Source: Eubacteriales bacterium (GTDB lineage Bacteria > Bacillota > Clostridia > Oscillospirales > CAG-272). From it: DNA of 64,000 nucleotides. The notes under the pieces were generated by a model, which saw only the letters and a program-made list of their open reading frames with translations, was not told the origin of the DNA and searched no databases. Position 1 is the first letter of the stretch, and each line of letters opens with the position of its first letter. The stretch lies in NCBI GenBank assembly GCA_045638685.1, contig JAZUBT010000037.1, forward strand, positions 34,483 through 98,482, in the 5' to 3' direction. A program made the position numbers and the translations under genes. Below are positions 1 through 64,000 of this stretch, piece after piece.

Positions 1-186
1 AGAGGAAACGCTTGGATGCCTTTTCGTTCCTCGAAGAAGAACGCTTGCAAGAACGTTACACTCCGAGATGCTTTTATCGCTGAGCGGCAGTAAAAAGTTT
101 ACCGCAAAATAATTGTTTTTAAATTTATCGGTATTAATTATACCGAGAGTTACGCCTTTTCCAAGCGTTCTGTTTTCAACCTTCAT
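1..186 (-). CDS. M16 (insulinase/pitrilysin-like) family peptidase, N-terminal fragment running off the window edge
   Basis: Hand translation of the minus strand from the ATG at 186 gives MKVENRTLGKGVTLGIINTDKFKNNYFAVNFLLPLSDKSISECNVLASVLLRGT... and stays open to position 1. A GGAAGG Shine-Dalgarno-like motif lies about 8 nt upstream. The family call rests only on N-terminal resemblance. Confidence 0.4.
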   Translation of the reverse strand, partial: MKVENRTLGKGVTLGIINTDKFKNNYFAVNFLLPLSDKSISECNVLASVLLRGTKRHPSVSS

Positions 187-361
187 AACCGTGCCTTCCG
201 CAAACGTATATTATTTCGTATTATATTCTAACATACAATAATGTATAATTTAAGAACATTTTAAATAATAACTATTACTTTTTTATTTTTTAAGAGCACA
301 ACTTTCCCTTCGCTTCGACAAGCTTGTTTTTAAAACGACACCTTTGGCGGTATATCATATT

Positions 362-3300
362 TTATTTATGATTTTCCCCATAAAACCCACTTTCACCGCC
401 CCTCGTTTCAAAAACCTCTCCATCGATTTCTTTCGCGTTTTTCAGCCTGTCAAGACAGTGAATATAGAAAGGGTAGCGATATTCTTTTTTAAAAATTTTA
501 TCTTCTTCGGGCTTTTCTTCACCGAGGCCTCTCACACACACTCCACGCTCTCCCGGGTTTCCCTTATCCACGGTTCCCTCAAACACTCCTCGCTCTCCCG
601 ATTTTCCTTTACCCACGGGCTTCTCAAACACTCCACGCTCTCCCGATTTTCCTTTACCCACGGTTCCCTCAAATGCTCCTTGCTCCCCAGATTTTCCTTC
701 TCCGCTCCTACTTTCTCCGCTCCTCGTATATACAGCAGGGAGACAAATATCAAATATTTTTCTGTCCGAAAACTCCTCTGCGTACATTTTTGCCGCGAAA
801 GGCAGGCGCTCCCCTTTAAGCTCTCCCGCCTTAGTAAGAAAAATCATTTTCGAAAAAAAGGAACGCGGAACCTGTCTTTCGATAATTTTCCTTAGCTTAG
901 CCATAAAAAACTCCCCTCCGTCCTCTGATAATTTTTCGTCAAGAAATTCGGAAAGTATTTCGGCTTGGCACAGCTCCGTCTTAATTTCCGTCTTTATAGC
1001 CGCTTCACAGATTTCAAAAAAACCGTCCTCGGTTATCCTACTTTTCAGATACTCTTTTTCTCTCTCGTTTTTATAAACCTGCACCGCAAACAAGACGCCG
1101 TCCTCGGTTCCTTGCCTTATAACCGTCAGTTTTTCTCCGTTTGGAAGCTGCGCAGTCTCGCCCGTTTCTAAAACGGAGCCCTTTTCGGTCAAAAGAAAAA
1201 GCTCCGTCCCACTTCTGTATTTTACGTCGGAAAGAGTTACCCTCATAAGCTTTACCCGCAGCCTTGGCACAAAGGTCGTCATAACCGTTTTAATTTCGGT
1301 AAAGGGGTTTTTTATAAACTCTCCGTAGCTGACGTTCTTTCCGCTTTGCAGGAACGTGCAAAAGCCGTTTTTTAAATCTCCGCCTCCACATAGACTGTGA
1401 GAAAAGACAGAAGGGCGGGATTTAACGTTTGCTTTAAATCTCCCCATCTCCCTCGCCTCTTTCATAAGCTCCGAAAGAGTAGTTTCTGCCGCAAGCCTTC
1501 GTACAACGTAAGACGAACGCTTCACCTCGTCGCACCTTTCCCTGTCCCCACATAAAAAAATCTCAGCTTTATCACCAAACGTTTTTCTTGCCTTGGTAAA
1601 TGCGTAAGAGTTATCAAAAATTACGGAAACGGTGATTTCAGGAATTGCAGCCGACGCTCTGACAAGATTTTCAAGCAACAGAGAGCTATTTTTAACAATA
1701 TAGCATATTTTTACTACTTTATTATCATTATTAATAGGATTTTGTCTTATTAACTTTTCAAAATAGGCCATAAACGGAACAAGACTTGGGTTTGCGCCGC
1801 TTTGAAGCAAGCGTTCTTTTACAGGAGAAAGGCCCTGCTTTGACAGTAAAAAGCTTTCCTTCCCAACGGATCTTTTGTCTGTAAATACTCTCCTTATGCT
1901 CTGTTTTTCTCTATCTGTTCGCATTAAATACGAGCTTTTTGCTCTGAACACGGCCGCGCTTAGAAGAAAGTCCTTAATATTACCGCAAAAGCAAACGTTA
2001 CATGCTATTACGAGAACACAAAACGCGGTCTCTATATCCTCAAAATCATTTCCCTGCAAAAATATATCCGTTTCTTTTTCCGACAGCATAGCCTCCATAG
2101 ATCTCGGGATATAATATTTTTTATTCATGTCTGCAACCGCCCTTTTATAACACATTACAAGGTATATACTATCAATTTCAACAAACATTGACGATATGTG
2201 GGCTTTTAAATTTACACACATACTTTTTATCCGCAACACAGAAGACCAAAACACAGAGTAAAACCGCGCAAGGGCGGAATACGCCGATAATATAACGGTG
2301 AGCAAAAAAAGGAGCTTCCCTTTATCCCCTTTTTCATAACCGATAAACATTTTTTCATCTATTATATCAAGCAGTATATCGGACTTTTTCAGCAGCTCCT
2401 CCTCTCCCAAAAAATTAAACGCCCTCATTGCTACAAGCGCAACCAAGCACTCCGCCGCTTCCTCCGCATCCGTTACCGACACGCAGTCTTTTTCTATTAT
2501 TCCGGTAAACAACCGACTTGCGGCAAGCGCCGCGCGATATGCGAAACGGGAAAAACTCCTTTTTCTTTTAAACGGAGCTTCCTTATAACCGCCCTCTACG
2601 TTTTCCGGAATATTTAAAACGTAAACGCTTTTTAAAAGTACGCTTTCTCCCTTTGACGGCAAGCTGCTTTTTTTATCGCTCCCCTTAGTGTTTTTTTCTT
2701 TAATACCGTGCACTTTTCCTTTGATGCTACTTGCTTTTTCTTTGATATAAAGACCTTCCAGCGCAGAAAATCCATTCTTTTCTTTATTACTCAGCTTAAA
2801 ACGACCGTTTTTTGTATTTAAAAATAAAGCTTTGCCGTTGTCCTTCGCGTATTTTAACGGTCTAGTGCTGTATCCAATATCCGATGCATCTTTTAAATCT
2901 CCAACGCGCAGCGCGTTTTTTAAGAGTTTCGTATTATCCCCAACGCGCAGCACATCTTTTAACGGGTTCGCATTATCTCCAACGTATGGCGCGTCTTTTA
3001 ACGGGTTCGCATTATCTCCAACGTATGGCGCGTCTTTTATAAAAGGAAACACGTTTTTCCCCGTAATAACAGCGGTGTCAAGAAGCGCCTTAATTCCCCC
3101 TGCCTCAATCACGCCATTATACGCCGAAAAGTACAGATAATCGTAGCTCTCCGGCACCTCTCCGAGTGTAAAATAATACTCGGTATTTCCCGAAAGAAGA
3201 TCACTAAGCGCTCCGAAAGCCCCGTTTTCACAGCAAAACGCTGCGCTTTTCGTATGCTTTACGTTATAACGGCGCGCTCTTACTATTACAAAAAAACTGT

Positions 3301-3532
3301 CCTTATATTTTTTAGGAAGCGCTCCGTAGCATCTTGACACCGCCTCGGTTATCTCACGGTCTCCATACGATTTATAACACGGTGAATCGGGAAGATCAAT
3401 GACGGCTCCGTATATCGCGTTTTCAAAATAGTTAGACAAATGCAGAAAAAGCGCTTTATAAAACGCTTTTTCCACGCACAACGTTACGTTTCCGCTTATT
3501 TTTGTGAATACGGCAACCGCTATTTTTTTCAT
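362..3532 (-). CDS. Large (1056 aa) cytoplasmic hypothetical protein with two internal tandem-repeat arrays
   Basis: The ORF is uninterrupted for 3.2 kb with no signal peptide or TM segments. A GGGAAG RBS lies upstream of the ATG. It carries 13 aa repeats (KDAPYVGDNANPL) and 15 aa repeats (GKGKSGERGVFEGTV). I recognise no confident family motif. Confidence 0.85.
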   Translation of the reverse strand: MKKIAVAVFTKISGNVTLCVEKAFYKALFLHLSNYFENAIYGAVIDLPDSPCYKSYGDREITEAVSRCYGALPKKYKDSFFVIVRARRYNVKHTKSAAFCCENGAFGALSDLLSGNTEYYFTLGEVPESYDYLYFSAYNGVIEAGGIKALLDTAVITGKNVFPFIKDAPYVGDNANPLKDAPYVGDNANPLKDVLRVGDNTKLLKNALRVGDLKDASDIGYSTRPLKYAKDNGKALFLNTKNGRFKLSNKEKNGFSALEGLYIKEKASSIKGKVHGIKEKNTKGSDKKSSLPSKGESVLLKSVYVLNIPENVEGGYKEAPFKRKRSFSRFAYRAALAASRLFTGIIEKDCVSVTDAEEAAECLVALVAMRAFNFLGEEELLKKSDILLDIIDEKMFIGYEKGDKGKLLFLLTVILSAYSALARFYSVFWSSVLRIKSMCVNLKAHISSMFVEIDSIYLVMCYKRAVADMNKKYYIPRSMEAMLSEKETDIFLQGNDFEDIETAFCVLVIACNVCFCGNIKDFLLSAAVFRAKSSYLMRTDREKQSIRRVFTDKRSVGKESFLLSKQGLSPVKERLLQSGANPSLVPFMAYFEKLIRQNPINNDNKVVKICYIVKNSSLLLENLVRASAAIPEITVSVIFDNSYAFTKARKTFGDKAEIFLCGDRERCDEVKRSSYVVRRLAAETTLSELMKEAREMGRFKANVKSRPSVFSHSLCGGGDLKNGFCTFLQSGKNVSYGEFIKNPFTEIKTVMTTFVPRLRVKLMRVTLSDVKYRSGTELFLLTEKGSVLETGETAQLPNGEKLTVIRQGTEDGVLFAVQVYKNEREKEYLKSRITEDGFFEICEAAIKTEIKTELCQAEILSEFLDEKLSEDGGEFFMAKLRKIIERQVPRSFFSKMIFLTKAGELKGERLPFAAKMYAEEFSDRKIFDICLPAVYTRSGESRSGEGKSGEQGAFEGTVGKGKSGERGVFEKPVGKGKSGERGVFEGTVDKGNPGERGVCVRGLGEEKPEEDKIFKKEYRYPFYIHCLDRLKNAKEIDGEVFETRGGESGFYGENHK
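528..735. repeat. In-frame 45 bp tandem repeat, about 4 copies, in the C-terminal part of CDS 362..3532
   Basis: The plus strand repeats cactccacgctctcccgattttcctttacccacggttccctcaaa. The minus-strand translation is GKGKSGERGVFE(G/K)(T/P)V repeated. Confidence 0.9.
2880..3050. repeat. In-frame 39 bp tandem repeat, about 4 copies, in CDS 362..3532
   Basis: The unit tctccaacgtatggcgcgtcttttaacgggttcgcatta occurs twice nearly perfectly and twice in diverged form. It encodes the KDAPYVGDNANPL / KDVLRVGDNTKLL units. Confidence 0.9.
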
Positions 3533-3901
3533 TATCTTCCCGCGCCTTTCATTCTAAACTCTGTTTTCACGTTAATTTTAACCTTAAAAATTTATGTAAA
3601 CACGCTATGATTACCGTTAAACGACCTAAAAAGGCTTTCTTTTGCGTTTATTCTCGGCGGAATAAACTCTGTTTCCACAAAACCATAGGCCTTTTAAGAA
3701 AGCTCTGATACAATTCTTGCTGCGCCTCAACTAACCTAAATCTCTTTAGGCAAAACAAAAAACGCCGCACAAGGCTGTCTCCTATACAAAAATAAGAGCC
3801 TTTACCTTATTATGGCGTTTTTTTCTGTTTTTATTGACGCGCGGTATCTTTATTTTCTAACACCGTGTGAGTTAATAAGCTTTAGGCTAACGTAAATGTT
3901 T

Positions 3902-3985
3902 TTAGCTTTTAGCGCCTATAAAAAGCGCCATTACCAAAACACCGACCGCGCCGCCGAAGGCCGTACCTAAAATAAATCCAAGCAT
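3902..3985 (-). CDS. Candidate 27 aa hydrophobic glycine-zipper peptide (below the ORF-track cutoff)
   Basis: Hand translation gives MLGFILGTAFGGAVGVLVMALFIGAKS. A strong AAGGAGAA RBS sits 4 nt before the ATG. A long hairpin with a T-run lies downstream at about 3759-3826. The ORF stands alone in an 826 bp AT-rich spacer. Confidence 0.3.
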   Translation of the reverse strand: MLGFILGTAFGGAVGVLVMALFIGAKS

Positions 3986-4271
3986 ATCTTCTCCTTTATA
4001 TATTTTATGTACCTATCAAGGCTTTTGACAAGCGCTACTGCCTTTAAGCTATCTTTATTATAAAAATTAAAACCGTGTTTTTCTTTGCTGCGAAATCATA
4101 AATCCCGTTTCATTATTATAAACTAAAAATTATGTTTTGTCTTTACCTTAAAATTAAAAATTACGTTACTCGGTGGGAAATATAGCTGTAAGAATTTATA
4201 TTTACAAATAAAGTCTTGCCGCTTTTTCTGTAAATTATCCAAACCGAGGATTATTTTTTAATGCTGAAAAT

Positions 4272-4322
4272 CAAAATAAAAACGAGGCGCCGGTATAATC
4301 CGACACCTCGCTTTTGTTTTTT
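4272..4322. terminator. Rho-independent terminator (bidirectional shape) ending the ABC operon
   Basis: The hairpin cgaggcgccgg-tataat-ccgacacctcg is flanked by an A-run and a T-run. It lies 40 nt past the stop of CDS 4359..5423. Confidence 0.6.
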
Positions 4323-4358
4323 ATTCGTCCGTTTTAGGCATTTGACGTAACGCCGGCC

Positions 4359-5423
4359 TTAACCGGTAATACCGGAACGCTCGATACCCTCAACCAGATA
4401 TCTCTGGCAGAAAAGATATACTATAATCAGCGGAGCGATTATCATAAGACCAATGGTGTTCTGCGCTGCAGCCTCAGCGATTTCCTTCGCGTGCTCTGTG
4501 TTAAGAGACGGAATGCTTTTACCGATAAGGTGAGGAAGCAGATACATCTTACTGCTGTTATACAGAAGATCGGTATAGAACTTATCCGTCCACTGCCAGG
4601 AGAACGAGAACAGGAATATCGTTATCATCATAGGTACGGAAAGGGGAAGAACTATCTTAATGAAGGTTCTGAAAACACCCGAACCGTCTATATACGCCGA
4701 CTCTTCAAGCTCGTCGGGAACTCCTCTGAAGAACTGACGCATAAGGAAGATATATAGTCCGTTCTTAAACGCAAGGCCACCGAATGAAAGAATTATAAGC
4801 GGCCAGAGCGAACCCGTAAGGTCGATAGAGGTTATTCCGCCGAGAACGTTAAGCGACTCGTTCACACCGCCTCCAAGCAGGTTAAGTAAACCGTATATAT
4901 CAAAGTACTTGAACTTAACGAAAAGCGCGAGCTGAATCGTTGAGTGCGGTACTATCATGGTAAATACAACCATCATAAAGAGGAAGTTTGAACCGCGGAA
5001 CTTAAACTTAGCAAATCCGTATCCGATAACACTACATACAAACGTCTGTACCAAAGCGGTAACAAGCGAAAGAAGGAAGGTGTTAAAGAGCGCCTGGAAA
5101 TAGTGAAGATCCACTATAATAGCCTTATACGTATTAAGCGTCGGATATTTCGGTATAAGCTTAACCGTAACGTCAACGAAGTCCTTTTCGCCCATGAACG
5201 AAGCCATTATCTTCGAAAAGAAGGGGTAAAGGATGATGTAAGAAATTCCGAGGAGAAGAAGGAAGCGGAGCATACGCCAAAGAAGAAATCCAACGTATGA
5301 CATATTCAGATATTTAAGCTTCATTCTCTCAAGTCTGGAGGTTCTCTCAAAATCAACCGTAATTTTATTTTTGCTCTCCTTAAGTACCTTGGGAGCAGTA
5401 TTAACGTTGTTATCCATTTTCAA
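4359..5423 (-). CDS. Carbohydrate ABC transporter permease (MalG/CUT1-type), pair B
   Basis: The protein is multi-pass and carries the EAA loop motif EESAYIDGSGVFRTFIKIVLPLSVP. It is 12 nt downstream of the partner permease. Confidence 0.92.
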   Translation of the reverse strand: MKMDNNVNTAPKVLKESKNKITVDFERTSRLERMKLKYLNMSYVGFLLWRMLRFLLLLGISYIILYPFFSKIMASFMGEKDFVDVTVKLIPKYPTLNTYKAIIVDLHYFQALFNTFLLSLVTALVQTFVCSVIGYGFAKFKFRGSNFLFMMVVFTMIVPHSTIQLALFVKFKYFDIYGLLNLLGGGVNESLNVLGGITSIDLTGSLWPLIILSFGGLAFKNGLYIFLMRQFFRGVPDELEESAYIDGSGVFRTFIKIVLPLSVPMMITIFLFSFSWQWTDKFYTDLLYNSSKMYLLPHLIGKSIPSLNTEHAKEIAEAAAQNTIGLMIIAPLIIVYLFCQRYLVEGIERSGITG

Positions 5424-5435
5424 AAACCTCCTTTC

Positions 5436-6437
5436 TTAAGAATCTCTCTTTTGGTAGAATACATACGCTCTGAGCAGCAGCGCAACAACCGCAACCATAA
5501 CAATTATAACTGCGAAGTAGAGCCACGCCATCGCCGCGGAAATCGCCTGATCTTCATCAAGGTACATTTTACTTATGTACTTCATAACCGCGTTTGATTC
5601 GGATGTAAACGAGTCGATAACGGTATATATAGAGTTAACAAGTATCATCGGGCTTATCATGGGAAGGGTTATCTTCCAGAAGGTTTCCCACGTCGTCGCA
5701 CCGTCTATCGAGCAGGACTCATATATAGCGGGCGAAATTGACTGGAGCGCTGCGAGGAATACGAGCATCTGTACTCCGCAACGTTCTATGATACCCGATA
5801 TACTGTTAACAGCTCCGATAACGTAGGTCGCTATTTCTGTACCTATCTTCATGTTTTTAAACATAAGCTCTATACTATCTGCGCTTATACCAAATCCGCT
5901 TTCCGCAGCACCGGTATTAATACCCTGGCTTTGGTCTGCCATGTAATCGTTCAAATCGGAGGTGTTGCTTGCTATATGTGCCATAAGTCCGGTAGAACAG
6001 ATAACCGGTATAAAGAATATCGCTCTGAACGCCGCTCTTCCGAGAACCTTTTGGTTAAGTATTACCGCTACAAAGAGCGAGAATATTACTATAACCGGAA
6101 TGTCAATTACCATTCCCCTTATTCCCGATACCAGCGTTTTGGTGAAGCTAACGTCCTCAAACAGCGCCTTCTGATAGTTTTCGAGTCCCACGAACTCAAA
6201 GAGGTATCCGCCGGCCTGCGGCTTTATAGACGAAAGGGAGTATCTGAATGATTCTACTATAACGGGAATGTATATAATCAGAAGTCCGAGAATAAACGGA
6301 AGAACGAATATCCATCCGCTTTTCGCCTTTCTCTTATCAAGAGAGGCGGCTTTTCTGCGGCGCTTTTTCGTGTTTTTAGGACGCGGTGCCGCGGGTGCCT
6401 GTATTACTTCAGGCTGAAGTTTTGCTTCATTATCCAT
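5436..6437 (-). CDS. Sugar ABC transporter permease (MalF/CUT1-type), pair B, with a basic N-terminal extension
   Basis: It has TM segments and the EAA-like motif YESCSIDGATTWETFWKITLPMISP. The N-terminus is lysine/arginine rich (KNTKKRRRKAASLDKRKAKS). Confidence 0.92.
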   Translation of the reverse strand: MDNEAKLQPEVIQAPAAPRPKNTKKRRRKAASLDKRKAKSGWIFVLPFILGLLIIYIPVIVESFRYSLSSIKPQAGGYLFEFVGLENYQKALFEDVSFTKTLVSGIRGMVIDIPVIVIFSLFVAVILNQKVLGRAAFRAIFFIPVICSTGLMAHIASNTSDLNDYMADQSQGINTGAAESGFGISADSIELMFKNMKIGTEIATYVIGAVNSISGIIERCGVQMLVFLAALQSISPAIYESCSIDGATTWETFWKITLPMISPMILVNSIYTVIDSFTSESNAVMKYISKMYLDEDQAISAAMAWLYFAVIIVMVAVVALLLRAYVFYQKRDS

Positions 6438-6451
6438 TTTGCTACCTCCCT

Positions 6452-9400
6452 TTATTTATAAGATATTGTTTTGTCGGTGTTGGAATCAAAGAAATCCTTT
6501 GACTGAACCTCAAGCTTTGCCTCTGTACGGTTGCCTAATTCATCAAGCTTATAGACGGTTACTTCAACGTCGTAGTTGTTGTAGTTAAGAAGGAACCAAT
6601 GTCCGTTATCGTACTCAACGTAAACAACGCTTCCGTCATTTATCTCAAGGTTAATTCCCTTAAGAATCGCATTCTTGTATGACTCAAGCTTTTCATCGGT
6701 TTGCTCGGCATTATAAAGCTCGGTATAGAGCTTAATATCAGCTTCTATTGCCTTAATGTCATATCCGTAGTTAGCTAAAACCTGATTGCGCTCGTCAACA
6801 TCGGAATAGTCTTCTACTATTCTTTCGTAAACAACCTTATTCTGTTTTGCATTGAGAAGCTTTGTCTCGTACTCAGCAAGCTTTTCATCGCGCTGTCTCG
6901 TAGCGTCCTCTTCAATATTTTCTCTCTCTTCATCTGTGAGCTTACGCTTACAGTTTACGAAGATATGGTCGTTTATAAGAGACTCCTGAACGTCTGCAAG
7001 AGCATTATTAATCTTGTCGTAAAGTCCAACGGAAATAACGTTGCCGTTTTCATCGTAGGTAGTAAGGAGCCTCTCCTTCCAAATCTCGTATCTTATAGCA
7101 TAATACTTGGAAAGCTCGGTATCCTCTTTGAGTATCTCAACGTTATCGTAGGAGAGCATCATATAAAGCGTTGCTCCGTTTTCGATAATCTTAAGAAGCT
7201 CGTAGCTCATATCCCCCGCCATATTAGTAGGCTTTCCTGCGAATACAACGTAGCCGTGGAAGGTCATTCCGAAGAACGGTATTGCTTCACTGGCGCCGAG
7301 GTAACGGCTGGAATCAAGGGGCGCGTTAAGTACTACGGATGCATAAGGAATGGTATATGCGTTTCCGGAATCTACCATAACCGCTCCGTACTGCTCTTTA
7401 AGTCTTTCAAGAGTTTCGATGGTGAACTTCTTGGCGTCCTCGCGGTTGTACGGATCGTCCTCGTCAAAGTCAGAGTTAAGCTCCGAGCCGAGTGTTCCGG
7501 CAGATACAAACGTCTGCTTATCCTCAAGAACAGCGGTAAACGACTTGTTAAATCTGTCAAAGAGACTTCTGAATACGCTGGACGAAATACAAATCTTACC
7601 CGTTGTGGTAAACGTCTGAAGAACTGCGTCATAGGTTCTCTTTGTGGTATAACGGTCGTCAATGGTCTTTACCGCGTCGGTCTTATAGGAGAATCCGTCG
7701 AACGCCGCAGAATCGCTCATATAAACGAAATCGAAGTCGGGATATACGCCGATTCCCTTTTCCGCCGCAAAGGTAAGGAACTCTCTGAAGCCTGCGTTTC
7801 CGCCGGCTACTTTTTCAAACTTAACCTTTGAAGGAATTGTTGATTTCATTCCGCCGTTCGTGTATCCGGTAAGTCTGTAATTTATGTTTGTAATCGGTGC
7901 CTTTGCCGTTTCAAGCTCTGTGGTCATCGCTTCGAGATCGGCAAAGGATGTAAGAGCCTTTTTAACTGTTACGGGAATACTGAGTACCGTTTCGTCGGTT
8001 TCGGTTACACCGAATGCCTCGATGTAAAGCGGTATATCCTCTTTAGCATCTTCTATACGCTTTATGTCTCCCTTCTTTTGAAGGAAGTCTCTGTATGCCT
8101 TTGCCATTCCAACGTAACTTGCGTCGTAATACGTTCTTTCGGTGTTGGATCTCGGACAGTTGGCATCGGTAAGCATTATATAATTAATTCTGAAAGAATC
8201 GGTATATTTACGGTCCGAAACAACGGTAAACGTATCGCTTCCGCTGATTGAAATCGCTTCGGCAAGGTTATACTGGTCCTGAGGTCTCGGAGCAAGCTTA
8301 CAGTAAGCTGAGTTATACATGAACTTGCTGTCGCCCTCGTGGTTGGTGAATATACTTGCAAGAGCGTCTCCCTCTGTAACTATCGCAAGGTATCCCGTAG
8401 AATACGCCTTATCGGTAGTGCCGGGAACGGTCGCTACCTCTGCTCTCTTCTCGTTAGTGGTAACAACACCGAATACAGGCATTCTGAATACCTCTTGCTT
8501 TGCGTTACCTATCTCCTGATACGCGTAGTCCTGTCCGTACACCATTCCGCCTCTGTTATAGTAGCTGGAAACGTCTTCGAATCTTACAAGCGCGCCGGAG
8601 CCGTCGGGGAAGAAGGTGTAGCCGTTGTAGTTACTCGGTCCTGCTCCCATATACTTAAGAAGGGTTATATCGGTAAGCTGGTAGTTACTTTCGTCAAAGG
8701 TAAGTCCGTTTGCGGGGAATCTTACCTCTACTCCAACGTCGGTAATGTAATACTCAAGAGCCATCTTGAAGTTAGCGGGGGCAACCTCGCTTCCCTCATA
8801 GCCTGCTTCCTTGTGGTCCTTGTCAAGCTCCTCGAAGGTGTAGTCGGGGCAGTAGCGTCTGATTATAGACTCAAGCTGCTTCTTTTCACGGCCAACCGTA
8901 TTCTCGTGGAGAAGATATAAGTTTTTCTCTTTAAGAATGGGGTATTTTTCAATCTTGCTGGAGTATCTGTTATATAGGCTATAGAATGCTTTGAGCTTCG
9001 AATAAGGTGTAGTTGCGTCATCGGTATCCGGGAACTCTTTAAGAAGCGGAGCGAGTATCATTTCCTTAAATCTCGTCTCGGTTATTGCCATCGGAAGAAG
9101 AATACGGGATTCTTCCTGTCCTATGGAGTATTCTACACGAACACCGCCCTTAAGCTTTCTTACGCTAATCTGGTTAAGAAGAGCCGAATCCTCGAAAGAG
9201 TTGTAGGTTCCCGCAGTACCGCTGATGGTGGAATAGTTTATAATTACCTGGCTGAGAAGATCTACCTTTCTGTCAAAGGATATACGGTTATCCTCCGCGG
9301 TATCGTAAGGAGTTGTGAAAAGTACGTTTCCGGTACTTCTGTCCTTAAGAGCTACCTCTCCGGTAATTCCATCTACGTAAAGGTCGAAGTCACCCTTCGT

Positions 9401-9658
9401 GTAGTAAAGCTCCATTGCGGAAAGTCTTGCTTCCTCGGTGAGGAACTTTGTCTTTCTGTCCGGATTGCCGATCTTGGTATAGTATTCCTCATAATATTTG
9501 GAATCAAACTTTAAAGAGTTTTCGTTAATCTCTCCCTCCGCCGCCATTACGGGAAGCAACGATAAGGTTGCAAGCAACGTGATTACGGTTAAGAACGCAA
9601 GGAAGCCTGACAATGTTCTGTTAAATATTCTTTTAGTACTGTTTCTCATTTTTGTCAT
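6452..9658 (-). CDS. 1068 aa secreted or anchored protein of unknown function (possibly DUF5696-like, possible glycan-active enzyme)
   Basis: It has an N-terminal signal or anchor (LSGFLAFLTVITLLATLSLLPVMAAEG) and no other TM segment. The C-terminal stretch is charged and coiled-coil-like (TDEERENIEEDATRQRDEKLAEYETKLLNAKQNK). It is embedded in the sugar ABC operon. The DUF5696 resemblance is from memory only. Confidence 0.85.
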   Translation of the reverse strand: MTKMRNSTKRIFNRTLSGFLAFLTVITLLATLSLLPVMAAEGEINENSLKFDSKYYEEYYTKIGNPDRKTKFLTEEARLSAMELYYTKGDFDLYVDGITGEVALKDRSTGNVLFTTPYDTAEDNRISFDRKVDLLSQVIINYSTISGTAGTYNSFEDSALLNQISVRKLKGGVRVEYSIGQEESRILLPMAITETRFKEMILAPLLKEFPDTDDATTPYSKLKAFYSLYNRYSSKIEKYPILKEKNLYLLHENTVGREKKQLESIIRRYCPDYTFEELDKDHKEAGYEGSEVAPANFKMALEYYITDVGVEVRFPANGLTFDESNYQLTDITLLKYMGAGPSNYNGYTFFPDGSGALVRFEDVSSYYNRGGMVYGQDYAYQEIGNAKQEVFRMPVFGVVTTNEKRAEVATVPGTTDKAYSTGYLAIVTEGDALASIFTNHEGDSKFMYNSAYCKLAPRPQDQYNLAEAISISGSDTFTVVSDRKYTDSFRINYIMLTDANCPRSNTERTYYDASYVGMAKAYRDFLQKKGDIKRIEDAKEDIPLYIEAFGVTETDETVLSIPVTVKKALTSFADLEAMTTELETAKAPITNINYRLTGYTNGGMKSTIPSKVKFEKVAGGNAGFREFLTFAAEKGIGVYPDFDFVYMSDSAAFDGFSYKTDAVKTIDDRYTTKRTYDAVLQTFTTTGKICISSSVFRSLFDRFNKSFTAVLEDKQTFVSAGTLGSELNSDFDEDDPYNREDAKKFTIETLERLKEQYGAVMVDSGNAYTIPYASVVLNAPLDSSRYLGASEAIPFFGMTFHGYVVFAGKPTNMAGDMSYELLKIIENGATLYMMLSYDNVEILKEDTELSKYYAIRYEIWKERLLTTYDENGNVISVGLYDKINNALADVQESLINDHIFVNCKRKLTDEERENIEEDATRQRDEKLAEYETKLLNAKQNKVVYERIVEDYSDVDERNQVLANYGYDIKAIEADIKLYTELYNAEQTDEKLESYKNAILKGINLEINDGSVVYVEYDNGHWFLLNYNNYDVEVTVYKLDELGNRTEAKLEVQSKDFFDSNTDKTISYK

Positions 9659-9665
9659 CCTCCTT

Positions 9666-11894
9666 TTACATTCTATAAGTAATTTCCGTAATTATGTTGG
9701 TAACAAGACCAATCATATCGGAAACAAGCGAGGCGAACAGGATGAAAATAAACATTATGATCGCCATTCCGCCAATGGTACCGAGGCTCGTCGCTATATT
9801 TTTGGCTATCGAGTAGTCGTGAGTTATCATTTCTCCGAAGAATATGAGAAGTCCTACCCAAATAAACGCAAACGTCGTTAAGAGGGTTATAATTCCGGAT
9901 TCAGCGGAGGAAAGAATGTGTGTAAGAAGCGTCGAGGGAATGATAAGGAGCGGAAGCGGTGCAAGTGAATATCCTGTTGCAATAAATATGTCCTTTGCAC
10001 TTCCCTCACCGTCAAACAGTGTGGTAAGACACCAGTTCGCAACAACCCAAAGCAAAAGCGGAATACATACCGAAAGACACTGAGTTCCTATACTGGAGTA
10101 AATTCCTCTCGGGTTGTACATATACGAGCGTCCTATACTTTGATAGGTAAATACCAGAATTGCAAGTCCCGTGTAGAAGAGCGCTCCTCTGAAGGAACCT
10201 CTCTTTTCGTGCTTAAGATCCCAAAAGCCGTCGAACGGATGGAACATAAGGTGGAACGCGAAGAGCAGCTCCTGACCGAAGGTTCTCTTGCCTTTTGTAA
10301 TAGCCGTCTTAGCGTTAACTCTTGCGGCAAACTTAAAGAACCACGAGAGGCCAAACGCAACCGCTACTACTACTATCGGAATTACGATAATATATTTAGA
10401 TACCCAGTCTTTTCTGAACATCTTAAACGCCTGAGAGTATCCCGTCGTATTATATGCGTAGGAATACTGCTCCATAGCACCGTTATAATCACCGCTACGG
10501 TAGAGCGACTTCGCTATTCCGATATAAGCTGCGTCGAAGTTAATGTTACGCTGAAGTATCTCGCTGTAATCGTCAACCGCTTTTTCATATTCTCGGTTGT
10601 TGTCGTTACGGAGAGCCTTTATGAGAAGATCGCCGTAGTCTGTTCTGGTGTACATCGCTATCGTCGGGTTTTTACTGTAAATATCGAGGATAAGCAAATT
10701 GTCATCCTGATAAGCTATCGCCTTTATACTCTCAAGGTTTCCGAGCTGTTTACCCTTATCTCCGAAAGCAAAGAGAAGGTTTCCGTTTTTATCGTACGTA
10801 AATATTCTCTGGCGCTGACGGTCGATAATTGACCAGGTTTTTTCAGGTCCCATAGCAACGTCTATTATCTTGGACGGTCCCGTCGGGCTTCCGTCGAAGG
10901 AAACCTTGGCAACCTTAACCTCTCCGGACGGAGGATAGAATCCCGTACGGTTCATAACGTCCTCACCCGCGGTGTTAAGCTTTTTAACCGGAGCGTAGTT
11001 AGCCGAGGTAGAACGGGACTCAATAGCCTGCTGCTGTTTATTCTCGTTGATGTTAGACGTGGTAGCGTAAATAAATCCGCTTTCGTCAATCGCTATGTTG
11101 TTATACTCGGTAGAAACGTAGGTTGCAGACTGTGCTCTCTGCTCTGCCGTCTGGAAGGTTCTCCAGAAGATGTCAAGCAGGTTAGCAGCAACCTTCTGTG
11201 CTCCGACAAATCCCTGGAACTCACCGTTAAGGTCCATCGAGATAATTCCCATGTAAGTAGAAGAAGAAACTACATATACGTGGCTATCGTTGGATGCAAC
11301 CGCAACGGGGGTGTAAGAAGATCCTGCCGGGAAAACCTCAGCCTCGGGCGCGCCTATAATACTGTGGAAGGTAGGCGTCGTACGTCCGCCGTTTTCTCTG
11401 TTAAATACAACTATTCTCGCATTTTTAGTGTCTGCAATATAGATTTTGGTCTCGGTAACACAAAGTCCTCCGGGAGAGTTCAGTACGTCGCTTGCTCCCA
11501 TCGAGTTAGTAAATTCGGAGATTTCATACAGACAGTTAAAATACCTGTCAAGAACGACTATTCTGTCGTGCTTAATTTCAACCATTTCGGCACTTCCCGC
11601 CGTTCCGGTGTTAACGAACTCGGTACCGCCGTCGCATATGTAAATGTTGCCGTCGGGGTCAACGACAAGGTCTTTAGGCTCATAGAGCTTCTTTCCGGTA
11701 CGCTCTATAATTTTGGTTGAAGCGGAGTCGTAAACTCTCTGCGGCTCGTAAGCATTAGGCGACGAAAGCTGTGTTCCGTCTATCGAATAAGTATATGTGG
11801 TGTACGCCGATGCGTATATCGGAAGAAGAGTCATAACAAGGGTAAGCGCACATATAACAAATCCGAATAATACTTTTCTTTTTCTTATATTCAT
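9666..11894 (-). CDS. Fusion protein: signal peptide, NHL-type beta-propeller repeats, TPR-like segment and a C-terminal Yip1-type multi-pass membrane domain
   Basis: NHL-like repeats are visible (PKDLVVDPDGNIYICDGG; PGGLCVTETKIYIADTKNARIVVF). A TPR-like segment follows (YEKAVDDYSEILQRNINFDAAYIGIAKSLYRSGDYNGAMEQY). About five hydrophobic helices fill the last 250 aa. Confidence 0.85.
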   Translation of the reverse strand: MNIRKRKVLFGFVICALTLVMTLLPIYASAYTTYTYSIDGTQLSSPNAYEPQRVYDSASTKIIERTGKKLYEPKDLVVDPDGNIYICDGGTEFVNTGTAGSAEMVEIKHDRIVVLDRYFNCLYEISEFTNSMGASDVLNSPGGLCVTETKIYIADTKNARIVVFNRENGGRTTPTFHSIIGAPEAEVFPAGSSYTPVAVASNDSHVYVVSSSTYMGIISMDLNGEFQGFVGAQKVAANLLDIFWRTFQTAEQRAQSATYVSTEYNNIAIDESGFIYATTSNINENKQQQAIESRSTSANYAPVKKLNTAGEDVMNRTGFYPPSGEVKVAKVSFDGSPTGPSKIIDVAMGPEKTWSIIDRQRQRIFTYDKNGNLLFAFGDKGKQLGNLESIKAIAYQDDNLLILDIYSKNPTIAMYTRTDYGDLLIKALRNDNNREYEKAVDDYSEILQRNINFDAAYIGIAKSLYRSGDYNGAMEQYSYAYNTTGYSQAFKMFRKDWVSKYIIVIPIVVVAVAFGLSWFFKFAARVNAKTAITKGKRTFGQELLFAFHLMFHPFDGFWDLKHEKRGSFRGALFYTGLAILVFTYQSIGRSYMYNPRGIYSSIGTQCLSVCIPLLLWVVANWCLTTLFDGEGSAKDIFIATGYSLAPLPLLIIPSTLLTHILSSAESGIITLLTTFAFIWVGLLIFFGEMITHDYSIAKNIATSLGTIGGMAIIMFIFILFASLVSDMIGLVTNIITEITYRM

Positions 11895-11910
11895 TATTGC
11901 TCCCCTTTCT

Positions 11911-12780
11911 TTAATCCTTCATTCCGGATGACGCCATCGTTTCAACCATTTTACTTTGAGTTATAATGAATACCGTAATCGGTACGCTCATCATTATAAC
12001 GGCTGCCGCAGCTCCCGCGCCCTGTGTTCCGGATGCGGATATAATGCTGTTGATAGCGTTGTCGAATGTTTTTAAGTTTTCACTGTAAACGTAGCTCGAT
12101 GCACCGACGTTCCAGACCTGCTGGAAAACGGTAATCATAAGCGTAAGCCACGCGGGCTTAACCAGAGGCATAACGAGCGTAAGATATATTCTGAATTCCG
12201 AGCAACCCTCTATTCGCGCCGCCTCTATCATTGAGTCGGGAATTGATGAGTCTATAAAGTTTTTCATAAGGTACAGACCGAGGGTAGATGCCCAAATCGG
12301 AACTATGGATATCGTATATGTGTTAAGCCAGTTAAGCGAAACGAAGATAATAAAGTGCGCTATTCCCGTAACCGTAGAGGAAATCATAAGCGAATAAACT
12401 ATAAGCTGGAATATTCCGTTAGCTCCGGGGAAGCGAATCTTGGAAATCGAATACGCCGCCATAGAACCTATAATAAGACATCCGACGGTTGCACCGAGAG
12501 AAATAAATATCGTGTTGAATATGTATCTCGAAATCGGAACCCACGTTGACGTCATTGACGCGAAAAGGTCGATAAAGTTCTGGAACGTCGGTTTTATAAC
12601 GTAGAAGTTAGGCGGTGTAAGGAACATTTCTCCTATCGGCTTGAATGCCGTTATTATAAGATAATAAGTAGGAAGAAACATGAATATACCGAATATCGAA
12701 AGTATCAGGGTAATCGTTGTATCTCCGCCGACGCTTCGGTTAAGAACGACGGCGTGCTTTCTTGTTCTTAGCTTTTTCAT
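11911..12780 (-). CDS. Carbohydrate ABC transporter permease (MalG/CUT1-type), pair A
   Basis: It has six predicted TM segments and the EAA motif IEAARIEGCSEFRIYLTLVMPLVKP. Confidence 0.92.
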   Translation of the reverse strand: MKKLRTRKHAVVLNRSVGGDTTITLILSIFGIFMFLPTYYLIITAFKPIGEMFLTPPNFYVIKPTFQNFIDLFASMTSTWVPISRYIFNTIFISLGATVGCLIIGSMAAYSISKIRFPGANGIFQLIVYSLMISSTVTGIAHFIIFVSLNWLNTYTISIVPIWASTLGLYLMKNFIDSSIPDSMIEAARIEGCSEFRIYLTLVMPLVKPAWLTLMITVFQQVWNVGASSYVYSENLKTFDNAINSIISASGTQGAGAAAAVIMMSVPITVFIITQSKMVETMASSGMKD

Positions 12781-12782
12781 AC

Positions 12783-13754
12783 TCAGTTACCTACCTTCGA
12801 CAAAGCATTTTTAATAAATATGTTTGAACCAAACATAAGTACAAAGAGCACGATGGATATACAAGAAGCGTATCCAACCTCGTATCTGCTGTTCAGGTAG
12901 TCTGCCATGTGATGCTGAAGCGTCCACGCGCAGTAGTCGGTAGAGGGGTTTCCGCAGAGCGCGTCAACTATTACACCGATTCCGAATGCACCGGTTATAG
13001 CGAGAACCGCACCGAACATAAGAATTGATTTCATTGAAGGAAGGGTTATGTACCAAAGCTCCTGCCAACGGTTTTTAACACCGTCAACGGCTCCCGCCTC
13101 GTAAAGGCTTCTGTCAACTCCCTGAAGACCTGCGATAAATGAAAGGAACGCAGTTCCGAGAGACGTCCATATAGAAACCACTATACAAACGGGAACGATG
13201 TACGTTACGTTCTGTAAGAATACTATAGGCTTTGATATTAAACCGAATTTCATTAAAACTCCGTTTGCAAGTCCGTATATATCTCCCTGGAATATAAGCT
13301 TCCAGACGAGGTAAGCAGAACCGGAAATGGAGGGACCGTAGAATATAAACGTCGCAACTGCTCTTACCTTCGGAGCAAGCTCGTTAATAAACCACGCGAG
13401 AAGGAATGAAAGTATGTATGAAAGCGGTCCTGTTGTCAGCGCAAATATAAGCGTGTTCTGGAACGCTGTAAGGAAGAGGTCATCTTCCAGAAAAAGACGA
13501 ACGTAGTTATCCATGAAGCAGAATTCCGGAAATTCGAACATATTAAAGTTTGTAAAACTTAAAAAGAACGACATCAAAACCGGAACTATGGTAAAGGTCG
13601 CAAACATAAGAAGGAACGGTCCAACCATAACGTATCCGGACCACTTACGCTTCATTTCGCGTCTCGTGTATTCCCATCTGCTGATAGTTTTGTTGGAGTA
13701 CGGTACTTCTTCGGTCGCTACTTCGTCCTGTATAGCCGTAGTGTTATCAGACAT
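12783..13754 (-). CDS. Sugar ABC transporter permease (MalF/CUT1-type), pair A
   Basis: It has TM segments and the EAA motif LYEAGAVDGVKNRWQELWYITLPSMKS. The gap to the next permease is 2 nt. Confidence 0.92.
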   Translation of the reverse strand: MSDNTTAIQDEVATEEVPYSNKTISRWEYTRREMKRKWSGYVMVGPFLLMFATFTIVPVLMSFFLSFTNFNMFEFPEFCFMDNYVRLFLEDDLFLTAFQNTLIFALTTGPLSYILSFLLAWFINELAPKVRAVATFIFYGPSISGSAYLVWKLIFQGDIYGLANGVLMKFGLISKPIVFLQNVTYIVPVCIVVSIWTSLGTAFLSFIAGLQGVDRSLYEAGAVDGVKNRWQELWYITLPSMKSILMFGAVLAITGAFGIGVIVDALCGNPSTDYCAWTLQHHMADYLNSRYEVGYASCISIVLFVLMFGSNIFIKNALSKVGN

Positions 13755-13850
13755 AGTCGCTATCTCCTATCTTAATATTGTAGTATTCGCCCTCGGCGGG
13801 AGCCGCTTTAAACAGCTCCGCGCCGAAAACGGTATTTTTGTCTTTGGCTG

Positions 13851-16800
13851 TTATTCGTCCTTTGCAGGTACTACTTCACCGGAATAATAATCAATGTACT
13901 CAAGGTGATATTCCTTACGCTTACGCGAAAGCTCCTTATCTATGTCAACGACGTAGTCAAGGATCTGGTCAACCGCGTTTGCATTGGAGTTATAAACAGC
14001 AAGGAACGCAAAGTTTACGTAACGACCGATGTTGTAATCACCGGGGTTATACGGAATACCTTTAAGGTGAGGAATCTGCTCGAACATAGCCTCTCTCTCA
14101 GCGTCGGTCCATGCCTGCTCTAAGAGAGCATTGAGGTTTGCCGTATTGTATTTTACGGTAGTGTTCGAGGATACGGCAAGCTGCTGTCTTGCAAGTCTTG
14201 CCTGTGCATCGTCATCGGAATACCATTTGATGTATTCCCATACGTGCTGGGGATTATCACTTCCCTTAGGAATTACAATTCCTTCAACGTTAAGTATGGA
14301 TGAGCGGTCAACCGTTCCGTCGCCCTTATCCCAACCGATAAGAGGCTCCATAGTCCACATTCCGCGAAGCTCGTAGTAGCTCATGAAGGTATTGTACGTA
14401 GTCCAGTTGGCAACGACAATCGGAATCTCACCGGTACGGAAACGGGTAAGGTCGTAGTTAATCGGAAGCGAATAGTCGTTAAAGAGTGAACAAAGTGTAT
14501 CGAATGCTTCGAGACAGGTTACGCTGTTATTAAATCTCTTGTAATCGTCTGCATACATCTTCTCGCCCATCTGGTAAAGAAGCATCTGGTAACCTGCAAG
14601 AGAGGTCTGCATACCCATCGTCATATGGTTGTTCGTAAGCTTGGGAAGAACATCCAGAAGCTCCTGCCACGTTCTCGGAGGCTTCAGGTCGTACTGCGCG
14701 AACACGTCAACACGGTAGAACGACATTTCGTAGTTCATTGTACAAGGAATAAGATACGTTTTTCCGCTAAGCGAAACCGCTTCAAGCGCCGCATGGGAGA
14801 ATTTTACGTTAAACTTACCGGTCTCCTCATAAGTCTTGGGATCCGGTACGACGAACTCTCCGTCCTCGCCCTTCGGGCAAAGCTCACTGAATCCGGAATA
14901 TACGTCGTCTCCAACGCTCTTGCCCTCCGGTATATTTCCTTTTTCAAGGTCAGCCTCGGTGTACTTAGCGCTGAGGTCCTCAACCGCGTGGCGCAGTCCC
15001 CACGAAACCGCGGTTCCCGATGCCATCATAGCAACGTCAGGTCCTACTCCAGCAAGAATGGACTCCTGAAGTCCCTGCGCAACGTAGCGGATATTAACGG
15101 CTATGTTGGTTTTCGGAGTAAACGTGGAATCAATCATTGTACGGAGTATAAGCGCGTCCTCACGGCTGGTAGTGTTCCACATGAGTATCGTGCCCTTATA
15201 ATCCTTGGCGTCCTTATCGCTCTTGAATCCTATAACGTTGTAATCCTTAAAGAAGCTGGCTACAAAAGCCTTAGCCTCGTAACCCATAGCGTAGAAGAAT
15301 CCCGCCTTAGCCTTCGGAACCTTGGTCTCCTCACCCTGAATACGTAAGTAGTCAAGCTTCAGGGGCTGAGAAAGCGAGGTGTAAAGCCAGTTACTGAGCG
15401 CCGTTAAATAGTTTTTAAATGAAAGGAAGTTAGGAGCAATCTCATACTCGTCAAGCGCCATCTTCGAAACGAGTGTGCGTATCGTGTCAAGCGTTGCAAT
15501 ATGCTGTCCCGTCGCTCCAGTTATATCAACGAGACCGTTATAAATTTCGTCAAGCTTTATTGCCGCGTTAGCAAGGTCAGACATAACTCCGGGAAGAAGT
15601 CTCGAAAATCCGTAGTCGCGGTAGGTATCGGGATTTGTTCCGGTTACCATAAGTATCTTCTGGTAGTCGTTGTTAAGCGTACTGATAAGCGCCGCTATAT
15701 CGTAAATGTACGCCGACATATCGCCGAGAACAACCTCTATCTCTATTTCATTCCAACCGGCTTCGAAATAGAATAAGTAATCCTGCTTTTCCTCACCCTC
15801 TTTACCGTTGCCGAGAAGGATGTTCTGGAAGGAGGTGTCATAATTGAACTTAAGGTAGCTTGCCTCTTTAAACGGTATCTCTCCGTTTATTCTTATACGT
15901 CTTGACGTAAACATACCCGCCATAGTGTTCTGACGGAATCTCGCCATTATGTTATACAGACCTTCTTCCTGAACGTAAACCCTGTACTTCATATACTGTC
16001 CAACAACGTTGGAGTTGGAAATGTTATAAACAAGGTTAGAAGGATGCGAAGGAGAGTTAAGGCAGGAGGTACGGTCGGTGCCGGGGAAAAGAACCTGGTC
16101 AGATACTCTGTACGGGCTCTCTGCCTCCACCATATATACGCTCTCACCGGTATAAATCTGAAGACCGGAGCCAAGCCATCTGTCAAGAACAGTCTCGTAG
16201 CTGTTCTCTGCGTTATATCCGTAGATTTTTATCTCGGAAACAACGAGAGGCTCTCTGGTTGCCTCAAAGGTGAAATAATGCTCACCCTCGGTAAGATAGA
16301 ACTGGAAGGGCTCTACCGTATAACCGAGCCAGTCACGAAGGAAGTATGTACGCCATTCGGGAGTCTCTACACGGTCGGGACGGATATCGTTGTCTTCAAT
16401 ATCGGTATCCCATACGTAGTTACCGCCCGCTCCGCCTGAGCTTTTAAGCCACGCGGTGTACGCGGTGTTATACTCCGCATCACTTGCAAAATCAGCGCGT
16501 TTCGGTTCGCCGTCTTTATAAAGCGTAGAGCTTCCGTCCGTTCCGACGTATCCCCAGCATCTCGGTATGTAAAGATAACGGCACTCGTTAAACGGAAGCT
16601 GCTCGTCGAGATAGAACATACGCTCTATAATCGTCTTGGTACCAACCGTTTCAGCTACTCCGTCGCCGTTTTCGTCATACTCGGAAACCGGGAAGTATCT
16701 AAGGTCAATCGCATAAAGACCGCTCTGAGAAACAGTGATTTTAAAGGTCGTTTTGCCGCTCGCAGGCATATAAACTCCCTCTTTTGTCTCCTTGGTTCCT

Positions 16801-17165
16801 TCAACCGTCACAGCCGTAAACTCATCAACCTTATAATCCGACGTGGTAAGATACTCGCCGGAAACAGGGCTTTTCTCTCCCTTCGGGACGATTATATCAG
16901 CTGCATAAAACGTTTTATCCGAGCTTTTGTCCACCTGAGTTTTATCAAGCCACTTGCTTCTATAAACGTCGTAGTTCATACCGCTCGTGAGCTTCAGTAT
17001 CTCCTCAAGAGTTTTGCCGCCGTACGTTGTTTCGTCGTCAAGAGCGCTGCCGCCGGTAAGCCCCGGATTTTCATCAGCGTAAACCGCTGTGAAAGGCAAC
17101 ATTCCGACCAGTGTACAAACCAACAAAAGCACTGCAACAAGTCTGTGTTTTCGCCATTGTTTCAT
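13851..17165 (-). CDS. Giant (1104 aa) extracellular solute-binding protein with two N-terminal CBM-like beta-sandwich modules
   Basis: It has a signal peptide (LVAVLLLVCTLVGMLPFTAVYA). Two modules carry CBM6/35-like signatures (SGLYAIDLRYFPV...; VEAESPYRV...EGLYNIMARFRQN). The C-terminal roughly 500 aa resembles a family-1 sugar SBP. A GGAGG RBS is present. Confidence 0.88.
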   Translation of the reverse strand: MKQWRKHRLVAVLLLVCTLVGMLPFTAVYADENPGLTGGSALDDETTYGGKTLEEILKLTSGMNYDVYRSKWLDKTQVDKSSDKTFYAADIIVPKGEKSPVSGEYLTTSDYKVDEFTAVTVEGTKETKEGVYMPASGKTTFKITVSQSGLYAIDLRYFPVSEYDENGDGVAETVGTKTIIERMFYLDEQLPFNECRYLYIPRCWGYVGTDGSSTLYKDGEPKRADFASDAEYNTAYTAWLKSSGGAGGNYVWDTDIEDNDIRPDRVETPEWRTYFLRDWLGYTVEPFQFYLTEGEHYFTFEATREPLVVSEIKIYGYNAENSYETVLDRWLGSGLQIYTGESVYMVEAESPYRVSDQVLFPGTDRTSCLNSPSHPSNLVYNISNSNVVGQYMKYRVYVQEEGLYNIMARFRQNTMAGMFTSRRIRINGEIPFKEASYLKFNYDTSFQNILLGNGKEGEEKQDYLFYFEAGWNEIEIEVVLGDMSAYIYDIAALISTLNNDYQKILMVTGTNPDTYRDYGFSRLLPGVMSDLANAAIKLDEIYNGLVDITGATGQHIATLDTIRTLVSKMALDEYEIAPNFLSFKNYLTALSNWLYTSLSQPLKLDYLRIQGEETKVPKAKAGFFYAMGYEAKAFVASFFKDYNVIGFKSDKDAKDYKGTILMWNTTSREDALILRTMIDSTFTPKTNIAVNIRYVAQGLQESILAGVGPDVAMMASGTAVSWGLRHAVEDLSAKYTEADLEKGNIPEGKSVGDDVYSGFSELCPKGEDGEFVVPDPKTYEETGKFNVKFSHAALEAVSLSGKTYLIPCTMNYEMSFYRVDVFAQYDLKPPRTWQELLDVLPKLTNNHMTMGMQTSLAGYQMLLYQMGEKMYADDYKRFNNSVTCLEAFDTLCSLFNDYSLPINYDLTRFRTGEIPIVVANWTTYNTFMSYYELRGMWTMEPLIGWDKGDGTVDRSSILNVEGIVIPKGSDNPQHVWEYIKWYSDDDAQARLARQQLAVSSNTTVKYNTANLNALLEQAWTDAEREAMFEQIPHLKGIPYNPGDYNIGRYVNFAFLAVYNSNANAVDQILDYVVDIDKELSRKRKEYHLEYIDYYSGEVVPAKDE

Positions 17166-17350
17166 TTAGGGTTCCTCCATAAAGAATTGTTATGTACGTT
17201 CCGCGCCTTCGCGCGTAAACTAAAATGGCTATAATTCGCTCCTCTGAGCCGGTAGCCAACACCGCTTCCGATTCGACGTTCAAGCGCTCTGTCCACACTT
17301 ATCGCGTGCCCGAAAACACCTACATCGTCGCAAAAGTTTTTTACTCTAAA

Positions 17351-17379
17351 ATTATAACATAATAATATAAAAAAGTCAA
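17351..17379 (-). promoter_or_regulatory. Sigma-A type promoter for the 17165..4359 operon
   Basis: On the minus strand, TTGACT and TATAAT are separated by a 17 nt spacer. This predicts a leader of about 178 nt before the SBP start codon. Confidence 0.55.
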
Positions 17380-17727
17380 GCGCAAATTTAAAGAGGCTTT
17401 TATAGATTTATATATAAAGCGCGCCTTGGGGTTTTAAGAAAGAAATTTGCCCGCCCAAAGCCATTGATTTCATACCGCTTAGTTTTTTGACAATTTATCA
17501 ATTTTTAAAGGGTTTTTGGCAATATTTTTTGCCATTTTTAATATTTAATCAATTTTTTATCTATATTTTCGCCCAAAATTTTTAATTATTTCTTTGAGCA
17601 TTTTTAATTAAACTCCGCGCGTTTATTGTGCACACTGAACAAAAACTCTTTGTTTTTTTCTCACTATGTACAAGTTGCACAAAACATACGTTTTTAACAA
17701 TATTTTTACATTTAAACACATTTTTTC

Positions 17728-17780
17728 TACAAAAACAAGGCCCTTGCGAAAGTGCTGTTTCCACCACTCGCAAAGGCCCC
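17728..17780 (-). terminator. Rho-independent terminator downstream of the oxidoreductase gene
   Basis: On the minus strand, GGCCTTTGCGA...TCGCAAGGGCC forms a hairpin followed by TTGTTTTTGT. Confidence 0.55.
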
Positions 17781-17902
17781 ATCATTATTTAGTTATCCAT
17801 CCTCTCGGAAGCAGCGCGGTTCCAAGGCATTCGGGCTTTAAATTTCCCCGTTTTTCAAAGCGCTTCGGGGGGCAAATCATGCTGCGCCTTCACAGTGCGT
17901 GA

Positions 17903-18015
17903 GATTAAAAATATACTGTTTCTCCGCTGACCGTAAGATTAAAAATGTACTGTTTTTCCACTGACCGTAAGATTAAAAATATACCGTTTCTCCGGTGCTC
18001 GCCGATTTATAAATC
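17903..18015. repeat. 34 bp tandem array duplicating the 3' end and stop codon of CDS 17973..19019
   Basis: The copies are gattaaaaatatactgtttctccgctgaccgtaa, gattaaaaatgtactgtttttccactgaccgtaa and gattaaaaatataccgtttctccggtgctcgccg. The third copy holds the real stop codon. A diverged fourth copy lies inside the CDS. Confidence 0.85.
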
Positions 18016-19019
18016 GCCTCAATTATCTTAATCGCCTTAATCGCCTCAAGAGGCATTATCTGAGGGTCTCTGTCCTGAATAACCGCATCAACCATATCCT
18101 CTATCTGCGTTACATGGCCGTATTTAAGACCTTCCTCATAAGCGCAGGCAACCCTGTTTCCTCTGCCGTATCTGTCAAGCATATCCTGCTCGTCGCGCTC
18201 GTCCTCTCCCTCTATCTTCCAGAGCTTAAGAACGTCTGCGTCAAGCTCAACCGAGCCCCGCGTTCCGTATATCTGAATATCGGTAGAAAGTCCCGGATAG
18301 CAACAGGTGGTTGACAAAAACGTCGCTGTCGCTCCGTTTTTAAACCTTACTATTGAAGCTGTCAGATCCTCGGTATCAATGTTATGAGCGTTTACAGACA
18401 TTGTGGATTTTACGCTCTCCGGCTCACCCATAAGCCACTGCATAATATCAAGGGTATGTATAGCTTGATTAATAAGAGAGCCGCCGCCGTCCATCTCCCA
18501 CGTGCCGTGCCAACAAAGCTCGCCGTCATAGTAGCTCTGCGCTCTATACCACTTAACGGCAAAGGTTCCGAGGAACACCTTGCCGAGCCTTCCGCTGTCA
18601 ATAGCGGCTTTTAGGGGCTTCATTACCGCGTGGTTTCTGTTCTGATATATGCACCCCACCTTTTTGCCGGTAAGCCTTCTCGCCTCCTCGATTTTCATCG
18701 CCGCCTCGACCGTAATATCAATAGGCTTTTCGACAAGCACGTTTTTTCCGGCGTTAAGCGCTTTTACCGCATACTCGGCGTGTATTCCGCTCGGCAAACA
18801 TATACTGATTATATCTATTTCGGGGTTTTTCAGCATTTCGTCAAAATCGGTATAACCGATAACGTCGGGGTTTTTATCGGTAACGCTCTTAATTTTATCC
18901 GGAACAATGTCGCAAACCGCCACAAGTCTGCATTTTTCATACCGAAGCGCAGCCTCTGCGTGTGTCTTTCCCACTCCAAGGCCCGCAACCGCATAGCCTA
19001 TCTTATTATCTTTAGTCAT
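17973..19019 (-). CDS. Gfo/Idh/MocA family NAD(P)-dependent oxidoreductase
   Basis: The N-terminus has a Rossmann motif (IGYAVAGLGVGKTHA), followed by EKP (LVEKPI). Length and layout are typical of the family. Confidence 0.9.
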   Translation of the reverse strand: MTKDNKIGYAVAGLGVGKTHAEAALRYEKCRLVAVCDIVPDKIKSVTDKNPDVIGYTDFDEMLKNPEIDIISICLPSGIHAEYAVKALNAGKNVLVEKPIDITVEAAMKIEEARRLTGKKVGCIYQNRNHAVMKPLKAAIDSGRLGKVFLGTFAVKWYRAQSYYDGELCWHGTWEMDGGGSLINQAIHTLDIMQWLMGEPESVKSTMSVNAHNIDTEDLTASIVRFKNGATATFLSTTCCYPGLSTDIQIYGTRGSVELDADVLKLWKIEGEDERDEQDMLDRYGRGNRVACAYEEGLKYGHVTQIEDMVDAVIQDRDPQIMPLEAIKAIKIIEAIYKSASTGETVYF

Positions 19020-19096
19020 TTTTCATTTTCCCTTTCCACAGTCATAAAATCCACGTAGCGTTCTTTTAAAACGTCGTAAATGCAGTCAGTGGCTTT

Positions 19097-19693
19097 TCAA
19101 AAGCCCTGCTGCTCGTCAAGAGTCATTGTAAAAGCAGGTAAAAAGTGCTCCATAAAATACTTGATTTCTGGAAGCTCGGTTTCAAGCAGCTTCTTTTCAA
19201 TTCCGACCTTCGCGCTGGAAAACTCGGTATTATGGAACTTTTCCTCCTCAACGCATTTTATATATGCGCACAGCCTATCCGCGCCTTTAACTATCTTATG
19301 AAGCTCCGCGTCCCCGTCTTCCTCACAAAAAAGAGACTTAAACTCATCAAAAAGCTCGGGGGGGAGCTTTTCAACCAAGCTTTTCGCGCTTTGCTCCTCT
19401 ATTATACCGAATTCACTTCGTATAGCGGGACTTGCATATTTAATCGGGGTAGGCATATCTCCCGTAAAAACCTCGGGAACATCGTGGTAAAGCGCAAGAA
19501 TTACCGCCTTTCCCGTGTCATAATTCTTGCCGAAAACCTTATTACCGATAACGGCAAGTGCGTGTGTAATGAGCGCGCACTCAGAGGAATGCTGCGCAAG
19601 ACTTTCGGGAAGAGCGTTTCTCATAAGCCCCCATCTCTGAATATATTTCTGTCGAAAAACCAACGCAAAAAAAGGGCTGATTTTTTTATCCAT
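19097..19693 (-). CDS. yfbR: HD-domain 5'-deoxynucleotidase (YfbR-like)
   Basis: The sequence aligns closely by eye with E. coli YfbR: RWGLMRN, ESLAQHS, LYHDVPEVFTGDMPTP, ADRLCAYIKCVEE and the C-terminal TMTLDE. Confidence 0.88.
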   Translation of the reverse strand: MDKKISPFFALVFRQKYIQRWGLMRNALPESLAQHSSECALITHALAVIGNKVFGKNYDTGKAVILALYHDVPEVFTGDMPTPIKYASPAIRSEFGIIEEQSAKSLVEKLPPELFDEFKSLFCEEDGDAELHKIVKGADRLCAYIKCVEEEKFHNTEFSSAKVGIEKKLLETELPEIKYFMEHFLPAFTMTLDEQQGF

Positions 19694-19819
19694 ATCGCTT
19701 TACTCTCCTCCCCAAAGCTAAAAATCTCTACATTCAATTATATCACTTAAATACCTCGTTGTCAATAACAAAACCCTTTTTCTTTTTTTCAAAAACAAAC
19801 TCTTTTTTCGTTTTCCTTA

Positions 19820-19848
19820 TTGACAAGGTTGTCAAAAAATGATAAAAT
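19820..19848 (+). promoter_or_regulatory. Sigma-A type promoter upstream of thyX
   Basis: TTGACA and an extended -10 (TGATAAAAT) are separated by a 17 nt spacer. This predicts a leader of about 180 nt. Confidence 0.55.
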
Positions 19849-20035
19849 GTATGTAAGTGATTTTAACGTGGGGCGTTAGAGCGAAAATAAAAGCGTTACG
19901 CATATACCGAACAAACGGTTTTTCAGCCGTCTTTATCGCCTTGTGTAAGACGTGCCGCCCTCAAAAGCTACACCGAAAATCGCAAAAATATTGATTAAAG
20001 CTACAAGCCCCATACTGAAAGGAACGGTTTAAAAA

Positions 20036-20794
20036 ATGAAGGTTGAATTAATCGCGCACACCCCCGACGCAGACAAAATAATAGCCGCCGCCGCTAAGCT
20101 CTGCTATGCAAAAAGCGACATTTCTACACTTATGGACAAGCTTACCCCCGAAAAAGTTGAGGAGTTTCTCGAAATGCTCTCCGACCTCGGACACGAAAGC
20201 CCTGTCGAGCACGCGGTTTTCACTTTTGGTATAGAGGGTGTTTCAAGAGCGCTTCTCGCCCAGATAACCCGCCACAGAATAGCGTCTTTCTCTGTACAGA
20301 GCCAAAGATACGTTGACAAAAGCAGCTTTGACTATATCGTTCCGCCGGAAATAGCAAGAGTCCCCGAGGCTTTAGAGGAATATAACGCTGCAATGAAAGA
20401 GGACGCCGAGCACTACGCAAGATTAAAGGCTATACTCACAAAGGCAAATTACGAGCGCCTGATTTCCGAGGGAAAAAGCGAAGCAGATGCTAAAAAAGCA
20501 GCGGAAAAGGCGGCAAACGAGGACGCAAGGTTCGTTCTCCCCAACGCCTGCGACACAAGAATGATAATGACAATGAACGTCCGTTCACTCTGGAATTTCT
20601 TTAAGCTTCGCTGCTGTACGCGCGCGCAGTGGGAAATCCGCGAGCTCGCTACCGAAATGCTCCGTCTTTGTAAGGAAGCGTGTCCGCTTCTCTTCAAGTA
20701 CGCCGGACCTGCTTGTATAAAAGGCAAATGCGCCGAGGGCGCCTTCACCTGCGGAAAGATAACCGAGGTAAGAGAACGTTTTTCAAAAATGTAA
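20036..20794 (+). CDS. thyX: FAD-dependent thymidylate synthase ThyX
   Basis: The ThyX signature RHRIASFSVQSQRY (RHRxxSxxxxSxR) is present, and the length is typical. Confidence 0.95.
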   Translation: MKVELIAHTPDADKIIAAAAKLCYAKSDISTLMDKLTPEKVEEFLEMLSDLGHESPVEHAVFTFGIEGVSRALLAQITRHRIASFSVQSQRYVDKSSFDYIVPPEIARVPEALEEYNAAMKEDAEHYARLKAILTKANYERLISEGKSEADAKKAAEKAANEDARFVLPNACDTRMIMTMNVRSLWNFFKLRCCTRAQWEIRELATEMLRLCKEACPLLFKYAGPACIKGKCAEGAFTCGKITEVRERFSKM

Positions 20795-20873
20795 TCCGGA
20801 ATAAAGCTTTTCACAGCCGCAAGGATACAATCACAAAAGCTTTCATTCTGCAAAAATCAAACTTCATTAAACA

Positions 20874-20916
20874 CAAAAAGACCGAAAACATAAAGCGTTT
20901 TCGGTCTTTGTTTTTA
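20874..20916. terminator. Bidirectional rho-independent terminator between convergent thyX and the lipoprotein gene
   Basis: The hairpin gaccgaaaac-ataaagc-gttttcggtc is flanked by an A-run and a T-run. Confidence 0.7.
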
Positions 20917-20929
20917 TTGTTCTACGGGC

Positions 20930-23900
20930 TTATTCGCCGTCTTCCTGAGCGCCCTGCTCATTCGTGGGAACAATCGCGTAGTAATTCTTGCCGCATCCGC
21001 AAGAGCAGACGAAATGGTCAACGGTAATACCGTCATCATGTACGGCACGGTCGCTTTCCTTTGCTTCGGGTTTGCGGTAGCATTTTACTACATTATCATC
21101 GTCTTCATCTGTACCTTCTTGTTTTTCGCTCCAAAGGGGAATCTTAATGTTTTCCTTTTTAACGGCTATATGGCCGCAGTCGCTGCAAACACTCTTTGTA
21201 TATCCCGAAGAGGTACATGTAGGAGCAACAGTCTCAACGTCTGTGTATGTATGATTTCCTTCTGTACAGAACTCGCCCACGTTCTCGCCAATGTAGGCCT
21301 CGCTTCTTATCGTATCGTTTTCGAAGCTTACCGTCTCAAAGTAGATTGTGGTTCCGTCCATAAGCTTTCCGTTACCGTTACCTGCAAGCTCGCCCTCAAA
21401 TTCGATGCGAAGCGACGTTACGTCGTCCATCCTTCCGCTCGTAGTACCTACACTCTTGAAGCAGGGATAAGCCGCGTTATCGGGATTTTCGAAAAGCGGA
21501 ATGGTTACCGTCTGCCAACCAAGGCTATGTAAATATATGCGTATCTGGTAGCAGCCGCTCGCTGTCATAAGCTTGAATATAACGTTATATCCGCTGGTAG
21601 CCTCAACGTTAAGGCTTACGGTCAGGTATTTGTAACCGGATAAATCGTACACTCCGGGGGTGTTGCCCGCAAGCTTTGTATTAGTAAAGGTTTTAAACTC
21701 TATCGCCTTAAGAGCGTTGGTTTCATACTGTGTTGTTTTAAGAACAGTTTTGTCGCCAAGCTTCGTAACAGTTACTCCTGCGTAATCAAAGCTCTGATCC
21801 TCATAGAATTTAATCGCGTCAAACTTCTCAAGAATCTCGGTTTTTACGGTTACCGTTTCAGCTTTTCCGGGAATTATTTTGTTTACGGGAGAGACTGAAC
21901 CTGCATACAAAGCGGTATTAGCCATATGGAAATCAAACGCGCCGCCGTCAATAACCATAAACTTATATCCAAGCGCGGTGTATTTAGGATTTGCATATTC
22001 GGACTTGGCTTTTACGCCCTCAGAACGGCAAACTCCGTTAATATACACGTCGTAGGTTCCTTCAGCCTCGTTTATAACTATATTGTAGGTAATCCATCCG
22101 TCCTGCGCAACGGAATAAATTTCCTTTCCGTCTCCGGAACACAGTTTACCATTTTCAAGATAGAGGAAATCCTGAAGCTGAACTCCGTCGCTCGTCTGTT
22201 TTCTACCCTGAGCAAGTATTATTTTACCGTCGTTCATTTTGCTGCCGGTAAAGCTGCCTGCGTTAAATTTAATCTCGTTGTAAAGAACCGCGCCGCTATT
22301 ATTCATAATCGATTCGGCGGTTGAGATTTCGGAAACAGTTTTAGAGGTATCTGCGTCCGGAATACTCGTTTCACCATCAACCTTAATGCAGTGAAGTGCG
22401 GGAAGCTCTGTTCCGGATGCTCCGACGATGCTTTCAACATATGCGCGGAATCCCTTGTTGCTGGATATCTGCATCTTGTTTCCAAGTACGCCAGCGGTGT
22501 TGTTCGGGATATAAAGCAGTTCGTTGTCGGTAACGTTTTTGCCTGCGTCGTAATTTGTCTCAGCCGTATTCGGAAGTAAGGGGTTGGTTATGTAAACCGG
22601 AGCAGACGCATTATAAATATACATATCGTCAACGTCAAGAGTTCTTTTTTCTCCGGCTGCACTATCAAATAAGAAACGGTGTTGGTAAAAGACGCCCCAT
22701 TCGGGAATAACGTAATCCGTTTCTCCTTTTTTCATAAGGACATTCTGAGCCATAAGCTCGCCGTTAAAGTAAGCGTCAATGGTTACCGTGCTATGATGGA
22801 GTACAAAGGAAAGCTTAGAAAATTCCGTGCTGTTAAGCTGTCCTATATTAACAGCCGCACCGTCCGGAGCAAGTATGATACATCCTTTTTCATCCAACCT
22901 GAAAAGGGTAACCTGCGGTGCTACGTAAGCGTTATTGGCTTTTGTTCTATAATGCAGCTTCATGCTTCCCGTTGCAAATTTGCCGTTTGCGGGAAGCCTA
23001 AAGGACATTTCAAGAATTACGTCTGCACCGCTTTTCTTGAAGCTTTCGGACATTTCAAGGTATGCCTTGTCATCTTGATTGGTGCCATGATTTAACCTTA
23101 GGAAGGTATTTTGCAGTTCGGTTATTTTTTCGGCAGTAGTTGTGCCGAGGTTGTTGTCATGGAAAAGCATAGTAACGTTTCCGTTGCCTGTGTCGTACTT
23201 CGCGGCAACCGAGCTGTTAAAGCCCGCGCCGTCAACTCCGCCGTAAAAACTCGTCGTACCAAGCTTAGCCTTCATTTCTGCAACAGTCGGAAATACTCCG
23301 GGAACGGAAAGCGGACGCGTGGTCTTGAATTCATCCTCGTTACATCTAATACAGAAGCTCTCTATTACCTGTCCGTCCTTAGTGTCCTTGACTTCGGACT
23401 TCATGTAATGTCCGTACGCGGGGATTTCATTCGTTTTAATCGTAAGACCGCACCCGGGATTTGCACAGCGCCCCTCGCTGTAACCGTCTCTTAAGCAGTT
23501 AACCTCCAGCTTAACCTCGATATCAACAATGTTGTGTCCGAATTTATATTCGCCGTTAAACTCGTTCATTTCGCAGCCGCAGGCCTCACATTTTCCGACA
23601 ATATAACCGTCGGAATCACAGGTCGCGGGAACGTTACGGTAAGACGAGTCCTCGGTATCTATCTTGTGCGGAAGCTTCGCTACGGCTTCCTTATCTTTAT
23701 ATCCGCAAAGAGAGCATTTTTTGTAAACAGCGCCGTATTCGGTACAGGTAGGCGCTTTGTAGCCTTCATCACCCGGAAGCTGAACCATATTATGGCTGAG
23801 CTTTTCCGCAGTGGTAATATGCTCGGTCTGTCCGCTACATTCGGAGCAAAGCTTGTAGCTGTATCCGTCGTTGTAGCAATCTGCCGGCACAGACTTGTCG

Positions 23901-25078
23901 CTAAAGTTATGCGCACAGCCTTCGGTCAGCTTTTTATACATTATTTTATCGCGATTATGCTCCGTCTCAAACACGCCGTAGTCGGGATCAAAAGGATTTC
24001 CTTCATATCCCTTGGGAGAGAACGCAATATAAACGTCTATGTTGTCAACCGCAAACGACGAAGCTACTTCAACCTCGTGAGTCATAGCAATCTTGAAGTT
24101 TTCAAGGTCCATTCCGGCAAAATAGTCGTCGTTCAGATATTCAACGTCCTTGATTACGAGCTTGTTGTCTATGTAGAACTCATACATGCGGTCAATGTCG
24201 TTAAGAACGACGGAGAACCTTATCCATCTGTCGTAATCGGAATCCTTAAGTGTATAAATAGAACCGTAGGTGATAGCTATGGTATGAGTGTCGGCATCAT
24301 AAGTAAGGAAATCAACGGCAGCAAGCTCCTTGTTTCCGGAAAGTAGAACGAGGTCCTTCGTGTTGTCCTTATTGATTTTAACGTCGAACTCAACTACGTA
24401 GCTGTTGGACTTAAGTCTGCTGTATCCGGGAGCAAATACTGCACCGTAGCCGTGATCGCCTATGCTGATTTTATCGGTTCTTTCTATGTAAAGATAGGAG
24501 TTAGCGGGCGCAACATCGGTCTTGTAATAGTCAGCTTCGGTTACTCCGTCGGGAGTATATACGACAAGCGCGTCGTAGCTGAGCGTATTCTTCCACTCAC
24601 CCTCAAAATCGGTGTTGAAACCGACAAGTCTGGTGTGAGTAACACCTGAGCATCTATCACACGATGCCGTTTCGCTGTAACCGTCCTCGGAAAGAGAGTA
24701 GTTAATAAACTTATGACCGAGCGCGGAGCCCTCCTTTGCTATTGTTTCGGAGTGGGTACAAAGGGCACAGGTTCTCGTCTCGGTTCCGTCCTCTGTACAC
24801 GTGGCATCCTCGTTATACACCCATTCAGCCTTAGCAATGGTATGTCCATCGGGCTTCCATACGTACTGCTCAACCTTTTTACATACCCTACAGGTTCTCT
24901 CCTTTATACCTGGCTCGGTACAGGTTCTTTTCTCGATCGTTACTTCTTTTTTGTTCCAATCGTGCCCTTTAACGGAGCACTCATCTTCCTCTTCACTGTC
25001 TTTTTTACAAGCGACAAGCAGTGAAAAAGGAATCATCAGAACCGCAAGAAGAAGTGCGAGTATCCGTATTTTTTTCAT
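20930..25078 (-). CDS. About 1380 aa surface lipoprotein with repeated four-Cys knuckle modules and lectin/LamG-like beta-sandwich regions
   Basis: I place the start at the internal ATG at 25078 because of the AAGGAGAG RBS. A signal peptide and lipobox follow (LLLAVLMIPFSLLVAC). About 10 copies of C-x3-G-x5-C-x2-C, often flanked by GH, sit in three clusters at 24644-24979, 23328-23917 and 20975-21290. Confidence 0.85.
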   Translation of the reverse strand: MKKIRILALLLAVLMIPFSLLVACKKDSEEEDECSVKGHDWNKKEVTIEKRTCTEPGIKERTCRVCKKVEQYVWKPDGHTIAKAEWVYNEDATCTEDGTETRTCALCTHSETIAKEGSALGHKFINYSLSEDGYSETASCDRCSGVTHTRLVGFNTDFEGEWKNTLSYDALVVYTPDGVTEADYYKTDVAPANSYLYIERTDKISIGDHGYGAVFAPGYSRLKSNSYVVEFDVKINKDNTKDLVLLSGNKELAAVDFLTYDADTHTIAITYGSIYTLKDSDYDRWIRFSVVLNDIDRMYEFYIDNKLVIKDVEYLNDDYFAGMDLENFKIAMTHEVEVASSFAVDNIDVYIAFSPKGYEGNPFDPDYGVFETEHNRDKIMYKKLTEGCAHNFSDKSVPADCYNDGYSYKLCSECSGQTEHITTAEKLSHNMVQLPGDEGYKAPTCTEYGAVYKKCSLCGYKDKEAVAKLPHKIDTEDSSYRNVPATCDSDGYIVGKCEACGCEMNEFNGEYKFGHNIVDIEVKLEVNCLRDGYSEGRCANPGCGLTIKTNEIPAYGHYMKSEVKDTKDGQVIESFCIRCNEDEFKTTRPLSVPGVFPTVAEMKAKLGTTSFYGGVDGAGFNSSVAAKYDTGNGNVTMLFHDNNLGTTTAEKITELQNTFLRLNHGTNQDDKAYLEMSESFKKSGADVILEMSFRLPANGKFATGSMKLHYRTKANNAYVAPQVTLFRLDEKGCIILAPDGAAVNIGQLNSTEFSKLSFVLHHSTVTIDAYFNGELMAQNVLMKKGETDYVIPEWGVFYQHRFLFDSAAGEKRTLDVDDMYIYNASAPVYITNPLLPNTAETNYDAGKNVTDNELLYIPNNTAGVLGNKMQISSNKGFRAYVESIVGASGTELPALHCIKVDGETSIPDADTSKTVSEISTAESIMNNSGAVLYNEIKFNAGSFTGSKMNDGKIILAQGRKQTSDGVQLQDFLYLENGKLCSGDGKEIYSVAQDGWITYNIVINEAEGTYDVYINGVCRSEGVKAKSEYANPKYTALGYKFMVIDGGAFDFHMANTALYAGSVSPVNKIIPGKAETVTVKTEILEKFDAIKFYEDQSFDYAGVTVTKLGDKTVLKTTQYETNALKAIEFKTFTNTKLAGNTPGVYDLSGYKYLTVSLNVEATSGYNVIFKLMTASGCYQIRIYLHSLGWQTVTIPLFENPDNAAYPCFKSVGTTSGRMDDVTSLRIEFEGELAGNGNGKLMDGTTIYFETVSFENDTIRSEAYIGENVGEFCTEGNHTYTDVETVAPTCTSSGYTKSVCSDCGHIAVKKENIKIPLWSEKQEGTDEDDDNVVKCYRKPEAKESDRAVHDDGITVDHFVCSCGCGKNYYAIVPTNEQGAQEDGE

Positions 25079-25367
25079 ATTTGCTCTCCTTAAAAAGATT
25101 ATTTTGCAAGTACAATTATAGCATTCCGAGGTTGTTTTATCAATGTATTTTTTCAATCACGAAATGTATTATTTCAACCCGATTTATTGTTATTCGCAAT
25201 ATAACCAAAAAGATATTTATATTTTATAGCAAACTACCCAAAGCGCCACCGAGTTTACAAGCACTGTCGTCCTTTTTTATCTTGAAAAATGACGCGCTTA
25301 CAAAAATTCACACTAAATTAACATTTTTAAACCGTTAAATTCAAAGAATTATGTTAAAATTGCGTTT

Positions 25368-25392
25368 GAAATTGAAACCGAGTTTCATTTTC
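25368..25392. promoter_or_regulatory. Candidate Fur-family (Zur) operator palindrome
   Basis: The sequence GAAATTGAAAC-CGA-GTTTCATTTTC matches 9 of 10 positions as an inverted repeat. It lies 20 nt upstream of the zur start codon. Confidence 0.4.
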
Positions 25393-25411
25393 GAAAGTAA
25401 CACAAAAGGGG

Positions 25412-25801
25412 TTGAGCGACATCAACAGAGAAAGCGGCTACAAAACGCGCCAGCGCGAGGCAATTCTCGAATATCTTAAAAAGGAAAACCGCTGCGTAAG
25501 CGCGGAAGACATAATAAACGCTCTCGGCGCTTCAAAGGCTACCGCTTACAGAAGCCTTGAGCGCTTCGTAAGCGAGGGAATCGTTCTTCGTTTTTCGGGA
25601 GACGTTGGAGAAGGTGCGGTTTACAGATACAACAAAAGTCATAGCGGACACTTTCATCTTAAGTGCACAAGCTGTGGAAAAACAGTGTGCGCAGACTGCG
25701 GATTTATAAAACAAATGGAGGAGCATTTTATGGCTCACCACGGCTTCGGTCTCAGCAAATCGCAAACCGTTTTTTACGGCACATGCTCCGATTGCAGATA
25801 A
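25412..25801 (+). CDS. zur: Fur family transcriptional regulator, probably Zur
   Basis: It uses a TTG start after an AAAGGGG RBS. It has a winged-helix N-terminus and metal sites HFHLKCTSCGK...CSDC. It sits immediately upstream of a zinc-type ABC importer. Confidence 0.85.
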   Translation: MSDINRESGYKTRQREAILEYLKKENRCVSAEDIINALGASKATAYRSLERFVSEGIVLRFSGDVGEGAVYRYNKSHSGHFHLKCTSCGKTVCADCGFIKQMEEHFMAHHGFGLSKSQTVFYGTCSDCR

Positions 25802-25840
25802 ACGCGACGGCACGTTAAAACACGAGGTTAAAATTCGAAT

Positions 25841-26833
25841 ATGAAAAAGACAAAAATGAGTTTGATAAAAATTTTGCTTTTAGCGTTAATACTAACGGCA
25901 TTTTCAAGTGTTTTCCCCGCTTGCTCGGGAGCCGAGCTTTACAGCGAGGGAGACGGACAGCTGAATGTTGTATGCACAAGCTTTCCGCCGTTTGATTTCG
26001 CAAGACAGATAGGCGGAGAAAAAATCACGGTTACCGTTTTACAGGATAACGGGGCGGACCTTCACAACTACTCCCCCACCGCAAAAACGCTCAGAGCTAT
26101 CAGCGAAGCGGATATTTTCATATGTATTGGCGGCGAGTCGGAAAAAAACTGGGTAGAGGACGTTATAGGCTCTGCCGAAAACCCCGATTTAACGGTACTG
26201 TATCTTACCGACGAAATAGAGCTTATACACGCCGAGCTTGAAGGCCATAACCACGGAGACGGGCACGGCGAAGACGAGGCTCACGGTAGCGAAGAACACG
26301 CCGGCGGCGGAGACGAGCATATATGGCTCTCACTCAAAAACGCGCTTAAAATATCGGATAAAATCTGCTCCGCGTTTATCGAAAAGGACGCTGATAACGC
26401 AACGTACTACTCGACAGAGGCGGACGCGTTCAAGGCAAAGCTTAACGCGCTTGACGGTGAGTACCGCGCGGCGGTTGACGGTGCTAAAACAAAAACCGTA
26501 GTGGTTGCCGACCGATTTCCTTTTATCTATTTGACAAACGATTACGGCCTCTGCTACTACGCTGCGTTCAGCGGCTGCTCAACCGAGGTAAATTCGGATT
26601 TCGCGACACAGGTTAAGCTTATTAACGCCGTAAAGGATCATTCCCTTTCGGCGGTAATAGTAACCGAGGGCGCGGACAAGGCGCTCGCAGACAATATTTG
26701 CGCCGAAACTGGGTGCAAAAAGGTTATGCTTAACTCAATGCAGTCGGTAACCCGCGCCGAGATACAGTCAGGCGCCACCTACCTCGATATTATGACAAAA
26801 AATCTCGCGGCGCTTAAAGAGGCGCTGGCGTAA
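25841..26833 (+). CDS. znuA: Zinc ABC transporter substrate-binding lipoprotein (ZnuA/TroA cluster 9)
   Basis: It has a lipobox (FPACSG) and a His/Asp/Glu-rich loop (HNHGDGHGEDEAHGSEEHAGGGDEH) characteristic of ZnuA. Confidence 0.9.
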   Translation: MKKTKMSLIKILLLALILTAFSSVFPACSGAELYSEGDGQLNVVCTSFPPFDFARQIGGEKITVTVLQDNGADLHNYSPTAKTLRAISEADIFICIGGESEKNWVEDVIGSAENPDLTVLYLTDEIELIHAELEGHNHGDGHGEDEAHGSEEHAGGGDEHIWLSLKNALKISDKICSAFIEKDADNATYYSTEADAFKAKLNALDGEYRAAVDGAKTKTVVVADRFPFIYLTNDYGLCYYAAFSGCSTEVNSDFATQVKLINAVKDHSLSAVIVTEGADKALADNICAETGCKKVMLNSMQSVTRAEIQSGATYLDIMTKNLAALKEALA

Positions 26834-26890
26834 AGTCGGTTTCTGTTCTGCGTCGGTAAAAAGCACACCCCGTGCCCCGATGGAACACAC

Positions 26891-27050
26891 ACTTTCCACA
26901 GTCCCCCGTACTTCGTGAAACGCACCGACCACCACAAATAAACACACCCGTGCCTCGCGAAACGCACCGACTGCCACAAATAAACACACCCGTGCCTCGC
27001 GAAACACACCTACCACCACAAATAAACACACCCGTACCTCAAAATACATC
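26891..27050. repeat. 42 bp tandem repeat, about 3.5 copies, in the znuA-znuC spacer
   Basis: The unit is ccacaaataaacacacccgtgcctcgcgaaacgcaccgactg, with copies starting at 26933, 26975 and 27017. The plus strand is strongly C/A rich. Confidence 0.9.
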
Positions 27051-27110
27051 CACCGCAGCTTCACATAGCATTTAAAAAACGGAAGAAAAGCAAAATCACG
27101 GAGAAAAACA

Positions 27111-27935
27111 ATGGCACTTATAAAATCGGAAAACCTTGCCCTCGGATACGAGGGGCATATAATCGTTGAAAACCTGAATTTTGAGATTAACGAGGGAGAT
27201 TATCTTTGCATAATCGGAGAAAACGGCTCCGGCAAAAGTACTCTTATGAAAACACTTCTCGGACTAAAATCAAAAATGGGCGGCTCTCTTACCTTCGGAG
27301 ACGGACTTAAGAAAAATCAGATAGGATACCTTCCGCAGCAGACGTTAACGCAAAGAGACTTCCCCGCGTCCGCATTTGAGGTGGTAATTTCCGGCTGTCT
27401 TAACCGCTCGGGATTTCGTCCGTTCTACACCGCTCTGCAAAAGGAGACGGCGAGATACAATATGATGCTTCTCGGAATAACCGAGCTTTCGGGCCGTTGT
27501 TACAGAGAGCTTTCGGGCGGCCAGCAGCAAAGAGTTTTACTTGCCCGCGCGCTTTGTGCCTCGTCTAAGCTGCTTATCCTCGACGAGCCTGTTTCCGGAC
27601 TTGATCCTAAGGTTACGCAGGAGATGTATTCGATAATTGAGCATCTTAACTCCTGCGGAGTAACTGTCGTTATGGTTTCGCACGACATTGAAGCGGCTAC
27701 CAAATACGCCTCTCACATTCTTCACATAAGCCACGAGCCGCTCTTCTTCGGCACGAAAGAAGCTTATCTCAAAAGTGAGGTTTTCGGGGCATTTTCGGGA
27801 AAAAGCCCGTTGAAAGACTCCGTCTCAAATGACAAAAAAAGCTTGTTAAACACAGCCTCAAACGAAGAAGCCGCTGCGCTTACCCTCACCCCGAACAGTA
27901 AAAACGTAAAAAGAGACACGAAAGGAGAGCAATAA
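27111..27935 (+). CDS. znuC: Zinc/metal ABC transporter ATP-binding protein
   Basis: It has Walker A (GENGSGKST), the signature LSGGQQQR and Walker B (LLILDEP). Confidence 0.92.
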   Translation: MALIKSENLALGYEGHIIVENLNFEINEGDYLCIIGENGSGKSTLMKTLLGLKSKMGGSLTFGDGLKKNQIGYLPQQTLTQRDFPASAFEVVISGCLNRSGFRPFYTALQKETARYNMMLLGITELSGRCYRELSGGQQQRVLLARALCASSKLLILDEPVSGLDPKVTQEMYSIIEHLNSCGVTVVMVSHDIEAATKYASHILHISHEPLFFGTKEAYLKSEVFGAFSGKSPLKDSVSNDKKSLLNTASNEEAAALTLTPNSKNVKRDTKGEQ

Positions 27936-28777
27936 TGGATACCCTGATATTTTACTTCAAAACCTACCCGACGGTCAGATATTCAACCCTCGTTTTAGCT
28001 CTCGTTTCGCTTTGCGCGGCTCTTCTTGGAGTAAGCCTTGTCCTTAAACGCTTTTCAATGATAGGCGACGGTCTTTCACACGTTGCGTTCGGAGCAACGG
28101 GGATAGCCACGGCGGCAAGCTTTACCCCTGTTTACGTCGCGCTTCCCTTCACCGTTGTCGCTGCGGTACTGCTTCTGCGCATACGCTCAAACACAAAAAT
28201 ACAGGGAGATGCGGCAATAGCTATGATTTCCGCAGGCTCGCTTGCCTTTGGATATATGATGCTTAATCTTTTTCCGTCTGCTTCGTCAAGCATAAGCGGA
28301 GACGCCTGTTCTACGCTTTTCGGCTCCGCAAGTATAATAGGAATAAAGAAATCCGACGTTATCCTCTGCACCGTTCTTGCGCTCGTCGTCTTATTCGTAT
28401 TTATCTTTTTCTACCACAAAATTTTCGCCGTAACCTTTGACGAAAGCTTTGCCTCTGCAACCGGAACCAAGGCGGAGATATACAACACGCTTATCGCGGT
28501 AATAACCGGAGTTGTTATTGTAATGGCGATGAATATGGTAGGGGCGCTGCTTATTTCGGCGCTTATCACCTTCCCGGCGCTCTCGGCAATGAGAGTATTT
28601 AAAACCTTTAAAAAGGTTGTTATCTGCTCCGCCTTGCTCGCCGTTACCTGCGCGCTTATCGGAACGGTAATCTGTATTTTGGCATCCACCCCCGTCGGTT
28701 CTACCATCGCGCTTACCAACATTGCCGCTTTCGGTATATTCTACGTTATAGGACTTGTAAAAACAGGAAAGGCGTAA
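27935..28777 (+). CDS. znuB: Zinc/metal ABC transporter permease
   Basis: The start overlaps the znuC stop (TAATG). The protein has 8-9 TM segments typical of the ABC-3 family. Confidence 0.92.
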   Translation: MDTLIFYFKTYPTVRYSTLVLALVSLCAALLGVSLVLKRFSMIGDGLSHVAFGATGIATAASFTPVYVALPFTVVAAVLLLRIRSNTKIQGDAAIAMISAGSLAFGYMMLNLFPSASSSISGDACSTLFGSASIIGIKKSDVILCTVLALVVLFVFIFFYHKIFAVTFDESFASATGTKAEIYNTLIAVITGVVIVMAMNMVGALLISALITFPALSAMRVFKTFKKVVICSALLAVTCALIGTVICILASTPVGSTIALTNIAAFGIFYVIGLVKTGKA

Positions 28778-28886
28778 AGCTACTGATAATTTAATTAAAC
28801 CGCTCATAAGCGTTGACGCTTGGCGGCACTGGCAGAGCCTCCCTTTTTATGAAGGCTCCATCAGTCGCCTTTAACTAAAAACATAC

Positions 28887-28935
28887 AGCACACTGAATTT
28901 CACCAAAAGCGAAATACAGTGTGCTTTTCTTTGTT
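28887..28935 (+). terminator. Possible terminator after znuB
   Basis: A 9 bp stem (agcacactg / cagtgtgct) encloses a 21 nt loop and is followed by tttctttg. Confidence 0.4.
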
Positions 28936-28961
28936 CGATAAGTATTTTAAGGGTACCGATT

Positions 28962-29498
28962 TTACGTGTAATACTGCGGCTTTCTCGTTACTCTCACAAG
29001 GTCATTCCAAAGCGCCCTATCTACGAAATCTCCGTCATCGCGTCCCGTCGCACGGCGAAAGAGATTTACCGAGGTCTGCGTTTCGCTGTCAAACCTTCCA
29101 CTCGGCTTTACGTAATACCTCTCATCGTCCAAAGCGACTGTGTTCAACAGAGCCTGAAGCACGAAAATATCGTCAAACTCGTCTCCGAGAGATATTCTTT
29201 TATCGCGAAAGCTATCGAAGTCGGGAGCGTATCCGAGCGTTTGCCCGTCTTTAATAAGTCTTGAATATGCCTCGAAAATGGCGTTAAAGGTGGCTAAATC
29301 GACCTCCCCCGTCGCCAAAAGACCGTTTTCACTTTGAAACTGCCTTACCGCCTCTCTCGTTTCACTGCCGTAAATACCGTCTATAAAAACCTCAGAGGGC
29401 GTTCCGTATTCCTTTGAAAGAGCTCGAAGCCATCTTTGAAGATTTCTTACGGGAGTTTCGGTATCCTCCAAAAAATGAAACCCGTTTTCACTGTTCAT
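28962..29498 (-). CDS. Peptidoglycan-binding (PG_binding_1) domain protein
   Basis: I place the start at 29498 (GGAGGTTGTTATG). The PGBD signature is LQRWLRALS...IDGIYGSETREAVRQFQSENGLLATGEVD. Confidence 0.8.
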   Translation of the reverse strand: MNSENGFHFLEDTETPVRNLQRWLRALSKEYGTPSEVFIDGIYGSETREAVRQFQSENGLLATGEVDLATFNAIFEAYSRLIKDGQTLGYAPDFDSFRDKRISLGDEFDDIFVLQALLNTVALDDERYYVKPSGRFDSETQTSVNLFRRATGRDDGDFVDRALWNDLVRVTRKPQYYT

Positions 29499-29619
29499 AA
29501 CAACCTCCATTCCGTTGCCGTGAGGCAACCGCACAAATATCAAACGAATTTTCTGCGTTTTGCTTTTGCAAAACAAAAGGTTCTTAACCTTTTAAGGAAA
29601 TTCAGGCGATTTTCCGTTA

Positions 29620-31026
29620 TCAGTCAAATGCATTGCCGGACGGGAACTGCCCTTCACTAACCACCCCTCCCTTTACCAAGTCGTCGTAAAGGTCGCCTAT
29701 CGCCTCCCACGTGCTAATTCCGACTATACCAGTTTCGGGGAGTGCAAAGGTTCTTTGGAATGCTCTTACCGCGTTTTCGGTTGCCGGACCGAACACTCCG
29801 TCAACCTCCACGGGCGGAATTTCGGGATAGGTTTCGGCAATAACATTCAGGTAGCCCTGCAAAAGTCTTACAAACTCGTTTGACTGACCGACGGTTAAAT
29901 CAAATCCGGGGAACGGTCTTGCCGTGCCGATAAACTGTGAATCGGGAAGCGAAAGAATTATACCTCTGTACGCGTCGTAAAGAGCGGAATACGTCTCCTC
30001 GTTTACCACTCCCGTAACGGGAATCCCGTACTCACGCTGAAACGCTGAAACGGCATCTCTCGTGGCGGGGCCGAATATTCCATCTATTGAAACCGACGGA
30101 ACGGCGTTGTTGTAGATAGCAATATAAGAGAGAAAATACTGCACTATACGCACCCCGTCCCCGCGACTTCCCTCGGAAAGCGTTTCGGGGAACTGTCTTG
30201 AAAGCTCCTCTACGGTAAGTCCCTCGGAATCAAGCTCGGAAAGACGTTTTACGCCGTTATAGATAAACTGTATCCTATACCACGTGGCAGGGCCTACTAT
30301 TCCGTCCTCTGTAAGATTAAAAATCTCCTGAAATTTTCTTACCGCGTCCTCGGTGCTCTCTGCAAAAACCCCGTTCACCGGATTAATTTTAGGTATCGCG
30401 GGGTAGTTTGCGGAAATTCTGTTAAGCCGCACCTGTACCGACTGAACGTCGTTTCCCGTGCTGCCGAGACGAAGCGCTCTCGACGGCACGCTCGCCGTTA
30501 TCGCCTCGACGGGAACACCGCTTACTATACCAACGTCATTACCGTAGTAGTTCTGCAAAATTTGAAGTGGGGTAAGACCGTTATTTGCTAAGGTTACCGT
30601 TCCCCACTGTGAAAGTCCGGGGCAGGTGCTTGTAGTTCCGTTACAGTACTGGGTAAAAAGTGGCTCAACGCTCCCCTCTCTCACAACGTAGCTGTTAAAA
30701 ATTTCATCAACTATTTGACTGACATTTTCAAAAACGTCTCTGTCGGGAACAAAAAACTGGTCGGTTGCCGTTGAGTTGGTTATATCAAAATCAAATCCTC
30801 TCGAACGGTAAAACTCGGTAAAAATTCTGTTAAGCGCAAAGGAAATCTGGGCATACACGTTTGCCCTTATCGCGCTTTCGGGCCATGTCGGATAAATTTC
30901 ACTTGAAGCAACGTTTTTAATGTAATCGGGAAAGCTTACCGTTACGTTAGGTGCAGGAGAGTCGGGCGCTCCGAGATGCACCGTAACCGTCTCGGGTATA
31001 ACAGGTCTTATTACGCTATTATTCAT
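29620..31026 (-). CDS. Protein with an N-terminal SpoIID/LytB-like region and three PG_binding_1 repeats
   Basis: Three PGBD repeats are visible (VQVRLNRIS...VNGVFAESTEDAVRKFQ; IVQYFLSYIA...IDGIFGPATRDAVSAFQ; LLQGYLNVIA...VDGVFGPATENAVRAFQ). The N-terminal segment YIKNVASSEIYPTWPESAIRANVYAQISFALNRI is SpoIID-like, but the match is weak. Confidence 0.8.
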   Translation of the reverse strand: MNNSVIRPVIPETVTVHLGAPDSPAPNVTVSFPDYIKNVASSEIYPTWPESAIRANVYAQISFALNRIFTEFYRSRGFDFDITNSTATDQFFVPDRDVFENVSQIVDEIFNSYVVREGSVEPLFTQYCNGTTSTCPGLSQWGTVTLANNGLTPLQILQNYYGNDVGIVSGVPVEAITASVPSRALRLGSTGNDVQSVQVRLNRISANYPAIPKINPVNGVFAESTEDAVRKFQEIFNLTEDGIVGPATWYRIQFIYNGVKRLSELDSEGLTVEELSRQFPETLSEGSRGDGVRIVQYFLSYIAIYNNAVPSVSIDGIFGPATRDAVSAFQREYGIPVTGVVNEETYSALYDAYRGIILSLPDSQFIGTARPFPGFDLTVGQSNEFVRLLQGYLNVIAETYPEIPPVEVDGVFGPATENAVRAFQRTFALPETGIVGISTWEAIGDLYDDLVKGGVVSEGQFPSGNAFD

Positions 31027-31046
31027 TTACTCCTCTCCTTCCTGCA

Positions 31047-31433
31047 TCAAAGATTCGGCGGGAGACTTTCGGTGTACGTTATCGAGTCGCCCGTAAATTT
31101 CGATGAACCCTCGGAAAGCGGTATCAGCTCAACGGTCTGTATCGAGGTAATACCGGGGTAAACGGGAACATCTACGTTTCTTACGCTGATATACCCCTCC
31201 TTGTCGGTATCAATATTGTAGTTAAAAAAGGGCGGCGATGCAGCGCCGGGGCTTTCCGAGTTTGCGCGTGGGGGAGCGAGGACCTTAAGTCGCGGAGTTT
31301 TTCCGTCGCGATCGGTAAAAAAGACGGCAAGAATTGCTCCGCCGCTATCCTTAACCGTAACGACTGCGTTTTCCACCGGCAGCGCCCCACCGGCAGTTCT
31401 GACGTTAACGGTTATATATCCGTTTTCTTCCAT
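31047..31433 (-). CDS. Small carboxypeptidase-regulatory-like (beta-sandwich) domain protein
   Basis: The sequence YITVNVRTAGGALPVENAVVTVKDSGG...FTDRDGKTPRLKV is typical of CarboxypepD_reg-like folds. I chose the ATG at 31433, preceded by AAAGGA. An alternative start is at 31457. Confidence 0.7.
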   Translation of the reverse strand: MEENGYITVNVRTAGGALPVENAVVTVKDSGGAILAVFFTDRDGKTPRLKVLAPPRANSESPGAASPPFFNYNIDTDKEGYISVRNVDVPVYPGITSIQTVELIPLSEGSSKFTGDSITYTESLPPNL

Positions 31434-31628
31434 ATTGGTATCCTTTCCGCTGTGCATAGACAGTCTTGCAAAATTTTAAGCGAAATTTCCGCATTTTGCC
31501 GCATAAGGCTTAAACGGATTTTCTGTATTTCGGCTTTAGTTAAAGTATATTCGAAAATCAAAAACTCGTTACTTACCCGAAAAACACGGCATATATTTTT
31601 AATTTTTTTTAAAATTTATCAAAAAGCC

Positions 31629-31657
31629 TTGAAAAAAACAATTTGTTTTGATATAAT
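31629..31657 (+). promoter_or_regulatory. Sigma-A type promoter for SRP RNA
   Basis: TTGAAA and TATAAT are separated by a 17 nt spacer, about 25 nt upstream of the RNA 5' end. Confidence 0.6.
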
Positions 31658-31680
31658 ATAGGAGAGACAAGATATAAAAT

Positions 31681-31956
31681 AAGATCATACCGGCCGGGGA
31701 GCTAGCGGTATCCTGTAACCTGCAATCCGCTACAGCAGGGGTGGTTTCCAATCCGAGGGCTGACGATGTATGGTCTGCGCCGTGTGTAATCGTGTTGACG
31801 AACGGGTCTTGTGCAATCAACGACCGTGAACCATGTCAGGCGGGCGCACCGAGCAGCATTAAGTGGTAGAGTTGATGTGCCACAAGGGTGCCTGTTCCGA
31901 GCGAGAGCCGCGGTTAACGCATATACCGTTTTGTTCAGAGTGCGGTGTATGATCTT
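31681..31956 (+). ncRNA. ffs: Signal recognition particle RNA, long Bacillus-type form with an Alu domain
   Basis: GGGGAGCUAGCGGUAUCCUGUAACCUGCAAUCCGCUACAGCAGGG closely matches the B. subtilis scRNA 5' domain. The domain IV core GUGAACCAUGUCAGG...GAGCAGCAUUAAGUG is present. The termini pair (AAGAUCAUACCG / CGGUGUAUGAUCUU). The gene lies immediately upstream of dnaX, as in Bacillus. Confidence 0.92.
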
Positions 31957-32014
31957 ATTTTGTACCTTGTCTTTTTTTGCGGAGTTAATTATTTTTCCGT
32001 CTTAAAGGGCGTCG

Positions 32015-32180
32015 CTTTTGGCTTACAAAAAGTTTATTTCAAGCCTAAAAATATTCTCTCGCTTTACAAAAGCACAGTTCTTAGCCGTAAAACGCTTTTC
32101 TCGTTTTAAAAAAGCATAATTCTTCAACATCAACACGTTTTTTCGCTTTACAAAAGCATATTTTTTCAGAAAAACAGAAA
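32015..32180. repeat. About 42 bp tandem repeat, about 4 copies, between SRP RNA and dnaX
   Basis: Copies start at about 32021, 32061, 32103 and 32145. The core is T(C/T)TCGCTTTACAAAAGCA. Confidence 0.75.
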
Positions 32181-32190
32181 GGAAAACACT

Positions 32191-33810
32191 ATGCATCAGG
32201 CGCTTTACCGCAAATGGAGGCCGAAAACCTTTGATGACGTATATGGCCAGGAGCATATTACCTCGGTGCTTCGTTACGAGGTACAGAATAACCGTTACAG
32301 CCACGCGTATCTTTTCTGCGGCTCTCGCGGAACGGGTAAAACCACCTGCGCAAAGCTGCTTGCCAAGGCGGTAAACTGTCTTTCTCCGATAAACGGAAAC
32401 CCGTGCGGAGTATGTGATGCCTGTAAGGCTGTCGAAAACGAGACCACCTCTGACGTCGTGGAAATGGACGCAGCCTCCAACACCGGAGTTGACTACATCA
32501 GAGACATAAGGGACTCGGTTATGTACGCGCCTTCTATGCTCAAAAACAGGGTATATATTATCGACGAGGTTCACATGCTTTCGCCGAGCGCGTTCAACGC
32601 TCTCCTCAAAACTCTTGAGGAGCCTCCGTCCGGAGTAATCTTTATTCTCGCGACAACCGAGCAGCAAAAAATACCTACGACCATCCTTTCAAGATGTCAG
32701 AAGTTTGAGTTCCGCAGAATACTCTCCGACGTCATAGCAGACAGACTGATGTTCATTTCCGAGCAGGAAAGCATCAGGATAACGCGCGACGCGGCAAAGC
32801 TTATCGCGAAAATGGCGCAGGGCGGAATGAGAGACGCTATAAGCCTACTTGAGCTTTCAGCCGGCGAGGGCAAGGAAATAACTGCCGCATCCGTCAAGGC
32901 GCTTACCGGTTCAGCGGGGCGTGAGCAATCAATGGAGATTGCCGACGCCGTTTTAAACAAGGACGCCGACAGACTGTTTAAGGTAGTGGCCGAAATAGTC
33001 TCCGCGTCAAAGGAGCTTACCGTCTTTTGGCAGGAGCTTATAGATTTTTACCGCGACCTTCTGGTTTTTAAAACAACGAAATCACCGGAAAAATACCTCG
33101 ACCTCACACCCGACGAGGAGGAGGTAATGCGGGACATATCCTCACGGTACAGTCTTCCGCAGCTTCTCCGCCACTGCTCACTGCTTGAAGAAACCTTTAT
33201 CGGTATGCAAAGAGCGGGCGCAACAAAGCGCTTAAACGCGGAAATCACGTTACTTAAAATGAGAGATGAGAGACTTGACACCTATCCCGAAGGCTTAAGC
33301 GCAAGAGTTTCCTCTCTCGAAGAAAAGCTCGCCGGCATCTTAGCGGGCAACACCTCGGTCATCGCTAATACCGGCACCGCGCCCTCTCCATCTGATAAAG
33401 AGGGAGGCGCATCGAGGCCTATCCAAAAGACCGAGGAGGTAATGTTTAAAAAATCAGTAGCTCCCGAAAAGCTTCCCGAAATAAAATCAAGCCCGAAGGA
33501 AAACGGAAACGTAAGACAGGGCTTAAAGCCCGTATCGTGGTGGATAGAGGCGGTAAAAAAGATAGGCGAAAGGGATCCCTCTATGGCTCCTTTTATGAAA
33601 TCCTCAAGAGCCTACGAAAACGGAGACAAAATTTTAATTCGAGTAGAGGGCAGTATCGCTATGCTTATGCTGAACACCGCGGACATGAGGGGTGCTTTGG
33701 CGGCGCTCACTCCGACTATTGCAGACAAAGCCTACTCTCCCGCGCAGTTTGAGTTTACCGAGGTTACTCCCGAGGCAAGACTCTCTCCGCTGGACGAGCT
33801 TGACAGCTAA
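32191..33810 (+). CDS. dnaX: DNA polymerase III subunits gamma/tau
   Basis: The N-terminus is conserved (YRKWRPKTFDDVYGQEH). It has Walker A (GSRGTGKTT), a zinc module (CGVCDAC) and the motif IIDEVHMLS. Confidence 0.95.
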   Translation: MHQALYRKWRPKTFDDVYGQEHITSVLRYEVQNNRYSHAYLFCGSRGTGKTTCAKLLAKAVNCLSPINGNPCGVCDACKAVENETTSDVVEMDAASNTGVDYIRDIRDSVMYAPSMLKNRVYIIDEVHMLSPSAFNALLKTLEEPPSGVIFILATTEQQKIPTTILSRCQKFEFRRILSDVIADRLMFISEQESIRITRDAAKLIAKMAQGGMRDAISLLELSAGEGKEITAASVKALTGSAGREQSMEIADAVLNKDADRLFKVVAEIVSASKELTVFWQELIDFYRDLLVFKTTKSPEKYLDLTPDEEEVMRDISSRYSLPQLLRHCSLLEETFIGMQRAGATKRLNAEITLLKMRDERLDTYPEGLSARVSSLEEKLAGILAGNTSVIANTGTAPSPSDKEGGASRPIQKTEEVMFKKSVAPEKLPEIKSSPKENGNVRQGLKPVSWWIEAVKKIGERDPSMAPFMKSSRAYENGDKILIRVEGSIAMLMLNTADMRGALAALTPTIADKAYSPAQFEFTEVTPEARLSPLDELDS

Positions 33811-33916
33811 AAACTCCGACAGCGAATTTGACTTGATACCAAGACAAAAAGCTTAACCGTTATAAACAGAAAATTAAATTTAAAATCATATTTCACAGTA
33901 AAGCGAGGTTTACGTT

Positions 33917-34282
33917 ATGAAAGCAAGAATACCGAGAGAATTTTCCGCAGGCCCCTCCAATATGCAGGGAATGTTAAAGCAGGCTCAGAAGATGCAGGAG
34001 CAGATGGCAGAGGCTCAGGCAGAGCTTGAAGCCAAGGAATACGAAATAAAAGCGGGTGGCGGAGCCGTTACCGTTAAAATAAGCGGTAAAAAGGAGATTC
34101 TTTCTCTTGACATACAGCCCGAAATCGTCGATCCCGACGACATTGAAACCCTCTCAGATATAATCATCGCGGGAGTAAACGAGGCGATAAAAACCGTTGA
34201 AAACGATGCAAACGCCGAAATGTCAAAAATCACCGGCGGCTTAGGAGGTCTCGGCGGCGGAATGATGCCGGGATTATTCTGA
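33917..34282 (+). CDS. ybaB: YbaB/EbfC family nucleoid-associated protein
   Basis: The motif MLKQAQKMQEQMAEAQAEL is present, and the gene lies between dnaX and recR as expected. Confidence 0.92.
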   Translation: MKARIPREFSAGPSNMQGMLKQAQKMQEQMAEAQAELEAKEYEIKAGGGAVTVKISGKKEILSLDIQPEIVDPDDIETLSDIIIAGVNEAIKTVENDANAEMSKITGGLGGLGGGMMPGLF

Positions 34283-34285
34283 TAA

Positions 34286-34885
34286 ATGAACGAGTTTATT
34301 CTTCCCCTTGAAAAAATGGTTGAGGCTTTTCGCCGTCTCCCCGGAGTCGGTAGAAAAAGCGCTGAGCGTATGGCGTTCGGCATACTTGGAATGTCCGACA
34401 CCGAAACGAGTGATTTTCTTTCCGCTATAAGCGAAGGGAAAGCAAACATACGCCCCTGTGCCTGTTGCGGAAACATATCGGCCTCCGAGCTTTGTCCTAT
34501 ATGCGAGGACGACTCGAGAGACAAAAAGATAATCTGCGTTGTAGAGGACTCAAAGGCGGTTCTGACCTTTGAGAAAATCAAGGAGTTTCGCGGTGTTTAT
34601 CACGTGCTCGGCGGAGTTATCAACCCCCGTGCCGGCGTAGGCCCCGATGATATAAACCTCTCCACTATAATCGACCGCATACGCGAAAACGGAGCGGAGG
34701 AGGTTATGATTTCCACCAACGCCACCGTTGAGGGAGAGGCTACCGCTATGTATATCAGCAGGATAATAAAGCCCACGGGTGTTAAAATAACCCGTCTTGC
34801 ATACGGTATTCCCGTCGGCGCCGACCTTGAATACGCGGACAAGCTCACGCTTCTCAGAGCAATCGAGGGGCGACGGGAGTTTTAA
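34286..34885 (+). CDS. recR: Recombination protein RecR
   Basis: It has the HhH motif LPGVGRKSAERMAF, the Cys4 zinc finger CACCGN...CPIC and a Toprim domain. Confidence 0.96.
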   Translation: MNEFILPLEKMVEAFRRLPGVGRKSAERMAFGILGMSDTETSDFLSAISEGKANIRPCACCGNISASELCPICEDDSRDKKIICVVEDSKAVLTFEKIKEFRGVYHVLGGVINPRAGVGPDDINLSTIIDRIRENGAEEVMISTNATVEGEATAMYISRIIKPTGVKITRLAYGIPVGADLEYADKLTLLRAIEGRREF

Positions 34886-34990
34886 CACTGACAATAATTC
34901 CCGACCGCACGGCAAGGGTACGCTGCTTACAACAGCCAAGGAAGGTGTTATCAGCACCAAACATAAGGCAACTGAAAAAGGACGACAAAA

Positions 34991-37378
34991 ATGCAAAACG
35001 AGAGATTTACAGCCGTAAAAAGAACGCTTTTCGATCGGCTGTTCGATAACCTGAATGAAAAACAGAGAGAGGCGGTTTTTTCGGTAAAGGGGCCTCTTTT
35101 GATACTTGCGGGGGCGGGTAGCGGCAAGACAACGGTTCTTGTAAACCGTATCGGCTATATGATAAGATACGGAAACGCTTACGCCTCCGACTACGTACCG
35201 GAAAACATAACGGAATCGGAAATTTCGGGGCTTGAAAACGTACTCAGTCATCCGGAAATTCCGAAGGAGCAGCTTGAAGCTCTGCTTGACAGATACGCGG
35301 TAAACAAGGTAAAGCCGTGGAATATCTTAAGCATCACCTTTACAAACAAGGCGGCAAACGAAATGAAAACCCGACTTGAAAAGAAGGTGGGCGAGGAAGC
35401 CTCTAAAATATGGGCAGGAACGTTTCACTCCATCTGCGTCCGTATTTTAAGAATGTACGGAGAGCGGGTAGGGTATGCCGAGGGATTTACCATCTACGAC
35501 ACCGACGACCAGAAAAAGGTTATGCTTTCGGTTATTAAGGACACGAATACCGATGACAAGATGTTTAGCCCGAAGGCAGTAATGAGCTACGTAAGCTCGG
35601 CAAAGGATAAGCTCATGAGCGCCGAAGACTGCGCAAGAGAAGCCGCTGATTTCAGAGAAAGCAAGATGGCTGAGCTTTACAGAGAGTACCAGAAGCGCCT
35701 CAGAACGTCTAACGCCCTTGACTTTGACGATATAATCATGCAGACGGTTCTGCTTTTACAAAAGGACGGGGAGGCTCTCGATTACTGCCAAAACCGTTTT
35801 AAATACGTCTGCGTTGACGAGTATCAGGACACCAACCACGCGCAGTTCGTTCTCACCTCCCTTATTTCGGAAAAGCACGGAAATTTAATGGTTGTCGGAG
35901 ACGACGACCAAAGCATATACCGTTTCAGAGGAGCGGATATTGAAAATATACTTAATTTCGACCGAGAAATGAGCGACGCTAAGGTAATAAAGCTTGAGCA
36001 GAACTACCGTTCCACCAAAGCTATACTCGATGCAGCCAACTCTATAATAGCAAACAACAAAAACCGCCACGGAAAAAGCCTTTGGACAAAGAAGGACGGC
36101 GGCTCTCCCGTCTCGCTTCGGCGACTTGAAACGCAGAACGACGAGGCTAAATATATCGTTGACAAGGTGCTTGAGCTTCGCAAGGAAGGTCGCAGTCTTA
36201 ACGATTTTGCGGTTTTATACAGACTTAACGCGCTTTCAAACAACATTGAAAGCTTACTTGCCAGAAGCGGCATTCCCTACCGTGTTCTCGGAGGGCTTCG
36301 CTTCTACGAAAGAAAGGAAATCAAGGATATTCTTGCCTACCTTTGCGTTATAAACAACCCCGCGGACAACGTAAGACTTCAGAGAATTATAAACGAGCCG
36401 AAACGTAAAATAGGCGCGTCAACAATAGCAGCCGTATCGGAGCTTGCGGGAATTTACAACGAATCCATGTTCAGCATAATGCAGAACGTACACCTATACC
36501 CAGCGCTTTCCAAGTCAGCGCCAAAGCTTTCCGAGTTCGCCTCTCTCATTATGGGGCTTCGCGATATAGCGAAATCCGAGCCGCTTGATGTGCTTATCGA
36601 CAAGGTTCTTGACCTTACCGGATACCGCGCCATGCTTAAAGAGGCTTCCGAGGAGGAGGGTGAGACGAGGCTCGAAAACGTCAGCGAGCTTATATCAAAC
36701 GCCGTTGAGTTTATGGCAACCAGAGAGGACACCTCACTTAACGCATTCCTTGAGGAGGTTGCGCTGGTCGCGGATATTGATAACTACGACCCCGATGCCG
36801 AGGCGGTCGTCCTTATGACCGTACATAGCGCAAAGGGGCTTGAATTTCCCGTTGTATTCCTGCCCGCGCTCGAGGAAGGAATCTTCCCCTCTCAGCAGTC
36901 GTTCTTAAACGACTTTGAGCTTGAGGAGGAAAGACGTCTCGCATACGTCGCGGTAACACGCGCAAAGGAACGCCTTTTCCTTACACACACCCACGAAAGA
37001 TTGCTTTACGGTAAAACTCAGTACAATAGGCCTTCGCGCTTCCTTTCGGAGATTCCAAAGGAGCTGCTTGACCTTGAGCCCGCCGCGGTTCCGAAGAAAA
37101 AGCCGCTGCTGGAGTCCGTTTTCCGTCCGGAAAAGAAAAAGCCTAACGTTTCGGAAGAGATGTACAAAAAGACGTCGCTTTACAAAAACACGGCAAAGCA
37201 GCAGGGCGCGTCGGAGCGCTTTGCCCCCGGAGACGCGGTTACACACGCGGTATTCGGAAGCGGTATGGTAATTTCGGCAAAGCCGGTAGGCCCCGATATG
37301 CTTTACGAAATTGCATTTGACAACGCGGGAACCAAGAAAATGATGGGAACATACGCTAAAATAAAGCGTCTAAAATAA
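34991..37378 (+). CDS. pcrA: ATP-dependent DNA helicase PcrA (UvrD family)
   Basis: SF1 helicase motifs are present: AGAGSGKTT, TFTNKAANEM, VDEYQDTN, NYRS and VHSAKGLEF. Confidence 0.95.
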   Translation: MQNERFTAVKRTLFDRLFDNLNEKQREAVFSVKGPLLILAGAGSGKTTVLVNRIGYMIRYGNAYASDYVPENITESEISGLENVLSHPEIPKEQLEALLDRYAVNKVKPWNILSITFTNKAANEMKTRLEKKVGEEASKIWAGTFHSICVRILRMYGERVGYAEGFTIYDTDDQKKVMLSVIKDTNTDDKMFSPKAVMSYVSSAKDKLMSAEDCAREAADFRESKMAELYREYQKRLRTSNALDFDDIIMQTVLLLQKDGEALDYCQNRFKYVCVDEYQDTNHAQFVLTSLISEKHGNLMVVGDDDQSIYRFRGADIENILNFDREMSDAKVIKLEQNYRSTKAILDAANSIIANNKNRHGKSLWTKKDGGSPVSLRRLETQNDEAKYIVDKVLELRKEGRSLNDFAVLYRLNALSNNIESLLARSGIPYRVLGGLRFYERKEIKDILAYLCVINNPADNVRLQRIINEPKRKIGASTIAAVSELAGIYNESMFSIMQNVHLYPALSKSAPKLSEFASLIMGLRDIAKSEPLDVLIDKVLDLTGYRAMLKEASEEEGETRLENVSELISNAVEFMATREDTSLNAFLEEVALVADIDNYDPDAEAVVLMTVHSAKGLEFPVVFLPALEEGIFPSQQSFLNDFELEEERRLAYVAVTRAKERLFLTHTHERLLYGKTQYNRPSRFLSEIPKELLDLEPAAVPKKKPLLESVFRPEKKKPNVSEEMYKKTSLYKNTAKQQGASERFAPGDAVTHAVFGSGMVISAKPVGPDMLYEIAFDNAGTKKMMGTYAKIKRLK

Positions 37379-37498
37379 AAAACTCATTTATTTTTGTTTT
37401 CTACTTGACAAACAGAAAAAATAGTGCTATTATGTTTATAATTTAAAGGATACGGTAACGCTACGCGCTCCGCAAGGCATAGAAAAACAACGGATAGC

Positions 37499-37612
37499 GC
37501 ATTTGCAAGGCGAAACACGGATAACTCTTATAACTTTCGCTTTACGAAAACGAAATACGGAAAAGCCTATTTACTTTCGCTTTACGAAAACGAAACACGG
37601 AAAGCTCCGTTA
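37499..37612. repeat. 40 bp tandem repeat, about 3 copies, in the leader of the oxidoreductase gene
   Basis: The unit actttcgctttacgaaaacgaaa(t/c)acggaaa... starts at 37499, 37539 and 37579. It shares the core TTTCGCTTTACRAAA with the array at 32015-32180. Confidence 0.8.
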
Positions 37613-37651
37613 ACACCGATTTACCGATTTTACATTTGGAGGCAAAAAATT

Positions 37652-38695
37652 ATGAAAAAGAACGTTACAGTTATAGGATTTGGAGGTCAGGGAGGCTGGC
37701 ACGCAAACCACGCGTTAAACAGCGACGTAGTTTCTCTGCTCGGAATATACGATATAGACGAAAAGAAAAACGAGCTTGCAAGACAGAAGGGAATACACGC
37801 TTACTCCTCTCTTGACGAGGCTATCTCGGATCCGAAATGCGATATAGTCGTTGTTGCAACGCCTAACGACGTCCATAGAGATATAGTTGTTAAATCTCTT
37901 CTCGCCGGCAAGGACGTAGTCTGTGAAAAGCCGGTCGCGATGAGCGTTGACGTGCTCGACGAAATGCTTGACGCGGCAAAGAAAAGCGGAAGGCTTTTCA
38001 CCGTTCACCAGAACAGACGCTGGGACGTTGACTTCCTCGCTATGAAAAACATTATAGAGGGTGGCGACATCGGTGAGGTTATCCGCATAGAGTCAAGAAT
38101 CCACGGTTCGAGAGGTATCCCCTCCGACTGGCGTTGCCACAAGCAGTACGGCGGCGGAATGATACTTGACTGGGGTGTACATCTTATCGACCAGATGCTT
38201 CAGCTCATTCCCGAAAAAATCAAAAAAATCTCCTGCGATATAACCAACATAACCACCGACGAGGTTGATGACGGCTTCCGCCTTAATCTGTACTTCGAAA
38301 GCGGAAAAACAGCTCTCATCGAGGTAGGAACGTTTAACTTTATCGCTATGCCGAGATTTTATATGCAGTGTAAGCACGGCAGCGCGAAAATCGAGGATTG
38401 GAGAAGAAACGCGGAGGTTGCAAAGTGTCTTGCTTGGCACGAAAGCGAGGTTGTTCCGGTACAGACCGCCGCGGGTATAACCAAGACCATGGCTCCGAGA
38501 GACGAAATAACCCTTAAAACCTACGAAGCAGCTCGCCCTGCATCCGACGTTCACGATTTCTACCGCAATCTCGTAAAGGCTATCGACGGAATCGAGGAGC
38601 AGCTTGTTACCCACGAACAGATAAGACGTGTTCTTTCCGTAATGGAGGCTTGCTTTAAGTCGGCAGAGCTCGGCGCTCCTATTGATTTTGAGTAA
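37652..38695 (+). CDS. Gfo/Idh/MocA family oxidoreductase
   Basis: It has a Rossmann N-terminus (VTVIGFGGQGGWH), the EKP motif (VCEKPV) and a GGAGG RBS. Confidence 0.9.
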   Translation: MKKNVTVIGFGGQGGWHANHALNSDVVSLLGIYDIDEKKNELARQKGIHAYSSLDEAISDPKCDIVVVATPNDVHRDIVVKSLLAGKDVVCEKPVAMSVDVLDEMLDAAKKSGRLFTVHQNRRWDVDFLAMKNIIEGGDIGEVIRIESRIHGSRGIPSDWRCHKQYGGGMILDWGVHLIDQMLQLIPEKIKKISCDITNITTDEVDDGFRLNLYFESGKTALIEVGTFNFIAMPRFYMQCKHGSAKIEDWRRNAEVAKCLAWHESEVVPVQTAAGITKTMAPRDEITLKTYEAARPASDVHDFYRNLVKAIDGIEEQLVTHEQIRRVLSVMEACFKSAELGAPIDFE

Positions 38696-38717
38696 TAATT
38701 AACTCTGAAAACACTGT

Positions 38718-38746
38718 AAAACCCGCGAAAAACTCGCGGGTTTTTG
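38718..38746 (+). terminator. Rho-independent terminator
   Basis: The hairpin acccgcga-aaaac-tcgcgggt is followed by TTTTT. Confidence 0.75.
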
Positions 38747-38926
38747 TATTACTGTCGGAATTAACCGCCCGTTATTCAGATAATATGCAATAAAAATCTC
38801 CGTTTTTTATCAATAGGTAAATGCAGAAAAAACGGCTAACATCTTACCCTCCATTGCTTTTTTGTGTTTTCTATCTTTAATTAAAATTTATGTTTTTTTC
38901 GTATTTATAAGAAAAAGTAATACGTA

Positions 38927-38955
38927 TTGACAAATTGCTAAGCGAGTGATATAAT
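38927..38955 (+). promoter_or_regulatory. Sigma-A type promoter with an extended -10
   Basis: TTGACA and TGATATAAT are separated by a 17 nt spacer, about 80 nt upstream of the ATG at 39033. Confidence 0.6.
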
Positions 38956-39032
38956 GTATAATACAATATACAGCACTAAAATAAACGGTATATATTATTT
39001 TATTAAAAGCTTTGGCTTTTGGAGGAAACAAA

Positions 39033-42005
39033 ATGGATATTGGAATGATACTCACGGTTGGAATCGTTACGTTTCTTATTGTGAGCGCCTTTGTCGGCTT
39101 TGTAAGAGGAAGCAAAAAGGCTCTTTTCAGATTTATCACAGTAGCTCTTTCCGCCTCGCTCTCGTTTCTCGCGGTGGTTGTATTCAAAAACCTGCTTGGC
39201 GAGGAAGCTATTACGGCCAGGATTAACGCCATTCTGGCGCAAAACGGTATGCAGCAGATTCTTGATATTGCAGCCTCATCCCCTCTTCTTGAGGAGGTTA
39301 TACTTAAAACGGTAGGCGGCATAGCAGCCCCTCTCATATTCTTCGTAGCGTTTTTTGCAATATCAACCGTTACCTACGTTCTTTATTTTCTGTTTACCCT
39401 TATATTCAGAAAACATTTAAAAGTCGAAAAGAACGGCTGTGCCGGTGGAATTTTCGCTCTTATTCTCGGTTTTGGCCAAGGAGTAGTTATTACCGCTGCG
39501 CTCATTCTTACTATAACCAGCTATACGTTAATAGTACCCGAAATCGCTCCGAAGCTTGAAAGCGCCGAGACTCTTAACGAATCGCAGCGCGGAATTGTTA
39601 CCGAAATAAACAAAACAATAGACAAAGCAAACAACTCCCAGATCATTTCGGTATATAGGAGCTGCGGTCTTGACCTTGCGGCGCACAGCCTTATGGACTA
39701 CAAGATACAGCTGGAAAATGAAACGCTGAAAATAGGTATGGCTGATGAAATCTCCTCTATTTCGGAGCTTGTTTTCGTATTTATGGATCTTACCGCATCG
39801 CCTATAGCTGAATACGGAGAAGCGGAAGCTGCTTTAATCCAGAAGCTCGGAACGAGCTTTACCAAGTCAAGAGTTCTCTCTCTTGCAGGCGCGGAGCTTC
39901 TTCACAGCGCAACGGAGAGCTGGAAAAACGGAGAGCCCTTTGCGGGCAAGACAAAGCCTGACCTCGGAGCGGATATGAATCCGCTTCTTACCAAGCTTAT
40001 CGAAACCTTTAACGAAAGCACAAAGAAAGCCGAAACCTTTAACGAGGACGTAATAACCACGGCTAATCTGGTTGCCATTTTCGCAAAGAACGGAATTTTC
40101 TCGGCATCGACTCAGCTTGAAACCAACCCGAACGCTCTCTTTGACTGCATAGCAAAGGACGGAGTTATCTCGGAAATAACTCTTACGTTAAATACAAACG
40201 CGCGAATGCGCGCTCTCGTTCCCGAAATAACCAACCTCGGACTTAAAACACTTGCAAACGCGCTCGGAATTGCGGAAAACACAAGCGAAATCTATACCGA
40301 AACACTAACCAACATTGTAGCTCACATTAACAGCGCAAAGAACGAAACTGACCCGACAGAGGCGTTAAAGCCACTTCTTAAAAATGAGTTTGAAAACATC
40401 GGCGTAATCGTTGATCCCGCTTACATTGACATTCTCGCTTCCGCTCTTATAGAGGATTTCGGTTCCTTTGATGGAGAGCTTACAGCCGAATTTATCGCGG
40501 AATTCTTTGACGTTTACAGTAACGTAGTGGAGGGCGGTTCTGTTCAAACGTCGGGTGGCGCAGCCTCCGTTCTTCCCCTCGGTACGTCCGAGGAAGAGAA
40601 GGCTTACACCTTCCCGAAATACGCAAACAGCACCCTCCTCATTACCACGGGAGCGGTAAGAGCAGCAAATGAAAGCTTTGCTAAAATCGATGCCGCAGTT
40701 CCGGAAAAGCTTGACGCGTTCAAATCATCCGACGCATTTATTTGCGGTATGCGTTCAAGCGCGACGGCAACGATAAACCGCGCTACGCTTAAAGATTTCC
40801 TCGTTGACTCCAGCTGCGTTATAACCGATCCGGTAGCGGAAGGTGCCGCTCTTGAGTCGATAGTTAAAGAGGTTGTGTCGATAATGAACGCGCTGAAAGC
40901 CCCCGAAAACAACGGAATAGAGACGCTTAAAACCTTCTCCTCCAGTCTTGGCGGGGCGCTCGATAACCTTTCAAAAACGGAGATGTACGGCTCCGACAAA
41001 ACCTTTACCCTTTTCACAGCGATACTTCAGTCAAATACTTTAAGGGACACCGCAAAAATAACCGTCCCCGAGACGATTAAGCTTACCGATAAGCACCGCG
41101 AGAACGCCGAAAAGGTTTCATTTGGCTCTCTTATGAACGTTCTCTCCAGCACAGTTGACGTAATTACCTCTATGCAAAACAACGAAACGACCACCGAGTC
41201 TATCGAAAGCCTGATTCAAAACATCACGCCCGAAAACTCCGAAATTATCAAAGAGCTTATAACGGTTGAGCGTGTGGAGGAAATGGGCGTTCCAAAGGAA
41301 AACGCCGAAACGACCACCGAGCTTTTGGGAGATCTCTTCGGCAACCTTGGAAAGATAGAGGATCCCGAAACCTACGAAACTGAAGCAAAGGCAGTTGAAA
41401 ATATAATTAATCTCGGTATTGTCGCGAAGGACTTTTTGAACGGAAATAACGGTAGCGGTAGCGAAGGTGGCAACGGCACCGGAGACGGTAGCGGCACCGA
41501 AGGCGGTAGCGGCACCGGAGACGGTAGCGGCACCCCTGAGCCTCCGAAGAAAAACCTTTTCAACACCGTAGTAACCAAGGACGAGAGCGGTAGCGGCACC
41601 GGAGACGACTCCGGCAATGGAGACGGCAGCGGTTCCGAAGACGGCAGTGGTTCCGGAGACGGTAGCGACAACGGAGACGGTAGCGGAGAAACGATTATTG
41701 AAGAAGGCGCACTCGGTTGTACGGCAGACGAAATGGTTAACAACATTATGTCAAGCTCTGCGGTTTGCGACACCATAGTTACCACGGCAAAGGAAAAAGA
41801 AATCGAAGATCCGTTTGGAATTGGCGCAAGCCTTACCGAATCCGATCAGCAGGCTATAAAGGATGCGTGTGATAATTACGTAAATCAGAACTCTGACAAG
41901 TCTTCCGACGAAATGGAAAAGATAACCGAAACGCTTGAAAGCATATTCCTTCTCCTCGGAATAAAGGGCTGGACCGCTCCCACGTTCCCCGTTCCCACCC
42001 CGTAA
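39033..42005 (+). CDS. 990 aa membrane protein: N-terminal CvpA-like 4-TM domain fused to a large extracytoplasmic or low-complexity region
   Basis: I place the start at 39033 (GGAGGAAACAAAATG). The N-terminus MDIGMILTVGIVTFLIVSAFVGFVRGSKKALFRFITVALSASLSFLAVVVF is CvpA-like, and there are four hydrophobic helices in total. The remaining roughly 800 aa have no motif I recognise and include a Gly/Ser/Asp-rich tract. Confidence 0.8.
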   Translation: MDIGMILTVGIVTFLIVSAFVGFVRGSKKALFRFITVALSASLSFLAVVVFKNLLGEEAITARINAILAQNGMQQILDIAASSPLLEEVILKTVGGIAAPLIFFVAFFAISTVTYVLYFLFTLIFRKHLKVEKNGCAGGIFALILGFGQGVVITAALILTITSYTLIVPEIAPKLESAETLNESQRGIVTEINKTIDKANNSQIISVYRSCGLDLAAHSLMDYKIQLENETLKIGMADEISSISELVFVFMDLTASPIAEYGEAEAALIQKLGTSFTKSRVLSLAGAELLHSATESWKNGEPFAGKTKPDLGADMNPLLTKLIETFNESTKKAETFNEDVITTANLVAIFAKNGIFSASTQLETNPNALFDCIAKDGVISEITLTLNTNARMRALVPEITNLGLKTLANALGIAENTSEIYTETLTNIVAHINSAKNETDPTEALKPLLKNEFENIGVIVDPAYIDILASALIEDFGSFDGELTAEFIAEFFDVYSNVVEGGSVQTSGGAASVLPLGTSEEEKAYTFPKYANSTLLITTGAVRAANESFAKIDAAVPEKLDAFKSSDAFICGMRSSATATINRATLKDFLVDSSCVITDPVAEGAALESIVKEVVSIMNALKAPENNGIETLKTFSSSLGGALDNLSKTEMYGSDKTFTLFTAILQSNTLRDTAKITVPETIKLTDKHRENAEKVSFGSLMNVLSSTVDVITSMQNNETTTESIESLIQNITPENSEIIKELITVERVEEMGVPKENAETTTELLGDLFGNLGKIEDPETYETEAKAVENIINLGIVAKDFLNGNNGSGSEGGNGTGDGSGTEGGSGTGDGSGTPEPPKKNLFNTVVTKDESGSGTGDDSGNGDGSGSEDGSGSGDGSDNGDGSGETIIEEGALGCTADEMVNNIMSSSAVCDTIVTTAKEKEIEDPFGIGASLTESDQQAIKDACDNYVNQNSDKSSDEMEKITETLESIFLLLGIKGWTAPTFPVPTP
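41441..41692. repeat. Low-complexity GGT/AGC/GAC-rich coding repeat (G-S-G-D/E-G units)
   Basis: The translation is NGSGSEGGNGTGDGSGTEGGSGTGDGSGT...SGSGTGDDSGNGDGSGSEDGSGSGDGSDNGDGSGE. Confidence 0.85.
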
Positions 42006-42121
42006 TTTTCGCGAACGGAAAACACCCATAAGCGCCCTCTGTGCTCGTTAAATCCGATTTCAGATGACGGACGCAAGGCAGCCTCACAGCGGAAACAAAA
42101 ATCACAGCACAGGTATAAGAG

Positions 42122-42162
42122 AAAGCGGGTGTGTTCTTAAAACAAGAGCACACCCGCTTTTA
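42122..42162 (+). terminator. Strong hairpin terminator after the CvpA-like gene
   Basis: aagcgggtgtgttctt-aaaac-aagagcacacccgctt forms a 16 bp stem with one mismatch, followed by only a short T stretch. Confidence 0.65.
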
Positions 42163-42228
42163 AACCGTTAAACACTAAGCCTTACTTATTTTTCGCGGCT
42201 TCTTTTTCCGCCGCAAAATGGAGATTCT

Positions 42229-43185
42229 ATGAAAAAAACTCAGCGTACCGAAAACCCCTTTCCTTTTTCGGATTCCAACAAAAGATATTATACCATGGAT
42301 TACTTCCTGCGCACGGCGTTCGCAGGAAAAAAGGCGTGTAAGGTTCCGATTGACGCAGGCTTTACCTGTCCCAACCGCGACGGCACTAAGGGACACGGGG
42401 GCTGTTCCTTTTGCAGCGGAAAAGGCAGCGGTGAATTTACACCGGGCAGAGAGCACAGCATAACAAAGCAGATAGACGCAGGTATCGAAATGATGCGTAA
42501 AAAGTGGGAAAGCGCCGCTTTTATTCCCTATTTCCAGAGCTTCACCAACACCTACGCACCGATTTCTGTACTTAAAGAAAAATATGCCGAGGCGCTAAGC
42601 CACCCCCTCTGCGCCGGTATCTGCATAGCGACGAGACCCGACTGTATTACCCCCGAGGTCTCTGAGCTTCTACACGAAATATCAAAAAATAATTTCCTTA
42701 TGCTTGAGCTTGGGCTTCAAACCGTCCACGACGAAACCGCGTTAGGTTTAAACAGAGGGTACGGGTATGACGATTTTCTCAGCGCCTACGAGCTAATAAA
42801 GGATTTATTCGTCTGCGTACATCTTATAAACGGGCTGCCCGGAGAAACGCGTGAAATGATGCTGGAAAGCGCACAGCGCCTCTCCGACCTCAACGTCAAG
42901 GCGGTAAAAATACACTCTCTATACATTACCGAGGACACTGAAATTGCGAAAAGCTATCTTCGTGGCGAGTTTGACGTAATGTCAAAGGACGAATACGTGC
43001 GTACCGTTTGCGACCAGCTTGAAATTCTCCCGCCAACCACCGTTATAGAACGGGTAACGGGAGACGGAGCTCCCGACACCCTTATCGCCCCCGAATGGAG
43101 CCGCAAAAAGCTTTCAGTTCAAAACGATATCGATAAAGAATTATACCGTAGAGGAAGCTATCAGGGTATAAGGTTTTTAAAATAA
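42229..43185 (+). CDS. TIGR01212-family radical SAM protein (YtqA-like)
   Basis: The sequence FTCPNRDGTKGHGGCSFCSGKGSGEF is the characteristic cluster of this family, and the length is about 318 aa. Confidence 0.88.
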   Translation: MKKTQRTENPFPFSDSNKRYYTMDYFLRTAFAGKKACKVPIDAGFTCPNRDGTKGHGGCSFCSGKGSGEFTPGREHSITKQIDAGIEMMRKKWESAAFIPYFQSFTNTYAPISVLKEKYAEALSHPLCAGICIATRPDCITPEVSELLHEISKNNFLMLELGLQTVHDETALGLNRGYGYDDFLSAYELIKDLFVCVHLINGLPGETREMMLESAQRLSDLNVKAVKIHSLYITEDTEIAKSYLRGEFDVMSKDEYVRTVCDQLEILPPTTVIERVTGDGAPDTLIAPEWSRKKLSVQNDIDKELYRRGSYQGIRFLK

Positions 43186-43217
43186 TTCCGTCTCCGTTTT
43201 CTGGCAGCATCTAAAGA

Positions 43218-44216
43218 TTACAGCTTCGGAAGATAGCTTTTCGGGTTAACCGTACTGCCGTTTTTCCTGATTTCAAAATGCAGGTGCGGTCCCGTAACGT
43301 TACCCGTGGCTCCGCTTTTGGCTATGTACTGGCCCTTATACACTCGGCTTCCGTTTTTAACCTCTATCTTGCTAAGGTGCGCATAATAGGTTAAATCACC
43401 GTTGTCGTGCTGAATCTTTATAAGATATCCGTAGCTGCCGTTATACCCCGCGAAAATAACCTTTCCTCCGTCTGCGGCGTAAACGTAAGTTCCGCTCGAG
43501 GCCCGAAGATCAACACCTAAATGAAAATCATATTTTCCCGAAAGCGTGCGTCCTCCGTAATCCGAGGTTATGTAAACGCTTTTAAGCGGCCACGCGTATT
43601 TCCCCGTAGATGCCGTTGATTTTTTCGTACCTACAAGCACTACCTTGTTCTGCGCCGCTTTAACCTCGGTGTCGGAAACGAGAGTTCTCGTCGCCTCCGC
43701 GCCGTCAACGTAAACCACGTCGTAAACAAGGGTACGTGTGCCGTTTTCTCCCTCGTTTTTCACCACGCTCGTCCCCTCGTAGTGCGCTGAGGAGTTCTGA
43801 TATACCGTTTTAAATTCAACGGTTTTCGACTGGCTTTCGCTCACGGTAACCGAAAATGAAAACGACTTTCCGCCCAAAAGATAAATTTCCTTTATCTTCT
43901 CGCCCGTTTTAACCTCACTTTCATAGCACTCTCTTTCGGTAATTTCAAATTTATTGTTAAGCGCTACGCTTTTCACCTCCGGATAAAGCTTTTTTACCTC
44001 CTCTGTTTTATCCGAAATAAGCTTTTCCTTAAACCTTTCAAAAGCCTCCGGACTTTCTATGTATGCAACGCCCTCTCCGTCAACGGTAAGATAATATGCG
44101 TTTACTCTCTCCCCCTCACCGACCGATACGTCGGGAAGCCCCTCTATTGCTCCGGAGCAGGAGTAAAGCATACATACACCCGACAGTAGGGTAATAAGTA
44201 TTGCACGTTTCACCAT
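43218..44216 (-). CDS. M23 family metallopeptidase with a G5-like domain
   Basis: It has a signal or lipoprotein-like N-terminus and a G5-like segment (TVYQNSSAHYEGTSVVKNEGENGTRTLVYDVVYVDG). M23 motifs are present (HLGVDLRA, GPHLHFEIR). Confidence 0.9.
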   Translation of the reverse strand: MVKRAILITLLSGVCMLYSCSGAIEGLPDVSVGEGERVNAYYLTVDGEGVAYIESPEAFERFKEKLISDKTEEVKKLYPEVKSVALNNKFEITERECYESEVKTGEKIKEIYLLGGKSFSFSVTVSESQSKTVEFKTVYQNSSAHYEGTSVVKNEGENGTRTLVYDVVYVDGAEATRTLVSDTEVKAAQNKVVLVGTKKSTASTGKYAWPLKSVYITSDYGGRTLSGKYDFHLGVDLRASSGTYVYAADGGKVIFAGYNGSYGYLIKIQHDNGDLTYYAHLSKIEVKNGSRVYKGQYIAKSGATGNVTGPHLHFEIRKNGSTVNPKSYLPKL

Positions 44217-44389
44217 TTAAACAACTCCTTTCTTGAGTATATTACCCCCGTCCTCGCGGCGAACGGTTCACGAAAACAAAGGCTACTTAAATATTTTATC
44301 AGACGCAGGGTGTAAAATCAACAGGAAAAGACCTACTGTCTCACGTTCCCGTTAACATCAGGAAGCCTTGCCTTTTTTTACCTTAGCAC

Positions 44390-44418
44390 TTGACTTTTTT
44401 CTCTTTTAATGTTAATAT
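44390..44418 (+). promoter_or_regulatory. Possible sigma-A promoter
   Basis: TTGACT and TAATAT are separated by a 17 nt spacer. Confidence 0.4.
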
Positions 44419-44452
44419 AAAGTAGCGATTTCCGCAGAAAGGAGCATCTAAC

Positions 44453-45337
44453 GTGAAAAATAATGAAAAAGCGCTTTCGGTGTCGCTTATTTTACACCTG
44501 CTCCTTACTTTGATAGAGGGCGCGCTGACACTAATGTTCGGCGCAGTATTAAAAGGCTCTGCGGCGATTAAGATATTCTCTCTTATATTCACACCCGTAC
44601 GCTTTTTGCTTCCTGTTTTCCTCTATCGGAAGGCTTCGGGATACACCCCGTTTGTAACACCGATAAGCTGCTGCAAAGCGCCCGAAAAAACAGCTGCTGC
44701 CACGAAAACGGCTATAACCTATATTTTTGCCTTATCACTTACCGTAATAGTCCTGAACACCGTCGGCGCTCTTACCGACGCAGCTCTCTCCTTTTTTGGA
44801 CAAAACACGGAAAAAACCATACCCGTGTCCCGTTTTGACGTCGTTTACACCTTTTTAAAAAGCGTTCTTTTCGCGTCGGTTTTAGAGGAAACGCTGTTCA
44901 GAGGAGCTCTGCTCCACGCCTTTTCGGGAAGAAAAAAGCTTCACCGCATACTGCTTTCCGCTATTCTGTTCGCACTTATGCACGGAAGCATTCGTCAGCT
45001 TTTCTACGCTGCTGCCGCGGGAGCGGTCATAGCCGCGTTTACCGTTATAACAGGCTCTCTGAGATTTGCGGCAGCCGTTCATTTCGGAGCAAACTCGGTT
45101 TCCTTTATATTTTCGCTTTTAAGCGTTTATCTTCCCCCGAACACCTATAAAACGGTATCCTTGGTTACGCTCGCCGTTTTTACCGTTACGGCTGTTTTAT
45201 CCTCGATAATATATTCACTCAGGTTTCGCGAAAAAAACAATCCCCCCTCGGACTTAAAAACGGAAAAATCCCTTCCGAGAGAGGCATGGATATATATAGC
45301 GGCGGCGATAGGCGTTACGCTTATTAATATGCTCTGA
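44453..45337 (+). CDS. CPBP family intramembrane glutamic endopeptidase (CAAX protease-like)
   Basis: It uses a GTG start after AAAGGAG. The protein is multi-pass and has the motifs EETLFRG and FALMHG. Confidence 0.85.
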   Translation: MKNNEKALSVSLILHLLLTLIEGALTLMFGAVLKGSAAIKIFSLIFTPVRFLLPVFLYRKASGYTPFVTPISCCKAPEKTAAATKTAITYIFALSLTVIVLNTVGALTDAALSFFGQNTEKTIPVSRFDVVYTFLKSVLFASVLEETLFRGALLHAFSGRKKLHRILLSAILFALMHGSIRQLFYAAAAGAVIAAFTVITGSLRFAAAVHFGANSVSFIFSLLSVYLPPNTYKTVSLVTLAVFTVTAVLSSIIYSLRFREKNNPPSDLKTEKSLPREAWIYIAAAIGVTLINML

Positions 45338-45406
45338 GCAGTTAGTCCGCACCTGGATTTTTCAAGTTAACAAATCTGTTATTAAATACTTTAAATGGAG
45401 AAAATT

Positions 45407-45880
45407 ATGTTTTCCGAAAAAGACAAGGAATTTATGGATATTGCGCTATCTCTTGCGCGCGAAGCGGCAATCGACGGCGAGGTACCCGTCGGCGCGGTTG
45501 TCGTCCACAAGGGAACTGTTGTCGGTAAAGGACGTAACAGACGCGAAAAAGAAAAAAACGCCCTCGCCCACGCAGAGCTTGAAGCAATAAACGAAGCCTG
45601 TGATACTCTCGGCGGTTGGCGACTCCCCAACTGTACTCTTTACGTAACGCTCGAGCCGTGTCCGATGTGCGCGGGCGGAATAATAAATTCCCGTATCGGC
45701 AGAACGGTTATCTCGCTCGCCGATGCGAAATCCGGCTGTCTCGGCTCGGTTATAAACTTTAACTCTTACCCCTTTAACCATAAGACGGGGGTGGAATACG
45801 GTCTTTGCGAAAACGAAGCGAAGTCGCTTATGTCGGATTTTTTCGCTAGACTACGGGAAAAAAGAAATGCCGAAAAGTAA
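45407..45880 (+). CDS. tadA: tRNA adenosine(34) deaminase
   Basis: The CDA motifs HAELEAI and PCPMCAG are present. I chose the start at 45407 (GGAGAAAATTATG); an in-frame ATG also exists at 45395. Confidence 0.92.
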   Translation: MFSEKDKEFMDIALSLAREAAIDGEVPVGAVVVHKGTVVGKGRNRREKEKNALAHAELEAINEACDTLGGWRLPNCTLYVTLEPCPMCAGGIINSRIGRTVISLADAKSGCLGSVINFNSYPFNHKTGVEYGLCENEAKSLMSDFFARLREKRNAEK

Positions 45881-45972
45881 GTTTTTAGGCAAAGGCTTTT
45901 AACCGGTTGCTTTCAAAAAAGAAAACGCTCTTAAATCTTAAAAGCGTTTCGTATTATCAAAGGAGACTGAAA

Positions 45973-46566
45973 ATGACTATCACCTATGAGGTTGGAAACG
46001 GACTTTACGTAAACATCACAAACCGCTGCACAAACTCCTGCGAGTTCTGTGTCAGAAGCGTTGCCGACGGAACCTACGGTGAGCTTTGGCTTTCGCGCGA
46101 GCCTACAAATGAGGAGATACTTACCGATATATTTAAAAGAGACCTAAACCGATACTCCGAGCTTGTTTTCTGCGGCTACGGTGAGCCTACCGTAAGACTT
46201 TACGATGTTCTTGAAATAGCGCGCGCGGTAAAGGAAAAGCACGGAATTAAAATCCGCATTAACACCAATGGACACGCAGCTATGATTTACGGCAAGGACG
46301 TCTCTCCGCTTTTCAGCGGTGTTATAGATAGCGTATCGGTAAGCCTTAACGCGGCAAACGCCGCGGATTACAACAGAATATGCCACCCGGATTTTCCCGA
46401 TGCGTTTGACGGACTTCTCGATTTTACCGCAAGGGTAAAGCAGTACGTTCCCGAGGTTATGCTCAGTATAGTAGGTGAAACAATACCGAAAGAGGACGTC
46501 GAAAAATGCAGAGAAATTGCAAACCGCTGCGGAGTTCTGCTTAAAATACGCGAGTATATAAAATAA
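45973..46566 (+). CDS. Small radical SAM protein (resembles the TatD-associated TIGR04038 type)
   Basis: I place the start at 45973 after AAGGAG. The CxxxCxxC cluster is NRCTNSCEFCVR, and the protein is about 197 aa. The subfamily assignment is from memory. Confidence 0.75.
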   Translation: MTITYEVGNGLYVNITNRCTNSCEFCVRSVADGTYGELWLSREPTNEEILTDIFKRDLNRYSELVFCGYGEPTVRLYDVLEIARAVKEKHGIKIRINTNGHAAMIYGKDVSPLFSGVIDSVSVSLNAANAADYNRICHPDFPDAFDGLLDFTARVKQYVPEVMLSIVGETIPKEDVEKCREIANRCGVLLKIREYIK

Positions 46567-46643
46567 ATTTTCGTTTCTTACTGCGCTTCCCGTTTTTTCG
46601 CCCGTTTTAGCAGAGGGACTAAAAGCTCCGACGTTGGAAGCAA

Positions 46644-46677
46644 TAAAAAAGCACCGCGAGCTTGCGGTGCTTTTTTA
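46644..46677. terminator. Bidirectional rho-independent terminator
   Basis: aaaaaa-gcaccgc-gagctt-gcggtgc-tttttt lies between convergent genes. Confidence 0.8.
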
Positions 46678-46692
46678 TTGTTTAAAATTTAA

Positions 46693-46881
46693 TTAAACAG
46701 CTCTCTCAACCTTGCCGGAACGAAGGCAACGGGAGCATACATATACGGTGGTATTGGTACCGTTAACGACTGCCTTAACCTTTCTGATGTTCGGCTTCCA
46801 CATTTTGCTTGTCTTTCTGTTAGAGTGAGAAACGTTGTTTCCGAAAGACGGAGCTTTTTCACAGAATTCACACTTAGCCAT
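46693..46881 (-). CDS. rpmB: 50S ribosomal protein L28 (Cys-containing zinc-ribbon form)
   Basis: The translation is MAKCEFCEKAPSFGNNVSHSNRKTSKMWKPNIRKVKAVVNG...CSRCLRSGKV. Confidence 0.95.
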   Translation of the reverse strand: MAKCEFCEKAPSFGNNVSHSNRKTSKMWKPNIRKVKAVVNGTNTTVYVCSRCLRSGKVERAV

Positions 46882-46971
46882 CTTTAAACCCTCCTATTAA
46901 AATCAAAACTCATCACGGCGGAGGCAAGCTTTTTTCGCTTTCGGGCCTCTCACCAGAATTACACAGACATC

Positions 46972-47000
46972 ATTATACCACACTTTTTTGAAAAATGCAA
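46972..47000 (-). promoter_or_regulatory. Sigma-A promoter for rpmB
   Basis: On the minus strand, TTGCAT and TGGTATAAT (extended -10) are separated by a 17 nt spacer. Confidence 0.6.
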
Positions 47001-47064
47001 TAGTTATTTCAAAAAAATTTTATTTTTTTACAAATGTAAATATGCAAAAATTATTCACCCTCTA

Positions 47065-47093
47065 TTGACAAACGCGGCTTTTTATTATATAAT
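47065..47093 (+). promoter_or_regulatory. Consensus sigma-A promoter for the nusB operon
   Basis: TTGACA and TATAAT are separated by a 17 nt spacer. Confidence 0.65.
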
Positions 47094-47163
47094 ATATTTA
47101 ATTATGTTAATTAAATTATTTATTATAGTACAAAGCCTTGAAAGGAAGTAAAAGACAAACAAA

Positions 47164-47613
47164 ATGACAAGACGTGAGGCAAGAGTAGCGGCGTTTCAGT
47201 TAATATACGAGCGCAGTATTCAAAAGGACAAATCAACCTCTAAAATTATCAAAGACACATCAGAGGCTCAGGAGTTTATCCCTAACAGATACATTAAAGC
47301 GGTGTTAAGAGGCACAGAGGAAAAGCTCGACGAGCTTGACACTCTTATAAATGAGGCCTCGCTTGAATGGCGTATAGAAAGAATGTCGGCGGTTTCTCTT
47401 TCAATTCTCCGACTTGCCGTTTACGAAATGCTTTATTTTTCCGACGAGGTTCCGTTCAAGGTAGCAATAAACGAGGCGGTAGAGCTTGCCAAGAACTTTG
47501 ATGACGATAACGCTCCGGCGTTTATAAACGGTATTCTGAATAAAATAGCAACGCTTAAAGGACTTAAAAACGACGGAAAAACGGACTTTGACAGGTCGGA
47601 GCCAAACCGATAA
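47164..47613 (+). CDS. nusB: Transcription antitermination factor NusB
   Basis: The sequences TRREARVAAFQLIYE and AINEAVELAKNF...FINGILNKI are typical of NusB. Confidence 0.93.
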   Translation: MTRREARVAAFQLIYERSIQKDKSTSKIIKDTSEAQEFIPNRYIKAVLRGTEEKLDELDTLINEASLEWRIERMSAVSLSILRLAVYEMLYFSDEVPFKVAINEAVELAKNFDDDNAPAFINGILNKIATLKGLKNDGKTDFDRSEPNR

Positions 47614-48692
47614 TGAAATATTTTCTCGGAATTGATACGTCAAATTACAGAACCTCGGCGGCAATTTGCGACGAAAACGGAACGCCCGTTAAATCGGTAA
47701 GAAGGCTGCTGAGCGTTAAAGACGGGGAAAGAGGGCTTCGCCAAAGCGACGCGCTTTTTGCTCACGTAAAGGCACTCCCCGAGATAATGAAGGAGATAGG
47801 CTCCTTCCCTCTCCACGCGGTTGGTTACTCAAAAACGCCTCGCGACTGCGAGGGCTCTTATATGCCCTGCTTTTTAGCGGGAGAAGCTGTCGCGACGGGT
47901 ATTGCGGAGCTTCTCGGCGTTCCGCTCTATCCTTTTTCGCACCAAGCGGGACACCTCGCTGCGGCAATTTACTCATGTAATAAAACAAACCCGTCCGACG
48001 CGCAAAACGGCACTGAGCACGGAGGAAGCGACGCCGAACACGAAAAAACCGGTGCCGAACTTAAAAAACACGGTGCCGAACTTGATAAATATGACGCCGA
48101 ACAAAGAGAAAGCACCGGCGATACGGCGCTTTCAAAAAAGATTTCCGAAAGCGGTAAATTTATCGCGTTTCATTTAAGCGGCGGCACCACCGAGGCTCTC
48201 CTTTATGACAAAGGAAAAATAACCCTGCTTGGCGGAACGCTTGACATAAACGCGGGACAGCTTATCGACCGCGTCGGCGTTATGCTCGGACTGAAATTCC
48301 CCGCGGGCGAGGAGATGGAAAAGCTATCAAACGGCCTTGCGTTTTCAAAGGGACTTAAAATCTCGGTAAAGGGATTTGACTGTAATCTTGCCGGAGCGGA
48401 AAACATCGCGAAAAAGCTTTACGAAGCCACGGGCAGCAGAGAAATCACTGCGGCCTTTGCGATAGACACTGTTTGCAAAACCGTGGATAAAATGACGGAA
48501 AACATAATAAGTAAGCACCCGTCTCTCCCCGTGCTGTACGCAGGTGGAGTGATGGCTTGCAAAAGAATACAAAACGCGCTTAAAAATAAATACGACTGCT
48601 ATTTTGCCGAGCCCGAATATTCGGGCGACAACGCAGTCGGTACCGCGCGTCTTTGCAGAAGCGCCTTTTTATCAACTCATACAATCGGGTAG
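47613..48692 (+). CDS. Kae1/TsaD (M22 glycoprotease) family paralogue with an internal repeat insertion
   Basis: It has the ASKHA N-terminus FLGIDTSNYRTSAAI and an HxxxH-like motif (SHQAGHLAAA). The C-terminal GDNAVGTA is typical of the family. The start overlaps the nusB stop. Confidence 0.8.
   Translation: MKYFLGIDTSNYRTSAAICDENGTPVKSVRRLLSVKDGERGLRQSDALFAHVKALPEIMKEIGSFPLHAVGYSKTPRDCEGSYMPCFLAGEAVATGIAELLGVPLYPFSHQAGHLAAAIYSCNKTNPSDAQNGTEHGGSDAEHEKTGAELKKHGAELDKYDAEQRESTGDTALSKKISESGKFIAFHLSGGTTEALLYDKGKITLLGGTLDINAGQLIDRVGVMLGLKFPAGEEMEKLSNGLAFSKGLKISVKGFDCNLAGAENIAKKLYEATGSREITAAFAIDTVCKTVDKMTENIISKHPSLPVLYAGGVMACKRIQNALKNKYDCYFAEPEYSGDNAVGTARLCRSAFLSTHTIG
47976..48146. repeat. In-frame degenerate 24 bp (8 aa) repeat insertion in the Kae1/TsaD-like gene
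   Basis: The units are GSDAEHEK / TGAELKKH / GAELDKY / DAEQRES. The DNA repeats ggtgccgaactt. Confidence 0.75.
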
Positions 48693-48807
48693 GCAATTTT
48701 AATTCAGCCCCCTTGCCTCAAAAGAGTTTAGAACACACATCCGCACAGTAGCCTATGCTTTTATGCGGTAAATTTAATTAATACGCGCGTCCTACGGAGA
48801 AAAGAAA

Positions 48808-50070
48808 ATGACGGAATACTTTAATGAAAATATCATAGGTGTTACCGAGCTTAACGGCTACGTTAAGGAGGTCTTAGAGGCCATTCCGGTATTCCGCACC
48901 CTCAGAGTACGGGGCGAAATCTCCAATTTCAAGCACCACGTTCAGAGCGGTCATTTTTATTTTTCCTTAAAGGACGAGGGCTCCGTTATAAAAGCGGTGA
49001 TGTTCGCAAGAGACGCTCGCAGAATGAAATTTTTACCCGAAAGCGGAATGAAGGTTGTCGTTTGCGGCAGGCTTTCGGTTTACGAGCGGGACGGAAACTA
49101 TCAGCTTTACGTTACCGAAATGGAGGCTGACGGAAAGGGCGCGCTCTACGAGGCTTACGAAAAATTAAAGAAAAAGCTCGAAGACGAGGGACTTTTTTCG
49201 GACAGATATAAAAAGGAGCTTCCGAAATTCCCGAAAACCGTCGGTGTTATAACCTCGTCAACGGGGGCGGCGGTACGCGATATAATCAATATAACGGGCA
49301 GGCGTTATCCCCTTGCTAAAATTCTTATTTATCCCGCGCTCGTTCAAGGCGAGGGCGCGGCGCGCTCACTTATTAACGGAGTTAAGTGCTTTACCGAAAC
49401 CGTGCGCCCCGACGTTGCCATTATAGGCAGAGGGGGAGGATCGATCGAGGACTTATGGGCGTTTAATAACGAGGAGCTTGCAAGAACGATAGCTGCATCC
49501 GATATACCGTTTATCTCGGCGGTAGGCCACGAAACCGACTTTACAATATGCGATTTCGTCTGTTCAATGCGGGCACCTACGCCGTCGGGCGCGGCTGAAA
49601 TTGCGGTTCCCGATATTACTGAGCTTCGGGGGAGACTTACCGCTCTTAACGGAGAGATAAGCGGCACGGTAATAAGAAAGCTTGAAGGCTTAAAGGAAAA
49701 AATAACCGAAATAGAAAAAAAGAGGGTTATTTCTTCCCCCTACGGCTTTATTGACGAAAGACGCAGAGATCTTGATGCCGTTATAGACAGACTTGAAAGC
49801 GGCAGTAGGCTTATTCTCAGCGAAAATCGGGAAAAATTTATGACACTCAGCGGAAAGCTTAACGCATTAAGTCCGCTCGCGGTTTTAACAAGAGGATACG
49901 GAGCCGTTTATTCGTCGGACGGAAAAAAGGTTATAACCGATGCTCGGTCCGTTTCGATCGGAGACGCTATTAAGCTGCGTATGTCGGACGGAGAGGTTTA
50001 CGCGGAGGCTACCGAGGTAAAACAATTTAAAGACGGTAGTTCAGATAAAACAGTTAGCGATAAAAGATAA
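48808..50070 (+). CDS. xseA: Exodeoxyribonuclease VII large subunit
   Basis: It has an OB-fold N-terminus (VRGEISNFKHHVQSGHFYFSLKD), the catalytic region GRGGGSIEDLWAFN and HETD. Confidence 0.95.
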   Translation: MTEYFNENIIGVTELNGYVKEVLEAIPVFRTLRVRGEISNFKHHVQSGHFYFSLKDEGSVIKAVMFARDARRMKFLPESGMKVVVCGRLSVYERDGNYQLYVTEMEADGKGALYEAYEKLKKKLEDEGLFSDRYKKELPKFPKTVGVITSSTGAAVRDIINITGRRYPLAKILIYPALVQGEGAARSLINGVKCFTETVRPDVAIIGRGGGSIEDLWAFNNEELARTIAASDIPFISAVGHETDFTICDFVCSMRAPTPSGAAEIAVPDITELRGRLTALNGEISGTVIRKLEGLKEKITEIEKKRVISSPYGFIDERRRDLDAVIDRLESGSRLILSENREKFMTLSGKLNALSPLAVLTRGYGAVYSSDGKKVITDARSVSIGDAIKLRMSDGEVYAEATEVKQFKDGSSDKTVSDKR

Positions 50071-50097
50071 ACAAAGAAAAAACAGAGGTTAGGTCAG

Positions 50098-50331
50098 ATG
50101 GCAGATAAAGAAAACGTATCTTTTGAACAGGCGATAGAAAGACTTGCAGAGCTTGTCGGACTTCTTGAAAACGGAAAGGCTCCGCTAGACAGATCCCTTG
50201 AAATATTTGAAGAGGGCGTACATCTTATAGGAATATGCAAAAAGCAGCTCGAAAACGCCGAACAAAAGGTAAAGCTTTTAATAGAAAAACAGGACGGAAG
50301 CGTAGATGAAGCAGATTTTGACGAAAATTAA
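50098..50331 (+). CDS. xseB: Exodeoxyribonuclease VII small subunit
   Basis: It is 77 aa, with FEQAIERLAELVGLLENGKAPLDRSLEIFEEG, and directly follows xseA. Confidence 0.93.
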   Translation: MADKENVSFEQAIERLAELVGLLENGKAPLDRSLEIFEEGVHLIGICKKQLENAEQKVKLLIEKQDGSVDEADFDEN

Positions 50332-51148
50332 CGAAGGCGCGGCATTGGTCGAGGCAGAAATAAACCGTATTCTCTCGTCGCGCGACGAAAGCTACGGAGT
50401 TCTTTATGACTCGATGCTTTATTCGGCGCAGGGCGGCGGCAAAAGAATCCGTCCGTTTCTGACGCTTGAGTTTTGTAAAATACTCGGCGGAAACGAAAGC
50501 GCGGCGCTACCTCTTGCCGCGGCGGTAGAGCTTATACACACCTATTCGCTTATACACGACGACCTTCCCTGTATGGATAACGACGACGTAAGACGCGGAA
50601 AGCCGTCAAACCACAAAGCCTTCGGAGAGGCAACGGCTCTCCTTGCGGGAGACGCGCTTTTAACCCTCGCCTTTGAAACGGTATGTAACTGCACCGAGCT
50701 TTCGGCGGAAAACAGACTGAAAGCGGTAAAGCTTCTCGCGGAAAAATCCGGGGTACGGGGTATGATAGGCGGCCAGCAGCTTGACCTTGCAGGTGAAACG
50801 GAAAGGCTGCAAAAGGATACTCATTTAAAAATGAATCTGCTTAAGACAGGCGCGCTTATAAAAGCGGCGGCGCTTCTCGGCTGCATCGCGGCAGACGCTG
50901 ACGAAGCGTCCTTTGAAACGGCGGACGAGTACGCGGAAAATCTCGGACTTGCGTTTCAGGTTACCGACGATCTCTTGGACGACGGCGAGGAGGACGAAAA
51001 AACCACCTTTTTAACCTTTATGACCGTGAACGAGGCAAGGCAGTATGCTGACGCTCTTACGGAAAAAGCGGTAAAAGCGATAAGCGGTCTTAAAAATAAC
51101 GAAACTCTTACCGATCTTGCCTACTATCTTGCTAAAAGAACGGTATGA
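50306..51148 (+). CDS. ispA: Polyprenyl (farnesyl/geranyl) diphosphate synthase
   Basis: The two DDxxD motifs are present: LIHDDLPCMDNDDVRRGKP and FQVTDDLLD. Confidence 0.92.
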   Translation: MKQILTKINEGAALVEAEINRILSSRDESYGVLYDSMLYSAQGGGKRIRPFLTLEFCKILGGNESAALPLAAAVELIHTYSLIHDDLPCMDNDDVRRGKPSNHKAFGEATALLAGDALLTLAFETVCNCTELSAENRLKAVKLLAEKSGVRGMIGGQQLDLAGETERLQKDTHLKMNLLKTGALIKAAALLGCIAADADEASFETADEYAENLGLAFQVTDDLLDDGEEDEKTTFLTFMTVNEARQYADALTEKAVKAISGLKNNETLTDLAYYLAKRTV

Positions 51149-51921
51149 GAGCGGATTTGTATTTAACCGTTAATGCTCTTTCTGAAAGCCGCGCAAAAGC
51201 AAAGCGCTCCATCGAGGAGGGCAGACTTTTCGTTAACGGAAAAAACGTAACGAAATGCTCCGCTGAAATTTCGGACACCGATAAGGTGGAGCTTCGGGGC
51301 GAGGAAATGCCCTTCGTCAGTCGCGGCGGACTTAAGCTTCTCGGAGCTATAAACACATTTGGACTTAACGTAAGCGGTCTTACCGCGGTAGATATAGGCG
51401 CATCGACGGGCGGCTTTACCGACTGCCTTCTTCAGCACGGAGCAAAAAAGGTTTACGCCGTTGACTGCGGAACAGAGCAGCTCCACAAAAAACTGAGGGA
51501 CGACGAAAGAGTCGTAAGCATAGAGGGGTTTAACGCGCGAGCGCTTACCGAAAAAACGCTTGGAGAAAAATGCGACGTAGCGGTAATGGACGTAAGCTTT
51601 ATTTCGCAAACGCTTTTATACGGAGCGGTAAAAACCACGGTAAAGGACGGGGGACTTTTCGTTTCTCTGATAAAGCCGCAGTTTGAGGCGGGCAGAAGCG
51701 CTATCGGTCGCGGCGGTATAGTTAAGGACAAAAAAACTCATATAAGCGTTATAAAATCGGTTTTAAAAAAAGCCGAGGAGTCGGGACTTTACGTTCACGG
51801 TCTTGCCGTTTCCCCGATAGAGGGCGGAGACGGAAACACCGAATATCTGGCGCTCTTTAAGAACGGCGCACCGTCCGATTTTCTCATTACCGACACGCTT
51901 ATAAATGATATTATAAATTAA
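51145..51921 (+). CDS. tlyA: TlyA family rRNA 2'-O-methyltransferase
   Basis: It has an S4-like N-terminus, the motifs FVSRGGLKL and DIGASTGGFTDCLL, and the motif DVSFIS. Confidence 0.92.
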   Translation: MRADLYLTVNALSESRAKAKRSIEEGRLFVNGKNVTKCSAEISDTDKVELRGEEMPFVSRGGLKLLGAINTFGLNVSGLTAVDIGASTGGFTDCLLQHGAKKVYAVDCGTEQLHKKLRDDERVVSIEGFNARALTEKTLGEKCDVAVMDVSFISQTLLYGAVKTTVKDGGLFVSLIKPQFEAGRSAIGRGGIVKDKKTHISVIKSVLKKAEESGLYVHGLAVSPIEGGDGNTEYLALFKNGAPSDFLITDTLINDIIN

Positions 51922-51953
51922 AAGCTAAAATCTGACTGAAAGGACAGCTTATA

Positions 51954-52718
51954 ATGCGCAGTGTTTACATTTTTATCGGTGAAAACAAGGACGTTGACGG
52001 AAAATACAGACGCCTTCTTGCCGAAAAGGCGGAGGGGTACGGTGTTAAAATTGTCGATACGCCCGAAAAAGCGGATGCAATAGCGGTTCTCGGCGGAGAC
52101 GGAACCATTCTCCGCGCCACCCCTACGGCGCTTAAATACGATATTCCGGTAATCGGATTAAATCTCGGACGGATAGGATATATGGCGGAGCTTGATGCCA
52201 CCGAGGATGCGCTTATCTCGGATTTTTTTAGCGGAAGCTTCTTTGAGGAAAAGCGAATGACTCTCTCGGTAGAGGTCGAAGGCGTAACATATACCGCGCT
52301 TAACGACGCGGTTCTTCACGCCCGCTCAACACATATGATAAAATTCTGCCTGTGCTGTAACGGAAACCCTGTCAATACATATCGCGGAGACGGTCTCATA
52401 TTCGCAACCCCTACCGGCTCCACCGCATATTCGATGTCGGCAGGCGGCCCCGTTATTGATCCGACTCTTGAATGTATTGAAATCACGCCGATATGCACAC
52501 AGTCTCTTATGTCGAGACCGCTAATCTTCGCGCCGAGCAGCACGCTTTCCGTATCACTGGATTCCGACGACTGCATCATAACGGTTGACGGCGGAAGAGC
52601 GATAGAGCTTAAAGCAGGCACCGAAATAAAAATAGCAAAGGGCGAGCGGGCGCTCCGTATGATAAAGCTGAAAAAAGACGGCTTTTACGGAGTTTTAAGA
52701 CGTAAATTTTCAGAATAA
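51954..52718 (+). CDS. nadK: NAD kinase
   Basis: The motifs GGDGTILRA, NLGRIGYM, NDAV and ATPTGSTAYSMSAGGP are present. Confidence 0.92.
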   Translation: MRSVYIFIGENKDVDGKYRRLLAEKAEGYGVKIVDTPEKADAIAVLGGDGTILRATPTALKYDIPVIGLNLGRIGYMAELDATEDALISDFFSGSFFEEKRMTLSVEVEGVTYTALNDAVLHARSTHMIKFCLCCNGNPVNTYRGDGLIFATPTGSTAYSMSAGGPVIDPTLECIEITPICTQSLMSRPLIFAPSSTLSVSLDSDDCIITVDGGRAIELKAGTEIKIAKGERALRMIKLKKDGFYGVLRRKFSE

Positions 52719-52763
52719 GAGCATATAGCATAAAGAATGAAAGTAACAAGGGAGACGACTTAA

Positions 52764-53219
52764 ATGAAACACGCAAGACAGGAAAAGATACTTCAGATAA
52801 TAAACGAAAACACGGTTGAAACACAGGAGCAGCTTATAGAAAAGCTTTTGGAGGCAGGCTTTAACGTTACGCAGGCAACGGTGTCAAGAGACGTACGCGA
52901 GCTTAAGCTTACCAAAATATCCTGTGGCTTCGGTGTGTATAAATACGTCGTATCAAGCAGAGACAGCCACGCCCACTCGGCTAAATTTTTAAATATGCTT
53001 AAGGAAATGGTAACGGGAGTTGACCACGCAGGAAACCTCGTTGTAGTAAAAACCTTTCCCGGAATGGCGCAGGCGGCTGCGGCGGCACTTGACAGCATGG
53101 AATACCCCGAGATAATAGGAAGCATCGCGGGAGACGATACCGTAATGCTCGTTATTCGTTCTGCTGAGGCAACGAGAGCCTTTTCGCTTGAGCTTTCGGG
53201 ACTTATAAACCTTAAATAA
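52764..53219 (+). CDS. argR: Arginine repressor
   Basis: It has a winged-helix N-terminus (TQEQLIEKLLEAGFNVTQATVSRD) and the C-terminal GTIAGDDT-like motif GSIAGDDTV. Confidence 0.93.
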   Translation: MKHARQEKILQIINENTVETQEQLIEKLLEAGFNVTQATVSRDVRELKLTKISCGFGVYKYVVSSRDSHAHSAKFLNMLKEMVTGVDHAGNLVVVKTFPGMAQAAAAALDSMEYPEIIGSIAGDDTVMLVIRSAEATRAFSLELSGLINLK

Positions 53220-53275
53220 ATCCAAAACAAAAACAGTAAAAGTTACTTAAAAACCGATAAGGCGGTGTAAAAACC

Positions 53276-54964
53276 TTGATAACAGAACTTCATATTGAAA
53301 ATATTGCCGTAATCAAAAGGCTTACCGTTGATTTCAAAAACGGCTTTTCAGTTCTCACGGGTGAAACCGGAGCGGGAAAGTCAATTATAATCGACTCGGT
53401 AAACCTGCTTCTCGGAGCGAGAAGTGCAAAGGAGCTTGTGCGCTCCGGAGAAAGCTCGGCGCTCGTTTCAGCCTGTTTTTCAGAGCTGCCTGACAGCGTA
53501 TTAACGGAGCTTTCCGCGCTTGATGTCTTTCCCGAGGAGGACGGCTCCCTCTATCTTCAGAGAACCCTTTCGTCGGACGGCAAGGCATCGGCAAAGCTTA
53601 ACGGCAGAAGCGTCCCTGTATCTCTTTTAAAGGAAATCGGCGCCTTGCTGATAAATATACACGGTCAGCACGACAGCCAGAAGCTTCTTACACCGGAAAA
53701 GCATATTGATTTTCTCGACGCATACGCGGGCACGGAGCCGCTTTTAAACGATTACTCCGTTAAATACGGCGAGCTGCTTGAAATAAGAAAGAGACTCCGC
53801 CAAAGCACAAAGAGTGAAAGCGAGATAGAAGAGCGCACCGAAACGCTTAACCGCCAGATAGCCGAAATTGAGTCTGCAAAGCTTAAGGCGGGCGAACAAA
53901 GCTCGCTTCTTACAAAGCTTGAGAATATAAAAAATATAGAAAAAATTTCAAGATACACTTCGGAAATAGAGCGCAGCCTTACAGACGGAGACGCCTCTGC
54001 GTGCGAGCTTGTTTCAAAAGCAAAGGACGCGGTTCTTCACCTTACCAATCAGCTTGAAAACGCGGATAAGATAGCAGAAAGACTTGACTACTGCCTTTGT
54101 GAGCTGAAGGATATAGCAGAAAGCGCGGCGGCACTAACCGACTGGGATCTTACCGATCCGGAAGCGGAGCTTGACCGTATAGAAACGAGACTCGATTTAA
54201 TATCAAGGCTTGAAAGAAAATACGCCCCCGATATAGAGGGAATTTTAGAATACAAGGAAAACGCCAAAAAGGAGCTTCTGCTTTTAAAAAGCAACGGCGA
54301 GACGGTCGAAAAGCTGAAAAAGGAGCTTGTGTCAAAGGCGAGGGAAGCGGCGGCGGCGGCGGACAAGATAACCGAGCTTAGAAAAAAAGCCGCGACAAGA
54401 CTTTCAAAGGAAATAACCGAGCAGCTTCACTATCTTGATCTTGAAAAGACGGTGTTCGAGGTTTCGGTAACCGATATAAGCGGAGAGGACGGAAAAAAAC
54501 GCTTTTCCCAAAACGGCTGCGACAGCGTGGAGTTTCTTATTTCAACCAACCCCGGAGAGCCACTTAAGGCGCTTTCGAAGGTTGCCTCGGGCGGTGAGCT
54601 TTCAAGAGTAATGCTCGCGCTTAAGAGTGTGCTTGCCGACAGCGACGGCGTTCAGACGTTAATCTTCGACGAAATAGACGCCGGTGTTTCGGGAAAGACC
54701 TCAGAAAAAATCGGAATTCGACTCGGCGGTCTTTCAAAGGCTGTGCAGGTATTATGTATAACCCACTCCGCACAGATTGCCGCTTATGCGGATACCCATT
54801 ATAAGATAATTAAAGCCGAGAAGGACGGACGCTCGGAAACCTCGGTAAAGGAGCTTGGCAGAGAGGAACGGATTAGCGAGCTTTCCCGTATAATGGGTGG
54901 TATAAGCATTACAGAGACAGTAAGAAAAACAGCGGACGAAATGCTCTCGTCGGCGGGAAAATAA
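53276..54964 (+). CDS. recN: DNA repair protein RecN
   Basis: It uses a TTG start. It has Walker A (GETGAGKS), a long coiled coil, the signature SGGELSR and Walker B (LIFDEID). Confidence 0.95.
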   Translation: MITELHIENIAVIKRLTVDFKNGFSVLTGETGAGKSIIIDSVNLLLGARSAKELVRSGESSALVSACFSELPDSVLTELSALDVFPEEDGSLYLQRTLSSDGKASAKLNGRSVPVSLLKEIGALLINIHGQHDSQKLLTPEKHIDFLDAYAGTEPLLNDYSVKYGELLEIRKRLRQSTKSESEIEERTETLNRQIAEIESAKLKAGEQSSLLTKLENIKNIEKISRYTSEIERSLTDGDASACELVSKAKDAVLHLTNQLENADKIAERLDYCLCELKDIAESAAALTDWDLTDPEAELDRIETRLDLISRLERKYAPDIEGILEYKENAKKELLLLKSNGETVEKLKKELVSKAREAAAAADKITELRKKAATRLSKEITEQLHYLDLEKTVFEVSVTDISGEDGKKRFSQNGCDSVEFLISTNPGEPLKALSKVASGGELSRVMLALKSVLADSDGVQTLIFDEIDAGVSGKTSEKIGIRLGGLSKAVQVLCITHSAQIAAYADTHYKIIKAEKDGRSETSVKELGREERISELSRIMGGISITETVRKTADEMLSSAGK

Positions 54965-55085
54965 AATCCGTCAAGGCTCTTTCGCTTTTAAAAACAGAAA
55001 ATTTCACACTAAGAGATTTTATTTTCAGAGCGCACATAAAAATTAAGTTAAAAATAATATTTATATAACAAAATGGAGAAAAACA

Positions 55086-56309
55086 ATGGGACTTTACAAA
55101 GAGTTTGAAGAAAGAGGAATGATTGCCCAGGCAACTAACCCTGAGGCTATCGAAAAATTACTTGACAGCGAGAAGGTTACCTTTTATATAGGCTTTGACC
55201 CGACTGCGGACAGCCTTCACGTAGGACATTTTCTGCAGATGAAAATTATGGCTCATATGCAGCAGCACGGACATCACCCCATCGCGCTTTTCGGCGGCGG
55301 TACGGGAATGATAGGAGACCCTTCGGGAAAAAGCGATATGCGCAAAATGATGACGAAGGAAACCATTGCGCACAATATCGAGTGCTTCAAGGCACAGATG
55401 TCTAAATTCATCGACGTCTCAGACGGAAAGGCCACCTTTGTAAACAACGGAGATTGGCTCCTCGATATGAATTACATCGACTTTTTACGCGACATCGGTG
55501 TTCATTTCTCTGTAAACCGTATGCTCTCTGCAGAGTGCTACAAGGCAAGACTCGAAAGAGGTCTTACCTTCCTTGAATTCAACTATATGCTCATGCAAAG
55601 CTACGACTTCTACAAGCTTAACGAAGACTTCGGCTGTCGGCTTGAGTTCGGCGGAGACGACCAGTGGTCTAACATCATAGGCGGCGTTGAGCTTATCCGC
55701 CGTAAGACGGGTAAGGAGGCTTACGGTCTTACCTTCACCCTTCTTACCAACAGCGAGGGCAAAAAGATGGGTAAAACCGAAAAGGGCGCCGTTTGGCTAG
55801 ATCCCGAAAAAACACCCCCGTATGAATTTTTCCAGTATTGGAGAAACGTAGGCGACGCCGACGTTATAAAATGCTTAAAGCTTCTCACCTTCTTACCTAT
55901 GGAGAAGATAAGAGAATACGAAAAGCTGGAGGGCTCCGAAATCAATAAGGCAAAAGAGGTTCTTGCTTACGAGGTAACAAAGCTTATCCACGGCGAGGAA
56001 GAAGCAGAAAAGGCGCTTAACGCCGCAAGAGCGGTATTCGGAGCGGGAACCGCGTCTGCGGATATGCCCACGACCGAGATTTCGGCAGACGCCTTTGCCG
56101 ACGGTAAAATAAGCGTTGTTGACCTTATGCTTTTAAGTAAGCTCGCCGCATCTAAAGGAGAGGCAAGACGCCTTATAACTCAGGGCGGTATCACCCTTAA
56201 CGACGAAAAGGTAACCGACATAGCCGCCGCTGTTGACAAGGCAGTATTCGAAAATCCCGTAATTATCAAAAAGGGTAAAAAGGTTTTCCATAAGTTCGAT
56301 TTAGTTTAA
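55086..56309 (+). CDS. tyrS: Tyrosine--tRNA ligase
   Basis: The class I HIGH motif (LHVGH) and KMSKS-like motif (KMGKT) are present, along with a C-terminal S4 domain. Confidence 0.96.
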
Positions 56310-56440
56310 TTTAAATTAGCCTTAGTTTACCTATTCTCCCCTCTTAAACGACAAGGGGTATCTTATAACCAACAACCTGCCACAGGCAGATGTAACTCAT
56401 AACTTGCCATAGGTAATCATAACTCAAAAACGGGGTACTT

Positions 56441-57412
56441 ATGAAAAAAGACTTTTGTTTCTTTCTTAAGGACGCCCAAAATAAAGGTTGTTTAAATTAC
56501 CTTGAAAACCTTAGTCTTTCGTCGGTATCCTCGATAGGCACCGGCGGAACAGCGCGCTTTTTCGTTACCCCCTATACCGCAGACGCGTTAATAAAAACGG
56601 TAGATGCGGCAAAAAAGCACGGGGTGCGCTTCACCGTTATCGGCAACGCCACGAATATCCTCTTTCCCGACGGCAAGTTCGACGGAGCGATAATTTCAAC
56701 GAGGAAAATCTGCGGCGTTTCGGTAAGAGACGGACTTATATACGCCGATTGCGGCACACCCCTACCCTCTCTTTCAAAGGCTGCGCTTGAAAACGCATTT
56801 ACCGGCTTTGAGGGGCTTGTATCAATTCCCGCTACGGTAGGCGGCGCCTTAGTCTCAAACGCGGGCGCATACGGGTGCGAAATCTCAGATAACCTCATCT
56901 CATTTTCGGTTTATCTTCCCGAAAGCGGAAGGCTTGAAACACGACTACCGAAGGACTTTCCGTTTTCCTACCGCTTAAGCTGTGCGACCGACGGAGGGGC
57001 CATCATTCTTTCCGCCGTTTTTGAGGGAAGGACTGCTGCGCGGAGCGAAATATCGAAAAGAATGTCGGAAAACAAAGAAAAAAGAAAAAACACGCAGCCA
57101 TCGGGAGTTAAAAGCGTGGGTAGCTTTTTTAGGAAGCCCGACTACGTTACTTTAAATAAAAACGTTCCGCCCCCCTACTACGGAAAGAGCGCGGGTGAGC
57201 TTATCGACATCTGCGGCCTTAAAGGAGCAGCGGTAGGCGGCGCGTGCGTTTCGGAAAAACACGCGGGCTTTCTCATAAATCAAGGTGGCGCTACGACAGA
57301 CGACTTTTTAAAGCTCTCAGGCGAAATAAAAGCCACTGTTTTTGAAAAAACAGGCGTGCGTCTCGCCGAGGAATGCGTAATACTGCCGTCCATAAACAAA
57401 AAAACGGAATAG
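56441..57412 (+). CDS. murB: UDP-N-acetylmuramate dehydrogenase
   Basis: It has FAD-binding motifs (GTGGTARFF, GNATNILF) and the C-terminal GSFFRKP...SAGELID...VSEKHAGFLIN. Confidence 0.9.
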   Translation: MKKDFCFFLKDAQNKGCLNYLENLSLSSVSSIGTGGTARFFVTPYTADALIKTVDAAKKHGVRFTVIGNATNILFPDGKFDGAIISTRKICGVSVRDGLIYADCGTPLPSLSKAALENAFTGFEGLVSIPATVGGALVSNAGAYGCEISDNLISFSVYLPESGRLETRLPKDFPFSYRLSCATDGGAIILSAVFEGRTAARSEISKRMSENKEKRKNTQPSGVKSVGSFFRKPDYVTLNKNVPPPYYGKSAGELIDICGLKGAAVGGACVSEKHAGFLINQGGATTDDFLKLSGEIKATVFEKTGVRLAEECVILPSINKKTE

Positions 57413-57486
57413 ACTGTCTTTTTTTCTGAAAACACAGAAGATTAATATAAATTTTTACGTTGCTATAAAGCGGAAAGGAATTTTAA

Positions 57487-58356
57487 ATGCGTTACGTAAT
57501 CGTTACAGGAATGAGCGGAGCCGGAAAATCAAATGCGGCAAACACGCTTGAGGATATGGGCTTTTACTGCATTGACAATATGCCCGTTGCCCTTATTTCA
57601 AAATTTGCCGAGCTGTACTCCGAAACCAATTCAACCCGCGACGTCGCCTTTATTATCGACGTAAGAGGCGAAACGGATTTTACTCCTCTTGAAAACGAAA
57701 TCAAGTCGTTAAAGGATCACGGTTACGACTGCACTGTTCTCTTTATGCACTGTACCGACTCTGTTCTTATAAACAGATACAAGGAAACGAGAAGAATACA
57801 CCCCCTCTCCGCGTTTCAAAACATTCCCGTCTCAGAGGCGCTTATACTTGAAAGAAAGCTCCTTGCAAACATTTTCGACCTTGCCGACTTTAAAATCGAT
57901 ACCACCTATCTTACCGCCGCGCAGTCAAGAGAGCAAATTCAGGCGCTCCTTTCAAAGTCATCCGATAAGAGAAAGAGACTGGCAATAAACGTAATGTCCT
58001 TCGGCTTTAAAAACGGAAACGTTGCCGAGGCTGACCTCATTTTTGACGTAAGATGCTTTCCTAACCCTTTCTATATTCCCGAGCTTAAGGAACACACAGG
58101 TCTCGAAGCGCCCGTAAGAGAGTACGTTATGAGCTTTCAGCAGACGATGGTCTTTCTTGAAAAGCTTTACGATATGCTTGACTTTCTTATCCCTCACTAT
58201 ATTTCCGAGGGAAAGAAAAACCTTACCGTCGCCATAGGCTGCACGGGCGGAAAGCACCGCTCTGTTACGGTAGCCGAGGCTCTTGCCACTCATTTAAGGG
58301 AAAACGGCGAAAACGTCGCGGTAATTCACAGAGACATAAATAACGGAAAACACTAA
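57487..58356 (+). CDS. rapZ: RNase adapter protein RapZ (YvcJ)
   Basis: It has the P-loop IVTGMSGAGKS and the C-terminal GCTGGKHRSV. Confidence 0.94.
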   Translation: MRYVIVTGMSGAGKSNAANTLEDMGFYCIDNMPVALISKFAELYSETNSTRDVAFIIDVRGETDFTPLENEIKSLKDHGYDCTVLFMHCTDSVLINRYKETRRIHPLSAFQNIPVSEALILERKLLANIFDLADFKIDTTYLTAAQSREQIQALLSKSSDKRKRLAINVMSFGFKNGNVAEADLIFDVRCFPNPFYIPELKEHTGLEAPVREYVMSFQQTMVFLEKLYDMLDFLIPHYISEGKKNLTVAIGCTGGKHRSVTVAEALATHLRENGENVAVIHRDINNGKH

Positions 58357-58533
58357 CAACGTGTATGTTTATCCGTGCTGTAAAACCGCTACTTGCTTTT
58401 TAAAGCTGCGAAAAAACATCTTTTATAAAAAGATAAAAAGGCGATTATCTGTTTTACCCAAATGGCGACAAGACTCTTGTTCGCTTTCATGCTGTAAAAC
58501 AGACATCGACGACATAAAAAAGGAAACTTCCCC

Positions 58534-60855
58534 ATGAATTTTACGGAAAGGCTTTCCGCTCAAATTAAAAACAGCTTCTTTTATTGCAGACCGCTGGCAT
58601 TACTGTCAGCGGCTTTTCTCGTTTCTCTGTTTCTTTTTAAGCTAAACCTTCTTTACTTTCTTATATTCGTACTTATCGTACTTCTGTACTGCGCATATCT
58701 TCTCGTTTCGGGATACAGTCTTTTTAAGCTGAAAAACGTTCTTCCCTATCTCCTTTTATTTTCGGTATGTCTCTCCGCTACCGTTTCGATTCCGCAGATT
58801 ATAGGCAAACAAAGAGCGGAAAAATATATCGGTAAAACGACAGAGGTAAAGGCGGTTATCGAAAGCACGTATTATTCCGAAAGCTTCGGGTCTATGCACA
58901 AAGTGAAGCTAAAGGAAATAGGAGGCGAAAGGGTAAGCGGAAAAGCTATCCTTGACCTTTCCGTGGTTCTGGAATTTAACGAATACGACACAGTTATACT
59001 CGACGCCGCGATTAGCGATGCGCAGGCTACGGCGCTCGGCGCCGACACTCTTAGCCTTTTGTCGGACAACGTCTATCTCACCCTCACCTCAGATACGGTA
59101 AAACACGTAACAGACGAAAACAAAAATGGCTTTTTATACCGAATGCACACCGTTAAGGAGGCAATGTCGGACTTTCTTCGCGACTGTCTTTCTCCCGAAG
59201 CGGCAAATTACGCGATAGCTCTTTTCGTTGGAGACACCGCAGCGTTGCCCGGCAGCTTTAAACGCGATATGTCTGCGCTCGGTATCTCGCATATTCTCGC
59301 GGTAAGCGGTATGCATACCTCAATGCTTGCCGCTATGGTAAGCTTTCTTCTTAACAGAACGCGCTCGGGAAGAAAAACAAAAGCTGTGATAGTTTCGGCA
59401 GCAGGTCTTGTCTTTATGTGTATCGCTGGGCTTTCGCCCTGTGTTGTCAGAACGGTTATTATGCTTATACTTTCGGTCATTCCCTGCTTTTTCGGGCGCA
59501 AGGGAGACAGTATAACCGCGCTTATGCTTTCAGCAGTTATTATCTGCGTTATCTCACCTAGCAGTGTTCTTTCTTGCAGCTTTCTCCTCTCCTTCTTTGC
59601 TACCCTCGGTCTCGTTCTATCCGCTCAGTATATATCAAAAAGAGCAAGAGGGGCGCTCTATAAATCGCGAAGCGGTAATATGAAAGGAATATACCGTGTG
59701 TTTAAAGCGCTCGTTCTCGCGACGGTTGTCAGCACCTCCGCATCGGCCTTCACAGTTCCGGTTATCGCTATGTATTTCGGTCAGGTATCCTTTATTTCGG
59801 TAGCCGCCAACTTTGTCGCCGTCCCCTGCTCCGATTACTCGATGATTCTTCTCGTCGCAGTTTTTATTACCGGCAAAATTCCGATACTCGGGAAGCTTTC
59901 CGTTTTTCTTTTTGAGGTGCTTTACGCTTTTCTCCTTTCCTTTTCAAGGTTTATGACCAAAAGCTTTGAAACGACGGTCTCGCTTCGATATCCGTTCTTT
60001 ACCGTTTTGCTTATTCTTTTCGTCTGCATAATTCTCTTTTTAAGACTTCGGGGTATAAGAAACCCCGCCTCCCCACTTGCGGCGTTTCTCGTCTGTACCG
60101 TTATCTTCACCTCCTGCGTACAGATACATTCCGTCTCGGTAGCTTACAGAGGCGAGGTTATTTATACCGCAGGCGAAAATTCTGAGGGACTTCTGGTTAC
60201 AAGCGGAGAGAAAAGCCTTTACATAGATATAGGAAACGGAGCAAAAACATTACCCGTACCCTCCGTTGCCCTCGCCGAAACGCGATACTATCAAACAAAA
60301 CTCAGCGGATATATGTTCACTCATTACCACAGCAGGCACATAGGAACAATTAAGTATCTTCTTTCCGTCGGATATATCGAAAGACTGTATCTGCCCAATC
60401 CCGAAACCGACAGCGAGCGTTCCTTTTACGATTCAATAGTAAAGATAGCAACGGGAGAGGCCGAGATAATAAGCTTTATAAGAGGCGAGACGGTTAAGTT
60501 TGAAAACGCCGTTATAGATACCTTGCCTTACACCCTGCTTGAACGCTCCACCCATCCCCCGATTGCCGTAAAGGTAACCTTCGGAGACAAAGCTCTAATC
60601 TTTGTCGGATCCTCTGTTATGGAATCGCAGTCGGCGTTTTTCGTCTCGAAAATGCTTAGCGGATGTAAAACCTTAATTCTCGGTGGGCACGGCCCTAAAA
60701 ACAAGGAAAGCTTTAAATTTTTTGCACCAACCGATATAAACGTATATCTGTCCCCGTATGAGGACTATGACGAAGAGAACATCTTTGCGGGCGGTAGCTT
60801 TAACTATATGCGTGCCGATAATAGCGGATTTCTGAGCGCGGTTTTCACGTTTTAG
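58534..60855 (+). CDS. comEC: ComEC/Rec2 family DNA internalization protein
   Basis: It is a multi-pass membrane protein with the competence-domain motif GISHILAVSGMH and a C-terminal metallo-beta-lactamase-like region (THYHSRH). Confidence 0.9.
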   Translation: MNFTERLSAQIKNSFFYCRPLALLSAAFLVSLFLFKLNLLYFLIFVLIVLLYCAYLLVSGYSLFKLKNVLPYLLLFSVCLSATVSIPQIIGKQRAEKYIGKTTEVKAVIESTYYSESFGSMHKVKLKEIGGERVSGKAILDLSVVLEFNEYDTVILDAAISDAQATALGADTLSLLSDNVYLTLTSDTVKHVTDENKNGFLYRMHTVKEAMSDFLRDCLSPEAANYAIALFVGDTAALPGSFKRDMSALGISHILAVSGMHTSMLAAMVSFLLNRTRSGRKTKAVIVSAAGLVFMCIAGLSPCVVRTVIMLILSVIPCFFGRKGDSITALMLSAVIICVISPSSVLSCSFLLSFFATLGLVLSAQYISKRARGALYKSRSGNMKGIYRVFKALVLATVVSTSASAFTVPVIAMYFGQVSFISVAANFVAVPCSDYSMILLVAVFITGKIPILGKLSVFLFEVLYAFLLSFSRFMTKSFETTVSLRYPFFTVLLILFVCIILFLRLRGIRNPASPLAAFLVCTVIFTSCVQIHSVSVAYRGEVIYTAGENSEGLLVTSGEKSLYIDIGNGAKTLPVPSVALAETRYYQTKLSGYMFTHYHSRHIGTIKYLLSVGYIERLYLPNPETDSERSFYDSIVKIATGEAEIISFIRGETVKFENAVIDTLPYTLLERSTHPPIAVKVTFGDKALIFVGSSVMESQSAFFVSKMLSGCKTLILGGHGPKNKESFKFFAPTDINVYLSPYEDYDEENIFAGGSFNYMRADNSGFLSAVFTF

Positions 60856-60898
60856 CCGAAAAACGTATTCGCGAGATTAAAATGTTTTTTACGTATAA

Positions 60899-60940
60899 CA
60901 ACAAAGCGGCTGAGGAGTAGCTCCCGCCGCTTTGTTACAT
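60899..60940. terminator. Bidirectional terminator between comEC and ddl
   Basis: A 10 bp perfect stem (acaaagcggc / gccgctttgt) encloses a 15 nt loop. Confidence 0.65.
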
Positions 60941-60962
60941 ATAATTTTTCCGTACACCCACC

Positions 60963-62192
60963 CTATCTTGCCATTCTACGGCAAAGCTCGGTAAAATCAA
61001 TACCTCTGTACTCCGCGGCAAGAGGAAGAAGGCTGGTACATGTCATTCCGGGAATGCTGTTTGCCTCTAAAACGTATATTAGGTTCGTTTTATTTTCTAT
61101 CATCATATCAATTCTGCTAAAGCCCGATAGCCCAAGCGCCTTGTGTGTTCTCTCTGCAAGACGCATGGCGCGTTCCGTTAACTCCTGCGGTATTTCGGCA
61201 GGGGTTATTTCTACCGTTTTTCCCGCCGTGTACTTGCTTTCGTAGTCATAAAAGCCGTCTTTCGGTATTATTTCGGTTACTGCCAACGCCCTTTCGTCAA
61301 GAATACCGACGGTAATCTCCCGTCCCCTTATCTCGGCTTCCATAAGCACAGTTTCGGAGCTTTCAAGCGCGGCAGCTACCGCCAAATTCAGCTCACCGGG
61401 TGATTTAACAACGGTAACTCCAACACTTGAACCCTCGCGGGTGGGCTTTACAACGCAGGGAAACCGAGGGGGCATAGGCGGTTTTTTCTGATTTTTTGAA
61501 TACACGGTATAAAGCGGCGTAGGAATACCCACGCTTTCAAAAATTCTTTTTGATCTCAGCTTATCCATAGCGTCGGCAGCTCCCTCGGGTGAACTGCCGA
61601 AGTATTTTATTCCAAGGCACTCAAAAAGCGCCGCGAGTCTGCCGTTTTCACCTATTCCTCCGTGTAAGCAGATAAAGACCGCATCTGCCTCCCTACAAAG
61701 CGAAATAACACTATCCGTTATAAACGCGCGTCTTTGCTTTTCGGAGCCACCTGTTTCCTCAAAACCGTAAAAATAAGAGCTTTTATTTTCGCTCTCAAAA
61801 GCTTTCGAAAAAGGAGCTTCCGTGTCATCTGTCTCCTTAGTGTTCAAAAAAACCGTTTCCGTGTCGTCTGTCTCCTTAGTGTTCGAAAAAAACGTTTCCT
61901 TATTTTCAGCCTCTCCAAAGTCCGAAAACCGAGAGCGCGTGCTTTTATTTTCGCCCTTCCCCAAAAAAACATAGCCACTTTCTTTACTTTCGGCAAAAAG
62001 AGAGCTTGAATTCTTAAGCGCATCAAAATCGGTAAAAAAATGCGCCCCTTCCGTATTAACCTCGCGCGCGGGATCGATGAGCGCCGTCTTAAACCCAAGG
62101 CGACAAAACGCCTCTGCTACCCTTCTCCCGGAGGCTATGGAAACCTCTCTTTCCGAGCCGTCCCCTCCGGCAAGTACAAGTAATTTTTTCAT
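60963..62192 (-). CDS. ddl: D-alanine--D-alanine ligase with an inserted acidic tandem-repeat segment
   Basis: Conserved regions are present: LAGGDGSEREVSIASG, FICLHGGIGENG, an ATP-grasp core and a C-terminal EANSIPGMT. At 409 aa it is longer than usual because of an insert of about 70 aa. Confidence 0.92.
   Translation of the reverse strand: MKKLLVLAGGDGSEREVSIASGRRVAEAFCRLGFKTALIDPAREVNTEGAHFFTDFDALKNSSSLFAESKESGYVFLGKGENKSTRSRFSDFGEAENKETFFSNTKETDDTETVFLNTKETDDTEAPFSKAFESENKSSYFYGFEETGGSEKQRRAFITDSVISLCREADAVFICLHGGIGENGRLAALFECLGIKYFGSSPEGAADAMDKLRSKRIFESVGIPTPLYTVYSKNQKKPPMPPRFPCVVKPTREGSSVGVTVVKSPGELNLAVAAALESSETVLMEAEIRGREITVGILDERALAVTEIIPKDGFYDYESKYTAGKTVEITPAEIPQELTERAMRLAERTHKALGLSGFSRIDMMIENKTNLIYVLEANSIPGMTCTSLLPLAAEYRGIDFTELCRRMAR
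61745..61990. repeat. In-frame 39 bp tandem repeat plus flanking degenerate ENK-containing units inside ddl
   Basis: ccgtgtc(a/g)tctgtctccttagtgttc(a/g)aaaaaa starts at 61820 and 61859. It encodes NTKETDDTETVFL / NTKETDDTEAPFS. ENKS/ENKE units lie on either side. Confidence 0.85.
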
Positions 62193-62244
62193 TGTGTTTT
62201 TCCTTTCGGTCGTTTTAATGTATTATAGGTGCGCTTTAAAGCGC

Positions 62245-62290
62245 AAAAACGGTCTGTCTAACGTTTAGACAGACCGTTTTATATTTTTTC
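62245..62290. terminator. Rho-independent terminator (bidirectional shape)
   Basis: The hairpin acggtctgtcta-acgtt-tagacagaccgt is flanked by an A-run and a T-run. Confidence 0.7.
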
Positions 62291-62427
62291 TTCGCTATAT
62301 TTTATCTTTGCTTTTTTATATGAAAAACTGCTCTCAAAATCGGAACGAGCGGTTTCGGGGCTTTTACAACGACGATTTTCATTTTAACACCGTCCTTTCA
62401 TAAAGCGGTTTCATTTTAAAAACTTCG

Positions 62428-62595
62428 TTATTTGGAAAAGAGACAAAGCGCGCCAAACGCGACGGATACCGCCGCGGTAGCGCCTACGAGAACGCATGGC
62501 GGAAGAAATAGCGTAAGAAGTATTCCCGCGCTGAAGGCGGGAAGCATTATCGTCGCAATATCACAAATAGAGTTATGGCATTTTATCGTACTCAT
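62428..62595 (-). CDS. Candidate 55 aa small membrane protein (below the ORF-track cutoff)
   Basis: Hand translation gives MSTIKCHNSICDIATIMLPAFSAGILLTLFLPPCVLVGATAAVSVAFGALCLFSK. An AAAGGAAGGGA RBS precedes the ATG. Two hydrophobic helices are apparent, and a terminator lies downstream. Confidence 0.4.
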   Translation of the reverse strand: MSTIKCHNSICDIATIMLPAFSAGILLTLFLPPCVLVGATAAVSVAFGALCLFSK

Positions 62596-62765
62596 TCCCT
62601 TCCTTTTGCCGATTAAGTACGCGAAAACGGTTTTTCTGCCTAACCACTGCTTTTGGCATATAAGCTCCCTTAGACCAAGGCAACTCCGTTTCGACTTTCG
62701 CCCTTTTATAGGCTCTAACCATATTCTATGCCGAAAAACGCCTTTTGTTGAATTTTAAAAGTAAA

Positions 62766-63713
62766 TTACTTATTTTTTTTACTGCTGAACGGATGTGCTA
62801 TCTTTATTTCCTCGTATATTTTCACAAAGCTTTCGTGCCGTTGCCGCGCGATTTTTCCATCCCTTACCGCCTTTAATACCTCGCACCCCTCTTCTCTTAA
62901 ATGAGTGCATTTACGGTATCTGCAATCTGATGAAAACTCTGAAAATTCGGGGAAAAGCCTCTCTATATCCTCTTTTAATATGCTGTCTATTGAGGCTAAA
63001 TCAAAAATCCCAAAGCCGGGGGTGTCGGCTAAAAACGCGCTGCCGCTGCTCGGGTTTTCGTCAAGCGGGTATAGGGTAACCGCTCTCGTGGTATGCTTTC
63101 CGCGGTATATTTTTCGGCTTACCTCTCCCGTTTTAAGCATAAGAGAGGGGAAAAGGGCGTTAAGAAGCGAGGATTTTCCAACTCCGCTCTCTCCCGCAAA
63201 AAACGATGTGCGCCCTATGCTTTCGTTCTTTATAAAGTCTAAAAGCTCATCTACACCCTCTGCGCTTTCCGACGAGGTAACGAATACCTTATACCCGCTC
63301 TTTTCGTAAACCTCGCGCAGCTCCTGCGCTTTTTCAGGTGAAACGTCGCTTTTGGTAACTATGATTACCGTCTCAGCGCCGTAGTACTCGGCGGCAACGG
63401 CAAGCTTGTCAATGGTGATGTAAGAGGGGGCGGGGGTAGCGGTAGAGACGGTGATAAACAGGGTATCTATGTTAGCTGCCGGGGGCTTTTCGAAGAAATT
63501 TTTGCGCGGCAAAATGCCGTCGATAACCGAAGCTCCGTTTTTCTCCTCGGTAACAGTTACGTTATCTCCGGGATACGGCGAAATTCTATCAAACCTGAAA
63601 TTACCTCTTGCGCGGCATTCAAGCATTTTTCCGTCCTCGGTTATAACTCTGTAAAGTCCGCCTATTCCCGATAATATTTTTCCCTTTTGTCTTATCTTTT
63701 CGTTTTCCGACAT
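62766..63713 (-). CDS. rsgA: Ribosome small subunit-dependent GTPase A
   Basis: It has an OB N-terminus (GGLYRV), a circularly permuted GTPase domain (GESGVGKSSLLNAL) and a zinc finger (CRYRKCTHLREEGC). I chose the start at 63713 after GGGGAG. Confidence 0.93.
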   Translation of the reverse strand: MSENEKIRQKGKILSGIGGLYRVITEDGKMLECRARGNFRFDRISPYPGDNVTVTEEKNGASVIDGILPRKNFFEKPPAANIDTLFITVSTATPAPSYITIDKLAVAAEYYGAETVIIVTKSDVSPEKAQELREVYEKSGYKVFVTSSESAEGVDELLDFIKNESIGRTSFFAGESGVGKSSLLNALFPSLMLKTGEVSRKIYRGKHTTRAVTLYPLDENPSSGSAFLADTPGFGIFDLASIDSILKEDIERLFPEFSEFSSDCRYRKCTHLREEGCEVLKAVRDGKIARQRHESFVKIYEEIKIAHPFSSKKNK

Positions 63714-64000
63714 TTTTCTCCCCGCTTTGCTGCCGTTACGCAACTGTAATTTTAAACGTTTTTCTTACCCTTAAAAGTGTTGATGAAAAGCCGATGAAGG
63801 ATTTTCGCCGCAAGGCAAAGCCTTCTGTTTTTTCTTTCAAATCCGCTTTCTCTTTTCATTATATACAATTTTGGGGTGAAAATCAAGAGTTTTTCTCGCT
63901 TTTTAAAAAATTATGGGGTAAGTAAATCAAAATCCTTTCCAAAATATGTTTACAATTTAACGTTAAAATTTTTATTAAATTATGATATAATAACATTACT

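Follow-up and report, generated by a model that had tools for sequence, protein, structure and literature searches.

A seven-gene operon conserved among gut Clostridia, apparently encoding a hitherto undescribed system that cuts and takes up a sugar polymer

CUT1 ABC importers (TC 3.A.1.1) are exemplified by AraNPQ-MsmX of Bacillus subtilis and have their structural prototype in Escherichia coli MalEFGK2. In the bifidobacterial route for mucin O-glycans, the extracellular GH101 enzyme EngBF frees a disaccharide, which is taken up by a CUT1 importer with a GltA-type solute-binding protein (SBP). In Firmicutes, CUT1 importers often rely on a common MsmX-type ATPase that is encoded in trans (PMC7658222, PMC5730181). 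The Yip1-family protein YknW modulates assembly of the Bacillus ABC transporter YknXYZ (PMC4887032).

The window analyzed here, a 64,000-nucleotide stretch of a Eubacteriales genome, carries a cassette that encodes, in this order, a giant SBP, permeases A1 and A2, an NHL/TPR/Yip1 membrane protein, a DUF5696 protein and permeases B1 and B2. Like CUT1/MsmX importers, the cassette combines an SBP_bac_1/8 protein of oligosaccharide-SBP fold with MalF-type and MalG-type BPD_transp_1 subunits carrying EAA loops, in an operon that has no ATPase gene of its own; unlike them, it has two membrane-subunit pairs per SBP, an SBP of 1104 aa with two N-terminal β-sandwiches, a helical bundle and no lipobox, and Yip1-NHL and GH-like genes that are obligatory between the two pairs. 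It resembles the EngBF/GltA route in outline, since here, too, an enzyme at the cell surface, putative and with a fold from the same group, would feed a CUT1 importer, but in that route enzyme and transporter do not form one fixed operon, and neither a Yip1 protein nor a second permease pair takes part. The likeness to YknWXYZ (PMC4887032), in which a Yip1-domain membrane protein is encoded with an ABC transporter and required for its assembly, is one of domain family: the cassette encodes a type-I importer and not, like YknYZ, a MacB-type exporter that works with a membrane-fusion protein, and YknW lacks the NHL propeller and TPR ectodomain. Taken as a whole, the cassette appears to encode a machine, so far undescribed, that cuts a sugar polymer and imports it.

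Operon layout and conservation

The seven open reading frames of the ORF list lie on the minus strand between 4359 and 17165 (Table 1) and are separated, from the SBP gene to B2, by 96, 2, 16, 7, 14 and 12–18 nt. The promoter upstream of them agrees with the consensus at 11 of 12 positions and scores best of the 27 promoter-like sites that the scan of the region gave, with no obvious operator around it; the leader that follows has no Rfam match at the gathering threshold and no significant fold (z-score −1.65). A terminator, reading from 4315 to 4278, stands directly 3′ of the last stop codon, and no second one of similar strength was found inside the cluster. The seven genes are a single operon with one promoter and one terminator, and the reading frames and the strong promoter are as the preliminary description gave them. 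An imperfect GC-rich hairpin in the 96 nt that separate the SBP gene from A1, read by eye, might conceivably stabilize the transcript or act in attenuation.

Table 1. Features of the operon and its borders, in window coordinates
Feature	Position	Strand	Evidence or character
Promoter, sigma-70-type	17351..17379	-	TTGACT, 17-nt spacer, TG-extended TATAAT
5′ leader, ~185 nt	17166..17350	-	No recognized RNA element
Giant SBP, 1104 aa	13851..17165	-	Pfam SBP_bac_1/8 and AF2 model
Imperfect hairpin	13795..13825	-	GC-rich, without T-run
Permease A1, 323 aa, MalF/UgpA-type	12783..13754	-	BPD_transp_1, EAA loop YEAGAVDG
Permease A2, 289 aa, MalG/UgpE-type	11911..12780	-	BPD_transp_1, EAA loop IEAARIEG
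NHL-propeller/TPR/Yip1 membrane protein, 742 aa	9666..11894	-	Pfam NHL and Yip1
DUF5696 protein, 1068 aa, putative extracytoplasmic glycosidase	6452..9658	-	PF18952, E=2.5e-120
Permease B1, 333 aa, MalF-type	5436..6437	-	BPD_transp_1, EAA loop YESCSIDGA
Permease B2, 352 aa from ATG, MalG-type	4359..5417	-	BPD_transp_1, EAA loop EESAYIDGSG
Intrinsic terminator closing the operon	4278..4315	-	16-bp stem, 8 GC pairs, T-run

Gene order was compared across 83 fetched loci, 64 of them complete and the other 19 cut by contig ends, except for one with a split SBP ORF. All 64 complete loci, which belong to uncultured gut and digester Clostridia and whose DUF5696 proteins are down to about 40% identical, have the same order, with median gaps of 1–21 nt (54 nt after the SBP gene, 17.5 nt between DUF5696 and B1) and median identities to the window proteins of 35% for the SBP, 43% for DUF5696, 51% for the Yip1 protein and 57–61% for the permeases. 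The flanks, made up of housekeeping genes, vary between loci. The clustering is not due to chance: each related locus that is not truncated has these genes in the same order.

Two cultured Bacillota have the one-to-one orthologues (A to A, B to B) in this order too, on pNP243 of Butyrivibrio fibrisolvens and on a megaplasmid of Paenibacillus cellulosilyticus, where DUF5696 identity falls to about 25%. In Butyrivibrio, where the NHL/TPR/Yip1 protein is divided over two genes, a GH43 gene precedes the cassette, genes for a histidine kinase and a response regulator are divergent, and two ordinary lipoprotein SBPs follow B2; a metagenomic relative with the same cassette order likewise has two extra SBP-sized ORFs downstream. 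The Paenibacillus copy, amid other uptake genes, has a UgpC/MsmX-type ATPase gene directly upstream and several overlapping stop and start codons, those of DUF5696 and B1 included. The cassette is a genuine operon of seven genes that gut Clostridia keep tightly and that Butyrivibrio and Paenibacillus also carry, its order being fixed across Clostridia and Bacilli, and the prediction of a conserved order has been borne out.

The Butyrivibrio arrangement of kinase, response regulator, GH43, cassette and extra SBPs is exactly that of Gram-positive polysaccharide-utilization loci, which comprise a regulator, an ABC importer and CAZymes. In the window's own clade, by contrast, the cassette stands alone: no regulator or sequence-recognizable CAZyme neighbors it, and the commonest families among the 110 nearest neighbor genes are an aminotransferase, tRNA synthetases and similar. 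Typical loci of that kind also mix and match their contents, whereas the seven genes at the core of the cassette do not vary. The window lacks a sugar-type ABC ATPase, a regulator and any GH recognizable by sequence, the sole ABC_tran gene being part of a ZnuABC set. The missing ATPase had been presented as a peculiarity of the locus; the operon indeed encodes none, but this is no anomaly, since MsmX-type sharing is common (PMC7658222, PMC5730181) and the Paenibacillus gene is adjacent.

Binding protein, membrane protein and permeases

The giant SBP consists of a Sec signal peptide, two β-sandwiches (~84–315 and ~344–479, CBM-like), a helical bundle (483–598) and an oligosaccharide-type SBP fold (599–1085), to which its Pfam SBP_bac_1/8 match (681–1005) is confined. 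Its AF2 model (pLDDT 84) has sugar SBPs as leading Foldseek matches (E ~3e-17 to 1e-15; TMt, the TM-score normalized to the target, 0.66–0.80), and GltA is among the matches of the SBP domain. The N-terminal sandwiches give weak signals, of CBM_35 in 10 of 39 homologues and of Golvesin_C in 30 of 39. A lipobox is absent from this protein and from 57 of its 63 orthologues, whereas ZnuA of the same genome has one.

In the 742-aa membrane protein, a signal peptide, an extracellular NHL β-propeller and a membrane-adjacent TPR region precede a transmembrane helix (502–520) and a multi-pass Yip1 domain. The Pfam Yip1 match scores 49.8 bits (cut-off 28.6), and a profile search of the PDB retrieves NHL propellers at E=5e-25, as well as TPR proteins. 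Residues 552–567 form an invariant motif, HPFDGFWDLKHEKRGS, which the deduced topology would place in the cytoplasm. For this fusion and for the CBM-like sandwiches of the SBP, the domain calls of the preliminary description proved correct.

All four permease translations contain an EAA loop. A1 has six hydrophobic segments and weak NCBIfam matches to UgpA/PotB, and the N-terminus of B1 is rich in Lys and Arg. The B2 ORF (4359–5423, 354 aa) opens with a TTG at 5423, but the ATG at 5417, about 10 nt downstream of a GAAAGGAGG ribosome-binding site, is the more likely start. With identities of 24% between B1 and A1 and 23–25% between B2 and A2, A1A2 and B1B2 are, judging from their sequences, old paralogous pairs. 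Two permease pairs that diverged so long ago, encoded with only one SBP, a lipobox-less SBP of ~1100 aa with two β-sandwiches and a helical bundle, and an obligatory NHL-TPR-Yip1 membrane protein in an importer operon are all unusual and undescribed.

The DUF5696 protein

The preliminary description saw no recognizable glycoside hydrolase in the operon. This holds at the level of sequence, as HMM and phmmer comparisons of DUF5696 with PDB sequences and GH Pfam families gave no link to any GH family, but not at that of structure. The AF2 model (pLDDT 79, pTM 0.74) has a signal peptide, an N-terminal β-sandwich region, a (β/α)8-like barrel (~544–900), a helical insertion (909–1000) and a C-terminal β-domain (1009–1058). 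Foldseek matches it to GH129 structure 5opq (E=6e-23, TMt 0.66), the 3,6-anhydro-D-galactosidase ZgGH129, and further to GH129 5wzp, the α-N-acetylgalactosaminidase NagBb, to GH101 (~1e-11; endo-α-GalNAc-ases, 5a59 and 2zxq), to GH31 (~1e-8) and to GH36, with 7–11% identity in the structural alignments. The predicted succession of N-terminal β-sandwich, (β/α)8 barrel and C-terminal β-domain is shared with these families; unlike them, DUF5696 carries before its C-terminal domain a helical insertion that varies from 0 to 1465 aa among homologues, and is always encoded within an ABC-importer operon.

Residues E302, D352, D377, D/E547, D654, D730, R739, N766, H801, N812 and E826 are invariant across the family, the acidic, His and Asn positions even among members at 25% identity. 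D763 and D782, considered as catalytic candidates, are not conserved. DUF5696, presented earlier as an unexplained component, is probably the glycosidase of the cassette, with a predicted GH129/GH101/GH31-like fold, a reading drawn from one AlphaFold model and Foldseek. No papers were found on DUF5696 or PF18952; together with the preserved gene order, this upholds the headline of one conserved, uncharacterized operon for surface glycan processing and import.

Proposed function and alternatives

Our preferred reading, to which we give a probability of about 0.6, is that the seven genes make up a self-contained operon, centered on a CUT1-type ABC importer, by which the cell captures an extracellular glycan, cuts it and takes it up. 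At the cell surface, a polymer or large oligosaccharide would be held by the CBM-like domains of the giant SBP and cut by DUF5696, most likely by a retaining α-glycosidase-type reaction, because all the GH families matched by its model work in this way. Cleavage products would enter through both permease pairs. These probably have different specificities or partners, and a shared MsmX/UgpC-type ATPase, encoded at another genomic site, would energize both. By pure analogy with YknW, the NHL-TPR-Yip1 protein may be a membrane assembly or scaffold factor that keeps the exported components near the permeases.

What speaks against this model is that its simple version leaves one SBP for two permease pairs unexplained; pair B may use other binding proteins, given the two extra lipoprotein SBPs of Butyrivibrio. 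An unlikely alternative, which takes up the earlier idea of two parallel modules, is that the giant SBP serves pair A while DUF5696 is the dedicated extracellular partner of pair B, docking on B1B2 and handing over product or ligand directly, whether in place of a binding protein or as a non-catalytic receptor. This would suit the mirrored layout, in which a large exported protein is twice followed by MalF-type and MalG-type genes, the lack of a second SBP gene in most cassettes and the close joining of DUF5696 to B1 (14 nt, or an overlap in Paenibacillus). However, we know of no type-I ABC importer that takes its substrate from a protein of non-SBP fold; the canonical SBPs after B2 in Butyrivibrio and the similar-sized ORFs in the metagenomic relative suggest that, where ordinary SBPs occur, pair B relies on them; and the invariant carboxylates would point to catalysis rather than mere binding.

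Least probable among the readings considered is that two independent sugar ABC importers happen to be neighbors, the Yip1 and DUF5696 genes being functionally separate passengers and the SBP of pair B being encoded elsewhere. The A and B pairs, only 23–25% identical, are therefore not a recent duplication, and CUT1 systems of Firmicutes often have orphan permease pairs and share components (PMC7658222); yet the seven genes never come apart in the 64 loci with differing flanks or in Butyrivibrio and Paenibacillus, they are joined by very short gaps or overlaps, and they have a single promoter and a single terminator. Distinctly doubtful, too, is a housekeeping role in which the cassette would recycle or remodel glycan of the cell's own envelope or capsule instead of foraging for external polysaccharide. 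Its setting in the window's clade, amid housekeeping genes, away from any regulator or further CAZyme and under a near-consensus promoter with no obvious operator, would fit such a role, and the variable DUF5696 insertion could track envelope thickness; against it stand the regulated Butyrivibrio locus, with its GH43, two-component system and extra SBPs, the megaplasmid location of the Paenibacillus copy among other uptake genes and the CBM-like domains of the SBP, which are typical of external polymer capture.

Operon organization and permeases

ORF calling outlines seven head-to-tail genes on the minus strand of the window, encoding a giant solute-binding protein (SBP), a first pair of MalF-type and MalG-type permeases (A1 and A2), an NHL/TPR/Yip1 fusion protein, a member of the DUF5696 family and a second such permease pair (B1 and B2), with intergenic gaps of 96, 2, 16, 7, 14 and 12 nt in this order. 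The single promoter that the preliminary description had assigned to this cassette is corroborated: with TTGACT and a TG-extended TATAAT spaced by 17 nt, it agrees with the consensus at 11 of 12 positions and ranks first among the 27 promoter-like sites of the region scanned. A terminator consisting of a 16-bp stem and a T-run lies past the last stop codon (4315-4278, minus strand), and none comparable was found within the cassette; in the 96-nt gap 3' of the SBP gene there is only an imperfect hairpin, rich in GC and lacking a T-run, as judged by eye. The 185-nt leader yielded no Rfam match to a regulatory RNA, and its folding is not significant (z=-1.65). The B2 ORF opens with TTG, and an ATG at 5417, about 10 nt past the GAAAGGAGG site, is by its context the likelier start.

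Genes of the cassette and structural elements of its two largest proteins
Feature	Position	Strand	Description
Giant SBP gene	13851-17165	-	1104 aa
Permease A1 gene	12783-13754	-	323 aa
Permease A2 gene	11911-12780	-	289 aa
NHL/TPR/Yip1 protein gene	9666-11894	-	742 aa
DUF5696 protein gene	6452-9658	-	1068 aa
Permease B1 gene	5436-6437	-	333 aa
Permease B2 gene	4359-5423	-	354 aa (from TTG)
SBP, signal peptide	N-terminus		AlphaFold model
SBP, beta-sandwich domains	residues ~84-315 and ~344-479		AlphaFold model
SBP, bundle of long helices	residues 483-598		AlphaFold model
SBP, C-terminal domain	residues 599-1085		oligosaccharide-binding-protein fold (Foldseek)
DUF5696, signal peptide and beta-rich region	N-terminal		AlphaFold model
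DUF5696, (beta/alpha)8-like barrel	residues ~544-900		AlphaFold model
DUF5696, helical hairpin	residues 909-1000		AlphaFold model
DUF5696, small C-terminal beta-domain	end of protein		AlphaFold model

All four permeases match BPD_transp_1 above the Pfam cut-off, have some six hydrophobic segments each, with coupling loops of the EAA type, and give weak matches to UgpA, UgpE, MalF and MalG; the MalF-type plus MalG-type set with an EAA loop that marks CUT1 membrane subunits is hence present twice. Their sequences identify them as type-I importer subunits, which need an ABC ATPase. Identity between A1 and B1 (24%) and between A2 and B2 (23-25%) is so low that the two pairs must be regarded as old paralogs, with no recent duplication. 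No sugar-type ATPase, regulator or recognizable CAZyme was detected in the 64-kb window, which extends to its full length the absence of ATPase, regulator and glycoside hydrolase (GH) reported for the operon, and no paralogues of the cassette proteins were found elsewhere in it. Likewise, no ABC-ATPase match was obtained within 10 kb of the cassette at 79 of 83 related loci; CUT1-type operons that lack an ATPase of their own are ordinary (PMC7658222, PMC5730181).

The giant SBP, the DUF5696 protein and the Yip1 fusion

Pfam confirms the domain content first read from the sequence, and the structural interpretation of the cassette proteins derives from single AlphaFold models. In the SBP (pLDDT 84), residues 681-1005 match SBP_bac_1/8 (E=1.5e-19 and 5.2e-18), and the Foldseek matches of the C-terminal domain (E ~3e-17 to 1e-15 for the leading ones, TMt up to 0.80) include Tlet_1705, GltA and MalE, as well as binding proteins for sophoro-oligosaccharides, cycloisomalto-oligosaccharides and cycloalternan. 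The description of this protein as CBM-fused is reasonable but soft: the N-terminal part of its homologues matches CBM_35 weakly in 10 of 39 cases (best E=1.2e-7) and Golvesin_C in 30 of 39.

Monoderm bacteria keep the SBPs of CUT1 importers at the membrane as lipoproteins. A lipobox is absent from the window SBP and from 57 of 63 orthologues, and is present in ZnuA, the binding protein of the znuABC genes of the window, and in the extra SBPs of a Butyrivibrio relative; retention of the giant SBP may depend on a signal peptide that stays uncleaved or on protein contacts, the choice between signal-peptide cleavage and signal-anchor retention having been judged by eye.

The DUF5696 protein matches PF18952 with E=2.5e-120 (403 bits, cut-off 25.6); all 34 aligned homologues match the family too, which comprises 5389 clusters at 50% identity for E<=1e-3 and 2883 for E<=1e-30. 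Its model (pLDDT 79, pTM 0.74) displays the three parts of GH129, GH101 and GH31 enzymes, with a beta-sandwich at the N-terminus, a (beta/alpha)8 barrel and a beta-domain at the C-terminus, a resemblance found in the predicted structure only. In a Foldseek search of the PDB, GH129 comes first (5opq, E=6e-23, TMt 0.66; NagBb 5wzp, E=2e-17), followed by GH101 endo-alpha-GalNAc-ases (~1e-11), GH31 (~1e-8) and then GH36, with a probability of 1.0 over the range from 6e-23 to 1e-8. To our knowledge, GH129, GH101, GH31 and GH36 are all families of retaining alpha-glycosidases. At the sequence level, neither phmmer nor a 34-sequence profile retrieved a meaningful relative from the PDB, and no GH family appeared among the Pfam matches of the 34 members, even at E<=5. 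Because it lacks a sequence link to GH families, the protein is not to be filed as GH129, GH101 or GH31; its predicted structure warrants the name GH129/GH101-like in fold, without family membership.

E302, D352, D377, D/E547, D654 and D730, together with R739, N766, H801, N812 and E826, are invariant down to the Paenibacillus homologue (25% identity). Among them, the carboxylates D/E547, D654, D730 and E826, with D352 and D377 of the N-terminal domain, are candidates for an Asp nucleophile and an Asp/Glu acid-base residue. Such conservation is more in keeping with an active site than with a passive scaffold. D763 and D782 were considered as catalytic residues and discarded, being not conserved.

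Between the barrel and the C-terminal domain, which is always the last element, DUF5696 proteins carry an Ala/Lys/Glu-rich helical insertion of 0 to 1465 aa (median 103; 101 in the window protein). The beta-domain was considered as a detachable anchor behind a stalk, an idea at odds with its position directly past the barrel in Butyrivibrio, Paenibacillus and some short members; because such members join barrel and C-terminal domain directly, the helical region is better regarded as a variable insertion in the body of the putative enzyme. Five members (P0428, P0411, P0416, P0372 and P0404) have insertions of 900-1465 aa, rich in Ala, Lys, Glu and Thr and without a Pfam match; in these long forms, where the insertion runs from residue ~1000, the short conserved beta-domain still ends the protein. 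A match in length between the insertion and the helical bundle of the SBP was also rejected, as the stretch concerned in the SBP stays at 170-177 aa throughout (rho=0.11, p=0.39), and the weak correlation of the insertion with the length of the SBP N-terminal part (rho=0.27) is confounded by naive start assignment and shared ancestry.

The NHL/TPR/Yip1 protein begins with a signal peptide and a strongly conserved mature N-terminus (YxTYTYSxDG). Its propeller matches the NHL structures of Pizza, TRIM71 and PknD with E down to 5e-25, and its TPR stretch adjoins the membrane; a single TM helix, the invariant motif HPFDGFWDLKHEKRGS, which we infer to be cytoplasmic, and a multi-pass Yip1 domain then follow in this order. 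The latter (PF04893, residues 548-716) scores 49.8 bits against a cut-off of 28.6 and contains the hydrophobic segments. No recognizable output domain was found in the protein, so that a classical sensor role is unlikely. As the one pertinent precedent to emerge, the Yip1-family protein YknW of the Bacillus YknWXYZ system modulates assembly of the YknXYZ ABC exporter (PMC4887032); the cassette protein is like YknW in being a Yip1-family protein linked to an ABC transporter, a tie that on the side of the cassette is known from gene linkage only.

Gene order in related loci and cultured relatives

Searching a collection of one genome per species with a DUF5696-protein profile yielded 440 related stretches, a count that hinges on two peptide patterns specific to the subfamily of the window protein. 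Eighty-three loci were examined (the best 80 of the 440 and three from exact-protein look-ups), their ORFs being called naively from the first start codon after a stop, so that lengths and gaps are approximate, and assigned to the window proteins by phmmer. Every one of the 64 loci that no contig end truncates carries the genes in the order SBP-A1-A2-Yip1-DUF5696-B1-B2, all on the same strand; among the remaining 19, one has a split SBP ORF and the rest run off their contigs. Relative to the window proteins, the median identities are 35% (SBP), 43% (DUF5696), 51% (Yip1 protein) and 57-61% (permeases).

The loci come from gut, rumen and digester samples and are labeled, as in their MAG records, Eubacteriales, Clostridia, Oscillospiraceae or Ca. 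Flemingibacterium. One complete cassette (L030, contig JAGARL010000319.1) is binned as the archaeon Methanocorpusculum sp.; its layout is nearly identical to those of the Clostridia loci L029 and L031, and the label is most likely explained by mis-binning, not by an archaeal copy. Flanks vary between loci: housekeeping families dominate a Pfam census of the 110 nearest neighbors, ROK, AraC and GH123 being merely scattered, and no consistent CAZyme, regulator or ATPase neighbor was found over the 64 loci. For the two close relatives that have precomputed domain calls, no sugar-uptake genes other than the cassette lie within 10 kb.

Among plasmid records, tblastn located DUF5696 at 25-26% identity in two loci, one of Butyrivibrio fibrisolvens D1 (pNP243; protein WP_073386913.1) and one of Paenibacillus cellulosilyticus KACC 14175 (protein WP_110042929.1). 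Both have the same seven-gene order with one-to-one orthology (A1 to A1, B1 to B1), so that the gene order on which the preliminary description had made its proposal depend is conserved in these two cultured relatives as well as in the 64 complete loci. PGAP labels the counterparts of the fusion in both as "YIP1 family protein". In Paenibacillus, several stop and start codons of the cassette overlap and a UgpC/MsmX-type ATPase gene lies immediately upstream. In Butyrivibrio (cassette genes WAA20_RS20510 to RS20545), the NHL and Yip1 parts are encoded separately, and the SBP gene overlaps at its start with a GH43 gene (RS20550). Genes for a histidine kinase and a response regulator are transcribed divergently, and two ordinary lipoprotein SBP genes lie 3' of B2, a position taken in a metagenomic relative by two ORFs of similar size. 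A metagenome scan with a single protein returned only three close Butyrivibrio relatives.

Proposed function and other features of the window

Taken together, the layout of the operon, its unvarying set of seven genes, the subunits of importer type, the fold of a sugar SBP and the GH-like predicted fold with its invariant carboxylates suggest, with a probability of roughly 0.6, that the cassette is a self-contained system for glycan capture, cleavage and import built on a CUT1 ABC-importer chassis; the MsmX-type ATPase gene adjacent in one genome, and the GH43 and two-component genes in another, add context. The SBP beta-sandwiches would hold the polymer, and the DUF5696 protein would, going by its model, cleave this polymer, an alpha-linkage being the likeliest target; what is released would then pass through two permease pairs differing in specificity or partner, both powered by a shared ATPase encoded elsewhere. 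By analogy, the Yip1-propeller protein may organize or tether the assembly. The narrower statement that a sugar importer and a GH-like enzyme form one unit deserves more confidence than the whole, and the scaffold role of the Yip1 protein far less.

An arrangement of two unrelated importers side by side could also account for two permease pairs, but is hard to square with the invariant linkage of the seven genes. In two further readings, also less likely, the DUF5696 protein would be a direct partner or receptor of pair B, or the cassette would recycle an envelope glycan of the cell itself. We consider it unlikely that all seven products form one surface-membrane supercomplex of an undescribed kind, an enzyme-coupled ABC importer with a Yip1 hub. 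In such an assembly, a GH129-like DUF5696 protein would be coupled directly to B1B2 so that hydrolysis and import are physically channeled with no classical binding protein, the giant CBM-bearing SBP would feed pair A, and the NHL-TPR-Yip1 hub would tether both exported giants, which lack a lipobox, to the membrane. On this view, DUF5696 would represent a new GH family as well as the first enzyme to serve as a subunit of a type-I ABC importer.

For the capture and import system favored here, every component belongs to a known superfamily (CUT1 subunits and SBP, Yip1, NHL propeller, GH129/101/31 fold), and it is their combination that is new: two diverged permease pairs, one giant CBM-bearing SBP without a lipobox, an obligatory NHL-TPR-Yip1 membrane protein and an unstudied GH-like family always embedded between both pairs. 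Unlike a textbook ABC importer, the cassette thus adds a second permease pair, a giant SBP and an obligatory Yip1-propeller protein, and offers a concrete system for how accessory membrane proteins organize importers. As far as could be found, the literature describes neither the seven-gene combination nor DUF5696/PF18952, consistent with the original proposal of an uncharacterized system. If active as an enzyme, DUF5696 would constitute a new GH family in the fold group of GH129, GH101 and GH31, from which enzymes for the cleavage of mucin-type and algal alpha-linked glycans are known. Given its wide spread, mostly among uncultured Clostridia of gut, rumen and digester, and its standing as the sole uptake set in the two relatives, the cassette may be a main carbohydrate route of little-understood members of animal and human gut communities; its presence in the culturable B. 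fibrisolvens D1 and P. cellulosilyticus KACC 14175 makes it experimentally accessible.

The remaining genes of the window are of housekeeping type (thyX, znuABC, dnaX, pcrA, recN, tyrS, comEC and similar). A 34-bp tandem repeat (17898-17994; 2.9 copies with 87% matches), some 520 nt upstream from the promoter of the cassette, extends across the 3' end of a GFO/IDH/MocA oxidoreductase gene. A 27-codon ORF (3901-3984, minus strand), located in the interval that separates the terminator of the cassette from the next large gene, has a promoter-like site at 4031-4002 and a good ribosome-binding site (AAAGGAGAAG); it encodes the very hydrophobic peptide MLGFILGTAFGGAVGVLVMALFIGAKS and may be a small membrane peptide gene. 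The 1056-aa ORF at 362-3532 (minus strand) has no Pfam or NCBIfam match. Among related loci, only those closest to the window (L003-L008, L011, L012 and L070) share it 3' of the cassette, so that it probably stands outside the latter. Two further large ORFs have no Pfam match: one of 1408 aa (20930-25156, minus strand) shows a lipoprotein-type signal (…SLLVAC KKD) past an internal Met and is therefore probably a large surface lipoprotein, and one of 997 aa (39012-42005, plus strand) has a hydrophobic N-terminus and probably encodes a membrane protein. The bacterial large SRP RNA at 31685-31952 (plus strand; Rfam RF01854, 146.7 bits) is an ordinary feature.
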